A DNA stretch of 64,000 nucleotides from Candidatus Magasanikiibacteriota bacterium (GTDB taxonomy: Bacteria; Patescibacteriota; Patescibacteriia; Magasanikbacterales; GWA2-37-8). How positions within the stretch are numbered: the first letter of the stretch is position 1; every line of letters begins with the position of its first letter. The stretch is from assembly GCA_016182085.1 (NCBI GenBank), contig JACOYB010000007.1, positions 6,381-70,380 on the forward strand, in the 5' to 3' direction. The position numbers were made by a program, and so were the translations under genes. A model generated the notes under the pieces. The model searched no databases. It saw only the letters and a list, made by a program, of their open reading frames with translations, and was not told the origin of the DNA. This document shows positions 1-64,000 of this stretch, one piece after another.

Positions 1-11
1 AGCAGGAGACC

Positions 12-584
12 GTGACGGTCTATGCGTGTGGTGGTTGGCAGCAGCCCCAGATCGATCAGATCAAGGAGGCTATTGCCGACATCAACGCCAACGCTCGGTA
101 CGAGAACGAAAATCAGTTCTTCGCCTACGGTGGCGAAAAGCCCGGTCTCTACGGCAGCGGGGAAAATAACGGGGTCCGGTGTGTGTACTGGATCTACAGT
201 AATTATCCCACGCAAGCTGGCAGGGATATGTGGAACGGAGCGCGTTCCGCAAACGAAAGCGACTGGCTTGCCGGTGAGTATGACGGAGAGAATGTCTTCG
301 TCTATGGCAACGGCACTTGCCCTGTTGGCACCTCCTGTACGTGGATGATGCAGAACGTTGTGACCCACGAACTGGGACACGCGCTCGGCGCCGGACACCT
401 AGGAGATGACCAGGAAGGCGTACTGACTTCGCGCCCTAGTAGCGCGTACGTGACCGGAGCAGATGTGGAAGAAATCTGCGATCACGCAAGCTGTGACTCG
501 AACTACCACGGTGTGGCTGCAAAGCTCACCGAGGAAACCTACGACCGCCTCGCGGCTGTAGAATTCCACTGCCTGAACGAGTAG
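12..584 (+). CDS. Zn-metalloprotease-like protein (metzincin-type HEXXHXXGXXH motif); 5' end probably runs off the window (frame open back to nt 1)
   Basis: Translation contains HELGHALGAGH, the HExxHxxGxxH zinc-binding signature. GC-rich codon usage unlike neighbouring genes. No stop codon upstream in frame. Confidence 0.6.
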   Translation: MTVYACGGWQQPQIDQIKEAIADINANARYENENQFFAYGGEKPGLYGSGENNGVRCVYWIYSNYPTQAGRDMWNGARSANESDWLAGEYDGENVFVYGNGTCPVGTSCTWMMQNVVTHELGHALGAGHLGDDQEGVLTSRPSSAYVTGADVEEICDHASCDSNYHGVAAKLTEETYDRLAAVEFHCLNE

Positions 585-643
585 TTCAATTTCTTCTAAT
601 GATGCGACTAGTCGTCTCCGACGATCAGCCGCTCAACCAGTTA

Positions 644-676
644 ACGCACCGATTCCCATCGGTGCGTTCGTATTTT
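644..676 (+). terminator. Rho-independent terminator after the protease-like gene
   Basis: GC stem gcaccgat/atcggtgc with a 4-nt loop, followed by a T-run (ttcgtattttt). Confidence 0.5.
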
Positions 677-716
677 TATATTTAAATTCTTGCATATAGC
701 CTTTATTTTAAACTTG

Positions 717-725
717 TGTTATAAT
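717..725 (+). promoter_or_regulatory. Extended -10 promoter element (TGtTATAAT) upstream of the ABC transporter genes
   Basis: TGnTATAAT motif about 25 nt upstream of the ATG at 748 in an AT-rich spacer. Confidence 0.35.
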
Positions 726-747
726 CGCCTGTATAAATTTATTCTTT

Positions 748-1650
748 ATGCTCCCTTTAAAAATAAATAACGTCACCAAAATTTTTAAAAACCCCAAAGG
801 CCAGGAGTTCAAAGCCGTAGACGGTGTTTCTTTAGATATTGAGCCGGGGAAAATCTACGGTCTCTTGGGTCCAAACGGAGCGGGTAAGTCTACGCTTATT
901 AACATGATTGGCGGACTCTTGTTGCCAAACCAAGGAAGTATTGAATTGTTTGGTTTAGATGTGGCCAAAGAATCCAGTAAGACAAAACAACTTATCGGTG
1001 TTGTGCCGCAGGAAATCGTGATGGAAATGGCTTTTACCGTAGAAGAAGTTTTGTATTATTTTAGCGGCATGTATGGCGTGCCTAGAAGCGAACGCAAAGC
1101 CAGAATAAAAGCTGTGCTGGAAGACTTGGGGCTAGAAGATAAAACCCATGAACGCGCTCGTAATCTTTCGGGTGGTATGAAACGCAGGCTTATGGTTGCC
1201 AAAGCTATTTTACATCGTCCAAAACTCGTGATTCTAGATGAGCCGACCGCCGGAGTTGATGTAAGTTTGCGACAAAAAATTTGGAGTTTGGTGCAGCGCC
1301 TTAATGCTGAAGGCACGACTATTTTATTTACCACTCACTATTTGGAAGAAGCCGAACAATTATGCGAATCAATCGCGCTTATCAATCATGGCAAACTTAT
1401 CAAGAGCGGCCGGTTAAAAGATATTCAACAGGAATTTTCCAAAAATACTATTCATTTTGAATTGTTTGACCGAACTGCTGCGCCGCTGGCCGGAGTTTCG
1501 GAAGTGGGAGTGGAGTATGAATATCCGATTACCGCTGATTTGGCTACCGATATGGCCAAACTTACCAGCCATTACAATCATAATTTAAAATCAATCCGAT
1601 CCGAAGCGGCATCGCTGGAGCATATATTTTTGAAACTAACAAACCACTAA
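748..1650 (+). CDS. ABC transporter ATP-binding protein (ABC-2 exporter type)
   Basis: Walker A GPNGAGKST, ABC signature LSGGMKRR, Walker B LVILDEPTAG. Confidence 0.9.
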   Translation: MLPLKINNVTKIFKNPKGQEFKAVDGVSLDIEPGKIYGLLGPNGAGKSTLINMIGGLLLPNQGSIELFGLDVAKESSKTKQLIGVVPQEIVMEMAFTVEEVLYYFSGMYGVPRSERKARIKAVLEDLGLEDKTHERARNLSGGMKRRLMVAKAILHRPKLVILDEPTAGVDVSLRQKIWSLVQRLNAEGTTILFTTHYLEEAEQLCESIALINHGKLIKSGRLKDIQQEFSKNTIHFELFDRTAAPLAGVSEVGVEYEYPITADLATDMAKLTSHYNHNLKSIRSEAASLEHIFLKLTNH

Positions 1651-1740
1651 GTACTAAGTGCTAAGTTGGTAAGTGCTAGGTGTGGTAGAGCTTAGTACCT
1701 ACGAACTTAGCACTTAGTACTTACGCACTTAGCACCTAAC
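1648..1740. repeat. Long imperfect inverted repeat (GTACTAAGTGCTAAGTT arms) between the ABC ATPase and permease genes
   Basis: The left arm taagtactaagtgctaagttggtaagtgctagg is mirrored by aacttagcacttagtacttacgcacttagcacctaac. It would fold into a roughly 40-bp stem-loop. Confidence 0.5.
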
Positions 1741-1752
1741 AAACAATTAAGT

Positions 1753-2508
1753 ATGCAAACAAACATGTGGGCGCTGTACGCCAGAGAAGTAAAACGGTTT
1801 CAAAAAATTTGGATTGATACGGTGTTTAATCCGATAGTTTCCATTGGTTTGTATTTGGGTGTATTTGGAATTGTGACTTCGGGCCGTGAAATCGGCTCTT
1901 TGCCATACTTAACATTTGTATACACAGGACTACTCGCCATGCTTATTGTAAACACCAGTTTTTCTAATCCATCATTTGCGCTTGTCATCGCCAGAAATTT
2001 GGGAAATATGATAGATATACAGCTTGCGCCAATTCCAGCCTGGAGAATCGGTGTGGCCTATGCTTTTGCGGCTCTTACTCGTGGGGTAACTACGGTGCTT
2101 ATCGCAGTTGTCGGTACGGTTTGGTTTATTCCGGCCATGGGAATTCCAGCGCATCCGCTGGCGCTTGTGGCGGCATTATTTTTAACGGGCCTTGAATTTG
2201 GCATGCTTGGCGTGGCGTTTGGTTTTTTGGCGAAAAATTTTGAAGCCTTAACATTTATGAATACGTTTGTGATGCAGCCAATGATATTTTTGGCCGGGGT
2301 GTTTTATCCGGTGGCTACGCTGCCTGCCCCTTGGAATACCGTAAGTCTGTTTAACCCGATTCATCACAATGTTAATTTTTTTCGCTATGCCATTACCGGT
2401 TACAGCGATGTAAATCCGTTATTTTCTTTTTTGGTTATTCTTGGTCTTTCGGCAGTGCTATTTGCAGTGATGCAATGGACAGTTGTGCGAAATATTAAAA
2501 TGAAATAA
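1753..2508 (+). CDS. ABC-2 family transporter permease
   Basis: Six predicted hydrophobic helices. Sits immediately downstream of the ABC ATPase. Confidence 0.85.
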   Translation: MQTNMWALYAREVKRFQKIWIDTVFNPIVSIGLYLGVFGIVTSGREIGSLPYLTFVYTGLLAMLIVNTSFSNPSFALVIARNLGNMIDIQLAPIPAWRIGVAYAFAALTRGVTTVLIAVVGTVWFIPAMGIPAHPLALVAALFLTGLEFGMLGVAFGFLAKNFEALTFMNTFVMQPMIFLAGVFYPVATLPAPWNTVSLFNPIHHNVNFFRYAITGYSDVNPLFSFLVILGLSAVLFAVMQWTVVRNIKMK

Positions 2509-2586
2509 GCCCCCTTGTTGCATTTTTCTGGTAGTGTGCTATCATTATATCTAGCAATTTAACTATTTAATTCATAAACAAAGTCT

Positions 2587-2841
2587 ATGCCAAAAGCAAA
2601 TGCGGCTTTCATGAAGCCGATGACTATCAGCGCAGAACTCGCTGTAGTAGTGGGAAAAGGTCCAATGCCACGCTCTGAAGTGGTTAAAAAACTCTGGGCT
2701 TATATTAAAGAAAAGGGTCTTCAGGATGAAAAAAATAAACGCGATATCAATGCTGACGAAGCCTTGAAAGTAGTGTTTGGTGGAAAAGCCAAGGTAAACA
2801 TGTTTGAAATGACTAAACTCGTTTCCAAACACCTTTCCTAA
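2587..2841 (+). CDS. SWIB/MDM2-domain protein
   Basis: About 84 aa with the typical bacterial SWIB pattern (…KLWAYIKEKGLQDEKNKRDINADEALKVVFG…MFEMTKLVSKHL). Confidence 0.75.
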   Translation: MPKANAAFMKPMTISAELAVVVGKGPMPRSEVVKKLWAYIKEKGLQDEKNKRDINADEALKVVFGGKAKVNMFEMTKLVSKHLS

Positions 2842-2862
2842 TCAACTTCTAAACTCTTAGTA

Positions 2863-2893
2863 AAAAGCATGCCGATTGGCGTGCTTTTTATGT
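2863..2893 (+). terminator. Rho-independent terminator
   Basis: Stem aaagcatgcc/ggcgtgcttt around loop gatt, followed by ttta. Confidence 0.5.
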
Positions 2894-2900
2894 TCTAGGG

Positions 2901-2929
2901 TTGACAAAGGACTGTTTTTGTGTTATACT
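2901..2929 (+). promoter_or_regulatory. Sigma-70-like promoter (TTGACA-17nt-TATACT) for the DEAD-box helicase, with a roughly 100-nt leader
   Basis: Exact TTGACA at 2901-2906, a 17-nt spacer, then TATACT at 2924-2929. Confidence 0.5.
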
Positions 2930-3033
2930 AATTTTTCATTAAATAAGGCTGGCTGTTTGGCTAGCCACGGACTCGGATCTCTTTATGTGTCATTATGTGG
3001 CCTATAAGTTAATCGGGTCACTAACATCAATAT

Positions 3034-4296
3034 ATGATGACACACAACACACCAGCGCCAGGTCGTTTTAGCGATCTTGGCATTGCCCCAAAACTTCTTG
3101 ATAACTTGGATCGGTTGAAGTTTTTTGTACCTACACCGATCCAGCATCAGTGTATTCCTCAGGCTTTGCAAGGCAAAGATATCGTTGGCATTGCCCAAAC
3201 CGGCACTGGGAAAACCATGGCTTTTGGCATACCTATGATTCAAATTTTATCCCAAATGACAGGTCCTGGTCAGGGTTTAATTTTGCTTCCTACTCGCGAA
3301 CTTGCTTTGCAGGTTGATCAGGTGCTGCAAACTATTGGACGACCATTAGGCCTTCGCACCGCTGTACTTATTGGCGGCGCTTCGGCTTATCAGCAAAGAC
3401 AGATGCTTGCTCGCGGCCCACATGTTATAGTTTCTACTCCGGGTAGATTAATGGATCATATTGATCAAAGAAATCTTACATTAAATAGAATGAAAATTGT
3501 CGTGCTTGACGAAGCTGATCGCATGTTTGATATTGGGTTCATGCCGCAGATCAAAAAAATATTATCTTTAGTGCCAACGGATCGTCAGACACTTATGTTT
3601 TCGGCTACGATGCCAAAAGCGATCGCCGAAATTGCCAGCCGCTACATGAAAATTCCGCTTCGCATAGAAGTAGCTCCGGCCGGCACTTCTTCCAAAAATG
3701 TGGAACAAGAAATGTTTATTATAAACAAAGATGCCAAGAATCAGCTCTTGGATAAAATTTTATCCGATAATACCGGTTCGGTTTTGATTTTTTCTCGCAC
3801 CAAACATGGCGCCAAAAGAATCACCATGAACGTGCGCGGTATGGGCCACACCGCCGCCGAAATCCATTCCAATCGATCTTTGGCTCAGCGCAAAGACGCT
3901 TTGGAAGGATTTAAGAGGGGAAAATACCGAGTGCTTGTGGCAACCGATATTGCTTCCCGCGGTATAGATGTGACCGGTATTTCTTTGGTAATCAATTACG
4001 ATTTGCCGGATAACTCCGAAGATTATGTGCACCGTATTGGCCGCACCGGCAGGGCTGAAAGTTTTGGCAGGGCGATATCTTTTGCTTCTCCGGATGAACG
4101 CGGCGATATCAGGCAGATTGAAAGGCTTATTAAAAAAACAATCCCGATTATGGCTTTGCCGGTTCTGCCTCCTCGCCGAGCCAACACCGCGCCTAGCTTC
4201 TTCAAAGAACACGAAAATCAGCGCCGCGGTAATTTTCCGCCAAGACGACCGCATGGCGGTAGCGGTGGGAATAGAAATTTCCGCAGACGTTATTAA
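3034..4296 (+). CDS. DEAD-box ATP-dependent RNA helicase (RhlE/CsdA-like) with an RG-rich C-terminal tail
   Basis: Motifs AQTGTGKT, PTRELA, DEAD, SAT, HRIGRTGRA. C-terminal RRGNFPPRRPHGGSGGNRNFRRR tail. Confidence 0.9.
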   Translation: MMTHNTPAPGRFSDLGIAPKLLDNLDRLKFFVPTPIQHQCIPQALQGKDIVGIAQTGTGKTMAFGIPMIQILSQMTGPGQGLILLPTRELALQVDQVLQTIGRPLGLRTAVLIGGASAYQQRQMLARGPHVIVSTPGRLMDHIDQRNLTLNRMKIVVLDEADRMFDIGFMPQIKKILSLVPTDRQTLMFSATMPKAIAEIASRYMKIPLRIEVAPAGTSSKNVEQEMFIINKDAKNQLLDKILSDNTGSVLIFSRTKHGAKRITMNVRGMGHTAAEIHSNRSLAQRKDALEGFKRGKYRVLVATDIASRGIDVTGISLVINYDLPDNSEDYVHRIGRTGRAESFGRAISFASPDERGDIRQIERLIKKTIPIMALPVLPPRRANTAPSFFKEHENQRRGNFPPRRPHGGSGGNRNFRRRY

Positions 4297-4391
4297 TAAA
4301 TAAAAAAGTAACTGCTCGTAAGGGTAGTTATTTTTTTATTGTCGCAGGCTGATTTTTAGAGTACTATTAGTATTATTATATTTTTTTATCT

Positions 4392-4928
4392 ATGCAACAA
4401 ATAGAATCAATAATCTTAGGCGGTGGCTGTTTTTGGTGTTTGGAAGCAGCTTATTCTCATACCAAAGGCGTAGTATCGGCAGTTTCGGGATATGCTGGCG
4501 GCATGACCGTAAATCCATCTTATGAACAAGTGTGCGGCGGTAGTACCGGACACGCGGAAGTGGTAAAGATTACTTATAATCCCGAACAAATAACTCTGGA
4601 AGATATTTTGCATATTTTTTTCTTAATTCATGATCCTACGACATTAAATCGTCAGGGACACGATGTTGGCACGCAGTATCGTTCGGTAATTTTTTATGAA
4701 AACGAAAAACAAAAACAAGCGGCCGAAAATATTATAAAAGAATTAACTAAAGAAAAAGTATATAATGATCCGTTTGTAACCGAAGTCTTGCCGCTAGAGA
4801 AGTTTTATGAAGCGGAAAATTATCATCAGCATTATTTTCAAAAGAATCCGGATCAGGCATACTGCCAGGCAGTCATCGCTCCAAAACTGGCAAAGTTTAG
4901 ACAAAAGTATTCTAACTTTTACAACTAA
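4392..4928 (+). CDS. msrA: Peptide methionine sulfoxide reductase MsrA
   Basis: N-terminal GGGCFWCLEAAY active-site motif. Length about 178 aa. Confidence 0.9.
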   Translation: MQQIESIILGGGCFWCLEAAYSHTKGVVSAVSGYAGGMTVNPSYEQVCGGSTGHAEVVKITYNPEQITLEDILHIFFLIHDPTTLNRQGHDVGTQYRSVIFYENEKQKQAAENIIKELTKEKVYNDPFVTEVLPLEKFYEAENYHQHYFQKNPDQAYCQAVIAPKLAKFRQKYSNFYN

Positions 4929-4998
4929 TTTATCTTCTTTATATATTTGACATAAATTACAGGACAGTTTACCTTATATTATAAGGGGGGACAAGTCC

Positions 4999-5916
4999 AT
5001 GCACATTCGTATTCTTGCAGGGCTTCTGCTGGTAGTGTGGTACGCGACTTCGGCAATGGCCGATGAGCCAAAGCAGGAGCGCGCGCCGCCGGAGCTGGTT
5101 GAGCCAGCGCCACACCACGATCTGTTGTGTGGGATCTATACCCGTTTGGAGTTGCTGACCGGCTTTTCGCACAGCAATACCAAGGGTGACAATAGACTCG
5201 CCTTTCGTGCCAGAGCTTGGGGGTTTGAGTGCGGTTATCAGCACGGTAATTGGAAGGTGAAGTTTTCCGAGGGTCTTCGGAGCGAAGACTACAAGTTGTC
5301 TCACTGGGATTACAGATGGATGGGGAATTTGTCTGTAGCCGCCCAGGGGTTTGAGACCTTGATCGGAGTGGGCAGGGACCTCGGAAATTGGAACCTGAAC
5401 CTCAGCAATTGGTGCCTGTTTCACCGTTGCCTGGGCGATTGGCGCCTTGGCAAAGGGAGTGTTTGGGCAGAGATTGTGAGGCAGGAGGTTGATGTAGACA
5501 CATGGCGAGTGGATTGGTTGGGATTTGCTACCCGACATAGCTTTTCTGACTTTTCCGGATTCGCCAATGATCATGTCGACCTGGGTGTTTACTTGAAATC
5601 CTGGAAGTTCAGGGTCAAGGGCGAGCTGGAAGTGAACCGGAACCTTCATCTGGGTTTGGGGTTTGAATGGGGGATTCTGCGGCCTGGCGGCAATATCATT
5701 CCTGATGATGTTGCAGAGCTGGCTTTGAAGCATAACTTCATTGACTCTGAGCGAATTCTGCAAAAGCTGCGAGAGAATATTCATCTTGTTGGGGCTACGC
5801 CGGAAGCGCGGGTTGGGGGAGAAAGATGGAGTCTCTCAACAAGGGTTCTCTGGGGTAAGTTTGGCCAAGAGGATTGGGTCTGGGGGGCAGATCTAACCGT
5901 GAAGCTTAGCTTCTAA
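4999..5916 (+). CDS. Secreted outer-membrane beta-barrel-like protein on a GC-rich island
   Basis: Signal peptide MHIRILAGLLLVVWYATSAMA/DE. Trp/aromatic-rich. C-terminus LTVKLSF with alternating hydrophobics ending in Phe. Strong SD aagggggg. Codon GC clearly above the flanking genes. Confidence 0.55.
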   Translation: MHIRILAGLLLVVWYATSAMADEPKQERAPPELVEPAPHHDLLCGIYTRLELLTGFSHSNTKGDNRLAFRARAWGFECGYQHGNWKVKFSEGLRSEDYKLSHWDYRWMGNLSVAAQGFETLIGVGRDLGNWNLNLSNWCLFHRCLGDWRLGKGSVWAEIVRQEVDVDTWRVDWLGFATRHSFSDFSGFANDHVDLGVYLKSWKFRVKGELEVNRNLHLGLGFEWGILRPGGNIIPDDVAELALKHNFIDSERILQKLRENIHLVGATPEARVGGERWSLSTRVLWGKFGQEDWVWGADLTVKLSF

Positions 5917-6056
5917 GGTCGTTCGCAACGGGGGTTTAAAGAATAGAAAAGATTAAAGGTTGTGGTCGTCGGTACATTATGAGTCGTTTTTCGCTCTGCG
6001 GAACCGACTCGTTAGTTTTTTTAAGCGAATTTCAAATTTTGAAAATAATCTAAGCG

Positions 6057-6065
6057 TGATATAAT
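6057..6065 (+). promoter_or_regulatory. Extended -10 promoter (TGaTATAAT) with TTGAAA -35-like hexamer at 6039-6044, upstream of tdk
   Basis: TGnTATAAT lies 36 nt upstream of the ATG at 6101. Confidence 0.4.
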
Positions 6066-6100
6066 ATCATGTAGTTTATTTACATGACCGACAGTGTCGT

Positions 6101-6643
6101 ATGGATTTAACATTAATTCTGGGGCCAATGAAGAGTGGAAAATCTTTTGATTTGATAAGCTATTTTGCGCCGCTAAAATATACCGATATTCCCCATATTT
6201 TGTATCAATCAGCACGTAATGTCCGTGATGAGCATATTTCTTCCAGAAACGGAGTAATAATAGAAGCCAAAAAAGTTAATACCTTGGCCGATACTTTGGA
6301 TCAAGATTTTGCTGTTGTGGGTGTGGACGAAATTCATATGTTTGATCCAAAAGACGTGGCCGTAGTAGCGGAGTTATTAAATAGGGGCGTAAAAGTGGTA
6401 GCTGCCGGCTTGGATATAGATTACAAAGGCAACATGTTTGATATTGTAAAAGGTTTGCTAGAACTTGGCCCGAAAGAAGTTAAATATAAACGCGCTGTTT
6501 GCGAACTTTGTCGTCAGCCGGTCGCAGTTTACTCGCAAGTTTTTAATAAAGGCGTGCCTTTAACCGGTGGTATGCCGCCGGTTATACCGGACGATGGCAC
6601 CTTTACCTACCAGCCGGTTTGTAGAAATTGTTTTGTAACATAA
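6101..6643 (+). CDS. tdk: Thymidine kinase
   Basis: P-loop GPMKSGKS. C-terminal zinc ribbon CELCRQP…CRNCF. Confidence 0.85.
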   Translation: MDLTLILGPMKSGKSFDLISYFAPLKYTDIPHILYQSARNVRDEHISSRNGVIIEAKKVNTLADTLDQDFAVVGVDEIHMFDPKDVAVVAELLNRGVKVVAAGLDIDYKGNMFDIVKGLLELGPKEVKYKRAVCELCRQPVAVYSQVFNKGVPLTGGMPPVIPDDGTFTYQPVCRNCFVT

Positions 6644-6705
6644 TACTTAGTACTTATTAAAATTTTCCACAGTGTTGTTTGGTGTGAATTGTGATACACT
6701 AATTA

Positions 6706-6776
6706 TGTCATCTTGATCCCGAGTGCTCGGGATTTTAGCATCTATCATGAGATGCTAAAACGAGTTCAGCATGACA
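6706..6776. repeat. Dispersed palindromic element, family TGTCATCCTGAAC…GTTCAGGATGACA (copy 1)
   Basis: tgtcatcttgatcccgagtgctcggg…gagatgctaaaacgagttcagcatgaca. The ends are inverted repeats with internal sub-palindromes. The same termini recur at 24.8, 31.3, 33.9 and 61.5 kb. Confidence 0.6.
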
Positions 6777-6842
6777 GCAGAAGTTTAAATAAATTTTGAA
6801 ATTGCCTTAACCTCGTTGAGGTGAATTTCCTTTGGAAATTCT

Positions 6843-8816
6843 ATGGTTTCAGGCAGGTGTAAATGGCAGTTGTTAATATTTTTAATAGGGCTTTTTTTAG
6901 CAAAGCCTGTTTTTGCGTCCACGACAGATGGCACAATTAGTACCGGCAATGCTTGGAGCGCAAACATTGGCTGGATAAAGTTTGCGGCCACAAATGGCAA
7001 TGTACATGTTACGGATGCTGGCTTGACTGGGCATGCTTGGAGCGACCTATACGGATGGATAAAATTAAACCCAACAACCAGTGGTGTGACTAATAATGGC
7101 GAAGGAGTTTTGTCCGGAAGCGCTTGGGGGGCAAATATTGGCTGGATAAATTTTTCCGGAGTGACTATAAATTCTAATGGTGTATTTACGGGCACAGCCA
7201 CAGGCGATAATACGGGCGCCATAAATTTTAGCTGCGCTAACTGTTTGGTGCAGACCGATTGGCGTCCGGCAAGTGCCAGAAACACCGGTCAAACAAACGG
7301 AGGCACGGCCTTTCCAGTTTCCGGCAGTTCCGGAGGAGGATCTATCCCAAGTACGACCGTTGCCACTACCACTTTGCCAACTTCTACAATTACTTTTCCC
7401 GCTACCACAACCCCTGTAGTTATCAAACCGATCGCGCCAACAGTCAGAGAGGTAATTGAAAAAGTTAAAGAAGTGATTAAGCCGATTATTACCAAAATAT
7501 TTCCTGTTGAAAAGTTAGTGCCGCCGCTTGCCAAATTATATTCCGAAGCAAAACTTTGGCTGCCAAAATGGTTTAGACCGCCAGCTATAGATAATACTAT
7601 TCCCATTGAGCGGTTTGTGGCAAAAAATACGCCTTTTGTATTTAAAACACCATCTATTTTTCTTACACCTAGCGTAAATAGATTTGTTTTCGCGCCACTT
7701 CCAAAAGAATTTCTGGCTTTAGAGAACAAATTCCCGCAAGTACATAATATTTTACAGCAAGTCGGGGTAAAACGTTTTACCGATATAGAAAAAGTAAAAA
7801 CCGCGCAATTATATTTGCCCGGGCTAACTCGCACGGTCGCTTTTGATAATCCAAAAATAAAAACCAGTGAATTTGGCGTAGAGAAGGCGATTCCCGTTGG
7901 CAATTTATCTGATAATACCAAAGACAAGCTTCCCGCCAATATAGTTTTCGCGCGCACGGCCGGCCAGCTGGTAGATTTTAAAATAGCTTTGTCTTTGACG
8001 TCCAAAGGACGGCCGGAACAAAAAATTTCCACGGTTTCCGGCAAGCCATTACAACTGGTAATGAAGCCGGATTTTCCCGCAAAAAGCATCAAAGGCTATT
8101 TGGTATTTAGATCGCAAAAACCGCAAGTCAGAGCCGAGATGCCGCTTGCCGGTTTAGTAAATTCGTTATTATTTGCGGAGCCGGTTTTTGCTCACGACCA
8201 AGTTCAGCCGGTACCGGTAGAAGAAAAATTGGTTTTGTTAGAGTTTGATTATACGGACCCAGATGGCGACGGAGTTTATACCGCCGACATTCAATCGCCA
8301 GTCCCGGCCGGAGAATACGAAATTATTACGGTCATTGAATATCAGGATCCGGAATTGGGCACAAAACAAATTCGGCTTATTACGGTGATAGATCCCGAAG
8401 GGTATGTATATGAAAAAATCGGTGATAAAGAGTTAAGAATTCCAAACGCTAAGGTAACAATTTATAATTTAAATACGGAAAGTAATTCGTACGAGGAGTG
8501 GCCGGCTAAAGATTTCCAACAGGAAAATCCGCAGACTACCGGATTAAGCGGCAGCTATTCTTTCTTGGTGCCGGGCGGCATGTATTATATACAGGCGGAA
8601 GCAAGCGGCTATAAAGAATACAAGAGCGAACCGTTTTCGGTAGATAATGGCGGGGGAGTGCATATGAATATTGAGCTCAAATCAAAATATTGGTGGCTGA
8701 AAGTTTTAGATTGGAAAACAACCATGCTATTTATCGTGATAATGTTGTTATTATTTAATTTTTACAGGGATTACCGAAGAAACAAAAAACAAATTAATAA
8801 TTTAATCAATAAATAA
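6843..8816 (+). CDS. Large secreted surface protein with novel AWSxNIGWIxF triple repeat, Thr/Pro-rich linker, CarboxypepD_reg-like segment and C-terminal TM anchor
   Basis: Signal peptide LAKPVFAST. Repeats GNAWSANIGWIKF / GHAWSDLYGWIKL / GSAWGANIGWINF. C-terminal hydrophobic helix followed by RDYRRNKKQ. Confidence 0.7.
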   Translation: MVSGRCKWQLLIFLIGLFLAKPVFASTTDGTISTGNAWSANIGWIKFAATNGNVHVTDAGLTGHAWSDLYGWIKLNPTTSGVTNNGEGVLSGSAWGANIGWINFSGVTINSNGVFTGTATGDNTGAINFSCANCLVQTDWRPASARNTGQTNGGTAFPVSGSSGGGSIPSTTVATTTLPTSTITFPATTTPVVIKPIAPTVREVIEKVKEVIKPIITKIFPVEKLVPPLAKLYSEAKLWLPKWFRPPAIDNTIPIERFVAKNTPFVFKTPSIFLTPSVNRFVFAPLPKEFLALENKFPQVHNILQQVGVKRFTDIEKVKTAQLYLPGLTRTVAFDNPKIKTSEFGVEKAIPVGNLSDNTKDKLPANIVFARTAGQLVDFKIALSLTSKGRPEQKISTVSGKPLQLVMKPDFPAKSIKGYLVFRSQKPQVRAEMPLAGLVNSLLFAEPVFAHDQVQPVPVEEKLVLLEFDYTDPDGDGVYTADIQSPVPAGEYEIITVIEYQDPELGTKQIRLITVIDPEGYVYEKIGDKELRIPNAKVTIYNLNTESNSYEEWPAKDFQQENPQTTGLSGSYSFLVPGGMYYIQAEASGYKEYKSEPFSVDNGGGVHMNIELKSKYWWLKVLDWKTTMLFIVIMLLLFNFYRDYRRNKKQINNLINK

Positions 8817-8856
8817 ATTAAAAACATTTAATTTATTTCTCTCACTCATTTCAATT

Positions 8857-9234
8857 ATGAAATCAAAAGCGTTTTGGGTTGTAATTTTTTTGGTATTGTT
8901 TGGGACAAATGTTTTGTTTGCTAGCTTGTATTTGCAGGCAAAAAAAGAACTGGAAGGCACGAAGGTGATTTTGTCTTCGCAGCAGTACCGCTCCAAGTAT
9001 ATGGATTTTCTGAAAATGTTTATTAAATTGGTAATAAAATCCGATAAAGAAGTTGATTTTGAAACTAGATTGAAACTTGAAAATGCGGTTAGGGGGCTAA
9101 AAGAAGAATATAACGATCCGGAAATTTTGGCGCAGTGGCAAAAATTTGTAAATAGCGGCAATGAAGCCGAGGCGCAAGCCAATGTAAAAGAGCTGTTGGG
9201 CATGCTGGTGGATAAGGTGTACGCGTTAAAATAA
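8857..9234 (+). CDS. Small membrane-anchored hypothetical protein
   Basis: N-terminal TM helix FWVVIFLVLFGTNVLFASLYL followed by a charged coiled region. Confidence 0.5.
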   Translation: MKSKAFWVVIFLVLFGTNVLFASLYLQAKKELEGTKVILSSQQYRSKYMDFLKMFIKLVIKSDKEVDFETRLKLENAVRGLKEEYNDPEILAQWQKFVNSGNEAEAQANVKELLGMLVDKVYALK

Positions 9235-9286
9235 AAATAGGGGACAAGTTTTGAAAAAGCAGGCAATTTAGGGTATAGTATCAGGA

Positions 9287-12200
9287 GTGTTTATGCTAAA
9301 GTCGCAGAAACAAAAATTGTTTTCCGTCAAAGTTAACGCAGCTTCTGGCGAGAAAAAAGAAAGTAAATTTTTAAGAGGATTTTTAAAATTATCCCCGGTT
9401 TTTGTTGGCCTGATAATGGTTTTTTATTATTTTTACCCCGCTTTTGCTAGTCCGCCTTCTAGTCCTTACGCACCCGGAGAAACTACCGATCCTTCTTGTT
9501 CCCCCGGAGATACCAACTGTACTGTTTATCCGCCATTTACCACCACTCTTACCGGCACGACCGCTATTACCATGGGTACTTCTTCCATTAGGTTTGCTTA
9601 CGACTCCACTAACTATTCTTCTCTCACCGTGGCTGCAGACGGGGCACTGACCGTTAGCTCTACTAATTCCGCCACCACTACTTTTATAAATAAAATATAT
9701 TTTTTAAGCAACGCATATTTTAATACGATTGCGTCCGGCACCTGGAACGGAAGCGTGATTGGCATTGCTTATGGCGGCACCAATTCGTCCACCATCGCCG
9801 CCAATGGTTCTATAGTTTACTCCGATGGCACCAGATACAACGCTACCGAAGTTGGAACCCTTGGTTACTTACTTATGTCCGCTGGAGGAGGCAGACCGGT
9901 ATGGATAAATAGCACTACCTTAGGCACCGGTATAGTGGGAAGTGGCACCGCTGGACAATTTCCTTATTATGCCACTAATGGCACAGCCGTAGTAGGAACT
10001 TCAACTTTATTTATTACCCCAACCAGTTTAGTTGGCATCGGCACCACCACCCCTACTCAAAAATTAGCAGTCGTAGGAAATATTTCTAATATTCTGGATC
10101 CTAGCAATACATCGTCTATTTCTCAGGTTTCTACCGTTACGGTGGGAACTGTGCCGCGAGGACTTTTTGTTTCCGGTCGGTACTTATATGTGGCTAATTA
10201 TAATGATAATACAATATCTGTCGTTGATGTTTCTAACTCTTCTGCCCCTGTCCAAATAGCTACGACTTCCGTAGACACTAACCCTATCTCTACCTTTGTT
10301 TCCGGTCGGTACTTATATGTGGCTAATTATAATTCAAATACTGTTTCCGTTGTTGATATTTCTAACCCCTCTGCCCCTAGAAAACTTTCTAGTGTGGCGG
10401 TAGAGGCGCAACCAACCACAATTTACGTCTCCGGCCATTATGCCTATGTAGTAAACCATACTTCAAACACTATTTCCGTTGTTGATGTCTCCAATCCATA
10501 TACTCCCGTCCAAATAGCTACGACTTCCGTAGGCAATAGTCCCCGCTCAGTTTATGTATCCGGCCGTTATGCGTATGTGGCAAATTATCTTGGAAATACC
10601 ATGTCGGTGGTTGATGTCTCCAATCCCGCGACTCCTGTCGAGATAGCTACGGTGGCTGTGGGAGCTAACCCGCGAGGCGTATATGTATCCGGCCGCTATG
10701 CTTATGTGGCAAATTTTTCTGGAGCGACCGTATCTGTTGTTGATGTCTCCAATCCTGCTGTTCCCGTTCAGATTGCTACCGCTCCTGTGGGTACTAGCCC
10801 TATGGCCATTTATGTCTCCGGCCGCTATGCCTATGTGGCTAACTTTAGTTCAGCCAATATTTCTATCGTTGATGTTTCTAGTTCTTCAGCTCCCAGCCAC
10901 ATTGCCACGGTGCCTGTAGGCACAAATCCTTATTCTATTTTTGTTTCCGGCCGCAATGTTTATGTGGCTAATTATGGTTCAAATACAATTTCTATCGTAG
11001 ACATACCCGGCGCTGAAGTAAGCAGCCTTATCGCTCACTCTGCCGAAGTAGGCAACATTCAATCTAGAAATGATATTTTAGCTCAAGGAAATATTATGGC
11101 CGGTACTGGTTTGATGGTTGGAGCGGGAGGGATAATGTCACAAGGAGGGTTATCTATCTTTGCCTCTACAACCGGTTCCACTTCGTCTATATTTAGTATT
11201 GATTCGGCCGCCTCTTCCAGCATAATTAAAGTTTTGGCCAATGGCAGAGTTGGTATCGGCACTTCAAGTCCGCAAGCGCTTCTCAGTTTGGTAAATGACT
11301 CTAATACTCAACTTCACCTCAACAGGTCCGGCGCATCCGGGCAAACGGGTACTCTTAGAATCGGCAATCAAGCAGGTTTAATTTCAAATTCTCGTGGAGG
11401 AATTAACAACGGAGTTCTGCGTAATGATGGCGTTTTACATCTGACTCGCAATCTTGTCTATAACAGCGGAGACTGGGAATTAGAAGCAGCCGACACAGGC
11501 GGTTTATTGGAAGTTGGAGCCGAGGGTATTTCTTTATGGACTGCCGCTTCAGCTGCGGCGGGTACAAAAAACCTTGGCATTATTTTAATGGCTCGTGATG
11601 ATGGTGATCTGGTAATTCCGGCAAAAGTCGGTATCGGGGTTCCTTATAATGATTCCACAGTTACTACCCCTCTGTATGTACAAGGAAACACCTCAGAAAT
11701 TATGAGGTCAGTTCGTACTTCCACGCTTACCAATGTTGCGCCTACGGGTTTGCGTGTTGCGCACAACTCCACCAACTCCAGTCTTGCCGATGGTTTTGGA
11801 ATGGTGATGCAGTTTGCCATAGATAGCCCTTCAATCTCGGAAACGGCCATAGCCGAAATCGGCGGTGTTAGATCGGGAGGAGATACTTCGGGCGCCCTTG
11901 TGTTTAGTACTTACAACGCGGGAGTTAGCACAGAAAAATTAAGAATTACACCTTCGGGTTTAATTGGAATTAACTCCACCTCACCCATAGCCAGTTTTGC
12001 ATTACAAGGCACGAGTACGAGTAATCTTTTTGCCTTTTCATCTTCCACCGGCGCAAATTTATTGAGATTGACCACTGACGGTGGTTTAGGTTTTGGTACT
12101 ACCCCGGCTACTACCGGCGCTATTCGCCTTGAAAATAATACGGGTATTTATGCCAGAAGAGCTGATAATGCCGCCGATATTGGCTTGCTTAGTTTGAACA

Positions 12201-14212
12201 CATCAAACCAGATCGTAATTGGCGTCAACGCCAGCGCCGTATTATTAAGTACCGATTTAGGTTTTAGCACTGATAATACCTACGACATCGGCGGAGGCAC
12301 AAGAAGTCCGCGGCATATTTTTGCGCGTAGTAATATAGCTGCCGGTACCAGCACCGCGATTGCCAGATTGACAGTGCAAGGAGATGGAACAGCCAATCCT
12401 TTTTCGGTTGTCACTTCAACCGCCGCCGCTTCTTCCATGTTTACAATTTTGACAAATGGCAGAGTTGGTATTAACACATCTTCTCCCGTTGCTATGTTAG
12501 CATTACAGGGCAGTGATGGTATTAATCCTTTGGAAATAGCTTCATCTACCGGCGCCAGCATGTTTAGAATTTTAACAAATGGAAATATTGGCATTGGAAA
12601 CAGCGCTCCTCTAGGTGATTTAGAAATAGGCAGCACAGCAGAATCGCAGGGTTTATTGGGTATTACAGCTAGCACTGCCGGAACAAGCGATATTTTCTTT
12701 AATAACAGCTCACAAAATAGAGGTGTAATTCGCTATACGCACTCCAGTGACAGTATGGCTCTTTGGAGCGCGGGAAGCGAAAGAATGAGAATTTCAAGTA
12801 CCGGTTTGGTGGGCGTTGGCACTACTACGCCATTATCCAAATTAACCGTAGTCGGTTCCGGTAATAACAGTACTACGATTGCTTTTAATACTTATAGCGC
12901 CTCCGGCACTTCCACTTTCAAAATTGATGATGCCGGCAATGCCTTTTTTGCCAACGATGGTATTTATTACGAAGCGTCCAGTTCAGTTGCTTATATAAAT
13001 AGTTTAGAAACAGGTCCGTTAAATTTTGATGATAATGCCGGCATGGTAACTTGGGTTGATATGTTAGTTTCTTCCTCAGTGGCCGGAACGCCAAACAGTT
13101 ATACGGCCGCCATAAATGATAACCCAATGTTAATGATATATGCGGAAAGCAATGGTTCGGGCGGTATTGCCAATCAAACAATTTCCATAAACACCAGCAC
13201 GACTTCTACTTATAAATTGTATATAGACGCGGGCGCCAGCACCACCGCCGGTTTGGGCGTAAATGGTTTTATAAAAGCCTCCGGGTATATTGCCGGCACC
13301 ACTACTTTAGATATTGCCGAAACTTACCCATTGGATCCGGAATGCGAGGCCAATGGAAATTGCCCTACATATGGCGAAGTCGTTTGTTCCGGAGAAGACG
13401 CATCTTCTACTGTATTTATCAAAAAATGTTCCGCCGCTTATGCCGATAATATTATCGGTGTGATTTCAGAAAACCCCGGTTTTATTTTGGGAGGTTATGA
13501 TGTCAGTAATGTAAGAATAAAAGGTTTATACCCGACTTCATTTAGGCCGGTAGCTTTGGGCGGACGCGTGCCGGTTAAAGTTTCTAACGCTAATGGCGCT
13601 ATTAAAGAAGGGGATTATCTTACTTCTTCCGCCGAGCCGGGGTTAGCCGTAAAAGCCATAGAGCCGGGCAGAGTAATAGGTATTGCTTTGCAATCTGTGG
13701 AAGAAAACGCTGAAACCGGCACTGTGATAATGTTTGTAAATCCGCATTGGTCGGCCGGCAGCTTAACCGAAGAGAGTATAGGCGCTGATTTGCCGGATTT
13801 TGCCGATGTTGTATTAGATAAATTTACTTTGGCCATAAAAAATAGTTTAAGAAAATTAGGGCTAGCAATTAAAAACGGAATTGCCACGGTAAAAGAATTG
13901 TTTGCTGACAAAGTTACTACCCAGCAGCTTTGTGTCGGTAGCACTTGTGTAAACGAACAGCAGCTGCAAGATATTTTAAATAGAACAAATGTACAGCCGG
14001 CGCCTTCCAATCCGTCGCCAGTGATACCGGAAAATGAAGCCGTTAACGCCCAAACCGCCCCCACTTCTTCCGTATCTGCGCCAGAATCCGCTGTTTCTTC
14101 TACCACAAATATAGTTGAAACTGTTGTTAACGAAACCGTTTTGGATACTGCTTCTTCCACACCCGCTGTTTCCGATACTGCTGCAGGCTCCACCACCGCC
14201 GAATCGCAATAA
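9287..14212 (+). CDS. Giant (1641 aa) anchored surface protein: 7x YVTN/LVIVD-type beta-propeller repeats, then tail-fibre-like G-[RN]-[VI]-G-I-G-T-x-S-P repeats, with a Cys-containing C-terminal domain
   Basis: N-terminal TM anchor. Seven repeats of about 43 aa (e.g. VYVSGRYAYVANYLGNTMSVVDVSNPATPVEIATVAVGANPRG). Recurring …NGRVGIGTSSPQALLSL… units. SD aggag. Confidence 0.8.
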   Translation: MFMLKSQKQKLFSVKVNAASGEKKESKFLRGFLKLSPVFVGLIMVFYYFYPAFASPPSSPYAPGETTDPSCSPGDTNCTVYPPFTTTLTGTTAITMGTSSIRFAYDSTNYSSLTVAADGALTVSSTNSATTTFINKIYFLSNAYFNTIASGTWNGSVIGIAYGGTNSSTIAANGSIVYSDGTRYNATEVGTLGYLLMSAGGGRPVWINSTTLGTGIVGSGTAGQFPYYATNGTAVVGTSTLFITPTSLVGIGTTTPTQKLAVVGNISNILDPSNTSSISQVSTVTVGTVPRGLFVSGRYLYVANYNDNTISVVDVSNSSAPVQIATTSVDTNPISTFVSGRYLYVANYNSNTVSVVDISNPSAPRKLSSVAVEAQPTTIYVSGHYAYVVNHTSNTISVVDVSNPYTPVQIATTSVGNSPRSVYVSGRYAYVANYLGNTMSVVDVSNPATPVEIATVAVGANPRGVYVSGRYAYVANFSGATVSVVDVSNPAVPVQIATAPVGTSPMAIYVSGRYAYVANFSSANISIVDVSSSSAPSHIATVPVGTNPYSIFVSGRNVYVANYGSNTISIVDIPGAEVSSLIAHSAEVGNIQSRNDILAQGNIMAGTGLMVGAGGIMSQGGLSIFASTTGSTSSIFSIDSAASSSIIKVLANGRVGIGTSSPQALLSLVNDSNTQLHLNRSGASGQTGTLRIGNQAGLISNSRGGINNGVLRNDGVLHLTRNLVYNSGDWELEAADTGGLLEVGAEGISLWTAASAAAGTKNLGIILMARDDGDLVIPAKVGIGVPYNDSTVTTPLYVQGNTSEIMRSVRTSTLTNVAPTGLRVAHNSTNSSLADGFGMVMQFAIDSPSISETAIAEIGGVRSGGDTSGALVFSTYNAGVSTEKLRITPSGLIGINSTSPIASFALQGTSTSNLFAFSSSTGANLLRLTTDGGLGFGTTPATTGAIRLENNTGIYARRADNAADIGLLSLNTSNQIVIGVNASAVLLSTDLGFSTDNTYDIGGGTRSPRHIFARSNIAAGTSTAIARLTVQGDGTANPFSVVTSTAAASSMFTILTNGRVGINTSSPVAMLALQGSDGINPLEIASSTGASMFRILTNGNIGIGNSAPLGDLEIGSTAESQGLLGITASTAGTSDIFFNNSSQNRGVIRYTHSSDSMALWSAGSERMRISSTGLVGVGTTTPLSKLTVVGSGNNSTTIAFNTYSASGTSTFKIDDAGNAFFANDGIYYEASSSVAYINSLETGPLNFDDNAGMVTWVDMLVSSSVAGTPNSYTAAINDNPMLMIYAESNGSGGIANQTISINTSTTSTYKLYIDAGASTTAGLGVNGFIKASGYIAGTTTLDIAETYPLDPECEANGNCPTYGEVVCSGEDASSTVFIKKCSAAYADNIIGVISENPGFILGGYDVSNVRIKGLYPTSFRPVALGGRVPVKVSNANGAIKEGDYLTSSAEPGLAVKAIEPGRVIGIALQSVEENAETGTVIMFVNPHWSAGSLTEESIGADLPDFADVVLDKFTLAIKNSLRKLGLAIKNGIATVKELFADKVTTQQLCVGSTCVNEQQLQDILNRTNVQPAPSNPSPVIPENEAVNAQTAPTSSVSAPESAVSSTTNIVETVVNETVLDTASSTPAVSDTAAGSTTAESQ
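10150..11010 (+). repeat. Tandem ~129-bp coding repeats (7 copies) encoding the propeller blades inside the 1641-aa gene
   Basis: Nucleotide-level near-identical units (…gtttccggtcggtacttatatgtggctaattataat…) recur every ~129 bp. Confidence 0.7.
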
Positions 14213-14222
14213 ATAGAATCTT

Positions 14223-16370
14223 ATGAGTAAGAAAAAATTTTTACAATCAAACTTGGTGTCTATTTCCGTTTTGTCGGCTCTGTTGGTTGTATTTATTATA
14301 AATAATAATCAGGTCGAAGCGGCTGTTATTAATAAAACAAGCGACCTAAATTCTTTAAGAAACGGATTGGTCGGGTGGTGGACTTTTGATGGGGCAAATG
14401 TGACCGCAACGACAGTTACCGATAAAAGCGGCGGCGGGTTGAACGGCACAAGAAACGGCACTCTTAGGGCTGCGGGAAAAATCGGCCAAGCCTTAAAATT
14501 TAACGGCACCAGCAGCGATTATATTACTCTTCCGGCTACGGGCGATTTTAATGTTAGAGGGAATATGGGGCGTCTCTCCAGTGAAAATTGGAGTTTAAGC
14601 GCTTGGTATAAAGGCACCGACCTTAGGCAGAATGTTGATTATGGCGTATCTTTAATTGGTTGGAACAGTGGCAATCTTTTTGCTTCTTTTTCAGTGCGAA
14701 GCGGCTATGCGGAATTTGCGCATTACAATGGCGGTTGGCAGCACAATATAAAATCAGCCACTTTGGTTGCAGACGGCAAATGGCACTTGATTACGTACTC
14801 CAACTACTCGGACAACACAGGCAGTCTTTATATTGACGGTATTTTAGAAATTGATAGAGCCAGCTCCACTATCGGCAGCGGAAGTTTTTTTCAGCCGTAT
14901 CATATTGGCGCTAACTTTAATAATATATATACAATTGGAACTATTGATGATGCCCGTATTTATAACCGTTCCTTGTCATCGGTAGAAGTAACACAGCTTT
15001 ACAAAACGGGCGGAGGAAAAATAAATAAAACAGATGCAATTAGAGCGCAGTTAAGAGAGGGGTTGAAAGCGCACTGGACATTTGATGGGGCAGATATGAC
15101 CCCCAATACTAGTACCGACAAAAGTGGCCAGGGAAATCATGGTACAAGAACCGGTGTAACCACCATGGTAAGAGGTAAAGTCGGGCAAGCCATGGAATTT
15201 AACGGGGCTACTGGCAGCGATATTGTTGTTACAACCAGCGCTTCTTTAAACCCCGCTACAGCTATGACAGTTTCTGCGTGGGTGAAAACCACCGATTCTA
15301 CAGGTATTATAATAAATAAAGACGACGGTGGTTCAAATAGGCAGTATTCCTTATTGACAAATTCAGGGGTACAATTTTTTGCTTTTCAATCTGGAGCCAC
15401 TTACACAAATACTGCTGCGATAGGAATTTCCGATGGCAAATGGCATTTTGTTGTTGGTACGGTAGATGTTAATGGAGACGGTAAAGCGCGAATGTATATA
15501 GATGGAGTTTTAAGAGATACGGGTGCAGTCGCAATTACAAGTATAGCTTCCAGCAGTGTGCCTGCTACCATTGGCGACAGACCGACAAACGCCTTTCCTT
15601 TGAGCGGTACAATTGATGATGCTCGAATTTATAATCGCGCCTTATCCCATGCCGAAGCGGCTGAACTATATAAAATGGCAAATAATAAAACCAGTAAAAC
15701 AGACACAGTGAGAGTGCAGCCTAAAAACAGTTTGGTTGGGCATTGGACTTTTGATGGCGGGAATATGACATCCGTTACGAGTACCGACACAAGCGGCCAG
15801 GGAAATCATGGAACAAGCACGATAATAAGCGCGACTAGAGGAAAAATAGGACAAGGTCTAGATTTTAAAGATACCAATTATTTTATAAACCTGGGCGATC
15901 CGTCATCTTTAAGGTTAACAACTCAGTTTACGGTTTCTTCTTGGGTTAAGGTTCGCGCTCATAAAAATTATAATCAAGTTTTTATGAAAAACGACGCTAA
16001 TTCGGATTTTTATGGCCTTTTGTTGGATGCAAACGGAAAATTAACCGGACAAGTTGGCAATGGCGGTTCTAATGTTACGCTAGTGGGCAATACGGTCTTA
16101 TCAGCAGGCAAGTGGTATCATGTAGCCGCAACCTATAACTCTGCTTTAGCATCCGGCAATCTAAAATTATATATAAATGGCGTTGAAGATACGTATGTGG
16201 GCAACGGTAATTTTTCTAGCGGCGTAGGGGACACAGCCGGCGGTTATACCAATATAGCTAAAGATCCGGTGAATGGAAGAAATTTTGATGGGTTACTTGA
16301 TGATGTCCGCGTTTATAGCCGTCCTCTGGCTCCGGCCGAAATCATGGCTTTGTATAAAACGGGTAAATAA
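14223..16370 (+). CDS. Secreted protein with three LamG-like (concanavalin A-like lectin/glucanase) jelly-roll domains
   Basis: Signal peptide. Three ~230-aa modules each with W(T)FDG…D(K/T)SG(Q)GNHGT…DDARIYNR(A/S)LS…LYKTG, as in the LamG_3-type domain family. Confidence 0.75.
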   Translation: MSKKKFLQSNLVSISVLSALLVVFIINNNQVEAAVINKTSDLNSLRNGLVGWWTFDGANVTATTVTDKSGGGLNGTRNGTLRAAGKIGQALKFNGTSSDYITLPATGDFNVRGNMGRLSSENWSLSAWYKGTDLRQNVDYGVSLIGWNSGNLFASFSVRSGYAEFAHYNGGWQHNIKSATLVADGKWHLITYSNYSDNTGSLYIDGILEIDRASSTIGSGSFFQPYHIGANFNNIYTIGTIDDARIYNRSLSSVEVTQLYKTGGGKINKTDAIRAQLREGLKAHWTFDGADMTPNTSTDKSGQGNHGTRTGVTTMVRGKVGQAMEFNGATGSDIVVTTSASLNPATAMTVSAWVKTTDSTGIIINKDDGGSNRQYSLLTNSGVQFFAFQSGATYTNTAAIGISDGKWHFVVGTVDVNGDGKARMYIDGVLRDTGAVAITSIASSSVPATIGDRPTNAFPLSGTIDDARIYNRALSHAEAAELYKMANNKTSKTDTVRVQPKNSLVGHWTFDGGNMTSVTSTDTSGQGNHGTSTIISATRGKIGQGLDFKDTNYFINLGDPSSLRLTTQFTVSSWVKVRAHKNYNQVFMKNDANSDFYGLLLDANGKLTGQVGNGGSNVTLVGNTVLSAGKWYHVAATYNSALASGNLKLYINGVEDTYVGNGNFSSGVGDTAGGYTNIAKDPVNGRNFDGLLDDVRVYSRPLAPAEIMALYKTGK

Positions 16371-16372
16371 TT

Positions 16373-16687
16373 ATGCAAATAAAATTTAGTCAGAACGAAA
16401 TAAAAGATCCGGAAAAATCTATATTGCGCTGCGGTTATGCCAAAATTATAGACAGACGAATGGGTAAGACCAGTTTTGCCAAGCGAATCCATCGCGATTT
16501 TTATCCGCGTTTCCACGTCTATATAAAAGTAGAAGGGGGTAGTGTAATTTTTGATTTACATTTAGACCAAAAGCGCCCGATTTATGAAGGTGTAACAGCT
16601 CACTCCGGAGAATACGACGGCGAAGTTGTAGAAAGAGAGGCAGAGAGGATAAAAAGTATGATGCTTTTGGCTATTTCTCAGCCTTGA
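16373..16687 (+). CDS. Hypothetical protein (104 aa), translationally coupled to the LamG protein gene
   Basis: The ORF starts 2 nt after the upstream stop. No recognisable motif. Confidence 0.45.
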   Translation: MQIKFSQNEIKDPEKSILRCGYAKIIDRRMGKTSFAKRIHRDFYPRFHVYIKVEGGSVIFDLHLDQKRPIYEGVTAHSGEYDGEVVEREAERIKSMMLLAISQP

Positions 16688-16747
16688 TTATCCTTATAGT
16701 CTATGATAAAATAGGCAGACCTTACAGAGGTCTATTTTTGTAATAAT

Positions 16748-19513
16748 ATGTCTTTCCTCACTAAAATTTTCGGAGATCCAAACGTCAAAGTAATCCAAAG
16801 TATTCAGCCAATTGTAGATAAAATAAATTCTTTGGAACCGGCCATGGAAAAGCTGAGTTTGGTTGATCTGAGAAACAAAACTGATGAATTTAAAAATCGT
16901 TTAGGCGGCGGTGAAACCCTAGATGACATTTTACCTGAAGCCTTTGCGGTCGTGCGAGAGACTTCTAAGCGCATCACCGGCATGCGTCATTTTGACGTCC
17001 AGCTTATCGGCGGTATCGTTTTGCATCGTGGCAGTATTGCCGAAATGGGAACCGGTGAAGGTAAAACGCTTGTAGGAACTTTGCCAACATATTTAAATGC
17101 TTTAGCGGGCAAAGGTGTGCATGTGGTAACCGTAAACGACTATCTAGCTAAACGTGATGCCGTTTGGATGGCGCAGATTTATGAGGCGCTGGGTTTAACT
17201 GTCGGTATTATTCAACAGCAATTAATTTCTTTTAAATATAATGCTCAAAAATCAATAAAACCGGAGGAAGATTTAACCGAAGGCAGCGCCGCCGATAAAG
17301 AAAGAGATGTTAAGGGCATGTATAAAGTTGAAACAGAATTTTTAGAACGCTGTTCCCGCCAAGAGGCATATAGCTGTGATATTACCTACGGCACCAATAA
17401 TGAATTTGGTTTTGATTATTTGCGCGACAACATGGTGCAAAGCAAGCAAGAAATGTCGCAGCGGCCGTTTTTTTTCGCCATTGTAGATGAGGTAGATTCT
17501 ATTTTAATTGATGAGGCTCGAACCCCGCTTATTATTTCCGCGCCGGCCGAAGACGCCACCGACATGTATTATAAATTTGCCGATTTGGTAAGCCGCTTAA
17601 AAGAAAATGAAGATTATAATGTAGATGAAAAAATGCGGTCTTCCACGCTTACCGAAGCGGGTATAAATAAAATTGAAAAATCTTTGGGTGTAGATAATAT
17701 TTATGCTGAGGGTGGAATCGCCATGGTGCATCACGCGGAACAAGCGCTTCGTGCTCATGCTTTATTTTCGCGTGATCGCGATTATATAGTGGAAAATGGC
17801 GAAGTGATAATTGTAGACGAATTTACCGGCAGAAAAATGCCGGGCCGCCGCTATAGCGAAGGTTTGCACCAAGCCATAGAAGCCAAAGAACATGTAAAGA
17901 TTCAACAGGAAAGCCGCACCATGGCGACCGTTACTTTCCAAAATTATTTTAGATTATATCCGAAATTATCCGGTATGACCGGTACAGCGGTAACCGAAGC
18001 GGAAGAATTTGGAAAAATTTATAAATTAGAAGTTGTGGTCGTTCCGCCAAATAGAAAAAATCAACGCCATAATCATCCGGATAGAATTTATAAAACTGAA
18101 AGTACAAAGTTTAAAGCGATTGCTTTAAAAGTAAAAGAACTACAAGACAAAGGCCAGCCTGTGCTTATTGGTACCGTGGCGGTAGATAAAAATGAAGCCC
18201 TCAGTTTATTTTTGGAACGTGAAGGAATCAAGCACGAAATTTTAAATGCTAAAAACCACGAACGCGAAGGTGAAATTATTGCTCAAGCTGGCCGCGCCGG
18301 CGCGGTGACGCTTGCTACCAATATGGCCGGTCGTGGTGTGGATATTTTGTTAGGTGGAAATCCAGTTGTGTCCGAAGAAGCCAATAAAGTTCGCGAAGCG
18401 GGCGGTTTGTTTGTTATTGGCACGGAACGCCACGAAAGCCGCCGTATAGATAATCAATTGCGCGGCCGCAGCGGCCGTCAGGGAGACCCGGGCGAATCTC
18501 AGTTTTATCTATCTACCGAAGACGACCTAATGCGAATTTTTGCCGGCGATCGCATACGCTCTGTAATGGAAACCCTCAAAGTGCCGGACGATATGCCGAT
18601 AGAACAAAGAATGATAACTCGTATTTTGGAATCCGCCCAAAGAAAAGTGGAAGGAATTCATTTTGATACCCGCAAGCACTTATTGGAATATGATGACGTG
18701 CTAAATCGCCACCGAGAAGTTATTTATGGCAAGCGCCGTGAAATTTTGGATGCTTTTTCCGCCCAAGGCGGACCCGCCTCGGGCGGGGAGGGCAAAACTA
18801 AAACTCTTAGAGAAATGATTTTGGATATGGTAGAACAAGAGATTGAGCAAGTTGTTTCTTTTCATACCAACACCGAAAGCCGACACGATTGGAATGTTAA
18901 AGAAATTTTGGAAAATGTTTCCACTATTTTTGCCCTGTCAGATGAAGAAAAGAAAACCGTTACGGATCTGGCGGCTGGCGAGCGCAGTCAAAAATTGGCA
19001 GAAGTAGAAGCCCGTACCAAAATTATTGAATACCTAGTGGATTTAGCTAATAAAAAATACGATGCGCTGCTTGTTAAGGCGGTACCGGATATTGCGATGC
19101 TGCTAGAAATAGAAAAACAAGTGCTGCTTCGCGCGATGGATAATTTATGGGTAGATCATTTGGTGGCCGTGGATTACTTGCGTACCGGTATTGGTCTGCG
19201 CGGGTACGGTCAGCACGATCCGCTCGTAGAATACAAAAAAGAAACGTATCGCATGTTCAATGAACTGCTTAACTTGATTCAAAAAGAAGTGGTTTATATT
19301 ATTTACAAAGTAAACTTGGGTATTCAATTGGCGCCATCGGTAATGGGCGCAAGTAAAAATTTGAATTTCAAAGGAGCCAGCGACGCCATAGATGGCGAGG
19401 TTGAGGTTTCAAATAGTCGAAAAGAGAAGGGTGTGGACGGAAAAGAAGTTGGGCGCAATGATTTATGCCCTTGTGGAAGTGGAAAGAAGTATAAAAAGTG
19501 CCATGGGGCCTAA
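16748..19513 (+). CDS. secA: Preprotein translocase ATPase SecA
   Basis: N-terminus MSFLTKIFGDPNVK. DEAD-like motor motifs. C-terminal zinc finger CPCGSGKKYKKCHG. Confidence 0.95.
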   Translation: MSFLTKIFGDPNVKVIQSIQPIVDKINSLEPAMEKLSLVDLRNKTDEFKNRLGGGETLDDILPEAFAVVRETSKRITGMRHFDVQLIGGIVLHRGSIAEMGTGEGKTLVGTLPTYLNALAGKGVHVVTVNDYLAKRDAVWMAQIYEALGLTVGIIQQQLISFKYNAQKSIKPEEDLTEGSAADKERDVKGMYKVETEFLERCSRQEAYSCDITYGTNNEFGFDYLRDNMVQSKQEMSQRPFFFAIVDEVDSILIDEARTPLIISAPAEDATDMYYKFADLVSRLKENEDYNVDEKMRSSTLTEAGINKIEKSLGVDNIYAEGGIAMVHHAEQALRAHALFSRDRDYIVENGEVIIVDEFTGRKMPGRRYSEGLHQAIEAKEHVKIQQESRTMATVTFQNYFRLYPKLSGMTGTAVTEAEEFGKIYKLEVVVVPPNRKNQRHNHPDRIYKTESTKFKAIALKVKELQDKGQPVLIGTVAVDKNEALSLFLEREGIKHEILNAKNHEREGEIIAQAGRAGAVTLATNMAGRGVDILLGGNPVVSEEANKVREAGGLFVIGTERHESRRIDNQLRGRSGRQGDPGESQFYLSTEDDLMRIFAGDRIRSVMETLKVPDDMPIEQRMITRILESAQRKVEGIHFDTRKHLLEYDDVLNRHREVIYGKRREILDAFSAQGGPASGGEGKTKTLREMILDMVEQEIEQVVSFHTNTESRHDWNVKEILENVSTIFALSDEEKKTVTDLAAGERSQKLAEVEARTKIIEYLVDLANKKYDALLVKAVPDIAMLLEIEKQVLLRAMDNLWVDHLVAVDYLRTGIGLRGYGQHDPLVEYKKETYRMFNELLNLIQKEVVYIIYKVNLGIQLAPSVMGASKNLNFKGASDAIDGEVEVSNSRKEKGVDGKEVGRNDLCPCGSGKKYKKCHGA

Positions 19514-19525
19514 TTATTTAAATTT

Positions 19526-19768
19526 ATGGAAACACCTCCAATTTTTGAAATTAGAGAATCAATAATTGATGGATTGGTAGATGCGTTTGCTGAAAAAGAA
19601 GGTATGAATTCGGAAGACATAATGTCAGATATTATTGTTTTTGCCCCCTACGAAGGCAATGATTCAGCCAACCCCGATTATATAGAACAGGTGGCCGAAT
19701 TGATAGGTGTTTCAAACGAGGAAATGATTGAATACGCAATCAAAAAAGCGAAAGAGCATTTGAAGTGA
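19526..19768 (+). CDS. Small acidic hypothetical protein (80 aa)
   Basis: Compact ORF directly after secA. No known motif. Confidence 0.4.
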   Translation: METPPIFEIRESIIDGLVDAFAEKEGMNSEDIMSDIIVFAPYEGNDSANPDYIEQVAELIGVSNEEMIEYAIKKAKEHLK

Positions 19769-19778
19769 CCCCCCCTTC

Positions 19779-20291
19779 ATGAAACTTGTCAGAGATAAAA
19801 TACCGGAAATAATAAAAAAGAAAGGTGGAAAGCCGATTTTTTATGTTGCCGGCAAGCAAGAATATTGGAATAAGTTAAAAGAAAAATTATTGGAAAAAAC
19901 CAAAGAATTTTTTGCTGATGAAAACATGGAAGAAATGGCCGATATATTGGAAGTAGTAGAGGCGATGCGGTTGTATAAAAAATTTGATAAGAAAAAATTG
20001 GAAGCGATAAAAAAGAAAAAAGCCAAAGAACGAGGTGTTTTTAAGAAAAAAATTATTCTAGAAAAATCTAAATTACCTATGTTAAAACTTGGTAAATACA
20101 GGCATTATAAACAAAAAGAGTATGAAGTTATAGGCGTTGCCAGGCATAGTGAAACAATGGAAGACATGGTAATTTATAAACCCCTTTACAAAAGCGATTC
20201 CGAATTTTGGGTGCGTCCCTTGGCAATGTTTATAGAAAATGTAGAAGTAGACGGCAAAATCATGCCTCGTTTTGAATATATTGGCGAGTAA
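19779..20291 (+). CDS. MazG-like nucleotide pyrophosphohydrolase N-domain fused to a DUF1653-like C-domain
   Basis: MKLVRDKIPEII… start typical of the YpjD/MazG-like family. C-terminal KYRHYKQKEYEVIGVARHSETMEDMVIYKPLY…WVRPLAMF resembles DUF1653. Confidence 0.55.
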   Translation: MKLVRDKIPEIIKKKGGKPIFYVAGKQEYWNKLKEKLLEKTKEFFADENMEEMADILEVVEAMRLYKKFDKKKLEAIKKKKAKERGVFKKKIILEKSKLPMLKLGKYRHYKQKEYEVIGVARHSETMEDMVIYKPLYKSDSEFWVRPLAMFIENVEVDGKIMPRFEYIGE

Positions 20292-20412
20292 TTTATCCCC
20301 GTTTTGGTCTAGATTCAGGTCTTGCCAAAAAATCCTAAATCCTTTAAGATTAAGCAGATAAAAGGGGTATTATTGCCCGTTTCTTACATTACTCATTAAC
20401 ACGCGCGCTTGT

Positions 20413-22170
20413 ATGGCCGTAAAAAATAAAGTAAAAACTGTTTCACGGGAAAGTCTTAAATGGAGAGTTATTGGTATCTTGTTTTTAGCAGTTTTCTGTC
20501 TTTTAGTCGTATTTCCAGCGTACGCCAACAAAGGGATAGATTGGATGAATAAAAAAGCCAATATAGGGTTGCCGAATTTTCCGGCTGCCGGATTTAATTT
20601 AGGTCTTGATCTGCAGGGCGGCGCTCATTTGGTTTACCAGGCAAATACGGATGTAATTCCAGGAAGCGACAGAGCTAGCGCAGTGGAAGGTGTGCGCGAT
20701 GTCATAGAACGGCGTGTGCGCGGCGGACTTGGGGTAGCGGAACCGTTGGTACAGACAACCCGCGTTAATGATGATTATAGAATTATCGTGGAGTTGCCGG
20801 GTATAACCGATGTTAATCAAGCTATAAAAATGATCGGTGAAACTCCGATTTTGGAATTTAAGGAAGAAAGTGATGAACCGCTGCGACCGCTGACTGCCGA
20901 GGAAAAGAAAGAAATGGACGCCTATAACGCCCAAGCGCAAGCCAAGGCCAAGGAAGCGCAAAAGGCAATTATTGAAGGTATGGATTTTGCCGAGGCTGCG
21001 GCAAAATATTCTGAGGATGAAGCTACCAAAACCGATGGTGGTGATTTGACTTTTATTGATGATCAAGTTTTCCCCGAATTTTATAAATGGGCCGCAAGCC
21101 ATAAAGATGGAGAAGTGAGCAAGGAATTAATAAAGAGCTTTGACGGGTTAAATGTTTTAAAAAGATTATCTTCACAAACAACCACGACCGATACGGCCAG
21201 CAGCACGAAAGTTTATAATGTTGCCAGAATTTTAGTTAAAACAAAATCACCTACGGATATCGTGCCTCCGGCAGAGCAATGGAAGGCCTCTGGCTTATCC
21301 GGAAAACAATTAAAGAGAGCCGAAGTAACTCAGGACCCCCAAACCGGACAAGTGCATGTGTCTTTGCAGTTTGATGAAGAAGGCACGCAGTTGTTTGCGG
21401 ATTTAACCAAACGCAATGTAGGCAGGCCGGTAGCGATATTTTTGGATGGATCAGCTATTAGCATTCCACAGGTAAATGAACCTATTTTAACCGGTAATGC
21501 GGTGATTAGCGGCAGTTTTTCTGTACAAGAAGCTAGGCTGCTCTCTCAGCGCCTGAATTCCGGAGCTTTGCCCGTGCCGGTAGAGCTTATCAGCCAGCAA
21601 AAAGTTGATGCCACATTAGGCGCGGATTCTTTACAGAAGAGCTTTATGGCCGGTATTTACGGCCTCATAGCTGTGCTTATTTACATGGTTCTATATTACA
21701 GACTGCCTGGACTGCTGGCAGCGGTATCACTATGTATTTATGTGCTCATAAACTTAGTTCTATTTAAAACCATCAACGTTACTTTAACCTTGTCTGGAAT
21801 CGCCGGTTTTATTTTATCCATCGGTATGGCGGTAGATGCCAACGTGCTTGTCTTTGAAAGGCTTAAAGAAGAATTAAGGGAAGGAAGAAGTTTAAAATCT
21901 GCCGTAGAAGAAGCGTTTGTTAGAGCCTGGCCATCAATTCGCGACAGTAATATTACCACTTTAATAAGTTGTGTATTTATGGTTTGGATGGGCGGTTTTG
22001 TCAAAGGCTTTGCGGTAGTTTTGGCCATTGGTGTTTTGGTAAGTATGTTTTCCGCCATTGTTTTAACCCGCACAATTATGAGAGCTGTTTTGTTGCTTAT
22101 GAAAAGAGAAGAGGGGAATATCTTGTTTTTAGGCTACAAGAAAAAGGAAGAAGTAGTTGTTAATAAATAA
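20413..22170 (+). CDS. secD: Protein-export membrane protein SecD
   Basis: N-terminal TM, large periplasmic-type domain, six C-terminal TM helices. Followed directly by secF. Confidence 0.9.
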   Translation: MAVKNKVKTVSRESLKWRVIGILFLAVFCLLVVFPAYANKGIDWMNKKANIGLPNFPAAGFNLGLDLQGGAHLVYQANTDVIPGSDRASAVEGVRDVIERRVRGGLGVAEPLVQTTRVNDDYRIIVELPGITDVNQAIKMIGETPILEFKEESDEPLRPLTAEEKKEMDAYNAQAQAKAKEAQKAIIEGMDFAEAAAKYSEDEATKTDGGDLTFIDDQVFPEFYKWAASHKDGEVSKELIKSFDGLNVLKRLSSQTTTTDTASSTKVYNVARILVKTKSPTDIVPPAEQWKASGLSGKQLKRAEVTQDPQTGQVHVSLQFDEEGTQLFADLTKRNVGRPVAIFLDGSAISIPQVNEPILTGNAVISGSFSVQEARLLSQRLNSGALPVPVELISQQKVDATLGADSLQKSFMAGIYGLIAVLIYMVLYYRLPGLLAAVSLCIYVLINLVLFKTINVTLTLSGIAGFILSIGMAVDANVLVFERLKEELREGRSLKSAVEEAFVRAWPSIRDSNITTLISCVFMVWMGGFVKGFAVVLAIGVLVSMFSAIVLTRTIMRAVLLLMKREEGNILFLGYKKKEEVVVNK

Positions 22171-22175
22171 CGAAT

Positions 22176-23084
22176 ATGACTATACCATTTATAAAATATT
22201 CAAAATTCCTGTTAGTATTTAGCGCCCTGGTTACGATTACCTGCGTGGCATTTTTGGCAATGTGGGGTTTGAAACCGGGTATAGACTTCACCAGCGGATC
22301 TTTGATGGAAGTTACCTTTAATACCAGGCCAGAAAACGAAGAATTAAAACAAGTTTTTGATACTATCGGTTTAAAAAACACCTTTTTTCAAAAAACCGGA
22401 GATAAGGCTGTAATTATCAGAACCGATTTTCTTTCCGAAGAGGAACACCAGTCGGTTTTAGCAGGGCTGTCTAAAAAATTTGCTGTTGGCGATAATATTG
22501 TCCATGAAGATAGATTTGAAACTATCGGTCCGGCCATCAGCAAACAATTAAAATCCAGATCTTTATGGGCAATTATAATGGTAAATTTAGGTATTATTGG
22601 TTATGTAGCCTATGCTTTTAGAAAAGTTTCCCGGCCGGTAGCTAGTTGGAAGTATGGAGCCTTGGCCATCGTAGCGCTTTTTCATGATGTGCTTCTGGTA
22701 ATGGGTGTATTTTCCTTCCTAGGCAGATTTTATGGAATAGAGGTAGACACGGCCTTTGTGGTAGCTATTTTAACGGTGCTTGGCTATTCCGTAAATGATA
22801 CTATCGTAGTTTATGACCGTATTCGTGAAAATTTGCTTAGACATAGCGCGGATAGTTTTGCCGAGGTGGTAAATATTGGCTTAAATCAAACTTTAATGCG
22901 TTCTATTAACACCACCTTCAAGACCATGCTGCCGCTCTTCGCTTTATTCTTTTTAGGAGGATTCAGTATCCACTACTTTGCTTTGGCTTTGCTGATAGGT
23001 ATTGCCAGCGGCGCTTATTCTTCCGTGTTTATCGCCAGCCCGCTCTTGGTGGTGGTATATAAATGGCAAGAACGTCGGGCGTAA
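22176..23084 (+). CDS. secF: Protein-export membrane protein SecF
   Basis: SecF-like topology and conserved …DFTSGS… / …YDRIRE… segments. 6 nt downstream of secD. Confidence 0.9.
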   Translation: MTIPFIKYSKFLLVFSALVTITCVAFLAMWGLKPGIDFTSGSLMEVTFNTRPENEELKQVFDTIGLKNTFFQKTGDKAVIIRTDFLSEEEHQSVLAGLSKKFAVGDNIVHEDRFETIGPAISKQLKSRSLWAIIMVNLGIIGYVAYAFRKVSRPVASWKYGALAIVALFHDVLLVMGVFSFLGRFYGIEVDTAFVVAILTVLGYSVNDTIVVYDRIRENLLRHSADSFAEVVNIGLNQTLMRSINTTFKTMLPLFALFFLGGFSIHYFALALLIGIASGAYSSVFIASPLLVVVYKWQERRA

Positions 23085-23102
23085 CCCCAACTTCAATAAA
23101 CA

Positions 23103-23127
23103 AAAACCGCCATAATGGCGGTTTTTG
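23103..23127 (+). terminator. Rho-independent terminator after secDF
   Basis: aaaaaccgcc-ataat-ggcggttttt perfect stem with T-run. Confidence 0.65.
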
Positions 23128-23192
23128 TTTTAACTTAAAATATGTTATGATATGGTGAGTAAATTCTATTTAGAAATTAGTAATTTTATCGT

Positions 23193-23354
23193 ATGTCCGA
23201 TAATACGCTGCGCCATCTAGTCGCAATGTGCGCCACCATTATTTGTGCTTTGGCCTATTATAGCGGCTGGGTTTCCGGTCAGTTTGGCTGGTGGTGGACG
23301 ATTTTTGCCATGTTTATAGTATATGGCGGCATTATATCAATTCTTAAGCACTAG
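23193..23354 (+). CDS. Possible small two-helix membrane protein (53 aa; below the ORF-track size cut-off)
   Basis: ATG at 23193. Hydrophobic translation MSDNTLRHLVAMCATIICALAYYSGWVSGQFGWWWTIFAMFIVYGGIISILKH. Stop at 23352. Confidence 0.3.
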   Translation: MSDNTLRHLVAMCATIICALAYYSGWVSGQFGWWWTIFAMFIVYGGIISILKH

Positions 23355-23365
23355 TACTTCTAAGT

Positions 23366-24775
23366 ATGGGTTTAGAAGGTTTGCCATTTGGATTTACAAT
23401 TGATTTTTCTTTTTGGGGAATGATCCTGAATCTGCCTTCCTCGGAATTAACGCGGGTAGTTTTTGCTATGTTTGGTTGGGCATTTTTGGCTTTGGTGTTT
23501 TTTTTCGTTGGCGCGCATTTGTGGCTTGATCTACGCCAAGATTTAAATGTCCATCACTGGCAATGGGTCGTGCTGGCTGTAGATGTGCCGCCGGATACGG
23601 TACAAAGCCCAAAAGCGGTAGAACAGATATTTGCTCATTTAAGCGGTGCTTTGGATGAGCCAAATTTCGGACAAAAATATTGGGGCGGGGCAAAGCAACG
23701 CTGGTTTAGTTTGGAAATAATCAGTTTAGAAGGATATATTCAATTCTTGGTTTATACCGAAATCGCGCATCGTGATTTGGTGGAAGCAGCTGTTTACGCG
23801 CAGTATCCAATGGCAGAAATTACCGAAGTAGAAGATTACGTAAGTTTGATTCCTAGCAAGTTTCCAAACGAAACGCACAACATGTTTGGCATAGAATTTG
23901 GTCTGGTCGCGGCTGATCCGTATCCAATTCGCACCTACGAGGAATTTGAGCATAACATTATGCCCGATGAGCTTAAATTTAATGATCCGATGGCTTCTAT
24001 TTTGGAAAATTTTACCCGTATCGGCGCGGGCGAGAATTTATGGTTTCAAATTATCATTGAACCAACTTCAAGCAGCTGGAAAGAAAAAGGCATAAAACTC
24101 GTAAAAGAAATTATTGAAAATAAAGCGCCCCACCACGATCAGATCTTTGTGGTTAAAGCGATAAATGTTTTTGCCAGCGAACTGCTTAACGCGATCAAGG
24201 GTCCTTCCGAGGATCATAGTGGCAGTCATGAAGAACGCGAAACACCCGGCAAAGTTTCTGACCTGACTCCAAGAGGCCGAGATACGATCGCGGCCATAGA
24301 AGATAAAATATCCAAGGTTGGATTTAAATCAAAAATGCGTGTTATTTACGCGGCTAAAAAAGAGGTGTTTAATCCCGGCCGTTGTCTGGACGGATTTGTT
24401 GGTTCTATAAATCAGTTTAATTTTACCGGCCGAAATGCCTTGGTGCCGGTTGCGGCAACTAACGCTCACTATTTTTTTAAAAATGCTAAAATTATCGAAC
24501 TTAAAAATAAGTTCATTAAAGCCTATAAAAAACGCAAATTGAAAATGGGAAAAAACCCTTATGTTTTAAATACGGAAGAGCTGGCTACCTTATGGCACTT
24601 CCCGCTGCCGCTGGTTAAGACTCCGTTATTACAAAAGACCGGTGGCAAGAGAGCCGAGCCGCCTATCAACTTGCCTATTGAGGAACTTGCTGAAAGTCCG
24701 CTCAAGAGAAAGACGCCGCCGCCTCCGCCAGAGCCGCCGAAAGAAGAATCGCCGGCCGAATTGCCATACGCGTAA
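23366..24775 (+). CDS. Paralog of the N-terminal (non-ATPase) region of the TraD/VirD4-like protein at 33991-36549; membrane-anchored, Pro/Lys-rich tail
   Basis: Clear similarity to the 852-aa protein (AQYPMAEITEVEDY vs AQYPHAEITEETDY; YVLNTEELATLWHFPLP vs YMVFNTEEMASFWHLPIP) but no Walker A/B region. Confidence 0.6.
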   Translation: MGLEGLPFGFTIDFSFWGMILNLPSSELTRVVFAMFGWAFLALVFFFVGAHLWLDLRQDLNVHHWQWVVLAVDVPPDTVQSPKAVEQIFAHLSGALDEPNFGQKYWGGAKQRWFSLEIISLEGYIQFLVYTEIAHRDLVEAAVYAQYPMAEITEVEDYVSLIPSKFPNETHNMFGIEFGLVAADPYPIRTYEEFEHNIMPDELKFNDPMASILENFTRIGAGENLWFQIIIEPTSSSWKEKGIKLVKEIIENKAPHHDQIFVVKAINVFASELLNAIKGPSEDHSGSHEERETPGKVSDLTPRGRDTIAAIEDKISKVGFKSKMRVIYAAKKEVFNPGRCLDGFVGSINQFNFTGRNALVPVAATNAHYFFKNAKIIELKNKFIKAYKKRKLKMGKNPYVLNTEELATLWHFPLPLVKTPLLQKTGGKRAEPPINLPIEELAESPLKRKTPPPPPEPPKEESPAELPYA

Positions 24776-24777
24776 TA

Positions 24778-24823
24778 TTTGTTGTCATCCCGAACAATGT
24801 CATCCTGAACAAGTTTTCGGGAT
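24778..24823. repeat. Dispersed palindromic element (TGTCATCC…GAAC family, short copy 2)
   Basis: ttgttgtcatcccgaacaatgtcatcctgaacaagttttcgggatc carries the gtcatcctgaac motif and a cccgaa/ttcggg palindrome. Confidence 0.5.
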
Positions 24824-24854
24824 CTTGCTGTAGGGTAATGATAATTTGTAAGCA

Positions 24855-25373
24855 CTATAAAACCACGGGATTACTTTGTTTCGTTCGCAACGACAGTATG
24901 ATTTCCATACTTCCAACCAAAACTCCGGTATAAAACAAATCTCCAAGCAGGGTATTTTTAAAGAATGGCAAGGCTGCAATGTAGCTCTGCATCAGACCGT
25001 TTAGGTTATGTGGATACATGGTTCCAAAGGCCCATACCGCCCAGTTAGTGATGATAAAGAATAGGATGCTTGCCAGCAGTGTGCCGCCAAGGACGGTGTT
25101 AAGCTTTTTGTGTTTTTGAATTACTAAACCGATAATACCGGTAAGCGCAAAAGTAGCATATACAGATAGCATAACCGGCCAGAGATAAAAACCTAAAACA
25201 ATATCAGTTACAAACATGGTGGCCATAGGTATAAAAATGGCAAATTTTCTTGGTAAGTATATCCCCGAAAACAAAGCAATGGCCGCGATTGGCGCAAAGT
25301 TTGCCGGGTGAGGGAGTAGTCGGGTTGAGATGCCGAGAAGAATAAGAAGAAAGGCGGGAAGGTAGCGCTGCAT
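24855..25373 (-). CDS. Small polytopic membrane protein (5 TM), possible ECF-transporter S-component-like substrate carrier; last gene of the riboswitch operon
   Basis: 172 aa, five hydrophobic helices. Starts 17 nt after the upstream gene on the same strand. Confidence 0.55.
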   Translation of the reverse strand: MQRYLPAFLLILLGISTRLLPHPANFAPIAAIALFSGIYLPRKFAIFIPMATMFVTDIVLGFYLWPVMLSVYATFALTGIIGLVIQKHKKLNTVLGGTLLASILFFIITNWAVWAFGTMYPHNLNGLMQSYIAALPFFKNTLLGDLFYTGVLVGSMEIILSLRTKQSNPVVL

Positions 25374-25390
25374 ATGCGTTTATTAATTTA

Positions 25391-27631
25391 TTATTTTTTC
25401 TTCATTACATGGTTAAATCCAAGGTATAGGCCAGTAGCCCCGGCGGCAAGAAGACAAATTATTAGAAGTTTCTTTATCATCCACCTTACAGCAGATGAAT
25501 CAGAACCGGTATTTTTTTGATTTAGTTCTAAATTTTTGTCTGTATTCAAGTCTTCATTTGTAGATATAACTGTGCTCGTCTCAGCACTTATATTTTTATC
25601 TTCAGCTTGCGCCAAGCTCTTTGGTTTGGCGGAAATAGCGCGAGCGGTTTTTACCGGTTTAGCCGTGTTTTCAATTTTTATACCCAAGATTTCACCTTGA
25701 GGTTCTGAATCTGTATTAACTAGCTCAGAGGTAGTTGTGGCAGGGGTAGAGGTTGCTATGGTTGTAGTACTTATTATACTGGTAGTTTCAGCTGAAGTCG
25801 AGGTATTTGCTACAACAGGATTTGAACCCGAGCCTGTTGAAGCCGGAGCCGCGGGAACAACCGGAATGCTGGTAATAATCGGCCATGATTTTCCTAGTAG
25901 TGCCGGGACAGAGTGTTTGGTGGCAAACCAATCAATTCCGTCAGTACTCCAAGGAGATTGATAATAGCCCGAATCATTCACATTGTTTACGAGAACTGAC
26001 CATGGATTTTTATTTTGAGCATTTGTCCACCCTGTTTGACCTTCGCCAAGCGCGTTTAAGCCGTACATGGCCCAACTCGTAGTAAGCGGATCGGACGCAG
26101 TATCAAAGCCCCAGCCGCCATCGTTTAATTGAGTGGTATGCAGATAATTTTTTGCTTGCTGGAAAATTGTTTCATCTACGGCCGCGCCAAAGGTAGAAGC
26201 ATATTTAAGAGCGTTAATAGCGGCGCCGGTAACATCTTGTCCCGGCCATCCGTTCCAGGTAAATGCGCCATTTGCTTGCTGGTCGGCCTTAATCGTTGCC
26301 ACAGCTGCCTGTACAAGTTCATTTGAAGCGTCTTCGCCCGTAGCCAGAAGCGATAAGGTAATAAAAATATCGTCATTAATTCCGTTTTGACCGACAACGC
26401 CCTGGCTAAAGCATTCGTCTTTAATTTTATTTTTTAGTTCTGTAATCTGGCTGCTTGTTTTAGTAACACCGCTGGATAATAGGCCCAAGATATGTCTGGC
26501 GTATTCGGTGCATTTGTTTAAGGTATCAGTGGTAGAAGTTACAACCGCAGAGTTTAGATAATCGTATAGAGAAAAACTGGAAGTTCGGATATCATGAGCG
26601 TATATGCCATTTGCGCCAAATGACATAGCCGACCAATCCGAAGTAGACAAATCAACAATCGCGCCGTTATCTAGTTGCTTTGATTTCAAAAAGTTTAATA
26701 TTTTTTGCACCGCGTTGTTTATTTCGCTTGTGCTTACCGCCGCAGCCGGCCCGGAACCGCTCCCATTTTGCGGAGGTGTTACTGAATCTGTACTAGAAGA
26801 ATTTTCAAGTACAGTAAGGGTTATGGGATTGCTCCATTTGGTCCAATCTAAAGAAATAATTTTGGCATAATATGTACCGGTTGCGGAAAATTTAAAATCT
26901 ACGGTGCCGCTGGCGCTGGTTTGGGTTGTGGTAACCGTAATCGTTTGATCCCACCAGCCGGTTGAAGAAGGGTTGGGAATAGAAATATCTACCAAATTGT
27001 TTTCGTCAGATACCCATGATTCTGATAGATTATCAAATTGATAGCGCCAGGTTTGCAGAGTTGTGGTTGTGTCTAGCGGAAATGTGGTAGTGGAGGCGGA
27101 AATTTTCCAAGGAGTAGAGAAGTAGACGTATATACTTTCACCGCCAGTTAACCAGTATTTGTCCATGCCAGTACTTGGGTAGTTATTGTTTACCACATAA
27201 TTCCAGTTGTAGCAGGCATTTTGGGTAGAAGTTGGTGAGATATTTATACAAGCGAGATAGAAACTATCATAGCCCGCATTATACTGAGCATCTGAAATAG
27301 TAAAAGCATCGCTTTGTTGATCCGCTAAAACGAGAGCAGAAAATACTGTGTTAGTAGTAAGTTGATAATCCAAATTATTTATTGCGTCATGATGTAGGGT
27401 GCTTGTGAGTTCTATGCTGCCTGTCCAGATAATTTGATCTTCGTAACGAAGGGTTAGAGTAGAAGTAGGTAAAGACATGGCTGGAGTGCTCGTGGGCAGT
27501 TCCATTTCCGGAGTAGAAGTATTTATATCAGGAGTAGAGCTGGTTGTGTCGGCGAGCGCCGGTAAAGCCCAGAATAACGTTCCTAAAATTACTAAATATT
27601 TTAATCCTCCTAAACTGTTTTTTATTTGCAT
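25391..27631 (-). CDS. Secreted, C-terminally anchored protein with an alpha/alpha-toroid (prenyltransferase / squalene-cyclase-like repeat) domain
   Basis: Signal peptide. Repeats LDNGAIVDLSTSDWSAMS, QQANGAFTWNGWPGQDVTGAAINAL, LNDGGWGFDTASDPLTTSWAMYGL (QxxDGGW-type). Ser/Thr linker. C-terminal TM helix followed by MKKK. Confidence 0.75.
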   Translation of the reverse strand: MQIKNSLGGLKYLVILGTLFWALPALADTTSSTPDINTSTPEMELPTSTPAMSLPTSTLTLRYEDQIIWTGSIELTSTLHHDAINNLDYQLTTNTVFSALVLADQQSDAFTISDAQYNAGYDSFYLACINISPTSTQNACYNWNYVVNNNYPSTGMDKYWLTGGESIYVYFSTPWKISASTTTFPLDTTTTLQTWRYQFDNLSESWVSDENNLVDISIPNPSSTGWWDQTITVTTTQTSASGTVDFKFSATGTYYAKIISLDWTKWSNPITLTVLENSSSTDSVTPPQNGSGSGPAAAVSTSEINNAVQKILNFLKSKQLDNGAIVDLSTSDWSAMSFGANGIYAHDIRTSSFSLYDYLNSAVVTSTTDTLNKCTEYARHILGLLSSGVTKTSSQITELKNKIKDECFSQGVVGQNGINDDIFITLSLLATGEDASNELVQAAVATIKADQQANGAFTWNGWPGQDVTGAAINALKYASTFGAAVDETIFQQAKNYLHTTQLNDGGWGFDTASDPLTTSWAMYGLNALGEGQTGWTNAQNKNPWSVLVNNVNDSGYYQSPWSTDGIDWFATKHSVPALLGKSWPIITSIPVVPAAPASTGSGSNPVVANTSTSAETTSIISTTTIATSTPATTTSELVNTDSEPQGEILGIKIENTAKPVKTARAISAKPKSLAQAEDKNISAETSTVISTNEDLNTDKNLELNQKNTGSDSSAVRWMIKKLLIICLLAAGATGLYLGFNHVMKKK

Positions 27632-27636
27632 AAAAA

Positions 27637-28224
27637 TTATTTATTTTCGTACCTCCATGTGATTAAATCGTTTGGTTTAAGGGTATAATTTGAGATACCA
27701 ACCTTTGCTTCCTCGTTATTTATATAAAATGTCCAGTAGAAACCGGTAGACGGACTATTTTTCTGGCTATTGATTTCTTCTACGAAATGCCCCAGGCCGG
27801 AAAATACTTTGGTAGAAAACGAGATTTCGTTGCTTTCTCGTAATGCAACCATTGCTTCATAAGCGGTAGCGCCTGGTTTTACAGTTGGATTGTACTCCCT
27901 ATCTTCAATTTTGAATGTAACGGGTATAGTTTCGGTTGAGTTGGTTGGAGGTGGTGGGGACAAAGGGGAGGTGTTGGAGGCGGTATTTGTTCCTGCGGAG
28001 CTAGTTACAGTTTTTTCGTTACTATCGCTAGTTTTATTTTTTAGCACCGCCGGTTTTAAATCTGGTTCAGTTTGAAGGGCGGCGGCAGTGTTTGTGGGGG
28101 CAGTATATAAAGGCGGGGAGGCGTTATTATTATCTGGATTAAGGAATAAGTAGGTTGCGGCAAAAACCGAAATAAAAATCAGAAAAATTAATAGTCGGTG
28201 AAGGAGTTTGTTTGAATTGGGCAT
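27637..28224 (-). CDS. DUF4430-like secreted protein (beta-domain fold related to intrinsic factor/transcobalamin C-terminal domain), N-terminally anchored
   Basis: N-terminal TM, Pro/Thr/Ser linker, then VTFKIEDREYNPTVKPGATAYEAMVALRESNEISFSTKVFSGLGHFVEEINSQ…FYWTFYINNEEAKVGISNYTLKPNDLITWRY, as in DUF4430. Confidence 0.65.
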   Translation of the reverse strand: MPNSNKLLHRLLIFLIFISVFAATYLFLNPDNNNASPPLYTAPTNTAAALQTEPDLKPAVLKNKTSDSNEKTVTSSAGTNTASNTSPLSPPPPTNSTETIPVTFKIEDREYNPTVKPGATAYEAMVALRESNEISFSTKVFSGLGHFVEEINSQKNSPSTGFYWTFYINNEEAKVGISNYTLKPNDLITWRYENK

Positions 28225-28244
28225 ATGCAGTTTTAATTATCCGC

Positions 28245-28455
28245 GCTAACAAAAAAATCTTTGCCGAGCGGGAAAGATTCAAAAATATATGGGTTTTTGT
28301 TTCCTGCTCGGGACTAACCCCATATTTATGGGGCCTATATCTGAAGATCGGACTTCTCGCCCAGGGCGAGTTTACCGTTGCGGCACAGTGGAGGAATCAA
28401 ACCTCACTTCCACAGATATATTTTAGTTAAATTGTAAAGTTAGACTAGCACCTAA
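28245..28455 (-). promoter_or_regulatory. Probable cobalamin (AdoCbl) riboswitch with intrinsic-terminator expression platform, upstream of the DUF4430 gene
   Basis: Minus-strand RNA reads AGGUGCU…GGAAGUGAGGUUUGAUUCCUCCACUGUGCCGCAACGGUAAAC… This matches my recollection of the conserved GGUG…AAUCC / CCCGCAACUGUAA core. It is followed by hairpins and a CCGAGC…GCUCGG stem plus a U7 run. Confidence 0.5.
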
Positions 28456-28774
28456 ATTTTTGAGTGTCAAATAAAGGTGTGGATTATTGTTAATTAATAA
28501 ATTTATAGATTCGAGTTGACGGTGTTGAAGAGTGCCCGTCGAACTCTAACGACATTATTTGCCCCGTTTTTCTACAAGCTGCCGGTAGCTTGCAAATCCC
28601 TCCACAGTCTTTCGTTTTTTGCATGTTGGGCAAAAGACGATAACGCCGATGCGGCTTGTCGCCAGGTGTTGGAGTATTCCCGGACAGGAACCCTTGCCTT
28701 CCTTTGGGCTGATAATTCCACCGCAGTAGAGATCTTTTACTCTGAGCGTCATTGTACACCCCCTCTGTTATTTT

Positions 28775-29632
28775 TTACTCTACCTTATTTATTTTTTTCG
28801 CGCAAGTTACGGTATTTAGAAGAAGTTTGGCCACCGTAATTGGGCCAATACCGCCTGGAGTAGGAGTAATAAATTTAGTTTTTTTGGAAACACTGGCAAA
28901 ATCCACATCACCTTGCATTTTACCGTTTATATATACAATACCGGTATCAATCACAACCGCGCCTTTTTTTACCATATCGGCTTTGATTAAATTTTGTTTG
29001 CCAACGGCCGAGACAATTACATCCGCTTCCAAACATTTCTTTTTTATATCTTTAGTATAACTGTTGCAGGTCGTAACACTGGCCAGTTCATTTACAAGCA
29101 TGATGGCTAGGGGTTTGCCGACCAGCGCGCCGGCGCCTACAATCGTGACATTTTTTCCCACCAGATTAAATTTTATTTCTTTTAAGGTTTTTATGACTGC
29201 CCAAGGGGTAGGCGGTTCTATATGGTTGCTTTTCATGACTAGTTTTCCAATATTGGCATCCGTAAGGCAGTCCACATCTATAGCGGGATTAATAGCATTT
29301 AAAACATCTGGTTTATACAGTCGTTCAGGTAAGGGGAGCTGAATAATTAATCCGGTAAGCTGCGAATCTTTTTGAATGGCATGTACAGCGTCAATTAATT
29401 CTTCTTTAGAAATATTTTTTGGAAATTCATACAGAGCAAAATCCATACCTGCCCGCTGCGCTGCGGCTTTTTTTCTGCCTATATACGTGCGTGATGGTTT
29501 ATCATTTCCAACTAAAACAACTGCCAATTTTGGAGTGATGCCTTTTTTCTTCAAGGCAGCCACAGCCTTGGCAGTGCTTTTTTCAATGGTGGCCGCAATT
29601 TTTTTACCATCAATTATAGTTGTCATGGGCAA
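28775..29632 (-). CDS. folD: Bifunctional methylenetetrahydrofolate dehydrogenase/cyclohydrolase FolD
   Basis: MPMTTIIDGKKIAATI… N-terminus. Rossmann segment NVTIVGAGALVGKP. C-terminal PGGIGPITVAKLLLNTV. Confidence 0.9.
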   Translation of the reverse strand: MPMTTIIDGKKIAATIEKSTAKAVAALKKKGITPKLAVVLVGNDKPSRTYIGRKKAAAQRAGMDFALYEFPKNISKEELIDAVHAIQKDSQLTGLIIQLPLPERLYKPDVLNAINPAIDVDCLTDANIGKLVMKSNHIEPPTPWAVIKTLKEIKFNLVGKNVTIVGAGALVGKPLAIMLVNELASVTTCNSYTKDIKKKCLEADVIVSAVGKQNLIKADMVKKGAVVIDTGIVYINGKMQGDVDFASVSKKTKFITPTPGGIGPITVAKLLLNTVTCAKKINKVE

Positions 29633-29729
29633 ATAATAGCATAGTTATGGGGGTTGAGTAAAGAGGAGTCCGATTGACTGGTTGGCATATTTTTACTAAG
29701 ATATAGGCTGTATAAACTAATAATTTTTT

Positions 29730-30491
29730 GTGAAGAAAAATACTTCCTGGGGCAAAGTTGCTAATTGGTATGACAAAATGTTAGAAAAAGACAACGACTC
29801 ATTTCAGAGCCGGGTTATTTTGCCAAATATAACGCGTTTAATGAATTTGGAAAAATCGCAAACAGCTTTAGATTTGGCATGCGGCCAAGGATTTTTTTCG
29901 CGAATTTTCGCGGAAAAAGCGGACAAAGTAATAGCCAGTGATATTTCGCCGGAGTTAATAAAATTGGCGCAAAAACATTCCGTAAAAAATATAGAATACC
30001 ATGTAGCTCCGGCCGATAATCTTAATTTTTGCTCTAATCAGTCTGTAGATACGATTGTAATAATTTTGGCTTTGCAAAATATAAAAAATGTGGACGGAGT
30101 TTTAAAGGAGTGTAAAAGAGTATTAAAAGAAAAGGGGAGTGTGTGTTTGGTTTTGAACCATCCGGCTTTTAGGGTGCCAAAAATGTCCAGCTGGGGCTGG
30201 GATGAAGAAGAAAAAGTGCAGTATCGGCGCATGGACATGTATTTATCAGAATCTCAAAGTGAAATAGATATGCATCCGGGCCAAAAGAAATCCGAAAAAA
30301 CAGTTTCGTTCCACCGGTCTTTGCAGTGGTATTTTAAGATGTTTTCCAAGCATGGGTTTGGGGTAGCCAAATGCGAAGAATGGATTTCACACCGTGAACC
30401 CACCCGAGGCCCGCGATTTGCGGCCGAAGATAGAGCCAGAAAAGAGTTTCCTTTATTTTTATTTTTGGAATTAAGAAAGTTTGAGGGTTAA
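29730..30491 (+). CDS. Class I SAM-dependent methyltransferase
   Basis: Motif I LDLACGQGFFSRIF followed by an acidic-loop VIASDISPEL pattern. Confidence 0.75.
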   Translation: MKKNTSWGKVANWYDKMLEKDNDSFQSRVILPNITRLMNLEKSQTALDLACGQGFFSRIFAEKADKVIASDISPELIKLAQKHSVKNIEYHVAPADNLNFCSNQSVDTIVIILALQNIKNVDGVLKECKRVLKEKGSVCLVLNHPAFRVPKMSSWGWDEEEKVQYRRMDMYLSESQSEIDMHPGQKKSEKTVSFHRSLQWYFKMFSKHGFGVAKCEEWISHREPTRGPRFAAEDRARKEFPLFLFLELRKFEG

Positions 30492-30937
30492 AATATTTAT
30501 AAATTTTTTTATCGTGATTCTTACTAGAATCCTTTTTTTGTGATATACTTTTTCCCGAACGAAGTTTTGTAAAGACCCGACACATCTTTGGAGGGACTAT
30601 GCACGAAGAACAGGTTGTCCAACCAGACCAAGAATGCCGGGCAAAACTATGCCTGGTACAACTAACGCTTAAGCAGAAAGGAGTTAGGGGAATATCTGTT
30701 TTGTTAGGACTGCAAGACGCGGGAAAGATCAAACTGTCACCGGGGAAATGCGAGATTTATAACAGGGTGTTCTTTTTGAGCTCGGAAATTCTCGGCGAGG
30801 ACATCCGTACCACGGTGGTGCAGTTGGGGTCAGGCTATACCACAGGGCCTGCTAAATTATTTTTATTATATTATATTCAATTTTAACTAAATTTTATCAC
30901 ACTTAGTGTATCGTAATTATATTAAGCTAAGTATGGT

Positions 30938-31210
30938 ATGAAAAAATTATTAGTAATAATTGCAGGGTTAATTTTGTTAGGTGTAGGATGTAAGCAAGAA
31001 GAATGGCAAGGTTTTTATTATCCAAATGGCTGTCTTTCTTGTATGGAAGATTATATTTACAGTCCCGCTCTTTCTTCACTGGAAGAGTGCCGAAATTGGG
31101 GAAATGGAATTAGAAAAGAACGTAATAATAATCCAAGCGATCAATACGAATGCGGCCTAAATTGCAAAGCCAAAGGCGTCCTTCGGGTATGTGAGGAGAT
31201 AGTAGATTAA
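30938..31210 (+). CDS. Small Cys-rich lipoprotein
   Basis: Lipobox signal MKKLLVIIAGLILLGVGC. 90 aa with six Cys. Confidence 0.5.
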   Translation: MKKLLVIIAGLILLGVGCKQEEWQGFYYPNGCLSCMEDYIYSPALSSLEECRNWGNGIRKERNNNPSDQYECGLNCKAKGVLRVCEEIVD

Positions 31211-31228
31211 AATGTATATCCTACGTTG

Positions 31229-31299
31229 TTCCGAGGCTTGGATTCGAACCAAGATAAGCAGATTCAGAGTCTGCTGTCCTACCATTAGACCACCTCGGA
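31229..31299 (-). tRNA. tRNA-Gln (anticodon CUG)
   Basis: Minus-strand cloverleaf: acceptor TCCGAGG/CCTCGGA, D arm GTCT-AATGGTA-GGAC, anticodon stem GCAGA/TCTGC with loop CTCTGAA (CTG anticodon), T arm CTTGG-TTCGAAT-CCAAG. CCA is not encoded. Confidence 0.8.
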
Positions 31300-31302
31300 G
31301 TT

Positions 31303-31359
31303 TTGTTTAATTGTCATCCTGAGTGTAACGAAGGATCCCTTCAACGACGAGAGGGATTC
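31303..31359. repeat. Dispersed palindromic element (TGTCATCCTGAG…GAATGACA, copy 3) immediately beside tRNA-Gln, with a second small palindrome at 31383-31408
   Basis: ttgtcatcctgagtgtaacgaaggatcccttcaacgacgagagggattcttctcccgaacactcgggatcagaatgacaa has inverted termini and internal ggatccct/agggattc sub-palindromes. Confidence 0.6.
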
Positions 31360-31445
31360 TTCTCCCGAACACTCGGGATCAGAATGACAAAAATTAAATT
31401 GTCTGGATTCCCGCTATCGGGCGGGAATGACAGGCCGATGACGAG

Positions 31446-32276
31446 TTATATTGCCGCGCCGGCTTGGAATTTATCTAGCCAAGATTTTTCCACCACCATC
31501 ACAAAACTCCACCTCCATTTGCGATCTTTAAATACTTGAGGAGAAGATACGTGATATTTTTTATTATCTTTAATCAGATAAATCCGACCGCTATCTTTGG
31601 TTTTTACAAGCATTCGTTGGCTGGTAAAAAGTACGGTTGCAGGTTTTACGGTTTTACTGGTCTTATGATCGTAATCCCGTAAAGCGCCCATGATTGTATC
31701 ATATAAGTAGCGCAAGTCAAGGCCTTGTTTAAGGTCGCCATTATCATTTACGATAAATTCTTCTTTTTCATCATCAAAGCCTTTTATAACGAAGGTGTGG
31801 TAATATGATCCGTTGCGAGCGAATTGAATACGAGGGTTATTTAAAAGTTTGCCATATAGCAATGCAATCACCGGCCGTCCGGCCCCAAGTTCATCTTTTA
31901 TCTCTTCCAAAGTCGGGTTAGTTTTTATTTTAGCTTCAAAGTATTTGGAATATTCATTTATTACTTTTACCATTTCCGCCGCATCGGTATTGCCATTGTA
32001 GCCAAATAATTTATTTTCAACATCTATATAGTATAAAATGGATTGTTTGGCTTTAGCTTTAGTAACGCCCTTGTTTCGGTTGCCAAAATAATACTCATCA
32101 AGCATGGCGGTAGACGCTTCTTCGCATGAGTTATTCCATGGTTTTACCATAAGTCCTTCCGGCGCTTCGGGGATATAAGGTACGGATAAATTAATGCTTT
32201 CGGCAGCCTGGGCAGATAACACGGGAATTAATAAGAATTCAAGAGCAAATGCAAAAGTTAAGGCTGTAGTTTTCAT
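31446..32276 (-). CDS. Secreted peptidase C39-like (papain-fold) domain protein
   Basis: Signal peptide …VLSAQA. Cys in KPWNNSCEEASTAM and His in GSYYHTFVIKGFDD, spaced as in the C39_2-like family. Confidence 0.55.
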   Translation of the reverse strand: MKTTALTFAFALEFLLIPVLSAQAAESINLSVPYIPEAPEGLMVKPWNNSCEEASTAMLDEYYFGNRNKGVTKAKAKQSILYYIDVENKLFGYNGNTDAAEMVKVINEYSKYFEAKIKTNPTLEEIKDELGAGRPVIALLYGKLLNNPRIQFARNGSYYHTFVIKGFDDEKEEFIVNDNGDLKQGLDLRYLYDTIMGALRDYDHKTSKTVKPATVLFTSQRMLVKTKDSGRIYLIKDNKKYHVSSPQVFKDRKWRWSFVMVVEKSWLDKFQAGAAI

Positions 32277-32294
32277 ATTGGTGAAGGTTAAAAA

Positions 32295-33911
32295 TTAGAT
32301 TAGCTCGCCGCCAAAATCTGCGGCAAGCTTATTTAATTCAGTGTCCTCTTCGGTTTGTGGTCTGGAAGTTTCTAAAACCTCACAGGTTAAGGTAATATGT
32401 TCAGAAAAAACGTCTGATAAGGCTTGTTCTATGGTTCTCTTAACTTTGATTTCATCAATTTTATTCTTATGAAAAGAGTATGGTACCGTAATAAATAACT
32501 GTCCATTTTCCACGGTGCGTAAGCTGCTCATTTTAAGAATGAAGCTTAGTGAATGGTTGGCTTTGCCGATGGTTTCAATTATTTCATCCCATTTGGCCCG
32601 AACATCTTCTAAGGTTGTTTTTATTTCTTTATGGGTAATATGAGAAATTGTTTCCTTTATGGTTTGGGTAAAAGAAGGGGGGGTGGGTTTGTTTTCTTCT
32701 TTGGCGTTTATTTTTATTGCGTCGTCTGGAGTTGGCAAAGATTCCAAATCGCTCGGCGCAGCCGCAGTCTTAGGTTCTGCTTTTTGTTGCTCGCCATGCC
32801 GATCGGATACCGCAGCCTGTGAAGATATTGAGAATTCAATCGAAAACAGTTCAAGGGGTAGTTGAGGCAAAGGAGAAGATCTCATTTCTCTGTGACGAGC
32901 GATAAGAGATTCTATCATGCGTATGAGTTGCAGAGCGGGAATTTTTTCTGCGGTTTTTTTTAAGGTCTTTAAATCTTCATCGCTATAATCCGTATTGATA
33001 TTTTTTGCTTTGGCACTCGTTTGGGAAATCAAAGCCAGACGCAACGCTTCTATACAGTCATATGCAAATTGTTCCAAATTTACGCCGTCCTCGGTAAGTT
33101 TTTGGATCATTTCCACGGCCGCGGCGGCTTGTTTATCCAAAATTAAGTTGATAAATTCTAAAATTGATTCAATATTTGAAGTAGGCAAAATCATTTCCGC
33201 GTCTTCTACGCCGATATTTTTCAAATCCAGGCTTAAAATTTGCCCAAGCAAACTTTCGGCATCGCGCACGCAGCCGTCGCTTTTATTTATAATTCTTTCC
33301 AGAACTTTTTTATCAACTTTTACTTTTTCATTTTTACAAATGCCCTGCAATCTTTCCATCATGTTATCATAGCCGACTTTTTTGAAATTAAAACGCTGAC
33401 AGCGAGAAATGATGGTGGGCAGCAGTTTATGAATTTCGGTGGTGGCTAAAATAAAAATCGCGTGAGCCGGCGGCTCTTCCAAAGTCTTTAACAGCGCGTT
33501 AAAAGCGCTGGTAGAAAGCATGTGCACCTCATCTATGATGAAGACCTTATATTTTGATTTGGTCGGCTTAAATTGAGCGTTTTCAATGATATTTTCACGC
33601 ACGTTGTCTACGCCGGTGTGCGATGCGGCATCAACTTCAATAATATCAATACTGCTGCCGCTCATTAGTTCGTTGCAAGAAGAACACTCGTTACATGGTT
33701 CAAAGTCGCCATCCTTGCGATTTTGGCAATTTACGGCTTTGGCCATTAGTCTGGCGAGCGTAGTTTTGCCGGTGCCGCGCGGGCCGGAAAATAAATACGC
33801 GTGAGCGATTTTACCGGTCGCCACTTCGCTGGTAAGTGTTTTTATAATATGATCTTGACCGGTAACATCCGAGAACAATTGCGGGCGGTATTTTCGGTAG
33901 ATGGTGGACAT
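32295..33911 (-). CDS. dnaX: DNA polymerase III subunit gamma/tau
   Basis: YRKYRPQLFSDVTGQDHII…, GPRGTGKTT P-loop, DEVHML, zinc module CQNRKDGDFEPCNECSSC. Confidence 0.9.
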   Translation of the reverse strand: MSTIYRKYRPQLFSDVTGQDHIIKTLTSEVATGKIAHAYLFSGPRGTGKTTLARLMAKAVNCQNRKDGDFEPCNECSSCNELMSGSSIDIIEVDAASHTGVDNVRENIIENAQFKPTKSKYKVFIIDEVHMLSTSAFNALLKTLEEPPAHAIFILATTEIHKLLPTIISRCQRFNFKKVGYDNMMERLQGICKNEKVKVDKKVLERIINKSDGCVRDAESLLGQILSLDLKNIGVEDAEMILPTSNIESILEFINLILDKQAAAAVEMIQKLTEDGVNLEQFAYDCIEALRLALISQTSAKAKNINTDYSDEDLKTLKKTAEKIPALQLIRMIESLIARHREMRSSPLPQLPLELFSIEFSISSQAAVSDRHGEQQKAEPKTAAAPSDLESLPTPDDAIKINAKEENKPTPPSFTQTIKETISHITHKEIKTTLEDVRAKWDEIIETIGKANHSLSFILKMSSLRTVENGQLFITVPYSFHKNKIDEIKVKRTIEQALSDVFSEHITLTCEVLETSRPQTEEDTELNKLAADFGGELI

Positions 33912-33917
33912 ATTTAG

Positions 33918-33985
33918 GTGTCATCCTGAACCTGTTTCAGGATCTTTCATGTTTTAGGAGATGCTGAAACAAGTTCAGCATGACA
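33918..33985. repeat. Dispersed palindromic element (copy 4) between dnaX start and the TraD-like gene stop
   Basis: gtgtcatcctgaacctgtttcaggatc…gagatgctgaaacaagttcagcatgaca. The 3' half is nearly identical to copy 1 (gagatgctRaaacRagttcagcatgaca). Confidence 0.65.
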
Positions 33986-33990
33986 TTTGA

Positions 33991-36549
33991 TTAAAGACCA
34001 GCTTCACTCAATTCGGTTTTGCCTTCTTTTATTACTACGCCCAGTTGGGCCCTTTCGGCGATTTCCGCTTCCACGATTTCTCTTGGCCGTCCGTATTTAA
34101 GCCTGGACAGCTCTTTAATCGCAGCGGCCAGTTGTTTGTTGCCTGGACGTGGGGGATAGGTGAACATATTAAACGGTTTAGCGGCGGTGTTGTCAATCAG
34201 CAGTTTGGTATAAGCTGTGTATTGTTCCACGTTTACCAGATCGTAGGCGCTAAATACTGGCGCGAATTCTTTGGCCAGAATCTCCGCGTCTTCCACGCCA
34301 ATGCGGAATGATACAAGTGTGCCCGCGTTACCCAAGACCGCGTCACGCACCGTGGTTTTGCCTTTGTTATCTTCCAGTTGTTTCATGTACTGGTGGGCAA
34401 TGATAAGTTCCAAACGGTATTTTCTGGCTTCGGATAAAATGGTGGCAATGGAGTCGGTAATAAAGTTTTGGAACTCGTCAATATATAAATAAAAATCATG
34501 GCGCTGATCTTCGGGAAGCGAAGCGCGTTCCAGGGCGGCCATTTGCAGTTTGGATACGATAATAAGACCTAAGAGGTTTGAGTTTATTTCACCAACCAAA
34601 CCCTTGGCCAAATTAACCAAGAGAATTTTTTTCTTGTCCATGACCTCGCGGAAATTAAAACCCGAATGCGTTTGGCCGATAATATTACGGATCATGGCGT
34701 TTTCTACAAAACGGCCCACTTTGGAAATAAGGTACCCCAACATTTCCGATTTATGAAAGTCCGAAGTTTTGGCCATTTCTTTATCCCAGAAGGCAAGTAC
34801 CATCGGGTCGGTAAGTTTCTTCTTCCACTCTTTTACAAATTCGTCATCGGTAAACATGCGGGGGATTTCGGCGATCGTGCCCGGATTTTCGGTATCTGCC
34901 ATAAGGGTAAGCATCACGTTGCGCATGTTGTGTTCAAACATCGGGCCAATCATGGACGGATCAGTAACCAGTTTATAGAAAATAGAAATCATTTCCTGGG
35001 TTGCGAAATCTTTTTGCTCTTCGCTCTGTACGTCTATCATGTTTAAGCCGATCGGGCGTTCCACGTCTGCCGGATTAAAATAAATCACGTCTTCGGCTCG
35101 TTCTTTGGGCACATGCTGTAATACATAATCTACAAAATCTCCGTGCGGGTCTATGACGCATACGCCCTCGCCGTTAATAATATCTTGCACTGCCAAATTT
35201 TGGATAAATACGGATTTACCGCTGCCGGATTTACCGATGGTGTACAAATGACGGCGGCGATCTTCGCGTTTCATACGCACAATAGTTTCTTCGCCTCTGT
35301 ATACCGCCCGGCCCAAAATAATACCTTCTTTTGGCATATTAGTGGGCGGAGGGGCTTTGCGCGCGCCGAGCCAGTTGATATTAGGCGTTTCGGTGCTGGG
35401 AATTGGCAGGTGCCAAAAACTGGCCATTTCTTCGGTATTGAAAACCATATAATGGTTTTCTTTAATACTTCTATAGATATAATCCTGAATAAGAGTAGTG
35501 GGACGGCGGGGGACAACAGCGCTGAGAGTATTGCCGTAGCGATACAAATTATATTGACTGAAAGCATTTATAATATTTTCCAAATTGAGCACGGCTTTTT
35601 CCTTGCTGTTTGCCGAGCTTATCAAACGAATCGTGGTTTCCACGCCGCCGCGGCTGATTTTTTCTTCCATGTTTTTAACCATTTCTTCTTCCATCTGGGT
35701 AAGCTGATATTTTGGTTCAAAACTTTGTTGAGTATCTTTTTTCTTTTTTGGGAAAATATATTTGCCCCAGCCGCTGAGGAATCGTCGCAATTCGCCGCGT
35801 TTGGCCACGTCTTCAAATTTTTCGCCTTTTTTGATATCGCGAATAATATGCACGCCTTCCTTGCGCCAATGGCTGGAAGCAGGACGGATAATGTACTGAA
35901 TAATCGCGCCTTCGTCTTCGGCGATTTTGCTGAGCGGGTTGAGCAGGGCAACCAGGGGGTCGCTGTCCAGTTTTTTATATGTTTTAAGCGGGAATGAAGA
36001 TTTGTGTTTGAGCCATAAATACGCGCCCACGATATGGCTTTGCGGCTTGAACGGATTATAGTCCGTTTCTTCGGTGATTTCCGCGTGCGGGTATTGGGCA
36101 TGAACTTGCTGCTCCACAAACCCTTTTATTTTATCGGGGACAATAATATAAAAAGAAATTTTACTATCCTTAACAACGATTTCAAACGCCACATGGTCGT
36201 TGCGTCCGCGCAGCCAGGTCATGATGCCTTTTTCTTTTTTTAATCCGGCAATGGCAGAAAATAAAGTTTCGGAAACGGCGATTTCCTCGCGCACATGATT
36301 GATATTATCTTCGGCGCCGGCGGATTCCGGTTTGTCGCCCTTTTTTTCTTTGGGAACTTTTATGAGCAGTACGGTTTTATGGAATGCCTTGCTTTGGCGT
36401 CCTTTGGCCGTAACCACGGCCTTTAAAATATAAAGAAGAGAAATAAAAAATATTACGCCGAGAGCCGGCGGCAGAATATACAAAAAAAGACTATTTTCCA
36501 GCAAGCTGTTTATAAGTTCTATGATTGTATTTACAATTTCGTAGAACAC
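33991..36549 (-). CDS. TraD/VirD4/TrwB-like type IV coupling-protein-family ATPase with N-terminal membrane anchor
   Basis: Two N-terminal TM helices. Walker A GKSGSGKS. Walker B-like hydrophobic stretch then DE (…IDEFQNF…). Size and layout of conjugative coupling proteins. Confidence 0.7.
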   Translation of the reverse strand: MFYEIVNTIIELINSLLENSLFLYILPPALGVIFFISLLYILKAVVTAKGRQSKAFHKTVLLIKVPKEKKGDKPESAGAEDNINHVREEIAVSETLFSAIAGLKKEKGIMTWLRGRNDHVAFEIVVKDSKISFYIIVPDKIKGFVEQQVHAQYPHAEITEETDYNPFKPQSHIVGAYLWLKHKSSFPLKTYKKLDSDPLVALLNPLSKIAEDEGAIIQYIIRPASSHWRKEGVHIIRDIKKGEKFEDVAKRGELRRFLSGWGKYIFPKKKKDTQQSFEPKYQLTQMEEEMVKNMEEKISRGGVETTIRLISSANSKEKAVLNLENIINAFSQYNLYRYGNTLSAVVPRRPTTLIQDYIYRSIKENHYMVFNTEEMASFWHLPIPSTETPNINWLGARKAPPPTNMPKEGIILGRAVYRGEETIVRMKREDRRRHLYTIGKSGSGKSVFIQNLAVQDIINGEGVCVIDPHGDFVDYVLQHVPKERAEDVIYFNPADVERPIGLNMIDVQSEEQKDFATQEMISIFYKLVTDPSMIGPMFEHNMRNVMLTLMADTENPGTIAEIPRMFTDDEFVKEWKKKLTDPMVLAFWDKEMAKTSDFHKSEMLGYLISKVGRFVENAMIRNIIGQTHSGFNFREVMDKKKILLVNLAKGLVGEINSNLLGLIIVSKLQMAALERASLPEDQRHDFYLYIDEFQNFITDSIATILSEARKYRLELIIAHQYMKQLEDNKGKTTVRDAVLGNAGTLVSFRIGVEDAEILAKEFAPVFSAYDLVNVEQYTAYTKLLIDNTAAKPFNMFTYPPRPGNKQLAAAIKELSRLKYGRPREIVEAEIAERAQLGVVIKEGKTELSEAGL

Positions 36550-36553
36550 ATTT

Positions 36554-37045
36554 CTATTCTTTCTTTTTTAAGGCGATAATCTTGTCGGTTTTTATTTTAG
36601 CTTCTTGTTCTAAAAAAAAGCGATTTATGCCAGGCAGCATGCGCAGCCAATCTAGAATCAAACCCAGGATTTTTTTTACTTTGATATGCGTGCCTTTTAG
36701 GAGTTCTTGAATTTGGGCGGCGGTTTGTTCGCCCTTTAATTTGAATTCTTGTTTGGCAACGGGGGACAATCGCTGGTATGAATCATTCAAGTCTTCTTCC
36801 ATGATTTTTTCTATTTTTACCACGATTTCATTTTTAAGCGGCAAGGGGATAGCTGGGATTTTTTTCATTGCCGGCCTTGGTTTTTGCGGGCCTGCGGTTT
36901 CGGCAGTATGTTTTTGTTCTTCTGTTTCGGTTTCCGTTTCCGGCGCGGCTTCTTTTTCCAATTGCAAATCACGCTCCTCGCGAGCAATTTTAACTTCATC
37001 CGAAGGTTCTATTCGGGGTTTTTCTTCTAAAGGTTTAAATGCCAT
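36554..37045 (-). CDS. Charged hypothetical protein co-transcribed upstream of the TraD-like ATPase gene
   Basis: 163 aa, Glu/Lys-rich. The downstream gene starts 5 nt after its stop on the same strand. Confidence 0.5.
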   Translation of the reverse strand: MAFKPLEEKPRIEPSDEVKIAREERDLQLEKEAAPETETETEEQKHTAETAGPQKPRPAMKKIPAIPLPLKNEIVVKIEKIMEEDLNDSYQRLSPVAKQEFKLKGEQTAAQIQELLKGTHIKVKKILGLILDWLRMLPGINRFFLEQEAKIKTDKIIALKKKE

Positions 37046-37123
37046 ATATAGATATCAAGTATTATAGCATATTTCACACTCGCTCACAATATGTTATAAT
37101 GTATTTACCTTTATAAAATCAAA

Positions 37124-38053
37124 ATGAAAAATATTAACGAAATACAACAAAACGGTTTAGTTTGGATAAATGTGTCCAAACCCGAAGAAAAAGTATTGCG
37201 GACGCTGCAGAAAAGATTTCAATTGGCAGATCAGGAAATAAACGAAAGTTTGCCGTCATTTCAACGGCCGAAATTTGTTAAAAGAGCCAATTATTATTTT
37301 TTAGTTTTGCATTTTCCGATTTTTAACCGAACTACGCGCCGTATTGGCTTTACGGAAGTGGATTTTTTCCTCAGTGGCAGCAGTTTAATTACGGTTCATA
37401 ACAACAGCCTGCCGGTTATAGAGGCGTTTTTTAGGGAGTGTCAGAAAAAAGAAGAATTTAGAAGCAGCTATTTTTCGGGCACGGCCACGCATATATTTTT
37501 TGAACTCCTCAACCGGCTCCTGGAATCAATTTTCCCAATTTTAATGCACATAAACGAAGATATCAGCTCAATTGATAAGATTTTGTTTACCAGAACTCCG
37601 GATAGAAAAATGGCGGAAGAGATTTTACGCTTGAAGATGAATGTAGTTAATTTTCGCCGCGCCATGCAAAGCCACAAAACGGTTTTGGACAGATTGGTGG
37701 CCAGCGGCGGCAGGGATTTGGACATTTCTTCGTATCATACATATATTGGCATCTTGCGAGATCATACTAATGATATTTGGCATTCCTTGGAAAGCCAGAA
37801 AGAAAGCGCGGATAATTTGGATGAAACCAATGAGTCGGTGGTTGGTTTGCGCATGAATGAAATTATGAAAACGCTTACCGTTATTTCTGTTACCACTTTT
37901 CCTTTAACTTTGGTAGCCACAATTTTTGCGATTCATGCGGGTGGGACGCCGTTTATAAGCAGTCCTCTTGGTTTTTGGATAATTTCTTTCGTAATGTTAG
38001 TCGGTGCAATATCAATGCTGTTGATCTTTAAAGCCAAAAAATGGATGGATTAA
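37124..38053 (+). CDS. CorA-like divalent cation transporter family protein lacking the canonical GMN motif
   Basis: Cytoplasmic N-domain plus two C-terminal TM helices, as in CorA/ZntB. The loop motif reads AIHAGGTPF where YGMNF is expected. Confidence 0.6.
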   Translation: MKNINEIQQNGLVWINVSKPEEKVLRTLQKRFQLADQEINESLPSFQRPKFVKRANYYFLVLHFPIFNRTTRRIGFTEVDFFLSGSSLITVHNNSLPVIEAFFRECQKKEEFRSSYFSGTATHIFFELLNRLLESIFPILMHINEDISSIDKILFTRTPDRKMAEEILRLKMNVVNFRRAMQSHKTVLDRLVASGGRDLDISSYHTYIGILRDHTNDIWHSLESQKESADNLDETNESVVGLRMNEIMKTLTVISVTTFPLTLVATIFAIHAGGTPFISSPLGFWIISFVMLVGAISMLLIFKAKKWMD

Positions 38054-38070
38054 ATCAATTGTATAAACAA

Positions 38071-38098
38071 AAAACCACCGTTATTGAGGTGGTTTTTT
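38071..38098. terminator. Bidirectional rho-independent terminator
   Basis: aaaaccacc-gttattga-ggtggtttttt, with A-run and T-run on either side. Confidence 0.65.
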
Positions 38099-38106
38099 GT
38101 TCCAAT

Positions 38107-38160
38107 AAATTTCCAAGAAGTTAGAAATTTAATCAGTTGGCCACATGCGTTGTGGCCACT
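38107..38160. repeat. Conserved 3'-UTR hairpin element copy 1 (AAATTTCCAAGAAGTTAGAAATTT + TGGCCACA-tgcg-TGTGGCCA stem)
   Basis: About 80% identical to 40327-40379. Contains aaatttc/gaaattt and tggccaca/tgtggcca inverted repeats. Lies between the terminator and the stop of the minus-strand gene. Confidence 0.6.
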
Positions 38161-38228
38161 CACGTTCGCGCGCCTTGTGGCGGCGAATCTCCTTGCTCAC
38201 GTTGGGTAGGCGAGCGTAACAGGAGTGT

Positions 38229-39014
38229 TTATGGAAGGATCTGAGAACCTTCCCAGATGTCGTTATCTGGGTTGAAGTCATTCACGTGGGGTCGGGCTTC
38301 CAGACGCCAGTATGTGGTGGTTCCTTGGGGGAATACCTCTGGAGAAAAGAAGTACTGAATGTTGCCGATGTTGCTTGCAAGCGGCGTCGAATACGTGAAG
38401 GCGATTCCTCCGTAGATCCAAGGATTACCTGGATTGGTCCGATAACTAATCGTGGCCACACCTGGCTTTGTCAACTTGAAATCAATGTTGACAACTCGGT
38501 TATTGTTCCAGAGGAGGTAGATAGCGGTCCCACTGCGCACGAAGCGCAGCGGCGACATGTCCACGTACTGGGTGCAGGTCACGAGACTAGTCCCTCGGTC
38601 AAACATCAGCGACGGCGGAGAGGTGTTCTGGTCCAGGTCCACCACGCTAACATCGAGCCAGAAGTGGTCGTGGCATTGCACGCTGCACCAGCGGTCGCCA
38701 GGAATGAGATCCAGGGAGCATGACCACGACAGTTCCGATTGCTCCGTGCCGATGCAGTCGCCCCCCTCGCACCAGCAGTACCACGGGGTGTTCCGGCCGG
38801 CCCACTCGTAGGGCTGGCAGTAGGACGTGGGCTCTTCGGGCTCCACGCACACGCCATCGAGGCACACGCTAGTACCGGGACACTCCCCATCGGTCATGCA
38901 GACGCCGTAGTGTTCGTTGACGATCACTTCGGTATCAGTGCAGGCGGCCAGCGCGGTTATGGCATACAGGCAAAAAGCGGTCAGCAGCTTGTTCATTGTC
39001 GTGTTCTCCATCAA
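38229..39014 (-). CDS. GC-rich Cys-rich lipoprotein (probable true start MNKLL…LAAC about 18 nt inside the ORF)
   Basis: Lipobox ITALAAC. N-terminal Cys-rich module (CMTDGECPGTSVCLDGVC…). C-terminal beta-rich domain. Codon GC far above the backbone. Confidence 0.55.
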   Translation of the reverse strand: MMENTTMNKLLTAFCLYAITALAACTDTEVIVNEHYGVCMTDGECPGTSVCLDGVCVEPEEPTSYCQPYEWAGRNTPWYCWCEGGDCIGTEQSELSWSCSLDLIPGDRWCSVQCHDHFWLDVSVVDLDQNTSPPSLMFDRGTSLVTCTQYVDMSPLRFVRSGTAIYLLWNNNRVVNIDFKLTKPGVATISYRTNPGNPWIYGGIAFTYSTPLASNIGNIQYFFSPEVFPQGTTTYWRLEARPHVNDFNPDNDIWEGSQILP

Positions 39015-39136
39015 GGTGTTAAGACCCCTTAGGCGCCGAAAGCTTACGCTTCGACAGGGCCAATAAGAATCTCAACATTGTAAAAGAACAACATACTTTA
39101 GCATAAAAATGCCATTCTGTCAATGTAGTATAGAAG

Positions 39137-39166
39137 TGTTTAAAAATAAAAAACCCGATAGTATCA
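39137..39166. terminator. Bidirectional terminator followed by a diverged copy of the hairpin element (gccatgaatcgtcatggc, 39171-39188)
   Basis: aaaaaacccgata-gt-atcaggttttttat. The downstream hairpin shares the gccaNNN-cg-NNNtggc form with the two other copies. Confidence 0.5.
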
Positions 39167-39216
39167 GGTTTTTTATGCTTGCCATGAATCGTCATGGCGC
39201 CGTCCGCAACGCGGAT

Positions 39217-40266
39217 TTACATTTGACTATATTGTTCTTGTTCGGCCTTGGCTTCTTCCGGATCTTTGCAGTTGCCATAGTGGCAGATGTCGTCCGCGTT
39301 GCAACAATCACTATCTTCTTCGCAACCCGGCATGCACACACTTTCATCGCACACCGCCTCGCAACCACAGTCGCTATTTTTCGCGCATGTTGGCGGGAAG
39401 CACTTCTCGTAGTTACAGATTTCGTTGCCGGGGCAGTGAGAACTGTCTAGGCAATTTCCATCTTCAATTTCTTCACGAGAGTGACAGGTATCTTCGTAGT
39501 AGAAATCACCCTCGCAGCATAGTATGGGACGACCGGGGCTATAGGTGCTGCAACTATGCACTTCGTTACAAATTTCGCCGCAATCACAATCGGAATCAAA
39601 GTTGCATTCCGATTCCTGGCAGTACCCTTCTTTTACCATAAGGCCGCTGAATCTGCAGAAGTATCCAACCGGACAGTCACTGTCAGCGCAACAGCCAGGC
39701 TGGTGATCACAGCGATGGTTGATGCAATGAACTGCGCAACCTCCACCGCAATCGGCATCTGCATCGCATTCTGACTCGGTGCAGGTACCGCTAATTTCAT
39801 CACTGCTCTTATCACAAAATTCATCCGGCAGACAATCCGCATTGGCACAGCAGGAATCCGACTTGTGGCACTCGTCGTCCAAGCAGTCGTAGCCGCAACC
39901 GCAATCTTCGGCGGTGGCGCAGGTATGCTGGGTAGCATACTCGCCCCTGGAATTGTCCTCCGTACCTTCATCTAGCAAACATTTGCCACTCGCGCAGACA
40001 CTGTCCGACGGACAGTCATCATCCTTGGTGCATGTTGCAATTGCCGCGGCATTTATTGTCAAGGTGCGCGCCTTGTTTTTCTGGGCAACCGGTACTTGGC
40101 ACTGGTCGGCCGGTGAATTGTTGGATTCAACCGGAGCGCTTGGCCAAACCAGGTACGCAATTGCGAAAAACTGAATAAGCGCGATAAAAGGAAATACCCA
40201 CCCTTTCTTGTTGAACTGCATACTTCCTCCGTATAGGTAGAATACGCTAGCAAAATTGTTTGTCAA
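39217..40266 (-). CDS. GC-rich secreted protein built of tandem Cys/Asp-rich repeats (DxDC-x3-5-C-x3-5-C units); likely start MQFNKKGW…
   Basis: Signal/TM FPFIALIQFFAIAYLVWPSAP. At least ten repeats such as DDDCPSDSVCASGKC, AEDCGCGYDCLDDEC, DSDCPVGYFC, DSDCDCGEICNE, NSDCGCEAVCDESVC. Confidence 0.55.
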   Translation of the reverse strand: MTNNFASVFYLYGGSMQFNKKGWVFPFIALIQFFAIAYLVWPSAPVESNNSPADQCQVPVAQKNKARTLTINAAAIATCTKDDDCPSDSVCASGKCLLDEGTEDNSRGEYATQHTCATAEDCGCGYDCLDDECHKSDSCCANADCLPDEFCDKSSDEISGTCTESECDADADCGGGCAVHCINHRCDHQPGCCADSDCPVGYFCRFSGLMVKEGYCQESECNFDSDCDCGEICNEVHSCSTYSPGRPILCCEGDFYYEDTCHSREEIEDGNCLDSSHCPGNEICNYEKCFPPTCAKNSDCGCEAVCDESVCMPGCEEDSDCCNADDICHYGNCKDPEEAKAEQEQYSQM

Positions 40267-40289
40267 GAAAAATTAAAATTATAAAACAA

Positions 40290-40318
40290 AAAACCGCCTG
40301 AATTTTAGGCGGTTTTTT
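40290..40318. terminator. Bidirectional rho-independent terminator
   Basis: aaaaccgcc-tgaattttag-ggcggtttttt. Confidence 0.65.
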
Positions 40319-40326
40319 GTTTCTCA

Positions 40327-40379
40327 AAATTTCCAAAAGTTTTAGAAATTTAGTCAATGCCACATATCGTAGTGGCGAC
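40327..40379. repeat. Conserved 3'-UTR hairpin element copy 2
   Basis: aaatttccaaaagttttagaaatttagtcaatgccacatatcgtagtggcgac is a direct repeat of 38107-38160, about 2.2 kb away. Confidence 0.6.
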
Positions 40380-40433
40380 GCCTTGACTTGCGCCAAGGAC
40401 TCGCACAGACCCGTGAGAGGGGTCGGTGAGAGG

Positions 40434-41192
40434 TCAGGTAGGTGGAGGAGCGAAGATCGTGAGATGTTCCCGCCCAACATTTTCGTAGACCGACTGTTCG
40501 GCATCCAGTGGCGACTGGCTCCAGCGGAAACCATTCACCTTGGCGTCGATCGCGATCCCACTTGGCATCACACTGGCGCTGCAGTTGGTGCAGAACAGAC
40601 GGATGTCCTCGCCACCCACGTTTCCGCTGGGCGCAAACGGCCCACTCCAGCTGTAGAGGCGGGAATACCACTGACTCGTGATGTCACCGCCGGCAATCTC
40701 CGTAAGTGGCGCGGGTTGGCCGTTGATCATCATCCGGAACGTAGGCATGAAGTTGGTCGCGCTGGCCGACGAACGCGTGCCGTAGATCTCGTACTGAATG
40801 TACATGAGCTGCGGATTGCAACCCTCCGTACCCCCGCCGACTGGTACGGCGTTGAAGTGGCGGATTTCCACTTCGGCGGCCGGCATCTTGAGCGCGGTGC
40901 TCGACGTCGGGAAAGTGAGCTCCACCTTGCAGAGGCGGTCGAGGGCGCGCTGGTAGCACACCCCGGTATCTGCCAGGCACTCGCTGCCATCGGGGCACTG
41001 GGGGCCGCCGGGATCAGCGCAGGTCACGGGCACCTCCACTTCCCGCACGCAGGCCTCGCCTTCACGCTCGGTATCGGCCGGGCAAGTGGCGGGGCCAGCA
41101 TCGGCAAACTGCATGTTGACCCCATCACCACAGCCGGTGGCCATGATGAAGAGGGTGGTCGTGATCGCGATGATGAGCCGCATGTTGGGCAT
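40434..41192 (-). CDS. GC-rich Cys-rich lipoprotein
   Basis: Lipobox LFIMATGCGD. N-terminal Cys-rich module (CPADTEREGEACV…CADPGGPQCPDGSECLADTGVC). The C-terminal domain is loosely similar to that of 38229-39014. Confidence 0.55.
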   Translation of the reverse strand: MPNMRLIIAITTTLFIMATGCGDGVNMQFADAGPATCPADTEREGEACVREVEVPVTCADPGGPQCPDGSECLADTGVCYQRALDRLCKVELTFPTSSTALKMPAAEVEIRHFNAVPVGGGTEGCNPQLMYIQYEIYGTRSSASATNFMPTFRMMINGQPAPLTEIAGGDITSQWYSRLYSWSGPFAPSGNVGGEDIRLFCTNCSASVMPSGIAIDAKVNGFRWSQSPLDAEQSVYENVGREHLTIFAPPPT

Positions 41193-41381
41193 CGTAACGC
41201 TCCTTTGGTTTCATTGTCTTGAGATTCAGACCCCACTGACACCCCGAACATTTGTTCAGAGCAAGGGCCAGTAAGGGGCTGAATCTATTAAAAAGAACTG
41301 TATAATCTAACAAAAGACCTACTATTTGTCAATGGTAGCAAATGTATTTTGGCTAAAATAAGAGATTTTATGACCCTAAGG

Positions 41382-42056
41382 TTACGGTAGATCTTTGTTA
41401 TTTTCTCTATCCTTTTTCCACATTACTTTTTGAGTTTTGTAAATGACAACACCCAGACCGACCAGGGAAAAGATGAAAATGAAAGGCAGCAAGTTTGCCA
41501 GCGGCACCTTATCGTGAGAAAAAATAACGAGAAAATTGGTAATAATAAATCCCAGTCTAATTTCGGTGGGACCGATTTTAAAATATGAAATGCGGAATTG
41601 GTTGGTGGTGGAAAATGATAAATAAGAATTAACCATAAAGCCGCTGTATGTTGCCAAGATAAAAAACAGGGTGTTATATTTATCGGAAAAAATAAAAGAA
41701 TAACCGATAAGCAGCGCGCACAGAAAAATATAATCCAAAAAATGATCCATATAAAATCCCCAGCGCACCAAACCCATTTTTCTGTATTTCCCCAAAGATC
41801 CGTCCAAAGAATCGGTAATGTACTGAGCGACAATCATAACGGTTGTTCCCCACAGCCAGTTGATATTATATTTGCCGGCCAGATAGCCAAAAACAATAAT
41901 TAAGAAAGACCAAAGCAGCGTAGAAAGAGTAAGGTGATATGACTGAATCCAGGCGGGAATTTTTGGCACGCAAACGCCGATAAATTTTTGTTCTAATTTA
42001 TGAAATAAGGGCTTGCCAATTTTTTTATCTCCGGCAAAATTTTCTATAAATTCCAT
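41382..42056 (-). CDS. CDP-alcohol phosphatidyltransferase family membrane protein
   Basis: Polytopic protein with DSLDGSLGKYRKMGLVRWGFYMDHFLD, which fits D-G-x2-A-R…G-x3-D-x3-D with GK in place of AR. Confidence 0.55.
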   Translation of the reverse strand: MEFIENFAGDKKIGKPLFHKLEQKFIGVCVPKIPAWIQSYHLTLSTLLWSFLIIVFGYLAGKYNINWLWGTTVMIVAQYITDSLDGSLGKYRKMGLVRWGFYMDHFLDYIFLCALLIGYSFIFSDKYNTLFFILATYSGFMVNSYLSFSTTNQFRISYFKIGPTEIRLGFIITNFLVIFSHDKVPLANLLPFIFIFSLVGLGVVIYKTQKVMWKKDRENNKDLP

Positions 42057-42089
42057 ACGAATGAGTATATATGGCTTTTGTCCTATATA

Positions 42090-42620
42090 TTATTTTTTAT
42101 CGTCAAATTTATTCCATCCGGATTCAGTGATAATAGGGTACTGGTGATGAGCCAGAAGCTGTTTGAAATCTAAAAAATGAACATTATTTAACTGATATTT
42201 ATTTATTTTTTTACCGTTTCGTAATGTAAAAATTATATTTATATAATGGGTATAATGATGATGCAGGTCAAAAATAGACGGTTTAAAATTCAAGCCGAAA
42301 TTAACTTCAATATCCGCTGTATTTTCTTTTTTTATTTCCAATTTTGGTTTGCCCCAATGGGAAATTCTTAACATGCCGGACTGAACTTCCAGTTCCCGGT
42401 ATCTGTCAACAATAAAGAATATGGTAATGCCCATAAATACCACCATCGGTATTACGGCATTTAAGACCGGGTCAGTCGTATAATTAAGCACCAGGGTAAT
42501 CGTAATTGTTAAAATGAGCAGTTCTGCCAGGGAAAACAGAAAAAAATCCTTAACGGTAATTTTTCTCCGTAGAGAGAAAACATTTTTGGATAACTGATGA
42601 TGCAGATGCCACAGTGACAT
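42090..42620 (-). CDS. Hypothetical membrane protein (two TM helices + soluble domain)
   Basis: Hydrophobic helices at residues ~25-70. No known motif. Confidence 0.45.
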   Translation of the reverse strand: MSLWHLHHQLSKNVFSLRRKITVKDFFLFSLAELLILTITITLVLNYTTDPVLNAVIPMVVFMGITIFFIVDRYRELEVQSGMLRISHWGKPKLEIKKENTADIEVNFGLNFKPSIFDLHHHYTHYINIIFTLRNGKKINKYQLNNVHFLDFKQLLAHHQYPIITESGWNKFDDKK

Positions 42621-42621
42621 A

Positions 42622-43992
42622 CTATTTTTTAACTACTTTTGTCCCTTCGGGAGTATCCTCAACTGCATATCCCAAATCTTCAATTTGCTTTCTTAAATTA
42701 TCGCTTTCTTTCCAATTTTTTTCACTACGAGCCGTGTTTCTTTTTTCAATCAGTGTTTGTGTGTCTGCGGAAAGTTTAGTTTTATATTTTTTAATTTTGC
42801 CCAGTCCTAACCCCAGCACCCTGTCAAATTTTAGAATAGTTCTTTTTTTGGTGCTGGTCGGGAAAATAGGATCTTTTATCATCTCCCACATAATCGCTAA
42901 AGCCCGAGGCATATCCAAATCATCATTAACGGCTTCTAGAAAATTTTTCTCATATTCTGCGCAGCCTATTTTAGGTTTGTCCCAACTGGCGACAATATTA
43001 TAAAGGTGATTTAAACCATTTTGCGCGGCTTGTAATGCTTCCCAGGAAAAAGTGAGCTGTTTGCGGTAGTGAGTTTGCAAAAGCAGATAGCGATAGGCGA
43101 GGGGAGAAAAGCCTTTCTTTTTTATTTCTCCTAAAGTTAGAAACTCACCCGAAGATTTGGACATTTTGGCTCCGTCAAGAACCAAAAATTCCCCATGCAT
43201 CCAATAGTTTGCCAGAGGTTTGCCTTCAGCGGCTTCGCTTTGGGCGATTTCGTTGGTGTGGTGCACGGGAATATGATCTATGCCGCCACAGTGAATATCA
43301 AACGGCTGGCCCAGATATTTGGCAGCCATGGCCGAGCATTCTATGTGCCAGCCGGGGAAACCTATGCCCCAGGGGCTTTTCCACTCCATTTGTCTTTTTT
43401 GATCATGAGGGGAAAATTTCCACAGCGCGAAATCCGTAATATTTTTTTTCTCGCCCATATCCACTCTGGCCCCAGCTTTTAATTCTTGTTTATCAAGCCG
43501 CGCTAATTTTCCGTAATCAGGAAGTCTGGAGGTGTTAAAATATATGCCGTCACCGGTTTTGTAGGTAAAACCTTTTTTTTCCAACTTTTTTATTAAATTA
43601 ATTTGTTCTTTAATATTGTCTGTCGCTTTGGTAAATTTGTTTGGGAAAATAATCCCCAAATCTTCCAAATCTTTTTTAAAAATTTTTGTATATAATTTAG
43701 CGATTTGCCAAGCGGTTTTGCCTTCTCTGGCCGCGCCCTTTTCCATTTTGTCTTCACCCGTATCGGCATCGCTGGTAAGATGACCGACATCGGTAATATT
43801 CATGATATGTTTTACTTTGTAATTGTTATACAGTAAAACCCTTTTTAAAATATCTTCAAAAACATAAGTGCGCAAATTGCCGATATGTTGGTAATTATAA
43901 ACAGTCGGACCGCAGGTATATAACCCAACTTTATTTTTTTTAATAGCGTTGAACTCTTCAGTTTTTCGGGAGAGGGTATTATATATTTTCAT
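42622..43992 (-). CDS. cysS: Cysteine--tRNA ligase
   Basis: HIGH motif (…[11 protein letters not shown]…) and KMSKS ([11 protein letters not shown]). About 456 aa. Confidence 0.9.
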
Positions 43993-43996
43993 ATAT

Positions 43997-44503
43997 TTAA
44001 AGTTCTAAATCTAGTGCTTCGATATGATCGCTAATTTTACTACCGTTCAATTCAGGATTACGTTGCCATTTAAATTTAGAACACCTTCCTTCGAATTTAA
44101 TATTAGGGCAAGAATAATTTTCGGTATAAACTGAATATCCCCGTACCTCTGTATTTTCTAGCCTAGAGCAATTTTCTAATATTCCGGTATAGTCCTTTAT
44201 GTTTGGTATTGTCGCTACGCAACTGCCCTGGCACTGGTTTGAATATTTACAAGGCATGTTTTGATCGGCGTATGGAGGGATGCATCTGGCCTCAATAGTA
44301 AAATCCCAGTAGTTTGGTTCCATCCAGTAGCCACCAATTGAGTTGCACTGTCTTTTATTTTTTTCAACTTTATGTTTTGCAAAATATTCTTCAATATTTG
44401 CGCCGTATAATTCTTTGATCCCAGGGTAAAAAAGAATAATAACCGGTAAACAGGCTGCTATGAGAATTGCTACACTTAAAAATTTTGGTACCTGTCTAAA
44501 CAT
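43997..44503 (-). CDS. Membrane-anchored Cys-rich hypothetical protein
   Basis: N-terminal signal-anchor helix. Ten Cys in the extracytoplasmic part. Confidence 0.45.
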
Positions 44504-44643
44504 AATTTACCATTTATACTATTGATAATAGTACCTTATTTATCCCCAGTTATCAACCAACCTATACTAGTAAGTCCTATTATTTGCTATAATAGACGAA
44601 GTTAAAGAACGTACTGCTAAGTTTTATATTCTATATTCTCAAA

Positions 44644-45792
44644 GTGCGTCCTATGTTCGGTTTTGGTAAACCAAAGTCCTATCTTGGAATTGATATTGGG
44701 TCCGGCGGTATGAAGCTGGTTGAGTTGCGATTGGAAAAGAAAAGACCGGTGTTATTTACATATGGCCTAACTTCCACCAAACAAGATATTCATAGAATTC
44801 AAGCTCACAAGGATCAAAATGTTGCAAGTCTGCTTCAACGAGAAGAAAAAACCGAAAACGCCGCCGCAGTCGAACAGTTTACGGAAGCACAGATAGCAAG
44901 TTATAGCGATACTGTAAAAAGTTTATGCAAAGCCGCTCGGGTAACTTCAAAAAACGCGGTGGTCAGCCTGCCGGTTTCTTCAGTTTTTCACGCGGTAGTT
45001 ACGCTGCCAATCGTAAAAAAAGAAGAATTGGATCATATTGTTAAAGCCGAAGTAAAAAAATTACTCCCCATGCCGCTGGAAGAAATGGCTTTGGATTTTC
45101 AGGTATTAAACGGATCTTCCGAAAGTAAAAGCCAGCGCGTACTCGTAAATGCGGTGTCAAACAAAATTATTGAATTTTATTCCAAAGTGTTTAGCCGGGC
45201 CGGATTAACTCTGGATGCTTTAGAGCCCGAATCTACGGCCCTAACCAGATGCCTTATGGGCAAAGATCAAGCGGTGGCCATGATTATAGATATCGGTTCG
45301 GAACGAACAAATTTTTTTATTATTGACCAGGGGGTGCCAATTACTCATCAGACCATTGAATCCGGCGGAGATAAGATAGACAAAATTTTACAAAATATTT
45401 TGGGTATTGAAGCGGATTTGGTGGAACGGGTAAAATATGACTTGTTTGATTATTTGCCAACCGGCAATAATGCCGTGCTGAGCGAGCAAAAATGGCTGGA
45501 CACGCTGATGCCGGTTATAGATCCTATACTTAAGGAAATAGACGTAAGCTTGGAAATGTATTTGCGCCAAAGCGGCAACGAAGGCAAGCGACCGGAGAAA
45601 ATAATTCTTACCGGCGGTATGTCACTTATGCCATTTTTGGCAAAGTATATTGAAAATAATTTTAGGATAAAATGTTATGTCGGCGATGCCTGGGCGAGAG
45701 TCGTTTACCAAGACGGATTAAAACCTTTGTTGCGTCAAATTGCTCCTAGAATGTCAGTGGCTATTGGTTTAGCATTGCGGAGTGTGGTATAA
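44644..45792 (+). CDS. pilM: Type IV pilus assembly ATPase-fold protein PilM
   Basis: N-terminus MFGFGKPKSYLGIDIGSGGMKLVEL, typical of PilM (actin-like fold). Sits in a pilin/prepilin-peptidase cluster. Confidence 0.7.
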   Translation: MRPMFGFGKPKSYLGIDIGSGGMKLVELRLEKKRPVLFTYGLTSTKQDIHRIQAHKDQNVASLLQREEKTENAAAVEQFTEAQIASYSDTVKSLCKAARVTSKNAVVSLPVSSVFHAVVTLPIVKKEELDHIVKAEVKKLLPMPLEEMALDFQVLNGSSESKSQRVLVNAVSNKIIEFYSKVFSRAGLTLDALEPESTALTRCLMGKDQAVAMIIDIGSERTNFFIIDQGVPITHQTIESGGDKIDKILQNILGIEADLVERVKYDLFDYLPTGNNAVLSEQKWLDTLMPVIDPILKEIDVSLEMYLRQSGNEGKRPEKIILTGGMSLMPFLAKYIENNFRIKCYVGDAWARVVYQDGLKPLLRQIAPRMSVAIGLALRSVV

Positions 45793-45814
45793 TATTTAAT
45801 ACTTATTCATACAT

Positions 45815-46204
45815 TTGATTATGGCCTCAAACAAACAAACCCATATCTTGATCGTGGAGGACGATCTTTTTTTAGCGGAAATTTATCAGAAAAAATTTGA
45901 AATGGAGGGTTTTAAAGTAAGCATGGCAAACAACGGTGAAAAGGCCCTTGTGGATATCAAAAAGAAACTGCCGGATTTAGTGCTTTTAGATATTTTACTT
46001 CCAAAATTAGACGGATTTTCCGTCCTGGAAGCGTTAAAGTCTGACAAAGCCACCAAAGATATTCCCGTTATTCTTCTTACCAACTTGGGCCAGCAAGACG
46101 ATGTGCAGCGAGGCCTGGAAAAAGGCGCCGCCGATTATTTAATCAAGACTCATTTTAAACCGTCAGAGGTTGTGGATAAAGTTAGAAAGATTTTGCACCT
46201 ATAA
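45815..46204 (+). CDS. Single-domain response regulator (CheY-like receiver)
   Basis: HILIVEDD…DLVLLDILLPKLDGF…ILLTNLG…KGAADYLIK carries the conserved Asp/Lys pattern of REC domains. Confidence 0.8.
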   Translation: MIMASNKQTHILIVEDDLFLAEIYQKKFEMEGFKVSMANNGEKALVDIKKKLPDLVLLDILLPKLDGFSVLEALKSDKATKDIPVILLTNLGQQDDVQRGLEKGAADYLIKTHFKPSEVVDKVRKILHL

Positions 46205-46279
46205 TTGTGATACAATTAAGTAGCGTTTTATTATATTGCGTAAAAAATTTATGTCTTATCACAGAAAGGGGGTGAGAAT

Positions 46280-46714
46280 ATGAAGAAATTGAATGAAAAA
46301 GGTTTTACGTTGATTGAATTGTTGGTTGTAATCGCCATTATCGGTCTATTATCAACACTCGCCGTAGTGTCTTTAGGAAACGCCAGACAAAAATCTCGCG
46401 ACGCGAGACGTCTTTCCGACCTAAAACAATTACAGACCGCTTTGGAACTTTACTATACAGATCAGACCGCTTATCCAGCCGGTGCTGCAGTTACTTTGGG
46501 CGCAGGCAACTATCGTTGTCTAAACGCCAGTGGTTGGGGAGCCCCAGGTTGTACCAGTGCCTATATGGGCCAGGTTCCAGCCGATCCATTGTCAACTCAA
46601 AATTACGTTTATACCGCAGCCTCCAGTTCTTATACTGTAACTGCGACTTTGGAAACAAACATGAACGGTTTGACCGGCGGAGTAACTCTCAGCCCATCGG
46701 GTATAGCCGACTAA
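46280..46714 (+). CDS. Type IV pilin/pseudopilin (class III signal peptide)
   Basis: KGFTLIELLVVIAIIGLLSTLAVVSL prepilin cleavage/methylation motif. Confidence 0.8.
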   Translation: MKKLNEKGFTLIELLVVIAIIGLLSTLAVVSLGNARQKSRDARRLSDLKQLQTALELYYTDQTAYPAGAAVTLGAGNYRCLNASGWGAPGCTSAYMGQVPADPLSTQNYVYTAASSSYTVTATLETNMNGLTGGVTLSPSGIAD

Positions 46715-46829
46715 TGTATATACAAAAACCAAAAAGCCCTCTTCAGTTTATCTGAATGGGGTTTTTTGTTTTTTTTAGCTTTGTGATAGAATATACCCGT
46801 TATCTGCCCTTCGGCAAAACTCCAAAAAC

Positions 46830-47618
46830 ATGAATTATTTAGTGTATACCGGTTATTTTTTTTATCTTATCATTTTTCTCATCGGCCTATCCCTTGGCAG
46901 TTTTTTAAATGCTTGGGTTTGGCGCACACGGGAAAATTTTAGAATTATCAGCGGGCGCAGCATGTGTCCGAATTGTCGGCGTCAACTAAGATGGTATGAA
47001 AATATACCGGTAATAAGTTTTTTAGTATTAGGGGGAAAATGCCATACCTGCCACAATCCTATTCCAATTCATTTTATTTTTGTAGAAATAAGCACAGCCC
47101 TGATTTTTCTTTTGGCAGCTTGGTTGCATGTTCGCGCGCCGGTTTTTGATTCGCTTCATTTTATACGAGACCTGACATTTTTGGTAATTCTGATCATGGT
47201 TTTTATTTATGATTTTCTCTATCAAGAAATTTTATCGGAACTTGTTTGGTTTGGGGCGCTCGCGGCCTTGTTTTTTAATTTATACTTAGACCGTAGTCTA
47301 GGCTATATGCTTATTGGCGCGCTTGCGATTGGCGGGTTTTTTTTCTTGCAATATGTGATTTCCAAAGGGCGCTGGATTGGAGGCGGGGACGTACGTTTGG
47401 GCATTATGATGGGAATATGGCTTGGTTGGCCGGTAGTTTTAGTTGCGTTAATTATTGCGTATGTTACCGGCGCGATTGGCAGCCTCTTTTTATTGCTTTT
47501 TAAAAGAAAAACTCTGAGCAGCGCTACGCCCTTTGGCACATATTTGGCCTTGGGAACGCTGGTTTGTATTTTTTGGGGCGACCAGATTGTGAGTTGGTAT
47601 GTGGGGCTGTTGCGATGA
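46830..47618 (+). CDS. pilD: Prepilin peptidase (A24 family)
   Basis: Zn-binding CPNCRR…CHTCHNPI loop and polytopic topology typical of PilD. Confidence 0.8.
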   Translation: MNYLVYTGYFFYLIIFLIGLSLGSFLNAWVWRTRENFRIISGRSMCPNCRRQLRWYENIPVISFLVLGGKCHTCHNPIPIHFIFVEISTALIFLLAAWLHVRAPVFDSLHFIRDLTFLVILIMVFIYDFLYQEILSELVWFGALAALFFNLYLDRSLGYMLIGALAIGGFFFLQYVISKGRWIGGGDVRLGIMMGIWLGWPVVLVALIIAYVTGAIGSLFLLLFKRKTLSSATPFGTYLALGTLVCIFWGDQIVSWYVGLLR

Positions 47619-49737
<2,119 letters not shown>

Positions 49738-50526
49738 TTATTTTATTGTCATGCCGTCGTAAGCCACGTCGGTATTTTTGTATTTATTTTTAACAAAGAC
49801 ACGAAGTTCTTTGTATGGCAGAGTAGAATGGCCAATGTGCGTGAATAGCACGCTTTTAATCCTCCATTTTTTATAAGTTTTTAACTGGCTGATTATGGCC
49901 AGATGTCCGCCAAAACTTCGTTTTAAAATAGAACCGTCAACGAGCGCCATGTTGGCTTGTTGGAAATATTTTTTTAATCCGCCAAGTGAAGACATGTCTG
50001 TGGCGTAGATTATTTTTTTGCCATTGGGAAAGCGTACAAGAAATCCAACAGTTGGTGTGTTGCGGGCGTGGTGAACGCGAAAAGGCAGTATTTTAATGCC
50101 AAAAAGATTTACCGGATGGCCGGCCCGCATAGTTTTGGCGGATTCGCTGTATAACAGCGCGTTGGCAAGATATTTAACGCCGTAATTAGCGTCCGGGTGG
50201 TTGTGGGTGATAAAAATAGCGTCCGGTTTTGGCAGCTTGGCGCGCCGCAGTTGATAAAGTATGTCCGGTCCGGAATCAAGCAAAATTAAATAGCCATTGT
50301 GTTGTATGGCGAGGCACGAACGGGTGCGACGATTTTTTTCGCCTTTTTTTGCTTCATTACACAATGAGTCATCGTGCAAAGGAAAATTTTTTTGGTAGTG
50401 TTCAATATCCAAATAATCTTCAAAAAGATTTGATTGCGTGCGGGGAAAAGGAAAAATGGACGAAGATCCGAGTACGGTAAGTTTAGTCATGGGGAGGCAA
50501 ATTATTAATAAACCACTGCCGGGCAA
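49738..50526 (-). CDS. MBL-fold metallo-hydrolase (likely start MTKLTVLG…)
   Basis: HxHxD motif THNHPD and downstream His/Asp ligands spaced as in the beta-lactamase-fold family. Confidence 0.6.
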   Translation of the reverse strand: MPGSGLLIICLPMTKLTVLGSSSIFPFPRTQSNLFEDYLDIEHYQKNFPLHDDSLCNEAKKGEKNRRTRSCLAIQHNGYLILLDSGPDILYQLRRAKLPKPDAIFITHNHPDANYGVKYLANALLYSESAKTMRAGHPVNLFGIKILPFRVHHARNTPTVGFLVRFPNGKKIIYATDMSSLGGLKKYFQQANMALVDGSILKRSFGGHLAIISQLKTYKKWRIKSVLFTHIGHSTLPYKELRVFVKNKYKNTDVAYDGMTIK

Positions 50527-51145
50527 GCCGGGCTACCTGTTCAAGAGCTCCCGCTTCTTCAAATAAATGAGTGGCGCCCGGAATTACACTAAGTTCTTTT
50601 TTACAGGAAAGCAACTCCAACGCTTGGCGATTCAGCTCCAAAACATCCTCATCCGCTCCACCCACAATAAGCAAAGTGGGGGCGTGCACGCGCGGCAAAA
50701 AATCGCCGGCCATGTCGGGTCGTCCGCCGCGTGAAACCACGGCAAAAATATTATCGGGAAATTTAGCCGCCGCCTGCAGAGCCGCGGCTGCTCCGGTGCT
50801 GGCTCCAAAATAACCTATTGGCTGTGAAGAAAGTTCGGGTTGATTTTTAACCCAATTAGCGGCATCAATTAGGCGGTTCGCTAAAAAATCAATGTTAAAT
50901 ACCAGCGCCCGGTTATTTGCGCTCTCTTCTTCATCCGTTAAAAGATCAAAGAGAAAAGTAGCAAAATTTATTTTTTCTAAAGCGGCGGCTACCAGCCTGT
51001 TTCGCGGACTAAGACGGCTGCTGCCGCTGCCATGAGCAAAAAGAATTAAACCGCGCGCGTTGGACGGACAAGCAACCGTTCCCGGAAGGTTTTTTCCGTC
51101 CGCGGTGAGAATATTTGCGGAATAATTGCGAAATGAATTTGGCAT
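50483..51145 (-). CDS. Alpha/beta hydrolase (dienelactone-hydrolase-like)
   Basis: Nucleophile elbow GYFGASTGAAAAL (GxSxG). About 220 aa. Confidence 0.6.
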   Translation of the reverse strand: MPNSFRNYSANILTADGKNLPGTVACPSNARGLILFAHGSGSSRLSPRNRLVAAALEKINFATFLFDLLTDEEESANNRALVFNIDFLANRLIDAANWVKNQPELSSQPIGYFGASTGAAAALQAAAKFPDNIFAVVSRGGRPDMAGDFLPRVHAPTLLIVGGADEDVLELNRQALELLSCKKELSVIPGATHLFEEAGALEQVARLARQWFINNLPPHD

Positions 51146-51147
51146 AC

Positions 51148-52038
51148 TTATTCAACAGTCAAATAATCGCTTAATAGTGAATTTAAAGAAACAATTTTTA
51201 TTTTTTTACTTTTTTGTGTCATAGCCGAGGGCAGGGAATTGGTGGTATAAATTTTTCTTACTCCTAATTTCCAAAGTTGGTTCCATTTAGCGCCGGTAAA
51301 TACTCCGTGGGTGACGGCGATTATAATTTCCTCGGCTCCGGCGCGGCGCGCGGCTTGGCAAGCGGCAATTAGCGTGCCGCCCGTATCCAAAATATCATCA
51401 TGAATAAGAATTCGCGGTCCGCGTAATTTGCCGATAATACCCGAGACAGATACGCCTTCCGGTCCGCGCGTTTTCCGGCAATAAACAATCTGGTCAGTAA
51501 AATTTAAAGCTTTACCCAACTCGCCGCAACGCTCTAGCGCGCCTTCATCCGGGGCCAAAATGGAATCAAATTTAATTTTATCTTTTAAAATAGCCGAAGC
51601 AAACAAAACGTTGCTTTTTAAAAAAATAACGGGCGTTTTAAGCAAGGGAACGCTTCGTGGATTATGCAAATCAACGGTTATAATTTTGTCTATTCCCGAG
51701 GCGGCCAGCAGATTGCCCATCCAAGCCAGTCCCAGACTTTCCATCTCGTCGGCTTTGTCCTGTCGGCCATAGCCTAAGTATGGAACCACCGCAATTACTT
51801 CACGCGCGCCCTCTTTTTTTAAAGTGTGGCTAAGCAGGAGCAATTTAAGCAAATTTTCATCCGGAGGAGCAAAAGTGCCGAGAGCATAGCATTTTTGGCC
51901 GTCAACTTTATTTTTTACGGTTAAAAACAATTCGTTATTAGAAAACCGCCGCATTTTAAAGATGCCGATTTCAAGTTTGGGAGCGCGCAGAAGCGGACGA
52001 GCGAGGTAATTGAATTTTTCCAATGAAAATAACAACAT
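51148..52038 (-). CDS. prs: Ribose-phosphate pyrophosphokinase
   Basis: PRPP-binding loop HDDILDTGGTLIAAC. N-terminal …KMRRFSNNELFLTV… aligns with Prs KRFSDGEI. Confidence 0.85.
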   Translation of the reverse strand: MLLFSLEKFNYLARPLLRAPKLEIGIFKMRRFSNNELFLTVKNKVDGQKCYALGTFAPPDENLLKLLLLSHTLKKEGAREVIAVVPYLGYGRQDKADEMESLGLAWMGNLLAASGIDKIITVDLHNPRSVPLLKTPVIFLKSNVLFASAILKDKIKFDSILAPDEGALERCGELGKALNFTDQIVYCRKTRGPEGVSVSGIIGKLRGPRILIHDDILDTGGTLIAACQAARRAGAEEIIIAVTHGVFTGAKWNQLWKLGVRKIYTTNSLPSAMTQKSKKIKIVSLNSLLSDYLTVE

Positions 52039-52041
52039 ATA

Positions 52042-52794
52042 TTAAAATTTCTTGTCTGTTATTTCATTTAGCAGTTTAACAACCTCTCCATCTTCAATCT
52101 GGGGAAAATTTTCGTAGTAATTTCCCACGGCTCCCGCGTAAATTACCGGCGCGTGCAGTAGGACCAGTTTATCCACAGAAGCTTCAATTTGTTTGGCCGT
52201 ATCGGCCGGTGCCACCGGAACGGCTACAATAATTTTTTTTGGATTTAAATGTTTTAATTCATCAATACCCAAACGAATGGTCAGGCCGGTGGCAATGCCG
52301 TCATCAACCAGAATAGCCGTTTTTCCGGTCACGTCGGGAATTTTTAAACCCGAATGATAAGTTTCCCGCCGTCGTTTGGCTTCCCCCCGCTGTTTTTGCT
52401 TGGCATTCACAAACCACTGATTTTCCACTCCCGCCCGCTCTACCTCATTACATAATTCGTGGCCATCTTCAGCCACGGCGCAAATTGCATATTCCGGCTG
52501 AGTAGGATGGCCAATTTTTCTGGTAACAATAATATCCAGCGGCAGTTTTAATGCTTTGGCGATTTCATAGCCCAACGCGACACCGCCTCGCGGTAAAGCA
52601 TAGACCACGGTTTCCTTATCTATTAGCGGAGCAAGCGCGCGGGCAAGTTTTTTCCCCGCGTCGTAACGATCTTTAAATTTCATAAAGCTAAAAAAACATA
52701 GCAATATCAGTATAGCATTTATCAATTTTTTTGTTAACAATTTACCCACTCCATGTTTCCAAAAATTGCTTATTTGTGTTATAATAAACGTCAA
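52042..52794 (-). CDS. Type I phosphoribosyltransferase-family protein (N-terminal extension of the ORF may be spurious)
   Basis: PRPP motif AILVDDGIATGLT. Confidence 0.65.
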   Translation of the reverse strand: MTFIITQISNFWKHGVGKLLTKKLINAILILLCFFSFMKFKDRYDAGKKLARALAPLIDKETVVYALPRGGVALGYEIAKALKLPLDIIVTRKIGHPTQPEYAICAVAEDGHELCNEVERAGVENQWFVNAKQKQRGEAKRRRETYHSGLKIPDVTGKTAILVDDGIATGLTIRLGIDELKHLNPKKIIVAVPVAPADTAKQIEASVDKLVLLHAPVIYAGAVGNYYENFPQIEDGEVVKLLNEITDKKF

Positions 52795-52799
52795 CTAGT

Positions 52800-53207
52800 T
52801 TGATTTATTTTAATGAAATTATGAAGGAAAAATATTTGGAGTGGGTTTTGCGCGTAGCCGTGGCCGGAGAGTTCCTTGGGCACGGAGTCTTCGCTCTACA
52901 AGGCAAGCCGCAGTGGGTTGGCTGGTTTGCAAAATTAGGAGTGACAGATGCGGCTTTAGCGACTAAATTACTGTTCGCTCTTGGTGTTTTGGATATTATC
53001 CTCGCCTTACTAGTACTCATTAAACCCATACGCCCGTTACTTTTATTGATGACCTTTTGGGGTTTCTTTACCGCCCTGCTCCGCCCCCTAGTTGGCGAAT
53101 CATTTTGGGATTTTATTGAACGCTGGGCAAACTGGGGCGCGCCGCTTACCCTATATTTTTTATTGGGAATGAAAAAAAATAGTATTAAGATTGACGGTAG
53201 AAATTAG
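52800..53207 (+). CDS. Small four-helix membrane protein (DoxX-like?)
   Basis: Four hydrophobic helices in 135 aa. Confidence 0.45.
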   Translation: MIYFNEIMKEKYLEWVLRVAVAGEFLGHGVFALQGKPQWVGWFAKLGVTDAALATKLLFALGVLDIILALLVLIKPIRPLLLLMTFWGFFTALLRPLVGESFWDFIERWANWGAPLTLYFLLGMKKNSIKIDGRN

Positions 53208-53214
53208 GTAGTTA

Positions 53215-53279
53215 GGTAATTTGATATTTGGATTTAGGATTTGATTTGAAATTGGAAATTTGGATTTTGAAATTATAAT
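53215..53279 (+). promoter_or_regulatory. AT-rich degenerate tandem repeat tract (TTGAAATTGGAAATTTGGATTTTGAAATT) immediately upstream of the PEP synthase gene
   Basis: ggatttaggatttgatttgaaattggaaatttggattttgaaatt. UP-element-like or binding-site array; no clear -10/-35 resolved. Confidence 0.3.
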
Positions 53280-56200
53280 ATGTACATCTCCTGGTTTAAA
53301 GACCTCACCATCAAAGACATTCCCTCCGTGGGCGGAAAAAACGCTTCATTGGGAGAAATGTACGCGAAATTAAAATCTAAAGGAATTCCGGTGCCAAACG
53401 GTTTTGCGTTAACAGCCGACGTGTACTGGTCTTTTTTGCGTGAAAATAAATTGGATAAAAAAATCAAGGAAACATTAAAGGGTTTAGATAAGAAAGACAT
53501 CAACGAATTAAAAAGAGTGGGCGATAAGGTGCGTAAAATGATTTTGGCCGCCACATTTCCCAAAGACATAGAAAAAGATATCAGAAATGCTTACAAGCAA
53601 CTTTGTAAAACAAGTAAAAAAGGCCGCGTTTCAAAGGACGGTACGCGGCATGATTCCGTTGAATCAAATAATGTAGACGTGGCCGTACGTTCTAGCGCCA
53701 CGGCCGAGGATTTGCCCGATGCCAGTTTTGCGGGCCAGCAGGAAACTTATTTAAATGTTCGCGGCGAAGAAGAATTAATGATAGCCAGCAAAAAATGTAT
53801 TGCGTCATTATTTACCGACCGAGCTATTTCCTACCGCGAAGACAAGGGCTATGAACACACGGCCATTGCCTTATCCGTGGGCGTGCAAGAAATGGTGCGT
53901 TCCGACGTTGGCGCCAGCGGGGTAATGTTTACCTTAGACACCGAATCCGGTTTTAGGGGCGTGGTTTTAATCAATGCGGCTTATGGGCTGGGAGAATACG
54001 TTGTAAAAGGCCAAGTTATTCCGGATCAATTTTATATTTTTAAAGACGGTTTAAAAAACGGTTTTAAATCTATTATCAGCAAGCGTTTAGGAAGCAAAGA
54101 AGTAAAATTGGTGTATAACAAAGTAGGCACAAAGCAAGAAAAAGTAAAAATGCCGGATCAAAAAAAGTATTGCTTAACCGACGACGAAGTTTTGCAATTG
54201 GCCAAGTGGGGCGTAATTATAGAAGAACATTATGGCCACCCCATGGATATGGAATGGGCTAAAGACGGTCTTACCGGTCAGTTGTTTATCGTGCAGGCTC
54301 GTTCCGAAACCGTTCGTTCAAAAATAGTAAATGTTATTGAGCAATACCAGCTTAAGCAAAAAGAAAAAGGCAAAGTTTTACTTACAGGAACCAGTGTTGG
54401 GCAAAAAATCGGCCAGGGGCGCGCCAGAGTTATCAATTCTCCTAAGCAAATGAAGCAGTTTAAGCCGGGTGAAGTGCTGGTTACCAGAATCACCGATCCG
54501 GATTGGGAACCCATTATGCGTATGGCCAGCGCGATTGTAACAGAGCAGGGCGGCAAAACTTCGCATGCGGCCATTGTCAGCCGTGAACTGGGAACGCCGG
54601 CGATTGTTGGCGCGGCCAAAGCCAGGCAGATTATAAAAAATGGCCAGGAAATTACGGTGTCGTGCGCCGAAGGCGAAGCCGGTTATGTGTATAAAGGACT
54701 TTTGCCATTTGAAGTTACAAAAACAGAAATAAAATCCGTCCCAAACACTCGCACCAAAATCATGATGAACGTGGGCGACCCAAGTAGCGCTTTTTCACTT
54801 TCGGCTCTGCCAAATGACGGTGTGGGTCTGGCCAGAGAAGAATTTATCTTCACTAATTTTGTAAAAATTCATCCGCTCGCATTAGTTAATTATAAAGATC
54901 AGCCCAAAGAAGTAAAAATAAAAATAGATGAACTCACCGTTGGTTATAAAGATAAATCCAAATATTGCGTAGACAAACTTGCCGAAGGCATTGCTTTTAT
55001 CACCTCCGCGTTTTCTCCGAGCGATGTTATTGTTCGTTTGTCTGATTTCAAAACCAACGAGTATGCCACTCTTATCGGCGGAGGCCAATACGAACCAAAA
55101 GAAGAAAATCCCATGATCGGTTGGCGCGGCGCTTCTCGTTATTATGATGAAAAATTCAAACCTGGCTTTAAATTGGAATGTGAAGCCATAAAAAAAGTGC
55201 GTAATGAGTGGGGGATGAAGAACTTGATTGTGATGGTGCCATTTTGCCGTACGATAGAAGAAGGAAAAAAAGTTTTGGCAACCATGAAAGAGTTTGGCCT
55301 AGAGCGAGGCAAAGACGGCTTACAAGTATATGTAATGTGTGAAATTCCGGCCAATGTCATTTTAGCCAAAGAATTTTGCGAGATTTTTGATGGGTTTAGT
55401 ATTGGCTCCAATGATTTAACCCAATTAACGCTTGGTGTGGATCGCGATTCGGCTTTGGTAAGTCATGTGTACGACGAGAAAAACGAAGCGGTAAAAACAT
55501 TAATCAGGCAGGTAATAAAAGTAGCTCATGAAAATAAAAGAAAAGTTGGTATTTGCGGACAAGCGCCAAGCGACTATCCGGAATTTGCCGAATTTTTGGT
55601 GCAGGAGGGGATAGATAGTATTTCGCTTAATCCGGATACGGTTTTAAAGACTCGCGAGCGTATTGCGGCTATGGAGAAAAAAGTGGCTGCCAAACCGGCC
55701 AGCAGATTTAAGGTGGGCGTGGCTTCCAAAATGCTTCTGATCTTTGGCGTTTTGGGGCTGGCTACCAGTTTGGGAGGGTATACGTGCCAGAGCAACAGCG
55801 TTAACCGGATTTCCGCTCCGGAAATGCAAGTTGAAATTGCCAACCAAGTAGCTTTGGCAAAATCCAATTTGAAAAAAGAATTGATTAAAGAATTTGAAGA
55901 AAAACAGGCGCAACAGACATCAGAATATCAAGAAAATAGTTTTGTTAAATTTACTATTAAATACCCTTCAGCATGGTCGGTATTTCATATGGAAGATAGT
56001 ATATCTTTTTATGCGGGAAAAGAATCGTTGCCGCAGGGATATTTTAATATTTTTAAACAAAGTGCGTCGTTGTCAGAGCAACACGATCCTATTCCAGAAA
56101 AAAATAAAACAACCTCAACCTTTTTTGGTTACTCGGCTAAAGTATATGATTTTATAAATCCTGAAGCTGTTTTTAATGGCGCAGCTACAACAGGTACCCC

Positions 56201-56324
56201 TATCAGCGTTATAGAAATATATCCGCAAGGCTATAAAAAATCAAAAAGCATTATTAAAATTTCAGGAAATAAGGAACAGTTTAACAATATTTTAACGAGT
56301 ATAGTTGATTTTAAAATAAAATAA
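53280..56324 (+). CDS. ppsA: Phosphoenolpyruvate synthase (pyruvate, water dikinase)-like enzyme with an unusual ~220-aa C-terminal extension containing a TM helix
   Basis: N-terminus MYISWFKDLTIKDIPSVGGKNASLGEMY. Phospho-His domain GGKTSHAAIVSRELGTPAIVG. PEP-utilising C-domain. Then MLLIFGVLGLATSLGG helix and an extra domain up to 1014 aa. Confidence 0.85.
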   Translation: MYISWFKDLTIKDIPSVGGKNASLGEMYAKLKSKGIPVPNGFALTADVYWSFLRENKLDKKIKETLKGLDKKDINELKRVGDKVRKMILAATFPKDIEKDIRNAYKQLCKTSKKGRVSKDGTRHDSVESNNVDVAVRSSATAEDLPDASFAGQQETYLNVRGEEELMIASKKCIASLFTDRAISYREDKGYEHTAIALSVGVQEMVRSDVGASGVMFTLDTESGFRGVVLINAAYGLGEYVVKGQVIPDQFYIFKDGLKNGFKSIISKRLGSKEVKLVYNKVGTKQEKVKMPDQKKYCLTDDEVLQLAKWGVIIEEHYGHPMDMEWAKDGLTGQLFIVQARSETVRSKIVNVIEQYQLKQKEKGKVLLTGTSVGQKIGQGRARVINSPKQMKQFKPGEVLVTRITDPDWEPIMRMASAIVTEQGGKTSHAAIVSRELGTPAIVGAAKARQIIKNGQEITVSCAEGEAGYVYKGLLPFEVTKTEIKSVPNTRTKIMMNVGDPSSAFSLSALPNDGVGLAREEFIFTNFVKIHPLALVNYKDQPKEVKIKIDELTVGYKDKSKYCVDKLAEGIAFITSAFSPSDVIVRLSDFKTNEYATLIGGGQYEPKEENPMIGWRGASRYYDEKFKPGFKLECEAIKKVRNEWGMKNLIVMVPFCRTIEEGKKVLATMKEFGLERGKDGLQVYVMCEIPANVILAKEFCEIFDGFSIGSNDLTQLTLGVDRDSALVSHVYDEKNEAVKTLIRQVIKVAHENKRKVGICGQAPSDYPEFAEFLVQEGIDSISLNPDTVLKTRERIAAMEKKVAAKPASRFKVGVASKMLLIFGVLGLATSLGGYTCQSNSVNRISAPEMQVEIANQVALAKSNLKKELIKEFEEKQAQQTSEYQENSFVKFTIKYPSAWSVFHMEDSISFYAGKESLPQGYFNIFKQSASLSEQHDPIPEKNKTTSTFFGYSAKVYDFINPEAVFNGAATTGTPISVIEIYPQGYKKSKSIIKISGNKEQFNNILTSIVDFKIK

Positions 56325-56334
56325 TCAAAATAAA

Positions 56335-56362
56335 AATACCCCGGCTTAGTCGGGGTATTTTT
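56335..56362. terminator. Bidirectional rho-independent terminator
   Basis: aaaataccccg-gcttagtc-ggggtattttt. Confidence 0.6.
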
Positions 56363-56364
56363 AT

Positions 56365-56961
56365 TTAAGTTTTTTGTTTTCCGTACAAGATTTCGTCTAT
56401 AATTTCCTTTGCTTTTTTTATACGAGTGCGCGCTGTCGGATATGGAATATTAAGTTCTTTAGCAATGTCCACAGGTCGCTTTCCTTGAGTAACTAACTCC
56501 ATTACAGCGCGATATAAAGGGGGCAGTTTTGCTATATCTGATTTTAAATTTTTTATTTCTTCTTCTCTAATATCTAGAGCCTCTTGCTCTATTAGTTTTT
56601 GCTCTGCGATTGGTTCTTCGTCCTTTGTTTCTTGATATTCAGGCGCCGCATCAACAAATCCTTTACGGCGTTTCATAGTATCATGTCTCAGAATGCCTAT
56701 TATGAGGCGTTCTACTATTGTATATAGCCATGTTTTTAAATTTGATTGATATTTAAACTGCCCCTTTTCAATCTCTTGGTTGGCTTTAAGCATTGCATTT
56801 TGCGCCACTTCTTCAGCGTCTGCATTAGAAATTTTATTGTTTATATTTTTGGCAATACTTATAATATAATTTCGAGTTTTGTCTGAGTTTAACTCAGCTA
56901 AAGTCGCTTCTTTTTTATTATTTAACTGAGCCTCTGGCGGCGTAAATGTGATTTCTGGCAT
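56365..56961 (-). CDS. ECF-type (sigma-70 family) RNA polymerase sigma factor
   Basis: Region 2 LKTWLYTIVERLIIGILRHDTMKRRKG. Region 4 HTH LPPLYRAVMELVTQGKRPVDIAKELNIPYPTARTRIKKAKEII. Confidence 0.75.
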   Translation of the reverse strand: MPEITFTPPEAQLNNKKEATLAELNSDKTRNYIISIAKNINNKISNADAEEVAQNAMLKANQEIEKGQFKYQSNLKTWLYTIVERLIIGILRHDTMKRRKGFVDAAPEYQETKDEEPIAEQKLIEQEALDIREEEIKNLKSDIAKLPPLYRAVMELVTQGKRPVDIAKELNIPYPTARTRIKKAKEIIDEILYGKQKT

Positions 56962-57018
56962 ATATTAATTATATCTTAACAGTATAAGCATATAATAAAA
57001 AATATATTATGTAAACAA

Positions 57019-57093
57019 AAAACCCGTTCGCTATTCCTCCTGATTTATTTCCAGTTTTTGGGAACAAATCAGGTGTTGCGAACGGGTTTTTTC
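57019..57093. terminator. Long nested hairpin / bidirectional terminator
   Basis: aaaaaacccgttcgc…cctgatttattt…aacaaatcagg…gcgaacgggtttttt. Confidence 0.5.
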
Positions 57094-57108
57094 GCTTGGC
57101 ACCTTAGC

Positions 57109-57615
57109 TTACGAAATCACTTCGCAGATACTCGCCGGTAGAAGCATCGTACCAACAACTTCGGTAGAACTGCCCATGTAGTGCGAGCAAGCGTGAGGGC
57201 TGTGAAGCGCCAAGGCCATCAGAGCATAGGTCCTACTGAGACAGAAACAGCTCAGAAAAGGATCAAACGCGCTTGCCACCACCTCAATTTCCACTCCGAT
57301 CCACGCTTCACGGATTCCAGGCGGATCTTCTCCTGGCAGGGCGGTTACGACCTTGACTTTCTTCACTTCCGAGCAGTTGTTTTTGGACAGATAGATGGGA
57401 GAAGCACCCCACCCGAAAGTGTCCTTCCAGTGGTTGAAGACTCCGGCGGGCCTCTGTTTACCAATAGCATCCAAGAAGTCACGGCGTGCTACGATAAAGC
57501 AGTTGTCATCCTCTTGGGCCCAGAGGATCATGCCCACCAAAGAATTACACATGTCCTTGGTACAATCCCGATCTTGGGGATGGGGAGCCACGGTAATGCA
57601 AATTGCTTTGTGCAT
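57109..57615 (-). CDS. GC-rich hypothetical protein (169 aa; start MHKAICITV preceded by AAGGAGA SD)
   Basis: Strong SD gtaaggagagttgtcATG. Codon GC well above the backbone. No motif recognised. Confidence 0.5.
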   Translation of the reverse strand: MHKAICITVAPHPQDRDCTKDMCNSLVGMILWAQEDDNCFIVARRDFLDAIGKQRPAGVFNHWKDTFGWGASPIYLSKNNCSEVKKVKVVTALPGEDPPGIREAWIGVEIEVVASAFDPFLSCFCLSRTYALMALALHSPHACSHYMGSSTEVVGTMLLPASICEVIS

Positions 57616-57755
57616 GACAACTCTCCTTACAGCTGAAGTTGTAGTTAGTATAGATAGCCTATGCATTTTTGACAAGGTGTAGTTATGGCTAATTATTCAA
57701 GCTAAGCTTAAAGTTGACATATTGTTATTTTTTTTGTATACTTTTTCTACAATTT

Positions 57756-57829
57756 GGGTCGGTAGTTCAACTGGTTAGAGCACTGCCCTGTCACGGCAGA
57801 AGTTGCGGGTTCGAGTCCCGTCCGACCCG
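57756..57829 (+). tRNA. tRNA-Asp (anticodon GUC)
   Basis: Acceptor GGGTCGG/CCGACCC, D arm GTTC-AACTGGTTA-GAGC, anticodon stem CTGCC/GGCAG with loop CTGTCAC, T arm GCGGG-TTCGAGT-CCCGT, discriminator G. Confidence 0.85.
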
Positions 57830-57832
57830 CGA

Positions 57833-57860
57833 AAAAAGAAGGCGAAAGCCTTCTTTTTGC
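57833..57860 (+). terminator. Rho-independent terminator after tRNA-Asp
   Basis: aaaaagaaggc-gaaa-gccttcttttt. Confidence 0.55.
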
Positions 57861-57996
57861 GTGGGCGGAAGCGAGCAAATAGTTTTGCTCACGTCGGGGC
57901 GAGAACGCCGGAGCGATGTCGCACGACGCAGGTGGGCGAGTGCGACCGCGAGGAGGTGGCTAACCCGAACGAATGGAAGTGAGTGAGAGGTGAAGC

Positions 57997-58015
57997 CGAG
58001 TCCCGTCCGACCCGC
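57997..58015 (+). repeat. 19-nt direct repeat of the tRNA-Asp 3' end (cgagtcccgtccgacccgc), att-site-like
   Basis: Exact copy of 57812-57830, about 165 bp downstream. The intervening DNA is GC-rich and non-coding. Confidence 0.6.
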
Positions 58016-58116
58016 TCACAAAAACGTGGCTTATCCTAGCTACTTTTTGTTGCCCCTGCCTGGTGTGGTGTAGAACTTTATGATAAAGTATTGGGGGGAT
58101 TTATAAACTTGATTAT

Positions 58117-58374
58117 ATGAAGAACATTCGTCGTGGTTTGGACATACTTACCGAAGAAGCTCGATCGCGTTGCATTAAAGAAATTATCGGATATTTTCAA
58201 GATGAGCGGAACGAAACTATAGGGATAATTGCCGCTGAGGATGTGTTGGATTTTTTCTTACAAAATATAGCACCCGATGTTTATAATAAAGCTGTTGAAG
58301 ACACAAAGACCCTTCTCAAGAAACAATTGGAAGGATTAGATTTTGAACTTGATTTGTTAAAGAAACAAAAATAA
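58117..58374 (+). CDS. DUF2164-like small protein
   Basis: 85 aa. …IGIIAAEDVLDFFLQNIAPDVYNKAVEDTK… resembles the DUF2164 family as I recall it. AT-rich, host-like codon usage. Confidence 0.5.
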   Translation: MKNIRRGLDILTEEARSRCIKEIIGYFQDERNETIGIIAAEDVLDFFLQNIAPDVYNKAVEDTKTLLKKQLEGLDFELDLLKKQK

Positions 58375-58491
58375 CTGACCGCCAATAAAAACAGCTACAC
58401 CTTAAGTAGTTGTTTTTAAATATATTTATATATTGACTTTTTACTATTTTGATAGTAGAGTTTCGGCTAGTTTCCCAGAGAGGGGGTTTCA

Positions 58492-58827
58492 ATGTCGGAA
58501 ATTGAAGGGCTCATTGAGTCTTTTATGAAAGATGTGCGGACTAGCGCTTTGTCAGTGATGGCGGTAAGCATCAACTCAAAAGATGTGGAGAAGTTGTGCG
58601 AAAAGCCACGCCTGGCTTTCCCCAGTATTCTTCAGCGCTTTGAAAGGCTGAAGCCCGCAGCTAACGGAATAGGGCTTCGTATTGAAGAAGGTCATGTAGT
58701 GTTGCTGCGTCGGTTGGGAGCATGCCTCGGCGCTGCTGTGCCAGGTTATGGACTCAAGGAGCGAGGAAAGTGGCTCGGTTGGGCTCGCCAAATCCTTCAG
58801 CATATAACCCCTCGCCCCAAGAAGTAA
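58492..58827 (+). CDS. GC-rich hypothetical protein (111 aa)
   Basis: SD gagggggtttcaATG. No motif. Confidence 0.45.
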   Translation: MSEIEGLIESFMKDVRTSALSVMAVSINSKDVEKLCEKPRLAFPSILQRFERLKPAANGIGLRIEEGHVVLLRRLGACLGAAVPGYGLKERGKWLGWARQILQHITPRPKK

Positions 58828-58989
58828 GTGCTCGGATCTCGTGTGAGGGCGAGCAAAGAAAGTCACCACCACACCAATTATATTTGCACTCAGTGAAAGT
58901 ATGATTGGTTGGTGGCTTTTTTGTTTTCTTTAACCTTTGACAAAATTGTTAAAAAATGGTACCTATGTAATTAGTAAAGGAGGTTTGCA

Positions 58990-59307
58990 ATGAAAATTTT
59001 CGTTCGGCGTTGTCCGACTTTTGGCAACATTGCCTCTGGAATTCTGGATGTGCTGCGCGGTATGTGCCTCGAAGCTGATGAGCGTTCGATCATTCCCGCT
59101 CCGGAAGACAGCATCTGCAATGTGGATGCTGCTGGCGATGGCGGGTACATGGTGTCTGGCGAGGAGATGTTCAACGTGTTGTATGGCGACCGTGAGGCGG
59201 ACGATTTGATGTGGGAGCTTGCCAGGAGATTCGGTCAGTGGCGCAAGCGTATGTTTGTCTTCCATTTCGATGACGTTGCAACGCTGCCACTGCTGCCTCC
59301 CGAGTAG
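58990..59307 (+). CDS. GC-rich acidic hypothetical protein (105 aa)
   Basis: Canonical SD aaaggaggtttgcaATG. Followed by a palindromic site and a terminator (59430-59459). Confidence 0.5.
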   Translation: MKIFVRRCPTFGNIASGILDVLRGMCLEADERSIIPAPEDSICNVDAAGDGGYMVSGEEMFNVLYGDREADDLMWELARRFGQWRKRMFVFHFDDVATLPLLPPE

Positions 59308-59584
59308 ACATCAACCAGGTGCTACGGCAGAACAAAATCCTGTTCGCAACACCTGATTTGTTTCTGAAATATTCAGAACCAGGTCAGGGAGGATAGCGAG
59401 CAGGATTTTTGTTTTAGAAATAAAAAATAAGACAGCCGCTGGGCCGTCTTATTTTTGGTTACATTATAAATTTTTTGTGAATAGACACACAACGCCGAAC
59501 AAATGTCCCTTCAATTTAGTCTACACGGTACAGGTGTATGAAATTACACCCGTATTTAGGTTAAAAATATCATTTAAAAATGCG

Positions 59585-59609
59585 AAGACCCTCGAGTTTC
59601 GAGGGTCTT
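59585..59609 (-). terminator. Perfect-palindrome rho-independent terminator for the minus-strand gene 59652-60170
   Basis: aagaccctcgag-t-ttcgagggtctt, with a T-run on the minus strand. Confidence 0.6.
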
Positions 59610-59651
59610 GCTGTTCATGTGGCCGCGTGGCGGCCGGTAGAGAAGTTGTGG

Positions 59652-60170
59652 CTAGATGCTCAGTCCGGTCGGACTTGTGTCGTTGGGACTGGAACGGTTG
59701 TGTCCGGCGGGTTTGTAGTGAGGTCGGAGGTCGCGTCCGTTGGGCTTGTTGACTTGCGGCGAGCACATGCACATGGGCAGCGGAGTGGCCTGCGGTTCTT
59801 GTTGCATGATGAGCTTGTCCGGGTCATCCAGGTTCACGTAGCCGCGCGCGACAGGTGTGCCGCGCCAGGAACAAGATCCACCCTGGCTACAAATGCGGGC
59901 CTTGTAGATGATCATGGCCTCGCAGATGATACCGGACTCGGTGCAAGAGCAGTTGTTGTTCCGTACCGTCTGCAGGCCCTCCTCCGAGATCAGGAAGCCA
60001 GTAGGAGCGTTGTCCTGTTTGGGTACCGTCGGCTGGTTGACGACGCTCGTCGCCAGGGGGCTGTTGCTGTTGAAGCAGTAGCGGTAGCCGAAGATCAGAC
60101 CCAGAACCAGGAGCATGCAGATCGCGAGACCGCGAGTACTCAGACCGGGACTTGCCAGTTTTTTCTCCAT
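59652..60170 (-). CDS. GC-rich membrane-anchored Cys-rich secreted protein (172 aa)
   Basis: SD gagggggaaaaacagtcATG. N-terminal TM LAICMLLVLGLIFGY. Twelve Cys (CSCTESGIICEAM…CSQGGSCSW…CMCSP). Confidence 0.5.
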   Translation of the reverse strand: MEKKLASPGLSTRGLAICMLLVLGLIFGYRYCFNSNSPLATSVVNQPTVPKQDNAPTGFLISEEGLQTVRNNNCSCTESGIICEAMIIYKARICSQGGSCSWRGTPVARGYVNLDDPDKLIMQQEPQATPLPMCMCSPQVNKPNGRDLRPHYKPAGHNRSSPNDTSPTGLSI

Positions 60171-60236
60171 GACTGTTTTTCCCCCTCATTACCCACTTGT
60201 GGCGGGGTAGTTGCCAGCGCATGGAAACCCTCACTC

Positions 60237-60284
60237 CAACGCGCGTATCAATAATAATCAATATTATTACTCATACGCGCGTTG
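60237..60284. promoter_or_regulatory. Perfect 12-bp inverted repeat (CAACGCGCGTAT…ATACGCGCGTTG) around an AT-rich palindromic core, in the divergent promoter region between 59652-60170(-) and 60478-60807(+)
   Basis: caacgcgcgtat-caataataatcaatattattactc-atacgcgcgttg. A second 7-bp IR (atgattt…aaatcat) lies at 60368-60389. Confidence 0.4.
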
Positions 60285-60477
60285 GCTTCTCTAGTTTATA
60301 AAATGAACAGCGTAATTTAGTAGATTATCACGGTCTTTTTATGGACCATTTAATCATGTTATATAAAATGATTTAGTCAAATCATATATTTTTACACTAC
60401 CATAAAAATGTGTTTTTGTCAATCCGGGTCTTGTGCTTTTTATTTTTGATGGGTATATTGAATGAAGGAGGATCACC

Positions 60478-60807
60478 ATGACTTCAACACCCAGGAGAGA
60501 GTATCGTCCGTATGAGTTTCCCGAAGTGCTTCGCTTGCGCGAGCGCGCCAAAGGGTTAGAGTTTTCTGAACTCTTACAACAATATCTTTTTGAACGAGAT
60601 CGACTCACCAGCGAAGGTGGCGATCCGGACAATTCAAACTGTGTCTTTATCCGAGAAGATGAAGACAATCTCATGCTTAGCCGACAGTACCAGTGGTGCC
60701 AAGTACTGAAGGAAGAAATGAGCCGGCGAGGGATGCTCGCTGATATTGTTGAGAAGGGCGGGATAGTGAATGCAGAGTCCCTCTTGCGATACAAGTGTTG
60801 GTGGTAG
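60478..60807 (+). CDS. GC-rich hypothetical protein (109 aa)
   Basis: Strong SD gaaggaggatcaccATG. No motif recognised. Confidence 0.5.
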   Translation: MTSTPRREYRPYEFPEVLRLRERAKGLEFSELLQQYLFERDRLTSEGGDPDNSNCVFIREDEDNLMLSRQYQWCQVLKEEMSRRGMLADIVEKGGIVNAESLLRYKCWW

Positions 60808-61113
60808 GTGCACATGACGAAGCGCGCAAAATATTACCCTTGTAGCTTCGTCTCCGTTCCATAGCAACTTAATTATTTTAAGTTATTATGGAACGCGGAA
60901 ATGCTCAAAATACTCACGTTAACCTGACAAAAAAAGACCCAGACAATGTGTGGCAAGAGGAGAGGAAACGAAGGAGGGTACGTTTCCTCCTTATACCACA
61001 CACTGTCGGGGCCTTAAGGAGTTTTGTATATTTGTATACTACTGGTTTTTTTTATTTTGTCAAGAGTCCGACTGTGGATGATTGCTGTTTGCGCCCGTAA
61101 TGAAATGAAGGGC

Positions 61114-61461
61114 TTATTTTTTAACAGATTCAACCACTTTGGCGAAGATAGCTTTGTGATTTTCAGCTAAATTTGCCAAAATTTTTCTATCAATCGCAAC
61201 ATTGTTTTTCTTGAGCGCGTCTATAAAGCGGCTGTAGCTAAGACCGTATTCACGTACGGCAGCATTGATTTTAATATTCCAGATGCCGCGATTGGTGCGC
61301 TTTTTTATCTTGCGATCATTGAAAGCGTATTGACCGGCCTTCATTTTAGCCGGTTTGGCTAATTTAATTTTTGATTTTCGGCCCCAGCGGAAACCGCGAG
61401 TATGTTTTAATATGCCGCGGCGGCGTTTGGCGTGAAGTAGTCCACCTTTAATACGTGTCAT
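61114..61461 (-). CDS. rplT: 50S ribosomal protein L20
   Basis: MTRIKGGLLHAKRRRGILKHTRGFRWGRKSK… Canonical L20 N-terminus. Confidence 0.9.
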   Translation of the reverse strand: MTRIKGGLLHAKRRRGILKHTRGFRWGRKSKIKLAKPAKMKAGQYAFNDRKIKKRTNRGIWNIKINAAVREYGLSYSRFIDALKKNNVAIDRKILANLAENHKAIFAKVVESVKK

Positions 61462-61477
61462 ACAATTTTATTTTATT

Positions 61478-61538
61478 TGTCATGCTGAATATATTGCAGC
61501 ATCTTTGTCCGTAGATCCCAAATCAAGTTCAGGATGAC
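61478..61538. repeat. Dispersed palindromic element (copy 5) between rplT and rpmI
   Basis: tgtcatgctgaatatattgcagcatctttgtccgtagatcccaaatcaagttcaggatgaca has inverted termini. Confidence 0.55.
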
Positions 61539-61545
61539 AGGTAAA

Positions 61546-61743
61546 TTAGTTATTTGGTAAGTTAGTGCCCATTACACGATTAAGCGTGGTGCTGGCAATT
61601 ACGTCTGATTTTTTGTTGCGGCCAACTTTGCCACTTTCACGGGAATTGAAATGGTTTTGTCCGGCCGTGCGTTTTATAATTTTTCCGGTTCTGGTGAGTT
61701 TGTATCTTTTGGATGTAGCTTTATGTGTTTTCATTTTTGGCAT
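61546..61743 (-). CDS. rpmI: 50S ribosomal protein L35
   Basis: MPKMKTHKATSKRYKLTRTGKIIKRTAGQNH…. Confidence 0.85.
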   Translation of the reverse strand: MPKMKTHKATSKRYKLTRTGKIIKRTAGQNHFNSRESGKVGRNKKSDVIASTTLNRVMGTNLPNN

Positions 61744-61831
61744 ATGTTTTATTTATATTGATAATCTCTGCTAAGTGAGATTGGTGGTTATTCTTAAAGA
61801 TCCTTCGGTTTATAACCTTAGGATGACCGTA

Positions 61832-62377
61832 TTATTGCTTGGCGATAATGGCGGTCACTTTATTAAATTGAAATTCTACGCCTTGGTCTTTTCTGATTGG
61901 TAACGCGGTATTGACGTTGCTCACGAATCTTTCAATTACTTCGGCAGCCATCGGTTTTTGCTGCATTTCCCGGCCTTTTAAAATTATTTCCACTTTTACT
62001 TTATCGCCCTCATTTAAAAATTTAATTGTTTGATTTTGTCTAATCTCCATATCATGCGGAGAAATACGGAGCGATAGGCGAATGCCCTTTACTTCCGTAA
62101 CGTGAGCGTGGGCCTGTTTTAAACGCTCTTCTTTTTCTTGTTGATATTTAAATTGGCCGAAATCAATAATTTTAGCTACCGGCGGACTTGACTTAGGGTT
62201 GATAAGCACCAAATCTAACTCTTGCTCTTTGGCAATTGCCATGGCTTTGTTTGGCGGCATAACGCCTAAATTTTTTCCGTCACTATCCAAAACCATTACT
62301 TCCGGCACGGTGATTCCTAAATTAAAAAAATAGGTTCGTTTTGGCTCGGGTTTATGTTTTTTGTGTGATATACGCAT
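61832..62377 (-). CDS. infC: Translation initiation factor IF-3
   Basis: …LGITVPEVMVLDSDGKNLGVMPPNKAMAIAKEQELDLVLINP… aligns with IF-3. infC-rpmI-rplT order conserved. Confidence 0.85.
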   Translation of the reverse strand: MRISHKKHKPEPKRTYFFNLGITVPEVMVLDSDGKNLGVMPPNKAMAIAKEQELDLVLINPKSSPPVAKIIDFGQFKYQQEKEERLKQAHAHVTEVKGIRLSLRISPHDMEIRQNQTIKFLNEGDKVKVEIILKGREMQQKPMAAEVIERFVSNVNTALPIRKDQGVEFQFNKVTAIIAKQ

Positions 62378-62382
62378 AACTC

Positions 62383-62780
62383 TGGTGGAGGTGGCGAGAG
62401 TTGAACTCGCGTGTAGATAACTTTGACTAAACCTTCTACATACTTAGTGTCTCTTGGTATTTAATCAACCCGATAAAAGAGGACGAAAATCGGATTGACG
62501 AGCCGAGTAACTTCGTTGTGCGTCAGTCGGCGCTAACACATAACTACTCTCAGTTAATGACACCGCGGATCGGTTACTGAGTATTGCCGGCGCGATGGGT
62601 AACAGGCTATTAAGCCATTACCGGAGCCAAAGCGCGGGAACCAAACAAGTTGGCTACAGCTACTTTAGCTTTTGATAACAAGTTTACACTTATTATGGCG
62701 CTCTTTGTGATTTACGAGGATCAGAGCTTCCTCGGTATGCCGGTGTAGCCAGGAATTTCTATCGAAAGCCCGGCACCCCC
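62383..62780 (-). ncRNA. ssrA: tmRNA (ssrA), one-piece, starting immediately after the smpB stop codon
   Basis: Minus strand reads 5' GGGGGUGCCGGGCUUUCGAUAG…3'. Tag ORF …GCUUUGGCUCCGGUAAUGGCUUAAUAGCCUG (…ALAPVMA**) resembles E. coli GCUUUAGCAGCUUAAUAACCUG. 3' end GCGAG-UUCAACU-CUCGC-CACCUCC-ACCA pairs with the 5' GGGGGUG. Confidence 0.8.
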
Positions 62781-63221
62781 TTAATTTTTTCTGGCTCTAT
62801 CCAGTTCTCGCTTCAAGTCTCTATTTTTTATAGACTCTCGTTTATCGTATAATTTCTTTCCTTTAGCTACAGCGAGTTCTATCTTAACTAATCGTCCCTT
62901 AGTATACACGCGTAAGGGGATGATTGTCAAGCCCTTTTCCACCGATTTTCCCTGTAAATAAGTGATTTGTTTTTTATGCAGTAATAGCCGGCGAGAGTGG
63001 GTGGGGTCATAGTCGGGCATAGGTCCGGCCGGTTTATATTTATTTATATGCATGTTAAGTATATAAGGTTGGCTGTCGTAAAAAGTAACGTAGGTCCCTT
63101 TTAGGTCTATTTGGCCAAGTTTAGCGGATTTGGTTTCTTGTCCGGTGAGCACCAAACCAGCCTCTAGTTTTTCCAGAATTTCATATTCAAAAAATGCTTT
63201 TTTGTTTTCGGCAAGTGACAT
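62781..63221 (-). CDS. smpB: SsrA-binding protein SmpB
   Basis: MSLAENKKAFFEYEILEKLEAGLVLTGQE…TYLQGK… typical SmpB. Confidence 0.9.
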   Translation of the reverse strand: MSLAENKKAFFEYEILEKLEAGLVLTGQETKSAKLGQIDLKGTYVTFYDSQPYILNMHINKYKPAGPMPDYDPTHSRRLLLHKKQITYLQGKSVEKGLTIIPLRVYTKGRLVKIELAVAKGKKLYDKRESIKNRDLKRELDRARKN

Positions 63222-63311
63222 AAGTTTTCTAAATCTTAGCAGAAACAGGAGTAATTGACAAACGTACAGGTTTACTTTTTCTCTTAAAAAGAGTAGAATG
63301 ATAAAAAGATT

Positions 63312-64000
63312 ATGATTAAATCAATATCACTCCATCCAAAATTAGCCGCAGTGCTTGATTTGATGATCAACTTATTCATGTTATGGTGGGTGCGGCAGTT
63401 CGGCGCTTGGTGGATGGTATGGACATGGCTTTGGCTCCGGGTAATAATTTGGGGTGTGTTTACCTGGATGGTATATTACCCCAAAGAAATCAGCAGGTGG
63501 AAGCATTTGCTGTCACTTGTAGTTATGACAGTTGGAACACTCGCATTTCTTTTGTTCATAGAATGGAAATTTGCGTGGTATTTATTCGGACTATTCTTTT
63601 CATTTTTTTCCTTTTATAGTTTTTGGCTGTTGCCGACATCCACCGTAAGTTTAGGCGTATTTTTAAAACCGCACTTGCGCTGGCGTTTTATCATGGCAGT
63701 CATTGGCCTGGCCGGCATCTTTGAAGGCGCGCAAGCCATTATTTCCTTTCAGATCGTTACTTCGGTCAGCACACTCACATGGTCCGTCATATCATCGGTT
63801 TTTGCGGCCGTATTTGCCGGTTGGTGGTGGTGGGAATATGGCACACCGATAAATAAACGATTTTGGATATGGGTGGCGCTCTGGTTTGTCTTGATGTTTG
63901 AATTATTCTGGGTGGTAAACTTTCTGCCGCTTGGTTATTTGGTAAGCAGTTTGATTTTAACGTGGTGCTGGTATGCGCTCTGGCTTCTGGCCAGGTTTAA
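63312..64000 (+). CDS. Trp-rich polytopic membrane protein, 3'-truncated by window end (not in ORF track because no stop is reached)
   Basis: ATG at 63312. Frame stays open to nt 64000. Translation MIKSISLHPKLAAVLDLMINLFMLWWVRQFGAWWMVWTWLWLRVIIWGVFTWMVYYPKEI… has several TM helices. Confidence 0.45.
   Translation, partial: MIKSISLHPKLAAVLDLMINLFMLWWVRQFGAWWMVWTWLWLRVIIWGVFTWMVYYPKEISRWKHLLSLVVMTVGTLAFLLFIEWKFAWYLFGLFFSFFSFYSFWLLPTSTVSLGVFLKPHLRWRFIMAVIGLAGIFEGAQAIISFQIVTSVSTLTWSVISSVFAAVFAGWWWWEYGTPINKRFWIWVALWFVLMFELFWVVNFLPLGYLVSSLILTWCWYALWLLARF

What the first reader, a model, noticed from the sequence alone, without database searches (positions are those of the whole stretch)
4930..5940. 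Outer-membrane beta-barrel-like gene with foreign composition inside an otherwise Gram-positive-type/CPR-like genome
Seen: one GC-rich ORF with a Sec signal peptide (…ATSAMA/DE), high Trp/Tyr content and a C-terminal …LTVKLSF strand ending in Phe. This is the hallmark of BAM-dependent outer-membrane beta-barrels. Its promoter/SD region is AT-rich like the host, and only the coding region is GC-rich. The flanking genes (msrA, tdk) are ordinary AT-rich backbone. Inference: a single-gene acquisition from a diderm donor, or a chimeric insertion. An OMP has no obvious destination in a monoderm cell, so it may be a pore-forming or secreted factor instead.
Basis: partly seen in the sequence, partly recalled or inferred. 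Interest (0 to 1): 0.6.

Follow-up and report, generated by a model that had tools for sequence, protein, structure and literature searches.

The report
Outer-membrane-type barrel protein in CPR bacteria
A real, conserved gene in a small group of ultra-small "CPR" bacteria, which are thought to have no outer membrane, encodes an exported protein predicted to fold like the barrel proteins of Gram-negative outer membranes; it was inherited within the group, not recently imported.

Summary
Window 4999-5916 (+) is a 305-aa ORF with a Sec-type signal peptide, 5.6% Trp and a C-terminal ...LTVKLSF. Its GC is 0.53 against 0.43 for the window, and it lies between msrA and tdk.

The "single-gene import from a diderm / chimeric insertion" reading does not hold. 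Fifteen distinct homologues (12-95% aa identity) lie directly upstream of tdk in independently assembled Magasanikbacteria-type (CPR) contigs, usually in the same helicase-msrA-X-tdk-SecA order. dN/dS is 0.17-0.35. The gene is GC-richer than its surroundings in 13/13 genomes, so the composition is a family trait, not a fresh scar.

The beta-barrel reading is supported at model level. AlphaFold2 with a 7-sequence alignment (pLDDT 72, pTM 0.65) gives about ten long antiparallel strands. All top Foldseek hits in PDB and BFVD are outer-membrane barrels (omptins, autotransporter barrels, OpcA). Conserved Cys pairs fall in cross-strand register.

There is no sequence membership in any Pfam/NCBIfam family. 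No BamA or other diderm marker occurs in the window.

Best reading: a new, lineage-restricted, exported OMP-type barrel. Its target membrane is unknown; I infer (not shown) a pore at the host interface. Moderately interesting.

The parts
4392..4928 (+). msrA (peptide methionine sulfoxide reductase). Upstream neighbour in the AT-rich backbone, adjacent to X in 9 of 13 family loci.
   Evidence: Pfam PMSR E 1.9e-67; GC 0.382; synteny
4918..4990 (+). AT-rich upstream region of X. It holds a sigma-70-like match (TTTACA-18-TATATT, 4918-4947), TTGACA at 4947-4952, and the Shine-Dalgarno AAGGGGGG at 4983-4990, 8 nt before the ATG.
   Evidence: Consensus scan (not above shuffles, so weak); sequence read; region nearly identical in L009
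4999..5916 (+). X: 305-aa ORF for the exported OMP-type beta-barrel protein (stop codon included). NCBI name: hypothetical protein HYT15_04000, Candidatus Magasanikbacteria.
   Evidence: (dN/dS 0.17-0.35)
4999..5061 (+). Sec-type signal peptide, aa 1-21 (MHIRILAGLLLVVWYATSAMA); predicted signal peptidase I cleavage after AMA.
   Evidence: Sequence pattern; helix 3-18 in the model; the same n/h/AxA layout in 12/13 homologues
5062..5118 (+). Pro/Glu/Lys-rich, length-variable, low-confidence linker (aa 22-40).
   Evidence: pLDDT below 50 for residues 16-39; variable length and composition in alignment A3
5119..5913 (+). Beta-barrel domain (aa 41-305). About 10 long antiparallel strands: 41-59, 63-82, 85-103, 107-133, 148-184, 193-211, 216-235, 261-273, 277-288, 292-304. 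Invariant C44 and C78 lie in cross-strand register.
   Evidence: AF2 DSSP; Foldseek hits are only OM barrels; alternating hydrophobic/polar columns; invariant columns
5404..5469 (+). 22-aa insertion (SNWCLFHRCLGDWRLGKGSVWA, aa 136-157) found only in the window and L009 alleles, at the tip of the beta4-beta5 hairpin. It carries its own Cys pair (C139, C144).
   Evidence: Alignment A3; pLDDT dips to 62-64 there
5548..5574 (+). Conserved loop/short helix between beta5 and beta6 (aa 184-192, D-F-x-x-F-A-x-x-H). D184, A189 and H192 are nearly invariant.
5704..5778 (+). Conserved two-helix loop between beta7 and beta8 (aa 236-260). D236 and L243 are invariant and D249 nearly invariant. It lies on the same barrel end as the 184-192 loop, opposite the N and C termini.
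   Evidence: the topology is inferred from strand order
5872..5913 (+). C-terminal strand (aa 292-305, DWVWGADLTVKLSF). Beta-signal-like alternating hydrophobic pattern ending in Phe.
   Evidence: 11/13 aligned members end in F or W; both extra members also end in F
5979..6024 (+). Intrinsic-terminator-like hairpin (5979-6012) followed by GTTAGTTTTTTT. X therefore looks monocistronic.
   Evidence: RNA fold centroid hairpin, -15.4 kcal/mol. The whole-region z-score is not significant, and the pattern scan missed it because of an internal loop. It is conserved with changes in L009.
6039..6643 (+). tdk promoter-like site (TTGAAA-17-TAATAT, 6039-6067) and tdk (thymidine kinase, 6101-6643). tdk is the invariant downstream neighbour of X.
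   Evidence: X-tdk adjacency in 15/15 loci
4969..5784 (-). 271-aa antisense ORF inside X. Regarded as a by-product of the GC-rich, G-skewed sense strand, not as a gene.
   Evidence: Antisense ORFs of varying length occur in other members. Purifying selection fits the + frame, with dS much greater than dN.

Best explanation
SHOWN. Window 4999-5916 is a genuine protein-coding gene, called X here. It belongs to a small, previously unnamed family found only in a subclade of Candidatus Magasanikbacteria (CPR/Patescibacteria). In that subclade it always lies directly upstream of tdk, usually in the order helicase-msrA-X-tdk...SecA-SecDF. It has diverged in place: 12-95% aa identity for X against 63-89% for tdk. 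There is at least one recent gene-sized allelic exchange between close relatives. Its high GC and G-skew are a property of the whole family, not a mark of recent foreign origin.

SHOWN AT MODEL LEVEL. The product has a cleavable Sec signal peptide, a short disordered Pro/Glu/Lys-rich linker, and a ~265-aa barrel of about ten long antiparallel strands of the outer-membrane-protein type. One or two hairpins are stapled by disulfides at the N/C-terminal end. Two conserved loops (D184..H192; D236..L243..D249) lie at the opposite end. The last strand is beta-signal-like and ends in Phe or Trp.

INFERRED MECHANISM. The protein is exported by the Sec system (SecA and SecDF are encoded nearby), oxidised and folded outside the cytoplasmic membrane. 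Because the cell is expected to lack an outer membrane and BAM, the barrel would insert without BAM into a lipid layer that is not the cell's own cytoplasmic membrane. The most plausible target is the envelope of the organism to which these episymbiont-type bacteria attach. There it would act as a channel or surface binding/catalytic barrel for scavenging nutrients. The conserved acidic/His loops would form the gate or binding site. The constant tdk neighbour makes nucleosides one candidate cargo. The target membrane and the cargo are not shown.
For: Real gene: dN/dS is 0.35 (window vs L009) and 0.17-0.19 (other pairs) in the + frame.

Family and synteny:
- Exhaustive phmmer over 1.84 billion representatives finds only 3 other clusters.
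- All look-ups place them next to tdk in CPR-type contigs of up to 495 kb.
- A tdk-anchored scan of GTDB genomes plus a local HMM adds L009, L010, L051, L013, L024, L019, L015 and L021. All are upstream of tdk, and all are in genomes whose tdk is at least ~70% identical.
- Two metagenome loci show the same arrangement.
- X and tdk pairwise identities correlate (Spearman 0.55).

Composition is a family trait: X GC exceeds locus GC in 13/13, and X GC3 exceeds background GC3 in 13/13.

Not an assembly artefact: both junctions are reproduced in the independent assembly L009.

Recent allelic exchange: between window and L009, dS is 0.077 in X against 0.63 in msrA and 0.44 in tdk. DNA identity is 92-99% across most of the gene against 72-89% in the flanks.

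Fold:
- AF2 with a 7-sequence MSA gives pLDDT 72.3 and pTM 0.65, an all-beta meander.
- The Foldseek PDB top 50 are all OM barrels. Autotransporter barrels score E ~1e-6; omptins Pla/OmpT give the best TM-scores (0.44-0.51, rmsd 6.5-7.6).
- BFVD hits are likewise OMP-type.
- One member gives a sub-threshold Pfam OMP_b-brl hit (E 0.0011).

Internal check on the model: the invariant C44 and C78 satisfy i+j=122 for a hairpin whose turn is at 60-62. The second Cys pair of most members maps to 273/278 around the 274-276 turn.

Monoderm context: no BamA/Omp85, Lpt, Lol, TolC or secretin among the ~55 window ORFs scanned. The literature treats CPR as monoderm.
Against: - The structure is a prediction from only 7 sequences, with moderate confidence. 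I could not inspect coordinates, so barrel closure, the width of the hydrophobic belt and the pore were not verified. Foldseek TM-scores are modest (0.3-0.5) with large rmsd.
- The alternating pattern runs along very long strands. It fits a soluble or ligand-carrying barrel as well as a membrane one.
- The complete genomes could not be searched for BamA or other outer-membrane genes; only 64 kb plus ~10-kb loci were seen.
- Nothing links the protein to a host membrane. X-tdk adjacency may be plain inherited synteny, since X and tdk look like separate transcription units.
- BAM-independent insertion of OMP-type barrels into native membranes is inefficient (established knowledge).
- The persistent GC3 excess is unexplained.
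Confidence: 0.6

Rival explanations
1. One reading: a recent single-gene acquisition from a diderm donor, or a chimeric/mis-assembled insertion, explains the GC-rich block.
For: The GC step (0.53 against 0.38-0.41 in the flanks) coincides with the ORF ends. Codon choice, not only amino-acid composition, is atypical: expected GC 0.470, observed 0.532. The window-L009 comparison shows that a gene-sized tract has moved recently.
Against: - Orthologues occupy the same slot in 15 independent assemblies at 12-95% identity.
- The junctions are identical in L009.
- There are no flanking repeats, tRNA or mobility genes.
- No homologue outside the clade was found in 1.84 billion representatives, on viral contigs or in PHROGs.
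- The GC excess is present in 13/13 orthologues although synonymous sites are saturated between subfamilies.
- The recent exchange is between close Magasanikbacteria relatives, not from a diderm.
Confidence: 0.04
2. Ancient acquisition: the ancestor of this Magasanikbacteria subclade captured an OMP gene from a diderm (possibly its host), together with or next to msrA. The gene has since been inherited vertically and has diverged beyond recognition. This concerns origin only and is compatible with the best explanation for present function.
For: X is absent from the tdk neighbourhood of more distant Magasanikbacteria/Patescibacteria. Some of these have helicase directly followed by tdk, with neither msrA nor X (L017, L020). 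The fold and the beta-signal-like C-terminus are typical of diderm proteins. The GC-rich bias could be a remnant kept by some force.
Against: No donor family is detectable by sequence: Pfam/NCBIfam none; PDB profile search none; hhalign to OmpT and Tsx gives probability below 1%. Absence near tdk is not absence from the genome. A remnant composition should have ameliorated at this divergence.
Confidence: 0.3
3. X is not a membrane protein. It is a soluble or cell-wall-associated barrel (ligand or lipid carrier, or enzyme) that only resembles OMPs in a moderate-confidence model.
For: - Strands are very long (19-37 residues), and the hydrophobic/polar alternation runs along their whole length rather than over a ~10-residue belt.
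- Loops on both ends are mostly 2-4 residues, unlike the long external loops of classical OMPs.
- Disulfides are uncommon in classical OMPs (established knowledge).
- Conserved Asp/His residues suggest a binding or catalytic site.
- No BAM is expected in this lineage.
Against: No soluble barrel appears among the listed Foldseek PDB hits or the significant (E<=0.001) BFVD hits. The size (265 aa for 10 strands) matches omptin/OpcA-type membrane barrels rather than lipocalin, FABP or GFP-type soluble barrels (established knowledge). The terminal aromatic residue and alternating last strand are conserved.
Confidence: 0.25
4. These particular CPR bacteria do have an outer membrane or an equivalent outer lipid layer with an Omp85-type insertase, and X is simply one of their own OMPs.
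For: The beta-signal-like C-terminus is conserved across 12-95% identity, which in diderms reflects recognition by BAM. Envelope architecture has been seen directly in very few CPR lineages.
Against: No Omp85/POTRA, Lpt, Lol, TolC or secretin was found in 64 kb of window. X is the only OMP-like gene detected in the window and in ~0.4 Mb of related loci by the family HMM. CPR are consistently described as monoderm. The type IV pilus genes present (PilM, pilin, prepilin peptidase) come without a secretin in the window.
Confidence: 0.07

Closest known systems
Omptin-type 10-stranded outer-membrane barrels (E. coli OmpT, Yersinia Pla; Pfam PF01278)
   Same: Similar size (~270-300 aa mature) and about 10 long antiparallel strands. 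These give the best TM-scores of all PDB hits (TMq 0.44-0.46, TMt 0.46-0.51, rmsd 6.5-7.6). Conserved Asp/His residues sit near one barrel end.
   Different: No sequence relationship: no Pfam hit in any family member scanned and hhalign probability 0.13%. The conserved D184/H192/D236/D249 lie in loops or helices, not in the omptin D83/D85/D210/H212 strand arrangement. That comparison was not made structurally. X has disulfides. The organism is a presumed monoderm.
Autotransporter beta-domains (EstA, EspP, AIDA-I, Hbp, NalP; PF03797)
   Same: Lowest Foldseek E-values (8e-7 to 1e-5). Barrel of similar length, with helical segments associated with it.
   Different: Autotransporter barrels have 12 strands and follow a large passenger domain. 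X has only a 20-35-aa linker before the barrel. There is no Pfam match. TM-scores are 0.29-0.40 with rmsd 11.6-24.
Generic small OMP barrels of Pfam PF13505 (OMP_b-brl), OpcA, OmpW
   Same: The only sequence-level hint: the L006 member hits PF13505 at E 0.0011, 19.6 bits. OpcA (10 strands) and phage-encoded OmpW-like proteins are among the fold hits. X shares the signal peptide and the aromatic C-terminus.
   Different: The hit is below the gathering score (28.7) and occurs in 1 of 17 members scanned. Barrels matching PF13505 are typically of about 8 strands and half the size.
Tsx nucleoside-specific channel (PF03502)
   Same: An OMP barrel of similar length involved in nucleoside uptake. X is invariably next to thymidine kinase, a nucleoside-salvage enzyme.
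   Different: This is purely a contextual analogy. hhalign probability is 0.77%. Tsx is not among the top 50 fold hits. Tsx has 12 strands.

Membership tests
BAM-dependent outer-membrane beta-barrel proteins (OMPs) | N-terminal Sec signal peptide cleaved by signal peptidase I | tested here: met
   n/h/AxA pattern in the window protein and in 12/13 homologues. Pattern reading only; no SignalP-type tool was available.
BAM-dependent outer-membrane beta-barrel proteins (OMPs) | Closed antiparallel barrel with an even number of membrane-spanning strands | tested here: inconclusive
   The AF2 model (pLDDT 72, pTM 0.65) has about 10 long antiparallel strands. All top Foldseek hits are OM barrels. Coordinates could not be inspected, so closure and the hydrophobic belt are unverified.
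BAM-dependent outer-membrane beta-barrel proteins (OMPs) | C-terminal beta-signal: alternating hydrophobic last strand ending in an aromatic residue | tested here: met
   ...GADLTVKLSF in the window. 11/13 aligned members end in F or W, and two end in IP/FP. L053 and L054 also end in F.
BAM-dependent outer-membrane beta-barrel proteins (OMPs) | Sequence membership in a curated OMP family (Pfam or NCBIfam) | tested here: not met
   No family at E<=10 for the window protein. There is one sub-threshold PF13505 hit in one member. The PDB profile search found nothing significant.
BAM-dependent outer-membrane beta-barrel proteins (OMPs) | The organism has an outer membrane and a BamA/Omp85 insertase | not testable with these tools
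   None was found among the ~55 ORFs of the 64-kb window. The literature treats CPR as monoderm. The complete genomes could not be fetched.
Omptin proteases (PF01278) | Sequence similarity and the catalytic Asp-Asp / Asp-His pairs | tested here: not met
   No Pfam hit; hhalign against E. coli OmpT gives probability 0.13%. Only the overall fold is similar.
Autotransporters (PF03797) | Passenger domain N-terminal to a 12-stranded barrel | tested here: not met
   Only a 19-aa linker precedes the barrel in the window protein (20-35 aa in other members). The model has about 10 strands. There is no Pfam hit.
Tsx nucleoside channel (PF03502) | Sequence similarity to Tsx | tested here: not met
   hhalign probability 0.77%; no Pfam hit.
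Recently acquired genomic island | Atypical composition | tested here: met
   GC 0.53 against 0.43; GC3 0.60 against 0.42.
Recently acquired genomic island | Absent from the same locus in close relatives | tested here: not met
   Present upstream of tdk in 15 related assemblies.
Recently acquired genomic island | Flanked by repeats, a tRNA or mobility genes | tested here: not met
   Only short chance-level repeats. The nearest tRNA is 25 kb away. The neighbours are msrA and tdk.

The most novel reading that the evidence does not exclude
A lineage of CPR bacteria, organisms believed to have a single membrane and no BAM machinery, maintains under purifying selection an outer-membrane-type beta-barrel with an intact beta-signal. 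One possibility is that it is delivered into the envelope of a partner cell, perhaps assembled there by the partner's own BAM, or self-inserting, as a feeding pore. The other is that it is the first molecular trace of an unrecognised outer lipid layer in part of the CPR. In addition, its GC3 stays far above the genome's in 13/13 lineages. With the gene-sized recombination tract, this would fit GC-biased gene conversion at a recombination-prone surface-protein locus.
Probability: 0.3. Interest if true: 0.8.

Novelty: new variant of a known kind. Interest (0 to 1): 0.55.

Why it matters
CPR/Patescibacteria may make up a large share of bacterial diversity and depend on other cells, yet how they take material from partners is largely unknown. 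Their envelopes are assumed to be monoderm.

A conserved, exported OMP-type barrel in such a lineage gives a concrete and cheap experiment: refold it, then measure conductance, localisation and cargo. That experiment bears on two questions. One is how episymbionts open a conduit to their hosts. The other is whether outer-membrane-type barrels can function without BAM, or whether some CPR retain outer-membrane remnants, which is relevant to the diderm-to-monoderm transition.

The finding is also a caution. A sharp single-gene GC anomaly was here a stable family trait, not evidence of recent transfer.

Tried and rejected
- Single-sequence AF2 gave pLDDT 35 and was useless. It was superseded by the 7-sequence run.
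- The 13-sequence alignment could not be submitted for structure prediction because locus-derived sequences are not accepted.
- The third word-indexed protein search, with the 13-sequence profile, returned only one new protein.
- The search for related loci with the 6-sequence family alignment failed because no stretch was conserved enough.
- The metagenome scan with the window subfamily found nothing. The scan with the L001 subfamily found only 2 loci.
- Viral contigs and PHROGs gave no relatives, so a phage-borne origin was rejected.
- Pfam/NCBIfam, a PDB sequence-profile search, and hhalign against OmpT and Tsx gave no sequence membership anywhere.
- The flanking-repeat search found nothing meaningful.
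- The promoter/terminator pattern scan was not above shuffles and missed the terminator hairpin, which RNA folding then showed.
- The antisense 271-aa ORF was considered as an alternative gene and rejected, because substitution patterns fit the + frame.
- Highly-expressed-gene codon bias was considered as the cause of the high GC3 and judged unlikely, because ribosomal protein L20 in the window has GC3 0.41.
- The record titles 'uncultured Gammaproteobacteria bacterium' and 'Candidatus Udaeobacter sp.' on several family loci were considered as evidence of diderm carriers and rejected. L009, so titled, is 80-99% identical in DNA to the window across msrA-X-tdk. All these loci share the Magasanikbacteria-type tdk and synteny.
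Full report
OBSERVATION.

The region holds one ORF, window 4999..5916 on the + strand, 305 aa.
- Its GC is 0.531 (GC1 0.58, GC2 0.42, GC3 0.59). The window as a whole is 0.428, and the two neighbours are 0.382 and 0.407.
- The neighbours are msrA (Pfam PMSR, E 1.9e-67) and tdk (Pfam TK, E 5.5e-26).
- The N-terminus MHIRILAGLLLVVWYATSAMA|DE has the layout of a Sec signal peptide.
- The C-terminus is ...WGADLTVKLSF.
- Trp is 5.6% against 1.1% in 19 other window proteins. Tyr is 2.0% against 3.1%, so only the Trp half of 'high Trp/Tyr' is right.
- The upstream 70 nt are AT-rich with a strong Shine-Dalgarno AAGGGGGG.
- A hairpin followed by a T-run lies after the stop codon.
- X is not the only GC-rich ORF in the window. 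Others, all without family assignment and mostly secreted-looking, lie at 12-584, 38229-41192, 57109-57675 and 58492-60254.

IS IT A GENE, AND WHOSE?

The word-indexed search of 5.8 billion proteins found only the protein itself, named 'hypothetical protein HYT15_04000 [Candidatus Magasanikbacteria bacterium]'. An exhaustive phmmer pass over 1.84 billion cluster representatives found three more clusters, at 49%, 27% and 29% identity. A profile search added three more proteins.

Looking up where these are encoded was decisive. Every one lies directly upstream of a thymidine kinase gene in CPR-type contigs of up to 495 kb. Most share the same order as the window: DEAD-box helicase - msrA - X - tdk - ... 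- SecA - ... - SecDF (compared).

I then anchored on tdk. 44 loci from GTDB species representatives encode a tdk 48-89% identical to the window's. A local HMM of the family finds X upstream of tdk in eight more of them (L009, L010, L051, L013, L024, L019, L015, L021). All of these have a tdk at least ~70% identical to the window's. The more distant Magasanikbacteria/Patescibacteria have other genes there, sometimes the helicase directly followed by tdk. Two further metagenome loci (L053, L054) have the same X-tdk arrangement. That gives 15 distinct loci, all X-tdk. A 16th sequence, P0007, has no examined context.

Several carrier records are titled 'uncultured Gammaproteobacteria bacterium', and one 'Candidatus Udaeobacter sp.'. 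These titles are not credible as taxonomy. L009, so titled, is 80-99% identical in DNA to the window across msrA-X-tdk. The whole series grades into records named Magasanikbacteria.

SELECTION AND HISTORY.
- In the + frame, dN/dS is 0.35 (window vs L009), 0.19 (vs L003) and 0.17-0.19 (L001 vs L006/L007). dN is two to three times that of tdk or msrA. So X is a real, constrained, but fast-evolving gene.
- X and tdk pairwise identities correlate (Spearman 0.55). X ranges over 12-95% while tdk stays at 63-89%. This is as expected for divergence in place.
- Superimposed on this is a recent exchange. Between the window and L009, dS in X is 0.077 against 0.63 in msrA and 0.44 in tdk. DNA identity is 92-99% across most of the gene against 72-89% in the flanks. 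A roughly gene-sized tract has therefore been swapped between close relatives.
- Both junctions of the GC-rich block are reproduced in that independent assembly, which removes the mis-assembly option.
- There are no flanking repeats, tRNAs or mobility genes. There are no relatives on viral contigs or in PHROGs.

COMPOSITION.

X is GC-richer than the rest of its locus in 13 of 13 genomes, for example 0.527 vs 0.429, 0.500 vs 0.385 and 0.464 vs 0.397. Its GC3 exceeds that of the background genes in 13 of 13, by 0.02 to 0.20.

In the window, amino-acid composition (Gly, Trp, Arg, Ala) raises the expected GC from 0.433 to 0.470. Codon choice supplies the rest, up to 0.532.

Synonymous sites are saturated between subfamilies. 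A GC excess seen in all of them is therefore a maintained trait, not un-ameliorated foreign DNA. Expression-linked codon bias is unlikely, because ribosomal protein L20 in the window has GC3 0.41. What maintains the excess is unexplained. GC-biased gene conversion at a recombination-prone locus is my conjecture.

STRUCTURE.

Without an alignment AlphaFold2 failed (pLDDT 35). With the seven admissible family members it gave pLDDT 72.3 and pTM 0.65. All five models lay at pLDDT 67-72.

The model has these elements:
- a signal-peptide helix;
- a disordered Pro/Glu/Lys-rich linker (residues 22-40);
- a meander of about ten long antiparallel strands (41-59, 63-82, 85-103, 107-133, 148-184, 193-211, 216-235, 261-273, 277-288, 292-304);
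- a short helix at 186-192;
- two helices at 237-257.

Foldseek against 350,542 PDB chains returned 88 matches at E<=0.001, and the 50 listed are all outer-membrane barrels. Autotransporter barrels have the lowest E-values (8e-7 to 1e-5). The 10-stranded omptins Pla/OmpT have the best TM-scores (0.44-0.51, rmsd 6.5-7.6). OpcA, FapF, COG4313 channels and porins follow. Against viral predicted structures, the named significant hits (E<=0.001) are again OMP-type; the rest are unnamed proteins.

The 13-sequence alignment gives an independent check of the hairpin registers.
- The two invariant cysteines, C44 and C78, sum to 122. That is exactly what a beta1-beta2 hairpin with its turn at 60-62 requires for cross-strand neighbours.
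- The second Cys pair present in most members maps to window positions 273 and 278, around the 274-276 turn.
- The window/L009-specific 22-aa insertion carries its own pair, C139 and C144, at a hairpin tip.
- All three pairs are at the barrel end that carries the N and C termini.
- The other conserved residues (D184, A189, H192; D236, L243, D249) lie in the two long loops at the opposite end.
- Family-averaged hydropathy alternates along most strands.
- Eleven of the 13 aligned members end in Phe or Trp after an alternating hydrophobic strand, and L053 and L054 also end in Phe.

At sequence level there is no membership anywhere. Pfam and NCBIfam gave no hit for the window protein. One member has a sub-threshold PF13505 OMP_b-brl hit (E 0.0011, 19.6 bits against a cut-off of 28.7). 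The PDB profile search found nothing significant. hhalign probabilities are 0.13% to OmpT and 0.77% to Tsx.

CONTEXT OF THE CELL.

About 55 window ORFs were scanned with Pfam. None is an Omp85/BamA, Lpt, Lol, TolC or secretin family member.
- Present are SecA, SecD/SecF, PilM, a type IV pilin, a prepilin peptidase, a VirD4-like coupling protein, PRPP synthase, phosphoribosyltransferases and several very large secreted repeat proteins.
- The literature also notes that very few CPR envelopes have been seen directly.
- I found no paper describing OMP-type barrels in CPR.
- I could not fetch the complete genomes, so absence of BAM is not shown for them.

INTERPRETATION.

Shown:
- X is a real, exported, disulfide-containing protein family.
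- The family is confined, as far as searches reach, to one Magasanikbacteria subclade.
- It is inherited in place next to tdk, evolves fast and recombines occasionally.
- It is persistently GC-rich.

Shown at model level: an outer-membrane-type barrel of about ten strands.

Inferred: after Sec export the barrel inserts, without BAM, into a lipid layer other than the cell's own cytoplasmic membrane. The most plausible target is a partner cell's envelope. There it would serve as a channel or surface binding/catalytic barrel for nutrient scavenging, with the conserved acidic/His loops as the functional site. The invariable tdk neighbour makes nucleosides a candidate cargo. However, X and tdk look like separate transcription units, and the link may be mere synteny.

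Rivals:
- a soluble or wall-associated barrel (0.25);
- an ancient capture from a diderm, which concerns origin and is compatible with the above (0.3);
- a genuine outer layer with an insertase in these cells (0.07);
- recent HGT or a chimera (0.04).

COMPARISON AND NOVELTY.

X works like, or at least looks like, small and medium OMP barrels. It is closest in shape to the omptin/OpcA 10-stranded class. It fails every sequence-membership test, it lacks the passenger domain of autotransporters, and it sits in a lineage that should have nowhere to put it. I therefore rate it a new variant of a known kind: a new family of OMP-type barrels in a presumed monoderm.

It is moderately interesting (0.55). 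The fold rests on a medium-confidence prediction and the mechanism is inferred. The case is nevertheless clean, testable and unexpected for envelope specialists.

Noticed in passing
window 12-584 (+), 38229-39014 (-), 39217-40266 (-), 40434-41192 (-), 57109-57675, 58492-60254: Several other GC-rich ORFs or islands (GC 0.50-0.63 against a 0.43 backbone), with at most sub-threshold Pfam hits and no family assignment. 12-584 carries an HELGHALGAGH metzincin-like zinc-protease motif, with weak Reprolysin/M10 hits. 38229-41192 encodes three Cys-rich secreted or lipoprotein-like proteins. X is therefore one of a set of GC-rich, extracellular, orphan genes in this genome.
   Followed up: partly
window 4860-5905 and 6357-6556, compared with L009: Mosaic similarity to the closest relative. 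X and the 3' half of tdk are 92-99% identical in DNA, while msrA and the 5' half of tdk are 72-89% identical. This indicates recent homologous recombination tracts between related lineages.
   Followed up: partly
window 6843-16370 (+): About 10 kb lies between tdk and SecA. It encodes three large secreted proteins: 657 aa with a CarboxypepD_reg-like domain; 1641 aa with LVIVD/beta-propeller repeats; 715 aa with Laminin_G_3. In L001 and L003, tdk is followed by only one or two small ORFs before SecA. L005 has a different LVIVD protein there. This looks like a variable surface-protein cassette region.
   Followed up: no
window 24855-28438 (-): An AdoCbl riboswitch (28280-28438, 54.3 bits) lies upstream of a DUF4430 protein, a 746-aa secreted protein with a terpenoid-cyclase-like repeat hit, and a DUF6580 membrane protein. 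This is a likely riboswitch-controlled cobalamin capture/uptake operon.
   Followed up: no
loci L009, L010, L012-L014, L016-L023, L026-L028, L030, L032, L035-L038, L041, L044, L048; also L024 and L042: Many GTDB representative MAG records that carry a Magasanikbacteria-type tdk (and often X) are titled 'uncultured Gammaproteobacteria bacterium', 'Candidatus Udaeobacter sp.' or 'Armatimonadota bacterium'. Judging by synteny and 57-89% tdk identity to named Magasanikbacteria, these titles are placeholders or mis-binned contigs. They should not be read as diderm carriers.
   Followed up: partly
window 4969-5784 (-): A 271-aa antisense ORF spans most of X. Shorter antisense ORFs occur inside other family members. 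It is most likely a by-product of the scarcity of TTA/CTA/TCA triplets on the G-rich sense strand.
   Followed up: partly
L006 1-9102; L001 and L007 between msrA and X: The upstream context of X varies. In L006 it follows a thiol-redox cluster (DsbD, thioredoxins, glutaredoxin, VKOR, DoxX). In L001/L007/L053 a 62-64-aa ORF and a short-chain dehydrogenase are inserted between msrA and X. The redox/disulfide context may be relevant to a disulfide-containing exported protein, or it may be coincidental.
   Followed up: no
window 33991-36549 (-) and 44644-47618 (+): A VirD4/TraG-like type IV coupling protein lies at 33991-36549. A PilM - response regulator - pilin - prepilin peptidase cluster lies at 44644-47618. 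No secretin was seen in the window.
   Followed up: no

Follow-up and report, generated by a model that had tools for sequence, protein, structure and literature searches.

A Cobalamin Riboswitch-Controlled Operon of Transcobalamin-Type Surface Proteins and a DUF6580 Membrane Protein in Candidatus Magasanikbacteria

Introduction

The Bacteroides BtuB-BtuG system follows the same logic as that proposed here for the operon, a riboswitch-controlled, high-affinity surface B12 trap feeding a membrane transporter. Its folds, a beta-propeller lipoprotein and a TonB-dependent barrel, are unrelated, and it operates in a diderm envelope. Cell-surface SLBB/toroid B12 scavengers were predicted by Burroughs, Balaji, Iyer and Aravind in 2007; the operons encoding them also contain a second paralogous SLBB protein along with genes of ECF type (PMC1796856). 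Lactobacillus sakei lsa1836-1840 encodes an ECF S-component, EcfA, EcfT, the beta-like Lsa1839, and the alpha-like Lsa1840; the authors of that study assign the operon to heme (bioRxiv 10.1101/864751). BtuM of Thiobacillus denitrificans is a solitary S-component-like B12 transporter (PMC6072759; PDB 6FFV/8OVV) that lacks a binding partner of its own outside the cytoplasm. ECF-CbrT of Lactobacillus delbrueckii is a B12 ECF transporter (PMC5997447; PDB 6FNP), whose cobalamin carrier CbrT requires EcfAA'T.

The three-gene operon analyzed here comes from Candidatus Magasanikbacteria, a tiny CPR bacterium of symbiotic type. Like the systems of PMC1796856, it combines secreted or anchored beta-grasp (SLBB, now DUF4430) domains, an alpha/alpha toroid fusion (on either side), extra beta-sandwich domains, a second SLBB paralogue in the operon, a host without B12 synthesis, and a predicted role in B12 scavenging. 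However, those operons have CbiO/CbiQ-type (ECF module) genes, whereas here a DUF6580 protein is the sole membrane component and there is no ATPase. Anchoring relies here on transmembrane (TM) segments and long low-complexity stalks instead of Gram-positive wall anchors, the host belongs to the CPR, unlike theirs, and riboswitch control is not discussed in PMC1796856. With lsa1836-1840, the operon shares separate extracytoplasmic alpha-like (toroid) and beta-like proteins and an S-component-fold carrier. It differs in having DUF6580 and no module in cis instead of a complete ECF module with a CbrT-like S-component, in the beta domain also present in its "alpha" protein, and in its cobalamin riboswitch control. 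The original prediction held such a system to be undescribed, but the concept is already in PMC1796856 (2007) and bioRxiv 10.1101/864751 (2019). With this general concept known earlier, what appears to be new is DUF6580 as a probable B12 carrier, which gives this uncharacterised family a likely function. We found no mention of DUF6580 in the literature searched.

Results

In the 64-kb window, that is, the whole stretch of DNA analyzed, three co-oriented ORFs were confirmed on the minus strand as originally predicted: gene A (27637-28224, 195 aa), gene B (25391-27631, 746 aa), and gene C (24855-25373, 172 aa), separated by gaps of 5 and 17 nt. They encode two long-stalked, tethered extracytoplasmic proteins whose parts are of transcobalamin type, and one membrane protein with the S-component fold.

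The leader sequence quoted in the original prediction is found in the minus-strand leader of the operon. Rfam RF01482 identifies there, above its gathering score, an AdoCbl-type cobalamin riboswitch aptamer (28280-28438, minus strand; 54.3 bits; gathering score, 50; whole-window E = 3.4e-7). Its core, from P1 to P1 (~28420-28336, minus strand), is supported by covariation: 94.3% of cells are paired versus 34-51% with partners slid, compensatory changes occur in 10 pairs, and the observed values were reached by 0 of 500 shuffles. From our reading of the sequence alone, a candidate promoter region lies at 28431-28470 (minus strand), with a putative TTGACA (28470-28465) and TAGTCT (28447-28442) spaced by 17 nt; a simple sigma-70 scan made no call in this region. 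A nearly invariant TACAAT (28436-28431, minus strand) precedes the P1 helix by ~10 nt, with conservation of at least 90% in the ACAAT columns of the 39 aligned loci.

Alignment and the minimum-free-energy fold place the 5' arm of an antiterminator, carrying the invariant CCCGAGCAGGAA motif, at 28301-28312 (minus strand), where it pairs in that fold with 28275-28264. This 3' arm (UUUCCCGCUCGG, 28264-28275, minus strand) shares nucleotides with both the 5' arm and the loop of the hairpin of an intrinsic terminator (AAUCUUUCC/GGCAAAGAUU followed by a U7 run; 28251-28279, minus strand; -6.2 kcal/mol). The hairpin abutting the U7 run reads AAUCUUU(CC)...(GG)CAAAGAUU at 28279-28256. The antiterminator, in which the invariant CCGAGCAGG pairs with CUGCUCGG, and the short terminator hairpin with its U7 run are mutually exclusive. 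Among 39 aligned loci, C136-G142 (CGAGCAG) is invariant with flanking bases at least 90% conserved, and [CT]CGAGCAG[GA] follows the aptamer on its 3' side in 49 first-set loci and in 75 when both sets are counted. The duplex energy of the antiterminator across loci has a median of -13.6 kcal/mol, compared with -6.4 in shuffled controls. A hairpin abutting at least five T was present in 49/49 loci (median -7.1 kcal/mol, median T-run 7), as was the terminator/antiterminator pair. Together with the RF01482 match, this pair supports the control of the operon by a cobalamin riboswitch with a terminator-type platform, as had been proposed. Conversely, the CCGAGC...GCUCGG stem first taken for the terminator has no U-run directly after it and is the antiterminator, which competes with the U7-abutting hairpin. 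We looked for an aptamer partner sequestering the invariant CCGAGCAGG in the ligand-bound state and found none; the switching logic is therefore deduced only from biology. According to it, the antiterminator would form when cobalamin is scarce, allowing transcription of genes A, B, and C, and binding of cobalamin to the aptamer would let the terminator form instead (OFF state).

Gene A matches DUF4430 (Pfam PF14478, E = 1.1e-15). Hydropathy reveals an N-terminal TM anchor (aa 5-31), followed by a T/P/N/S-rich stalk of ~85 aa, as judged by composition, and by the DUF4430/SLBB (transcobalamin beta-like) domain at aa 118-193. Pfam and hydropathy thus agree with the predicted N-terminally anchored beta protein, whose domain belongs to the transcobalamin C-terminal (DUF4430/SLBB) family.

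Gene B begins with a signal peptide-like segment (aa 9-27, cleavage ...ALA|DT) and comprises a DUF4430-like beta domain (aa ~56-171), a second all-beta domain (aa ~175-275), an alpha/alpha toroid (aa ~300-580), an S/T-rich stalk of ~135 aa, and a C-terminal TM anchor (aa 714-740). Both termini were recognized by hydropathy and the toroid by Pfam (SQHop_cyclase_C, 27.3 bits, cut-off 26.1), in line with the original description of a secreted, anchored, cyclase-like protein. Its DUF4430 match (aa 96-172, E = 1.2e-3) is under the Pfam cut-off, but 43 of 58 homologues match this family, with a best E of 1.6e-13. Two of the 58 match the eukaryotic Cobalamin_bind family PF01122 (31.1 bits vs. a cut-off of 25) and score better on it than on the cyclase family; a Pfam search gave no PF01122 match for gene B of the window itself. 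These features do not fit the proposed division of alpha and beta halves between two polypeptides: gene B itself fuses two beta domains to the toroid, and gene A is an extra stand-alone beta paralogue. Compared with mammalian transcobalamin, intrinsic factor, and haptocorrin, gene B has the reversed domain order with an extra beta domain in between, the operon adds a second, stand-alone beta protein, and the proteins are membrane-tethered and not soluble.

Gene C matches DUF6580 (Pfam, E = 3.7e-49). Its AF2 model has six helices, and not the five TM segments initially counted, arranged in the ECF S-component fold, which is also that of CbrT. The closest structural match is the B12-loaded BtuM, with only 15% identity over the structural alignment. 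In sequence, the sole PDB match of the DUF6580 profile is a chain of the ECF-CbrT transporter, which is marginal (E = 0.07), and BtuM was not found by this profile with HMMER. A DUF6580 member, P0469, matches PF12822 (ECF_trnsprt) over its full length (E = 4.5e-6, 27.2 bits) under the 30.7-bit cut-off. The invariant cobalt-ligating Cys80 of BtuM (PMC6072759) has no counterpart in gene C, as this protein contains no cysteine at all.

The A-B-C-type architecture recurs in ~80 loci from genomes and metagenomes. A cobalamin riboswitch lies upstream in 75 of the 79 loci having the middle gene, in 67 of the 71 A-B-C loci (three of the other four are too short to judge), and in 8/8 loci with a divergent middle gene; the trio is thus kept behind B12 riboswitches. 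Riboswitch homologues are located 5' of the operon in 83 of 103 loci carrying an upstream DUF4430 gene, and RF01482, RF01689, and RF00174 each precede DUF4430-DUF6580 operons in different lineages. Since riboswitch and gene order are repeated in ~80 independent loci and the aptamer helices covary, the association of the riboswitch with this B12-type gene trio is real and far beyond chance.

In many CPR lineages without the toroid protein, the operon consists of DUF4430 and DUF6580 alone, so that the conserved core is the beta domain with the carrier and not the alpha with the beta domain. In 24 such minimal loci, a gene A homologue is directly 5' of DUF6580; no riboswitch was detected in about 11 of these, one of which (L135) later gave a sub-threshold RF01689 match. 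Similarly, an Acidobacteria-like DUF6580 clade has no DUF4430 and showed no riboswitch in the 11 loci scanned. These riboswitch-free loci suggest that the DUF6580 family as a whole may not be B12-specific. In Ignavibacteria-type loci, 8/8 have an RF00174 riboswitch 5' of DUF6580. The two with annotated genes show the order riboswitch, TonB-dependent receptor, DUF6580, and one of them, L068, has a DUF5074 protein in addition to the receptor ahead of DUF6580. In Alphaproteobacteria, a BtuF/FhuD-type Peripla_BP_2 gene adjoins DUF6580.

Discussion

We interpret the operon as a cobalamin-repressed B12 (corrinoid) scavenging and import system, to which we give a probability of about 0.75. Gene B, on its ~135-residue stalk, would be the high-affinity outer trap, clamping the corrinoid between its toroid and beta-grasp domain as do transcobalamin and intrinsic factor. 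Gene A, whose type seems to be the part retained wherever DUF6580 occurs in CPR bacteria, would present its beta-grasp domain on a ~85-residue stalk near the membrane, serving specifically to dock with the carrier and hand the corrinoid over to it. Gene C is probably the corrinoid carrier and may move its ligand through the membrane by toppling, as has been proposed for S-components. In support of this reading, one natural fusion, P0247, a singleton on a 1.9-kb contig, joins DUF6580, a TM segment, and DUF4430 in a single protein with a coherent topology.

Alternatively, DUF6580 might be a conventional S-component docking on a shared EcfA/A'/T module encoded elsewhere (group II) and driven by ATP, with the same capture proteins. 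This is a possible but less probable arrangement, suggested by the fold of gene C, by the weak sequence likeness to the CbrT chain and PF12822, and by the Firmicutes SLBB/toroid homologues found in operons with CbiO/CbiQ-type genes (PMC1796856; L. sakei). However, no EcfT-like or ECF-type ATPase gene was found within ~5-6 kb of DUF6580 in 160 loci. Of 80 genome loci, 78 lack any ABC ATPase within ~6 kb, and no ECF-type one was seen; the 64-kb window contains no EcfT-like or ECF-type ATPase gene either, its sole ABC system being of ABC-2 type. Moreover, the best structural match is the solitary BtuM, and the Ignavibacteria context mirrors the btuB-btuM arrangement. As no ECF module genes accompany DUF6580 in any locus, gene C is most likely a solitary carrier like BtuM, with a ligand chemistry that would differ, given its lack of cysteine.

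This lack, the heme assignment of the L. sakei operon with its homologous alpha- and beta-like proteins, and the many corrinoids taken by haptocorrin-type binders would also fit another tetrapyrrole or an incomplete corrinoid (heme, cobinamide) as the ligand in place of complete cobalamin. We consider this unlikely, as cobalamin riboswitches of three classes control the operon in ~90 loci, in Ignavibacteria DUF6580 goes together with a TonB-dependent receptor under riboswitch control, and no iron- or heme-responsive element was seen.

It is equally doubtful that only A and C handle B12, gene B being a co-transcribed surface enzyme or adhesin of the terpene-cyclase, prenyltransferase, or alpha2-macroglobulin thioester-domain type. 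Gene B scores 24.8 bits on TIGR01787, for which the cut-off is 322.7; the position of the squalene-hopene cyclase DxDD motif reads D-V-T-G, in a weak alignment; and its sole Cys-x-Glu stretch, NKCTEY, is unlike the CGEQ thioester motif. In addition, it is secreted and tethered, its homologues frequently carry the fused DUF4430 domain and in two cases favor Cobalamin_bind over the cyclase family, and it stands between A and C behind the riboswitch in 71 loci.

It is very improbable that DUF6580, with its S-component fold, serves in the membrane as a receptor or sensor, or that it acts as an exporter: this fold is common to histidine kinase sensor domains (PMC11109136) and the Acidobacteria-like clade lacks B12 context, but no signalling domain is fused or adjacent in any locus, the closest structure is a B12-loaded transporter, and in the two annotated Ignavibacteria loci DUF6580 occupies the place expected for the inner-membrane transporter, 3' of the TonB-dependent receptor.

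A Three-Gene Operon behind a Cobalamin Riboswitch

The minus strand of the window between positions 24855 and 28470 carries three co-oriented ORFs of 195, 746, and 172 aa, separated by gaps of 5 and 17 nt, that we named genes A (27637-28224), B (25391-27631), and C (24855-25373). These sizes and gaps are as described in the original prediction, which had proposed a split transcobalamin-type B12 capture pair and an ECF-S-like carrier behind an adenosylcobalamin riboswitch. The leader sequence that it quoted was found in the window. At positions 28280-28438(-), RF01482 (AdoCbl, Rfam clan CL00101) scores 54.3 bits, above its gathering score of 50 (E 3.4e-7 for the whole window and 2.2e-9 for the leader alone), in support of the proposed riboswitch. 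Gene A encodes a DUF4430 domain (PF14478; Pfam E 1.1e-15, 58.3 bits vs. a cut-off of 23.8), a transcobalamin beta-like domain. The product of gene B matches SQHop_cyclase_C (27.3 bits vs. 26.1) and, at aa 96-172, is DUF4430-like with a score under the cut-off (19.6 bits). Gene C belongs to DUF6580 (PF20221), matched over residues 5-159 of its 172 (E 3.7e-49, 167.5 bits vs. a gathering score of 27). Proteins identical to these are present in public data in a Candidatus Magasanikbacteria MAG, which makes the host a member of the CPR/Patescibacteria. The observation holds up, its conservation is good, and its parts make functional sense; we estimate a probability of about 0.75 that the operon serves cobalamin-repressed capture and uptake of corrinoids. 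Convergent with its 3' end lies a 469-aa ORF (23366-24775(+)) that matches no Pfam family and whose product has TM segments at the N-terminus and a C-terminus rich in proline.

Conservation of the Operon

Loci encoding DUF6580 relatives were collected in two sets, 80 from a scan of one genome per species and 80 further ones from a metagenome scan seeded by a cross-phylum alignment. Both sets were annotated by phmmer and by an nhmmer profile iterated from the window leader, and Rfam scans were added. Conservation of the trio behind B12 riboswitches, on which the original prediction depended, is clear. The order DUF4430, toroid protein (the gene B type), DUF6580 was found at 71 loci, with a cobalamin riboswitch upstream of 67, too short an upstream sequence at three, and no riboswitch at one. 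Eight loci have a divergent middle gene, and a riboswitch precedes all 8/8. At 24 minimal loci, DUF4430 abuts DUF6580 without a toroid protein; here a riboswitch was detected at eight and not detected at about 11, one of which has a sub-threshold RF01689 match, and the upstream sequence of five is too short. Depending on the lineage, the upstream element is called by RF01482, RF01689, or RF00174. The minimal loci, together with this tally, show that the conserved core consists of the beta-domain protein and the carrier, the toroid protein being an addition typical of Magasanikbacteria.

In some minimal operons, such as those of loci L060 (6516-7580) and L127 (720-794), the DUF6580 gene is directly followed by a second cobalamin-riboswitch-like element. 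The one in L060 lies ahead of an ORF of 316 aa that has a CxxC...CxxC cluster near its C-terminus and matches no Pfam family; this ORF may be another B12-regulated gene. The Magasanikbacteria-type operon is also present, with proteins up to 85% identical to those of the window, in many MAG records (L001, L003, L004, L006-L008, and others) titled "uncultured Gammaproteobacteria bacterium" or "uncultured Candidatus Saccharibacteria"; these TPA taxonomic labels appear unreliable.

Aptamer and Expression Platform

The aptamer core is nearly invariant in an alignment of 39 loci. RNAalifold gave part of the aptamer, and the P1 helix was added by hand before the covariation test. In the resulting four-helix structure, 94.3% of the cells are standard pairs, compared with 34-51% with slid partners, and ten pairs show compensatory changes; none of 500 shuffles reached the observed values. 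The P1 and P5 helices covary. The P1 helix is preceded, at a distance of about 10 nt, by TACAAT (28431-28436(-)), likely a -10 promoter element of CPR bacteria; its ACAAT is at least 90% conserved in the 39 loci. Just upstream of it lies TTGACA-17 nt-TAGTCT (28470-28442(-)).

Immediately 3' of the aptamer, the motif CCCGAGCAGGA (28301-28312(-)) has a core, CGAGCAG, that is invariant in 39/39 aligned loci, and equivalent sites exist in 75 loci across both sets, 49 of them from the first. Thirty-one to 75 nt past the motif, all 49 loci have a short hairpin abutting 5-8 T (median -7.1 kcal/mol), and CCCGAGCAGGA is complementary to the 5' arm and loop of this hairpin (median duplex -13.6 vs. -6.4 kcal/mol for shuffled controls). 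In the window, the terminator is formed by AAUCUUUCC...GGCAAAGAUU followed by U7 (28279-28251(-)). Pairing of CCGAGCAGG with CUGCUCGG forms the antiterminator of the window leader; an antiterminator that is mutually exclusive with a terminator and its U-run was found in 49/49 loci. The anticipated terminator-type expression platform was therefore recovered, with its hairpin, T-run, and competing antiterminator; the CCGAGC/GCUCGG stem that had been taken for the terminator is instead the antiterminator. A simple terminator scan did not call the leader terminator.

From the biology of uptake genes, we infer that B12 switches the operon off. A conserved aptamer partner that would sequester CCGAGCAGG with ligand bound was searched for across the loci and gave scattered positions only, which is why the direction of the switch is drawn from this biology. 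The aptamer stems and terminators vary across CPR lineages, whereas the CCCGAGCAGGA core of the antiterminator 5' arm does not. Since a mere antiterminator arm could covary freely with its partner, this core probably has a second role, such as a tertiary contact or a pseudoknot with the liganded aptamer.

Surface Proteins Related to Transcobalamin

Gene A encodes an N-terminal TM anchor, a T/P/N/S-rich stalk of approximately 85 residues, and a beta-grasp domain. The AF2 model of the gene B product (aa 50-600, pLDDT 89.5) shows two beta domains, a disordered linker, and an alpha/alpha toroid; outside the modeled part are a signal peptide, an S/T-rich stalk of approximately 135 residues, and a C-terminal TM anchor. 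SQHop_cyclase_C is matched by 53 of 58 gene B homologues and DUF4430 by 43 (best E 1.6e-13). Two of the 58 match the eukaryotic family Cobalamin_bind (PF01122); one of these, protein P0180, scores 31.1 bits against 25 over 44 residues. Gene B itself has no match to PF01122 at E up to 0.1, and its profile retrieved only cyclases from the PDB and neither transcobalamin nor intrinsic factor. Pfam is the one line of evidence that suggests a kinship between the beta domains of genes A and B, a BLASTP comparison of the gene A beta domain with the N-terminal domain of gene B being not significant (E 0.28).

Gene B had been viewed as the alpha half of a split pair. This does not hold, as a DUF4430-like domain of its own (43/58 homologues match DUF4430) and the toroid lie in one chain. 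In transcobalamin and intrinsic factor, the alpha domain is N-terminal to the beta domain, whereas the order in gene B is beta, second beta, toroid. Judging from its sequence and model, gene B is predicted to be a fused, circularly re-ordered "bacterial transcobalamin." Despite the matches to cyclases, a function as class II terpene cyclase (squalene-hopene or oxidosqualene cyclase) is unlikely, because the scores are far under the cut-offs (24.8 bits vs. 322.7 for TIGR01787 and 17.5 vs. 431.1 for TIGR01507), the segment aligned, weakly, to the DVDDTA of SHC (the DxDD motif) reads D-V-T-G-A-A, and the protein, with its signal peptide and only one toroid, is extracytoplasmic.

The general concept has precedents, and the original prediction was mistaken in regarding it as not yet described. 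The SLBB superfamily, to which DUF4430 belongs, was defined by Burroughs et al. 2007 (PMC1796856). Its bacterial transcobalamin-like members are secreted or anchored, are often fused on either side to an alpha/alpha toroid and to immunoglobulin-fold domains, and often share an operon with CbiO/CbiQ genes and another SLBB paralogue; as their hosts lack B12 synthesis, the authors predicted B12 scavenging (PMC1796856). Likewise, Lactobacillus sakei lsa1836-1840 encodes an ECF transporter with separate transcobalamin beta-like and alpha-like proteins, which its authors assigned to heme (bioRxiv 10.1101/864751).

DUF6580, a Candidate B12 Carrier

Clustered at 50% identity, DUF6580 has about 5,900 representatives with an E-value of 1e-3 or better; under a limit of 1e-10, about 4,000 remain. 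Its signature, N..VWAFGTMY, R..PH, and an Asp, is invariant across five phyla. PDB searches with the sequences of genes A and C yielded no useful match; a profile of 38 homologues of gene C had a sole match, 6FNP_A, the 182-aa "membrane protein" chain of ECF-CbrT (E 0.07). Gene C itself has no Pfam match to S-component families. Among its relatives, protein P0469 aligns along its whole length with PF12822, an ECF S-component family (E 4.5e-6, 27.2 bits, under the 30.7 cut-off), and P0239 matches PF07155 (E 0.003).

According to its model, gene C shares with BtuM the S-component-like six-helix fold. However, the BtuM family is defined by an invariant cobalt-ligating cysteine, Cys80 in T. denitrificans BtuM (PMC6072759). 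Gene C contains no cysteine, and an invariant one is absent from 38 CPR and nine cross-phylum homologues; gene C is therefore not a member of the BtuM family. Sequence homology is likewise lacking: neither phmmer nor a profile hmmsearch of all PDB sequences retrieved BtuM at E up to 10.

ECF transporters such as CbrT partner with EcfT and EcfA/A', whereas DUF6580 loci lack these genes in cis: none was found within about 5-6 kb of DUF6580 in 160 loci, nor in the 64-kb window. Nearby ABC genes occur only in two Alphaproteobacteria MAGs (L077 and L078), where they form a classical binding-protein-dependent system. There, at 2840-6480, DUF6580 comes straight after a Peripla_BP_2 (BtuF/FhuD-type) gene and is accompanied by SBP_bac_11, permease, and ATPase genes; no riboswitch was detected in either locus. 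A reading of these loci as EcfAA'T-S operons was rejected, the genes being those of a classical ABC system with a BtuF-like binding protein.

Each of the eight Ignavibacteria-type loci has an RF00174 riboswitch upstream of DUF6580. Two of them were annotated: in L063 the order is riboswitch, TonB-dependent receptor, and DUF6580, and in L068 a DUF5074 protein is encoded between receptor and DUF6580. In these annotated loci, DUF6580 stands where one would expect the gene for an inner-membrane B12 transporter. An Acidobacteria-like clade has no riboswitch in 11 loci scanned (0/11) and no DUF4430 neighbor. A B12 role is therefore proposed for the CPR and Ignavibacteria clades and not for the whole family; DUF6580 of the Acidobacteria-like clade may have other substrates. 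This clade comprises L082-L105, from high-GC soil metagenome contigs, L079, and L080, and Acido-Lenti-1 sRNA genes lie close by in L091 and L104.

In protein P0247 (L162, 173-1186), a single chain combines DUF6580, a seventh TM helix, and DUF4430 with a coherent topology, the domain order being the reverse of the usual gene order in the operon. Because this fusion, on a 1.9-kb Logan contig, does not recur among 354 relatives, it argues only weakly for a DUF4430-DUF6580 partnership. An apparent toroid-DUF6580 fusion, P0220, was set aside, as it resembles an over-extended ORF call.

Model for Corrinoid Capture and Uptake

The architecture of the operon suggests the following model. At low cobalamin, the antiterminator would form and genes A, B, and C would be transcribed. 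The product of gene B, which sits on a long stalk, would trap the corrinoid between toroid and beta-grasp domain, an analogy drawn from transcobalamin and intrinsic factor. Gene A, near the membrane, would then hand the corrinoid to DUF6580, as its strict adjacency to the carrier and the single fusion suggest. DUF6580 would move it across the membrane by toppling, as its S-component-like fold would allow; fold and lack of module genes in cis suggest a probably ATPase-free process, as proposed for BtuM.

We tentatively propose, with slightly less than even confidence, that B12 carriers with the S-component fold include, besides CbrT and BtuM, a third independent family, DUF6580, which operates without ECF module or cysteine ligand and, in CPR, receives its substrate directly from a membrane-tethered transcobalamin-beta-like domain. 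If so, DUF4430 and DUF6580 would form a minimal two-protein B12 import system, and the outer trap of Magasanikbacteria, a long-stalked and complete "bacterial transcobalamin," would be an addition to it. Ignavibacteria and many other B12 auxotrophs without BtuCD, BtuM, or CbrT would likewise have, in DUF6580, the inner-membrane B12 transporter that had been missing. The B12 membrane transporter is still to be identified in a large share of B12-dependent prokaryotes (PMC6072759).

Our literature searches found no paper mentioning DUF6580 and nothing on Patescibacteria, cobalamin, and riboswitch combined. DUF6580 as a B12 carrier and the module-less CPR architecture thus appear to be undescribed; they are what is new here, the concept being already known. 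The advance is at the level of annotation, on a design already predicted, and brings no new principle. It gives an uncharacterized family a specific, testable role. CPR bacteria, which take cofactors from other organisms, may obtain corrinoids via surface-tethered relatives of animal B12 carriers, and the older idea of a bacterial origin of the transcobalamin/intrinsic factor architecture is supported.

Other Features of the Window

The stretches 6843-16370(+) and 33991-36549(-) encode very large secreted or surface-type proteins, including one of 657 aa with CarboxypepD_reg, one of 1641 aa, and one of 715 aa with three Laminin_G_3 repeats, together with an 852-aa TrwB/TraG-like type IV coupling protein. 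Such genes belong to the usual surface and DNA-uptake equipment of CPR bacteria and have no relation to the B12 operon. The window also contains a tmRNA gene at 62383-62780(-) (120.8 bits) and tRNA genes at 31229-31299(-) and 57756-57829(+).

Follow-up and report, generated by a model that had tools for sequence, protein, structure and literature searches.

The window, i.e. the 64,000 nucleotides of DNA analyzed here, belongs to an uncultured, ultra-small bacterium from Candidatus Magasanikbacteria (CPR/Patescibacteria). Between 38.07 and 41.33 kb it carries three single-gene units on the minus strand (A, B and C), each with a predicted promoter close to the consensus, a 3' UTR containing several hairpins and a bidirectional terminator. 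The common plan of the units would run from a sigma-70-type near-consensus promoter via a ribosome binding site (RBS), the coding sequence and a stable chain of 3'-UTR hairpins to a bidirectional intrinsic terminator. A first-pass annotation had described the segment as a GC-rich patch of three co-oriented genes in an AT-rich backbone, and both points were borne out: the three 1-kb bins between 38 and 41 kb have a GC content of 49-55% compared to 42.8% for the entire window, and the ORF coordinates place all three genes on the minus strand. The coding sequences contain 57% (A), 51% (B) and 63% GC (C), and the intergenic spacers separating them are AT-rich. GC3 amounts to 0.72 for A, 0.54 for B and 0.77 for C with respect to 0.31-0.49 in the adjoining genes, and K/(K+R) is 0.20-0.25 for A and C compared to 0.47-0.78 in the backbone. 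Judged by these values, A and C look foreign at the levels of composition, codon usage and amino-acid usage, resembling a GC-rich lineage, whereas the amino-acid usage of B is native-like; the earlier view of the patch as compositionally foreign DNA is supported for A and C and not for B. Since the third codon position was the most divergent one in all comparisons, A, B and C represent real coding frames.

Genes A, B and C and their products

Gene A (38229-38996, minus strand) encodes a 255-aa lipoprotein with 14 Cys and a signal peptide terminated by the lipobox LAAC. Its N-terminal region is rich in Cys and Trp, and its C-terminal domain is Fn3-like; on account of this domain the product may be regarded as adhesin-like. 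Gene B (39217-40221, minus strand) encodes 334 aa with an N-terminal hydrophobic signal anchor and 47 Cys, all of which are invariant across 12 homologues. Direct reading gave about ten knot-like units of the type C-x3-(D/S)DC-x4-5-C-x4-C, not clearly more than ten as counted previously, and Pfam matches of B were below threshold only. Across genomes the GC3 of B is 0.40-0.54. Gene C (40434-41192, minus strand) encodes a putative lipoprotein of 252 aa (249 aa from the second ATG) with 11 Cys and a signal peptide ending ATGC. It matched no known family, its third codon positions are the most variable ones, and two homologues were found among 5.8 billion proteins, one of them being the window's own NCBI entry (Candidatus Magasanikbacteria); the AF2 model (pLDDT 32) was unusable.

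The signal or lipobox leaders ascribed to all three proteins were recovered. The label "extremely Cys-rich", also given to all three, applies to B only, the Cys contents of A and C being moderate. A short motif, CPxxSxCxxGxC, is common to A, B and C. The proteins A and C are unrelated (BLASTP E 0.67; hhalign probability 0.6%), and their signal peptides are not conserved with each other. The best reading is that A, B and C are exported disulfide-rich surface proteins. From the exported effector, adhesin or toxin repertoire proposed before, export and the adhesin-like character of A are retained, while nothing points to a toxin. Exported, strain-variable and disulfide-rich, with a proposed role in attachment, the proteins resemble CPR Cys-rich extracellular proteins and Myxococcus-type Cys-rich repeats (PMC4736985). 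However, all matches of A, B and C to the Cys-rich families compared (NCBIfam TIGR04201; Pfam DUF7107, Dickkopf_N and EB) were below the curated thresholds, and the Peribacteria proteins reach about 1,650 aa in contrast to 250-335 aa here, with two lipoproteins among the three (PMC4736985).

Promoters, 5' leaders and 3' tails

The predicted promoters, all on the minus strand, read TTGACA-17-TAAAGT with TG upstream for unit A (39095..39123), TTGACA-16-TATTCT for unit B (40239..40266) and TTGACA-17-TAGATT, again with TG upstream, for unit C (41304..41332). The promoter of C has homologues in that of A and in the "slot" promoters of the related sequences L005, L010, L006 and L117. After the promoter of unit A, near the predicted transcription start, the conserved motif GTTCTTTTACAATG is located (39076-39089, minus strand).

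Together with the promoter, A and C share a 5' leader of about 65 nt, which the first-pass annotation had missed. In unit C (41222..41286, minus strand) the leader folds into a three-tier stem consisting of P1 (10 bp), P2 (5 bp) and an apical P3 (MFE -36.1 kcal/mol, z -6.1), scores 74.6 bits in sense and 16.4 bits in antisense direction with the covariance model R1, and exhibits a compensatory G-C to C-G change in P1 compared to the other copies. The leader hairpin of unit A (39016..39078, minus strand) scores 65.5 bits (MFE -26.8 kcal/mol, z -4.1). For the leader copies in general, R1 gave 63-75 bits in sense and at most 25 bits in antisense direction. Base pairs were found in 93% of the cells of the leader alignment, with compensatory changes at P1 and P3, whereas slid-partner controls showed pairing in only 18-58%.

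At the 3' side, the tail shared by A and C measures about 110 nt and consists of H1 (a hairpin of 7 bp), H2 (rich in AU) and the terminator. Of the two hairpins, B possesses H1 only. In the 3' UTR of C, H1 (40359..40376, minus strand; GCCAC...GTGGC) is followed by H2 (40327..40351, minus strand), an AU-rich 10-11-bp hairpin with the palindrome AAATTTCTAA...TTGGAAATTT and a U-G wobble confined to the sense strand, and by a bidirectional intrinsic terminator (40283..40323; 19-nt arms, 95% complementary) with 17 pairs and a subsequent T-run. In the 3' UTR of A, H1 (38139..38157, minus strand; GGCCACA-ACGCA-TGTGGCC) and the AU-rich palindromic hairpin H2 (38107..38130, minus strand) precede a perfect bidirectional intrinsic terminator, which also serves the convergent corA (38066..38101; 14-nt arms, 100% complementary). 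The stop of B is directly followed by a small hairpin, TCCGC-GTT-GCGGA (39202..39216, minus strand), kept in B orthologues and also found in L005 and L006, then by H1 (39181..39198, minus strand) as GCCATGA-CGAT-TCATGGC, a compensated variant of GCCACGA...TCGTGGC, and by a bidirectional intrinsic terminator (39146..39176; 15-nt arms, 93% complementary). All three terminators have an A-run 5' and a T-run 3'.

Consequently, the related 3' element formerly reported after each stop is complete in A and C, whereas B has the hairpin without the AAATTTC palindrome, and the position given earlier for this diverged third copy, 39171-39188, is slightly off. All three terminators are bidirectional as described, but strictly perfect in one case only. 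Positions 38107-38160 and 40327-40379, for which about 80% identity had been stated, are 79% identical; for the 114-nt block including the terminator the identity between A and C is 74%, compared to at most 60% in 200 shuffles. The H2 palindrome pattern occurs at two sites only in the 64 kb, with 0.04 chance matches expected. H1 exhibits two-sided changes at four of its seven pairs, eight of the nine imperfections in H2 are sense-strand G-U pairs which would be mismatches in the antisense strand, and the folding z-scores of the elements range from -4 to -8.4. Compensatory changes and sense-only G-U wobbles indicate that the shared elements act as RNA; such comparisons show that the leader and tail elements are kept in different genomes and on unrelated genes and that they have the properties of RNA folded in the sense direction.

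Stem-loops are well known as mRNA stabilisers, either as ompA-type 5' hairpins or as 3' terminal or REP-like hairpins. With these the present elements have in common that stable hairpins occur both close to the 5' end and, one after another, ahead of the terminator, and that conservation is strand-specific and includes compensatory changes. In contrast, they show no sequence kinship to described elements (no Rfam match for leader or tail), and the leader starts about 15-20 nt downstream of the predicted transcription start, a distance less than ideal for protecting the transcript end; a stabilising function is a prediction. Alternatively, the elements may be regulatory, the leader acting as a ligand- or protein-binding cis-regulator of A, C and the cassette gene c2 (see below) and the tail as a 3'-UTR-derived small RNA. 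In favor of regulation, 23 leader columns are invariant across the three unrelated genes, beyond the needs of base-pairing, most copies of H2 retain one particular U-G wobble, the tail has been conserved better than the coding sequences preceding it, and in the operon-like c1-c2 spacer of L006 and L117 the leader is not situated at the transcript start. However, the leader consists of a single long hairpin, variable at its apex, and lacks a multi-stem junction or pocket of the riboswitch type, the RBS lies outside this hairpin by direct reading, and there are just two leader-bearing units per genome. Taking the missing Rfam match into account as well, we regard a regulatory role as rather unlikely.

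The cysS-corA hotspot in related genomes

In the Magasanikbacteria clade the hotspot is positioned between cysS and corA. The gene order PilM-CysRS-...-B-...-CorA is kept in L005-L009, L117, L118 and L120, and by this synteny B is a long-resident core gene whose neighbours vary between genomes. As a syntenic resident with native-like amino-acid usage, B was rejected as a recruited foreign cassette. The same leader and tail motifs flank other GC-rich genes at this hotspot in related Magasanikbacteria. For example, L010 is arranged as CysRS, promoter-leader-C-tail, B, and L001 as CysRS, promoter-leader-A-tail. L006 and L117 contain the cassettes c1, c2 and c3; c2 carries the leader of A and C, and c1 lies between a promoter and the leader belonging to the gene that follows, no terminator being present. 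Around an invariant GCAA loop, L006 and L117 differ by three double compensations in the 3' hairpin of c1. In L118, two other GC-rich genes are found on the opposite strand. The hotspot genes of five other genomes have GC3 values of 0.61-0.90 (0.90 in L002_A) compared to 0.29-0.44 in the backbone. The 3' element recurs at the same hotspot in the relatives and nowhere beyond: the elements are absent from the rest of the 64-kb window and from about 157 kb of related sequence beyond the hotspot, leader and H2 being confined to the hotspot and H1 to hotspot genes. The term "general expression module" would therefore overstate their reach, and what the units share could just as well be left over from a local duplication.

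In a genome with flanks of 93-99% identity, a different allele takes the place of unit A over its full length, promoter and terminator included; between about 39143 and 38000 the identity drops to 31-82%, and the breakpoints adjoin B and corA. Third-position differences amount to 44% for A and about 12% for B and C. In the comparison of the window with L005, leader and signal peptide of A are swapped en bloc. This identity pattern suggests recombination at the locus. The first-pass annotation had assumed that gene and 3' element were duplicated or recruited repeatedly as cassettes; the replaced A unit, the recurring flanks and the unrelated coding sequences of A and C within homologous 5' and 3' flanks agree with this, while an integron-like character and a recruitment of B are not supported. 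Since A and C share RNA leaders and tails on unrelated proteins, the locus looks like a gene-swapping hotspot and not like an integron.

Site-specific cassettes would require a recombinase recognizing the hairpin or palindrome as an integrase recognizes attC. Integron arrays (IntI, attI, Pc, attC) indeed resemble the locus in their co-oriented unrelated genes, each with a related imperfect inverted repeat behind it, in their often compositionally foreign cargo and in a content varying between strains, and the promoter-c1-leader arrangement of L006 and L117 is array-like as well. In contrast to integrons, a separate promoter and a separate terminator are present in every unit, and the traced exchange comprises a whole transcription unit including its promoter, bounded by core genes. 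An integrase was not found either: a Pfam scan of about 40 proteins of the 64-kb window revealed no integrase, transposase or reverse transcriptase, and no recombinase was present in 10-20 kb of syntenic flanks of the relatives. No attC-like site is present. H1 and H2 are fully paired plain hairpins without RYYYAAC/GTTRRRY boxes or extrahelical bases, and the sense-only wobbles of H2 point to an RNA function and not to recombination sites. The elements are also absent from the sequence searched beyond the hotspot, and we consider this mechanism very unlikely.

The vsp (M. bovis) and vpma (M. agalactiae) loci of Mycoplasma, likewise from small-genome, host-associated bacteria, are clusters of surface lipoprotein genes with conserved 5' UTRs and unrelated mature proteins (PMC2268961), and their 5' module of leader and signal peptide is exchangeable en bloc, as observed for A. 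In a phase-variable family of this type, the conserved 5' regions would be inversion sites at which a recombinase switches expression. However, the Mycoplasma loci exhibit an adjacent tyrosine recombinase, DNA inversions, a conserved signal peptide and a single promoter, the vpma system needing Xer1 and this promoter (PMC2268961), whereas here the genes are co-oriented with a promoter each, the signal peptides of A and C differ, and neither an adjacent recombinase nor inverted leader copies were found, which renders phase variation highly improbable. The sharp composition changes and the many homologues on short contigs might finally reflect an assembly or binning artefact, with foreign GC-rich pieces stitched into an AT-rich contig. 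This reading is effectively refuted, its probability being negligible: the same AT-rich/GC-rich junctions appear in independent NCBI, JGI, ENA and Logan assemblies (L001, L002, L005-L010, L063/L073, L115-L120), and promoters, RBSs and terminators match the gene boundaries.

Origin of the GC-richness and gene turnover

For the A family, 10 close relatives were obtained among 5.8 billion clusters and 16 profile matches among 1.84 billion representatives. No GC-rich donor was found in these searches, and the backbone of all inspected contigs is AT-rich and of CPR type. The cassettes c1, c2 and c3 of L006 and L117 differ from each other at 0.43, 0.53 and 0.37 of the fourfold sites (backbone 0.41-0.57) at a GC4 of 0.49-0.89 (backbone 0.29-0.45). 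Because c1-c3 are diverged like the backbone and yet GC-rich, and because third-position GC-to-AT change in C reaches half the backbone rate, a recent transfer with subsequent amelioration fits poorly, and the GC-richness seems to date back further than simple amelioration would permit.

A- and C-type genes may instead be old residents of the Magasanikbacteria pangenome, whose GC-rich codons are actively kept by selection, for instance for mRNA stability or against AU-rich sites of cleavage or termination in transcripts expressed at a very high level, or by GC-biased gene conversion at a recombination hotspot. Besides the cassette data, the missing donor and the recombination suggested at the locus by the identity pattern, A is in line with old residence, as it differs between the window and L001 at 0.53 of the fourfold sites with GC4 still at 0.66-0.74. 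In C, GC-to-AT changes per third-position GC site are 0.10, half of the backbone value of 0.20 (Fisher p 0.005), at equal AT-to-GC change; such data comprise small counts, different outgroups for cassettes and backbone and a biased parsimony polarisation. On the other hand, third positions in C still change on balance from GC to AT (17 vs 4), B as the oldest resident is near the backbone composition, and the large excess of R over K suggests a long residence in a GC-rich genome. Promoters, H2 and terminators, which are AT-rich, should furthermore also gain GC under gene conversion, except where function constrains them. We hold an old residence with maintained GC for a tentative, though real, possibility.

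Flexible genomic islets, or replacement hotspots, between core genes comprise surface-antigen and capsule loci that are exchanged by homologous recombination. The present locus corresponds to them in its fixed cysS-corA position, strain-variable gene sets, atypical composition and whole-unit allele replacement with sharp identity breakpoints. It differs in its very small size (1-3 kb), in each gene being self-contained, in the homologous structured 5' and 3' UTR modules on unrelated genes and in a GC-richness persisting across long divergence. On balance, we find it reasonably probable that the cysS-corA locus is a strain-variable hotspot at which recombination exchanges autonomous expression units, stabilised at the RNA level, that encode adhesin-like surface proteins. 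The segment would then be the local version of an accessory-gene hotspot with B as core gene and A and C as accessory genes. The shared modules may function as 5' and 3' mRNA stabiliser, processing or insulator elements and would permit strong expression of each gene independent of its neighbours. After DNA uptake, turnover would proceed via homologous recombination, for which the flanking genes and the UTR modules, both conserved, would provide the sites, without a dedicated site-specific recombinase. The biological role would lie in the variation of surface or adhesion proteins of an organism probably attached to other cells. Altogether, the observation of the first-pass annotation is confirmed as real and its interpretation is partly supported. 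Strain-variable Cys-rich extracellular proteins with a proposed attachment role are known from another CPR lineage (PMC4736985), and gene transfer detected in Patescibacteria proceeds mostly from Patescibacteria to Patescibacteria (PMC12455944).

The A, B and C units and their products

The three minus-strand genes A (38229–38996), B (39217–40221) and C (40434–41192), which encode cysteine-rich proteins predicted to be exported, occupy 38.2–41.2 kb, and the GC-rich character ascribed to them in the first-pass annotation was borne out: GC contents of 57%, 51% and 63% (42.8% for the window overall) are accompanied by GC3 values of 0.72, 0.54 and 0.77, respectively, versus 0.31–0.49 in the neighbouring genes. 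The intergenic spacers are AT-rich. Codon position 3 was the most different one in every pairwise comparison of orthologues, indicating that the minus-strand frames represent real genes. All three units possess their own promoter (TTGACA-16/17-TAnnnT) and their own terminator composed of an A-run, a stem and a T-run; with a U-run following the stem and an A-run upstream for bidirectional use, these are predicted to function as intrinsic (Rho-independent) terminators. The remaining window carries the housekeeping genes of a small genome (SecA, SecDF, CysRS, DNA pol III tau, PPDK, IF3, SmpB/tmRNA, type IV pilus genes and CorA). An NCBI protein encoded on a 73-kb contig of Candidatus Magasanikbacteria has the same sequence as the product of C, and a homologue of A was located on a Magasanikbacteria contig of 183 kb. 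Exact-sequence look-ups of A, C and P0005 gave no record.

Signal peptides of the lipoprotein type are present at the N-termini of A and C, and a hydrophobic anchor at that of B. By direct reading, the signal peptide of A ends in ...ITALAAC, a good match to the lipobox [LVI][ASTVI][GAS]C, whose Cys is kept across the A family, and that of C ends in ...IMATGC, which is atypical at position −3 of the consensus. The A family comprises 10 members; when 1.84 billion representatives were searched with a profile, this added just a few distant relatives, in which the N-terminal Cys motif resembles DUF7107-type repeats and the C-terminal domain fn3-containing surface proteins. The C-terminal domain of A is predicted to form a seven-stranded beta-sandwich superposable on FN3 domains, i.e. 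a fibronectin type III-like fold. B contains 47 Cys arranged in about ten C-x3-(D/S)DC-x4-5-C-x4-C units, every such Cys being invariant in 12 homologues. A comparison with Myxococcus-type and Dickkopf modules had been suggested for these repeats; none of the comparisons of the A and B modules with DUF7107, Dickkopf_N, EB and Myxo_Cys_RPT reached the curated cut-off (A versus Pfam DUF7107, 18 bits, cut-off 24.6; B versus Pfam Dickkopf_N, 14.5 bits, cut-off 25; A versus NCBIfam TIGR04201, 10.7 bits, cut-off 25). B and C matched no curated family and, by sequence, no solved structure, the profile of B yielding chance-level hits only in the PDB; the predicted model of C (pLDDT 32) was unusable. 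A and C were also considered as diverged paralogues, which was rejected since they are unrelated by BLASTP and reach a profile-profile probability of 0.6%.

CPR bacteria (Patescibacteria) are thought to be attached to other cells. Of the effector, adhesin or toxin-like repertoire originally suggested for the three products, an exported, adhesin-like nature is supported for A and plausible for B, and there is no sign of a toxin. In another CPR lineage, Cys-rich extracellular proteins that vary between strains have been described and proposed to mediate attachment (PMC4736985).

Structured leaders and 3′ hairpins

A feature missed by the first-pass annotation is the common 5′ flank of A and C, which consists of the promoter, the motif GTTCTTTTACAATG near the predicted start of transcription and a ~65-nt leader; B has no leader of this type. 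The leader folds as a three-tier hairpin (z-scores −4.1 and −6.1) and precedes three unrelated genes, namely A, C and c2, the latter being one of three GC-rich genes (c1, c2, c3) of the related loci L006 and L117. In an alignment of eight leaders 93% of the cells pair, versus 18–58% after sliding the partners, and compensatory changes occur in P1 (G-C to C-G) and P3. The corresponding covariance model scores 63–75 bits for the sense and no more than 25 bits for the antisense strand, and in the 157 kb searched it found no copies besides those already known from the hotspot, the strain-variable interval between cysS and corA. A conserved upstream ORF inside the leader was dismissed by direct reading, because the ATG of ACAATG is missing from L001 and from C and because the frame shifts between A and the C gene of L010. 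A second leader type, a GGGCTT(T)GA(A)G...CT(T)CAAG(G)CCC hairpin, precedes c1 (L006 8505–8678; L117 4556–4709) as well as the A allele of L005 (7225–7441), so that leaders, and not coding regions alone, are shuffled among units.

Downstream of the stop codons the resemblance claimed earlier for the 3′ elements of A and C was reproduced (79% identity, near the previous ~80%), and over the 114-nt 3′ block including the terminator both are 74% identical, shuffled sequences reaching at most 60%. The full element follows A and C, and B carries the hairpin part only, instead of one complete element after each stop. Two hairpins precede the terminator. H1 (consensus GCCACGA-CGAT-TCGTGGC) has a 7-bp stem and a loop of 4–5 nt, lies downstream of A, B, C, c2 and c3 and exhibits both-sided changes in four of its seven pairs. 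H2, a AAATTTCTAA...TTRGAAATTT palindrome with a 10-bp AU stem, lies downstream of A, C and c1 and contains a single C-G pair swapped for A-U. Eight of the nine imperfections in H2 are sense-strand G-U wobbles, which would be mismatches if read on the other strand; this consistent asymmetry makes it less likely that H2 serves as an operator in double-stranded DNA or as a recombination core. Furthermore, the 3′ hairpin of c1 reads GGTCGATAC-GCAA-GTATCGGCC in L006 and GGCGGACAT-GCAA-ATGTCCGCC in L117, so that three pairs have changed on both sides in a compensatory manner while the GNRA-type loop is invariant. The 3′ tails fold far better than shuffled sequence (z −5 to −8.4), and in the region 37.9–41.5 kb no Rfam family reached its gathering threshold, weak sub-threshold matches being terminator look-alikes. 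Taken together, the compensations, the sense-strand wobbles, the folding scores and the lack of an Rfam family make it unlikely that the elements are sites of DNA recombination or, the objection foreseen at the outset, generic terminators. At the level of sequence, leader, H1 and H2 point to selected mRNA structures.

Pattern searches across the window located copies of the elements only at the hotspot. Scanning genome contigs with H1 gave ~100 chance matches in high-GC genomes and one relevant genome, Magasanikbacteria RIFOXYD1_FULL_40_23, which was also the only organism recovered by the leader scan of metagenomes; viral contigs and plasmids yielded nothing. Leader and 3′ tail thus represent two previously undescribed, structure-supported RNA motifs that mark hotspot genes and could be used to find further units in metagenomes. 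An additional element of 65–95 nt (TTTTCTCTTTGC...AAGAGAAAACA...TGAGTGA..GCGAAGGCGATTCCTT) follows some terminators in relatives (L005 5966–6032; L006 ~9830–9925 and ~11620–11715); it is missing from the window at ~40280, which explains an indel between the window and L005.

Replacement of units between cysS and corA

Related loci were reached through homologues of A, B and C in independent NCBI, JGI, ENA and Logan assemblies. B is syntenic (PilM-CysRS-...-B-...-CorA-T4CP-like ATPase) in L005–L009, L117, L118 and L120, and the genes around it vary. L005, which is ~94% identical to the window, carries the same C-B-A array, L010 a CysRS-[promoter-leader-C-tail]-B arrangement and L001 CysRS-[promoter-leader-A-tail]. 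In L006 and L117 the slot is filled by c1, c2 and c3 (by organism L006 equals L063/L073, L115 and L116, i.e. RIFOXYD1_FULL_40_23), and L118 exhibits two additional GC-rich genes on the opposite strand; neither these nor c1–c3 have a relative within the window. Presence/absence or replacement at a fixed position is evident from the differing gene sets of L001, L006/L117, L010, L118 and L120. The same junctions recur in many assemblies, which rules out chimeric assembly. The locus is a compact and recognisable case of small exported disulfide-rich proteins turning over between strains.

When the window and L005 were compared in sliding segments, identity was 93–99% on either side and 31–82% between ~39143, just past the B terminator, and ~38000, the 3′ end of corA, so that the divergent interval coincides exactly with the A unit, promoter and terminator included. 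Third positions differ by 44% in A and by ~12% in B and C, and the L005 allele of A has a different signal peptide and a different leader resembling that of c1. Such an identity pattern would be expected if homologous recombination in the conserved flanks had replaced one allele by another, a process that needs no recombinase, and none was seen. On comparative sequence evidence, the array is proposed to consist of autonomous, RNA-stabilised expression units which would be swapped by homologous recombination.

The idea of a cassette-like array stands insofar as unrelated genes with shared flanks are exchanged, and falls where it implies an integron, whose features (IntI, attC, promoterless cassettes) were looked for and not found. 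No IntI/Phage_integrase or other recombinase was detected among ~40 window proteins by Pfam or in the precomputed Pfam labels of the syntenic loci, the Pfam scans of the window proteins revealed no transposase either, and the suggested search of the contig for an integrase or recombinase was thus negative within the 64-kb window. Whereas attC sites are imperfect palindromes (R″-L″/L′-R′) with RYYYAAC/GTTRRRY cores and extrahelical bases, H1 and H2 are plain stems without this architecture, and a TCTAAC/GTTAGA pair occurs solely in the 3′ copy after A and is not conserved elsewhere. Integron cassettes are mostly promoterless and share a common Pc, whereas each unit here has a promoter and a terminator; the likeness of the array to an integron is confined to its outline. 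With the Mycoplasma vsp/vpma systems the array has in common a conserved 5′ UTR before unrelated putative lipoproteins (A and C, not B). There, however, the signal peptide is conserved and an adjacent recombinase, a single promoter and inversions are found (PMC2268961), whereas the signal peptides of A and C are unlike each other and the hotspot genes are co-oriented, with own promoters, no recombinase and no inverted leader copies. A diversity-generating retroelement was rejected, since the ~40 window proteins contain no reverse-transcriptase domain (Pfam) and the window no TR/VR-like direct repeat with A, B or C. The closest fit is a flexible surface-protein islet, a small replacement hotspot between core genes. 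Compared with other such islets, homologous, structure-supported 5′/3′ UTR modules on unrelated genes and the persistently high GC content of the hotspot genes are unusual.

In relatives, public annotations wrongly call long ORFs on the strand antisense to hotspot genes, for example L005 5010–5837(−) and 7715–8335(−) and L006 9323–9751(−), the true genes being C, A and c2, respectively. Consequently, these proteins are missing or misrepresented in protein collections, and since calls for GC-rich hotspot genes are often of this kind, such proteins are under-represented in protein databases. Beside corA, an 852-aa DUF8128/TraD-VirD4-like coupling-protein ATPase and a 163-aa partner (33991–37045(−)) are found in the window and in all relatives, with no further conjugation genes nearby; both may take part in the uptake or export of DNA.

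Origin of the GC-richness and further features of the window

The description of the array as compositionally foreign applies to A and C, which are far from the backbone in GC3 and in K/(K+R), and not to B, which is intermediate to native (K/(K+R) 0.68). In all the related genomes compared, the hotspot genes have GC3 values of 0.61–0.90, compared with 0.29–0.44 for cysS and corA and 0.40–0.54 for B. Several observations favour a foreign origin of A and C: the codon usage of both genes differs from the backbone, their K/(K+R) is 0.20–0.25 versus 0.47–0.78, their atypical composition is that of a horizontally acquired islet, and polarised third-position changes in C number 17 from GC to AT versus 4 from AT to GC. 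Other observations count against a simple recent import that is now decaying. Per third-position GC site the GC-to-AT changes amount to 0.10 in C and 0.20 in the backbone (p = 0.005), AT-to-GC changes being equal. The fourfold divergence of c1–c3 between L006 and L117 equals that of the backbone, yet GC4 stays at 0.49–0.89; when A of the window is compared with that of L001, 53% of fourfold sites differ and GC4 is still ~0.7, and one A allele reaches a GC3 of 0.90. Moreover, searches of very large databases and of viral contigs and plasmids found no GC-rich donor, and all close relatives inspected lie on AT-rich Magasanikbacteria-like contigs. The tests at third-position and fourfold sites, which rely on few sites and differing outgroups, are suggestive only.

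Two alternatives are live: selection acting on the transcripts may keep the genes GC-rich, or the locus, being one that recombines, may be subject to GC-biased gene conversion. That high GC3 persists in genomes of ~40% GC provides a testable case of what holds genes off genomic base composition. A broader reading, to which we give a rather low probability, is that surface-protein genes of AT-rich CPR genomes stay GC-rich in the long term by these two routes instead of fading after recent import, and that they travel as self-contained transcription units whose conserved, structured 5′ and 3′ RNA modules also serve as homology arms. If true, this would be an integrase-free, recombination-driven counterpart to a cassette system, renewing the cell surface.

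Six other genes of the window are GC-rich (GC3 0.52–0.76) and match no Pfam family: 12–584(+), 4999–5916(+), 57109–57615(−), 58492–58827(+), 58990–59307(+) and 59652–60170(−). Those with visible flanks apparently have promoter-like and terminator-like sequences of their own, and leader, H1 and H2 were found in none of the six. In the first, an HExxH motif lies within a Reprolysin_5 match that is below threshold, and 4999–5916 and 59652–60170 have signal-peptide-like N-termini. GC-rich orphan genes hence seem to be typical of this genome in general. Adjoining cysS, an AT-rich ORF of 168 aa (43997–44503(−), GC3 0.31) encodes a signal peptide and 9 Cys and is, unlike A and C, of native composition.

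The last 19 nt of tRNA-Asp (57812–57830) are repeated exactly at 57997–58015 with a 166-nt insert of 59% GC in between, and several of the GC-rich orphan genes lie directly downstream; the arrangement (57756–58015) resembles the scar that an integrated element leaves at its attachment site. An AdoCbl (B12) riboswitch above the Rfam threshold (28280–28438(−)) is located upstream of a DUF4430 gene (27637–28224), which together with a 746-aa gene and a DUF6580 gene probably forms a cobalamin-uptake operon. Finally, a 129-nt unit (43 aa) occurs seven times in tandem and in frame at 10166–11023 within the 1641-aa ORF 9287–14212(+), and the next ORF, 14223–16370, contains repeats of ~670–700 nt; both ORFs probably encode large repetitive surface proteins.
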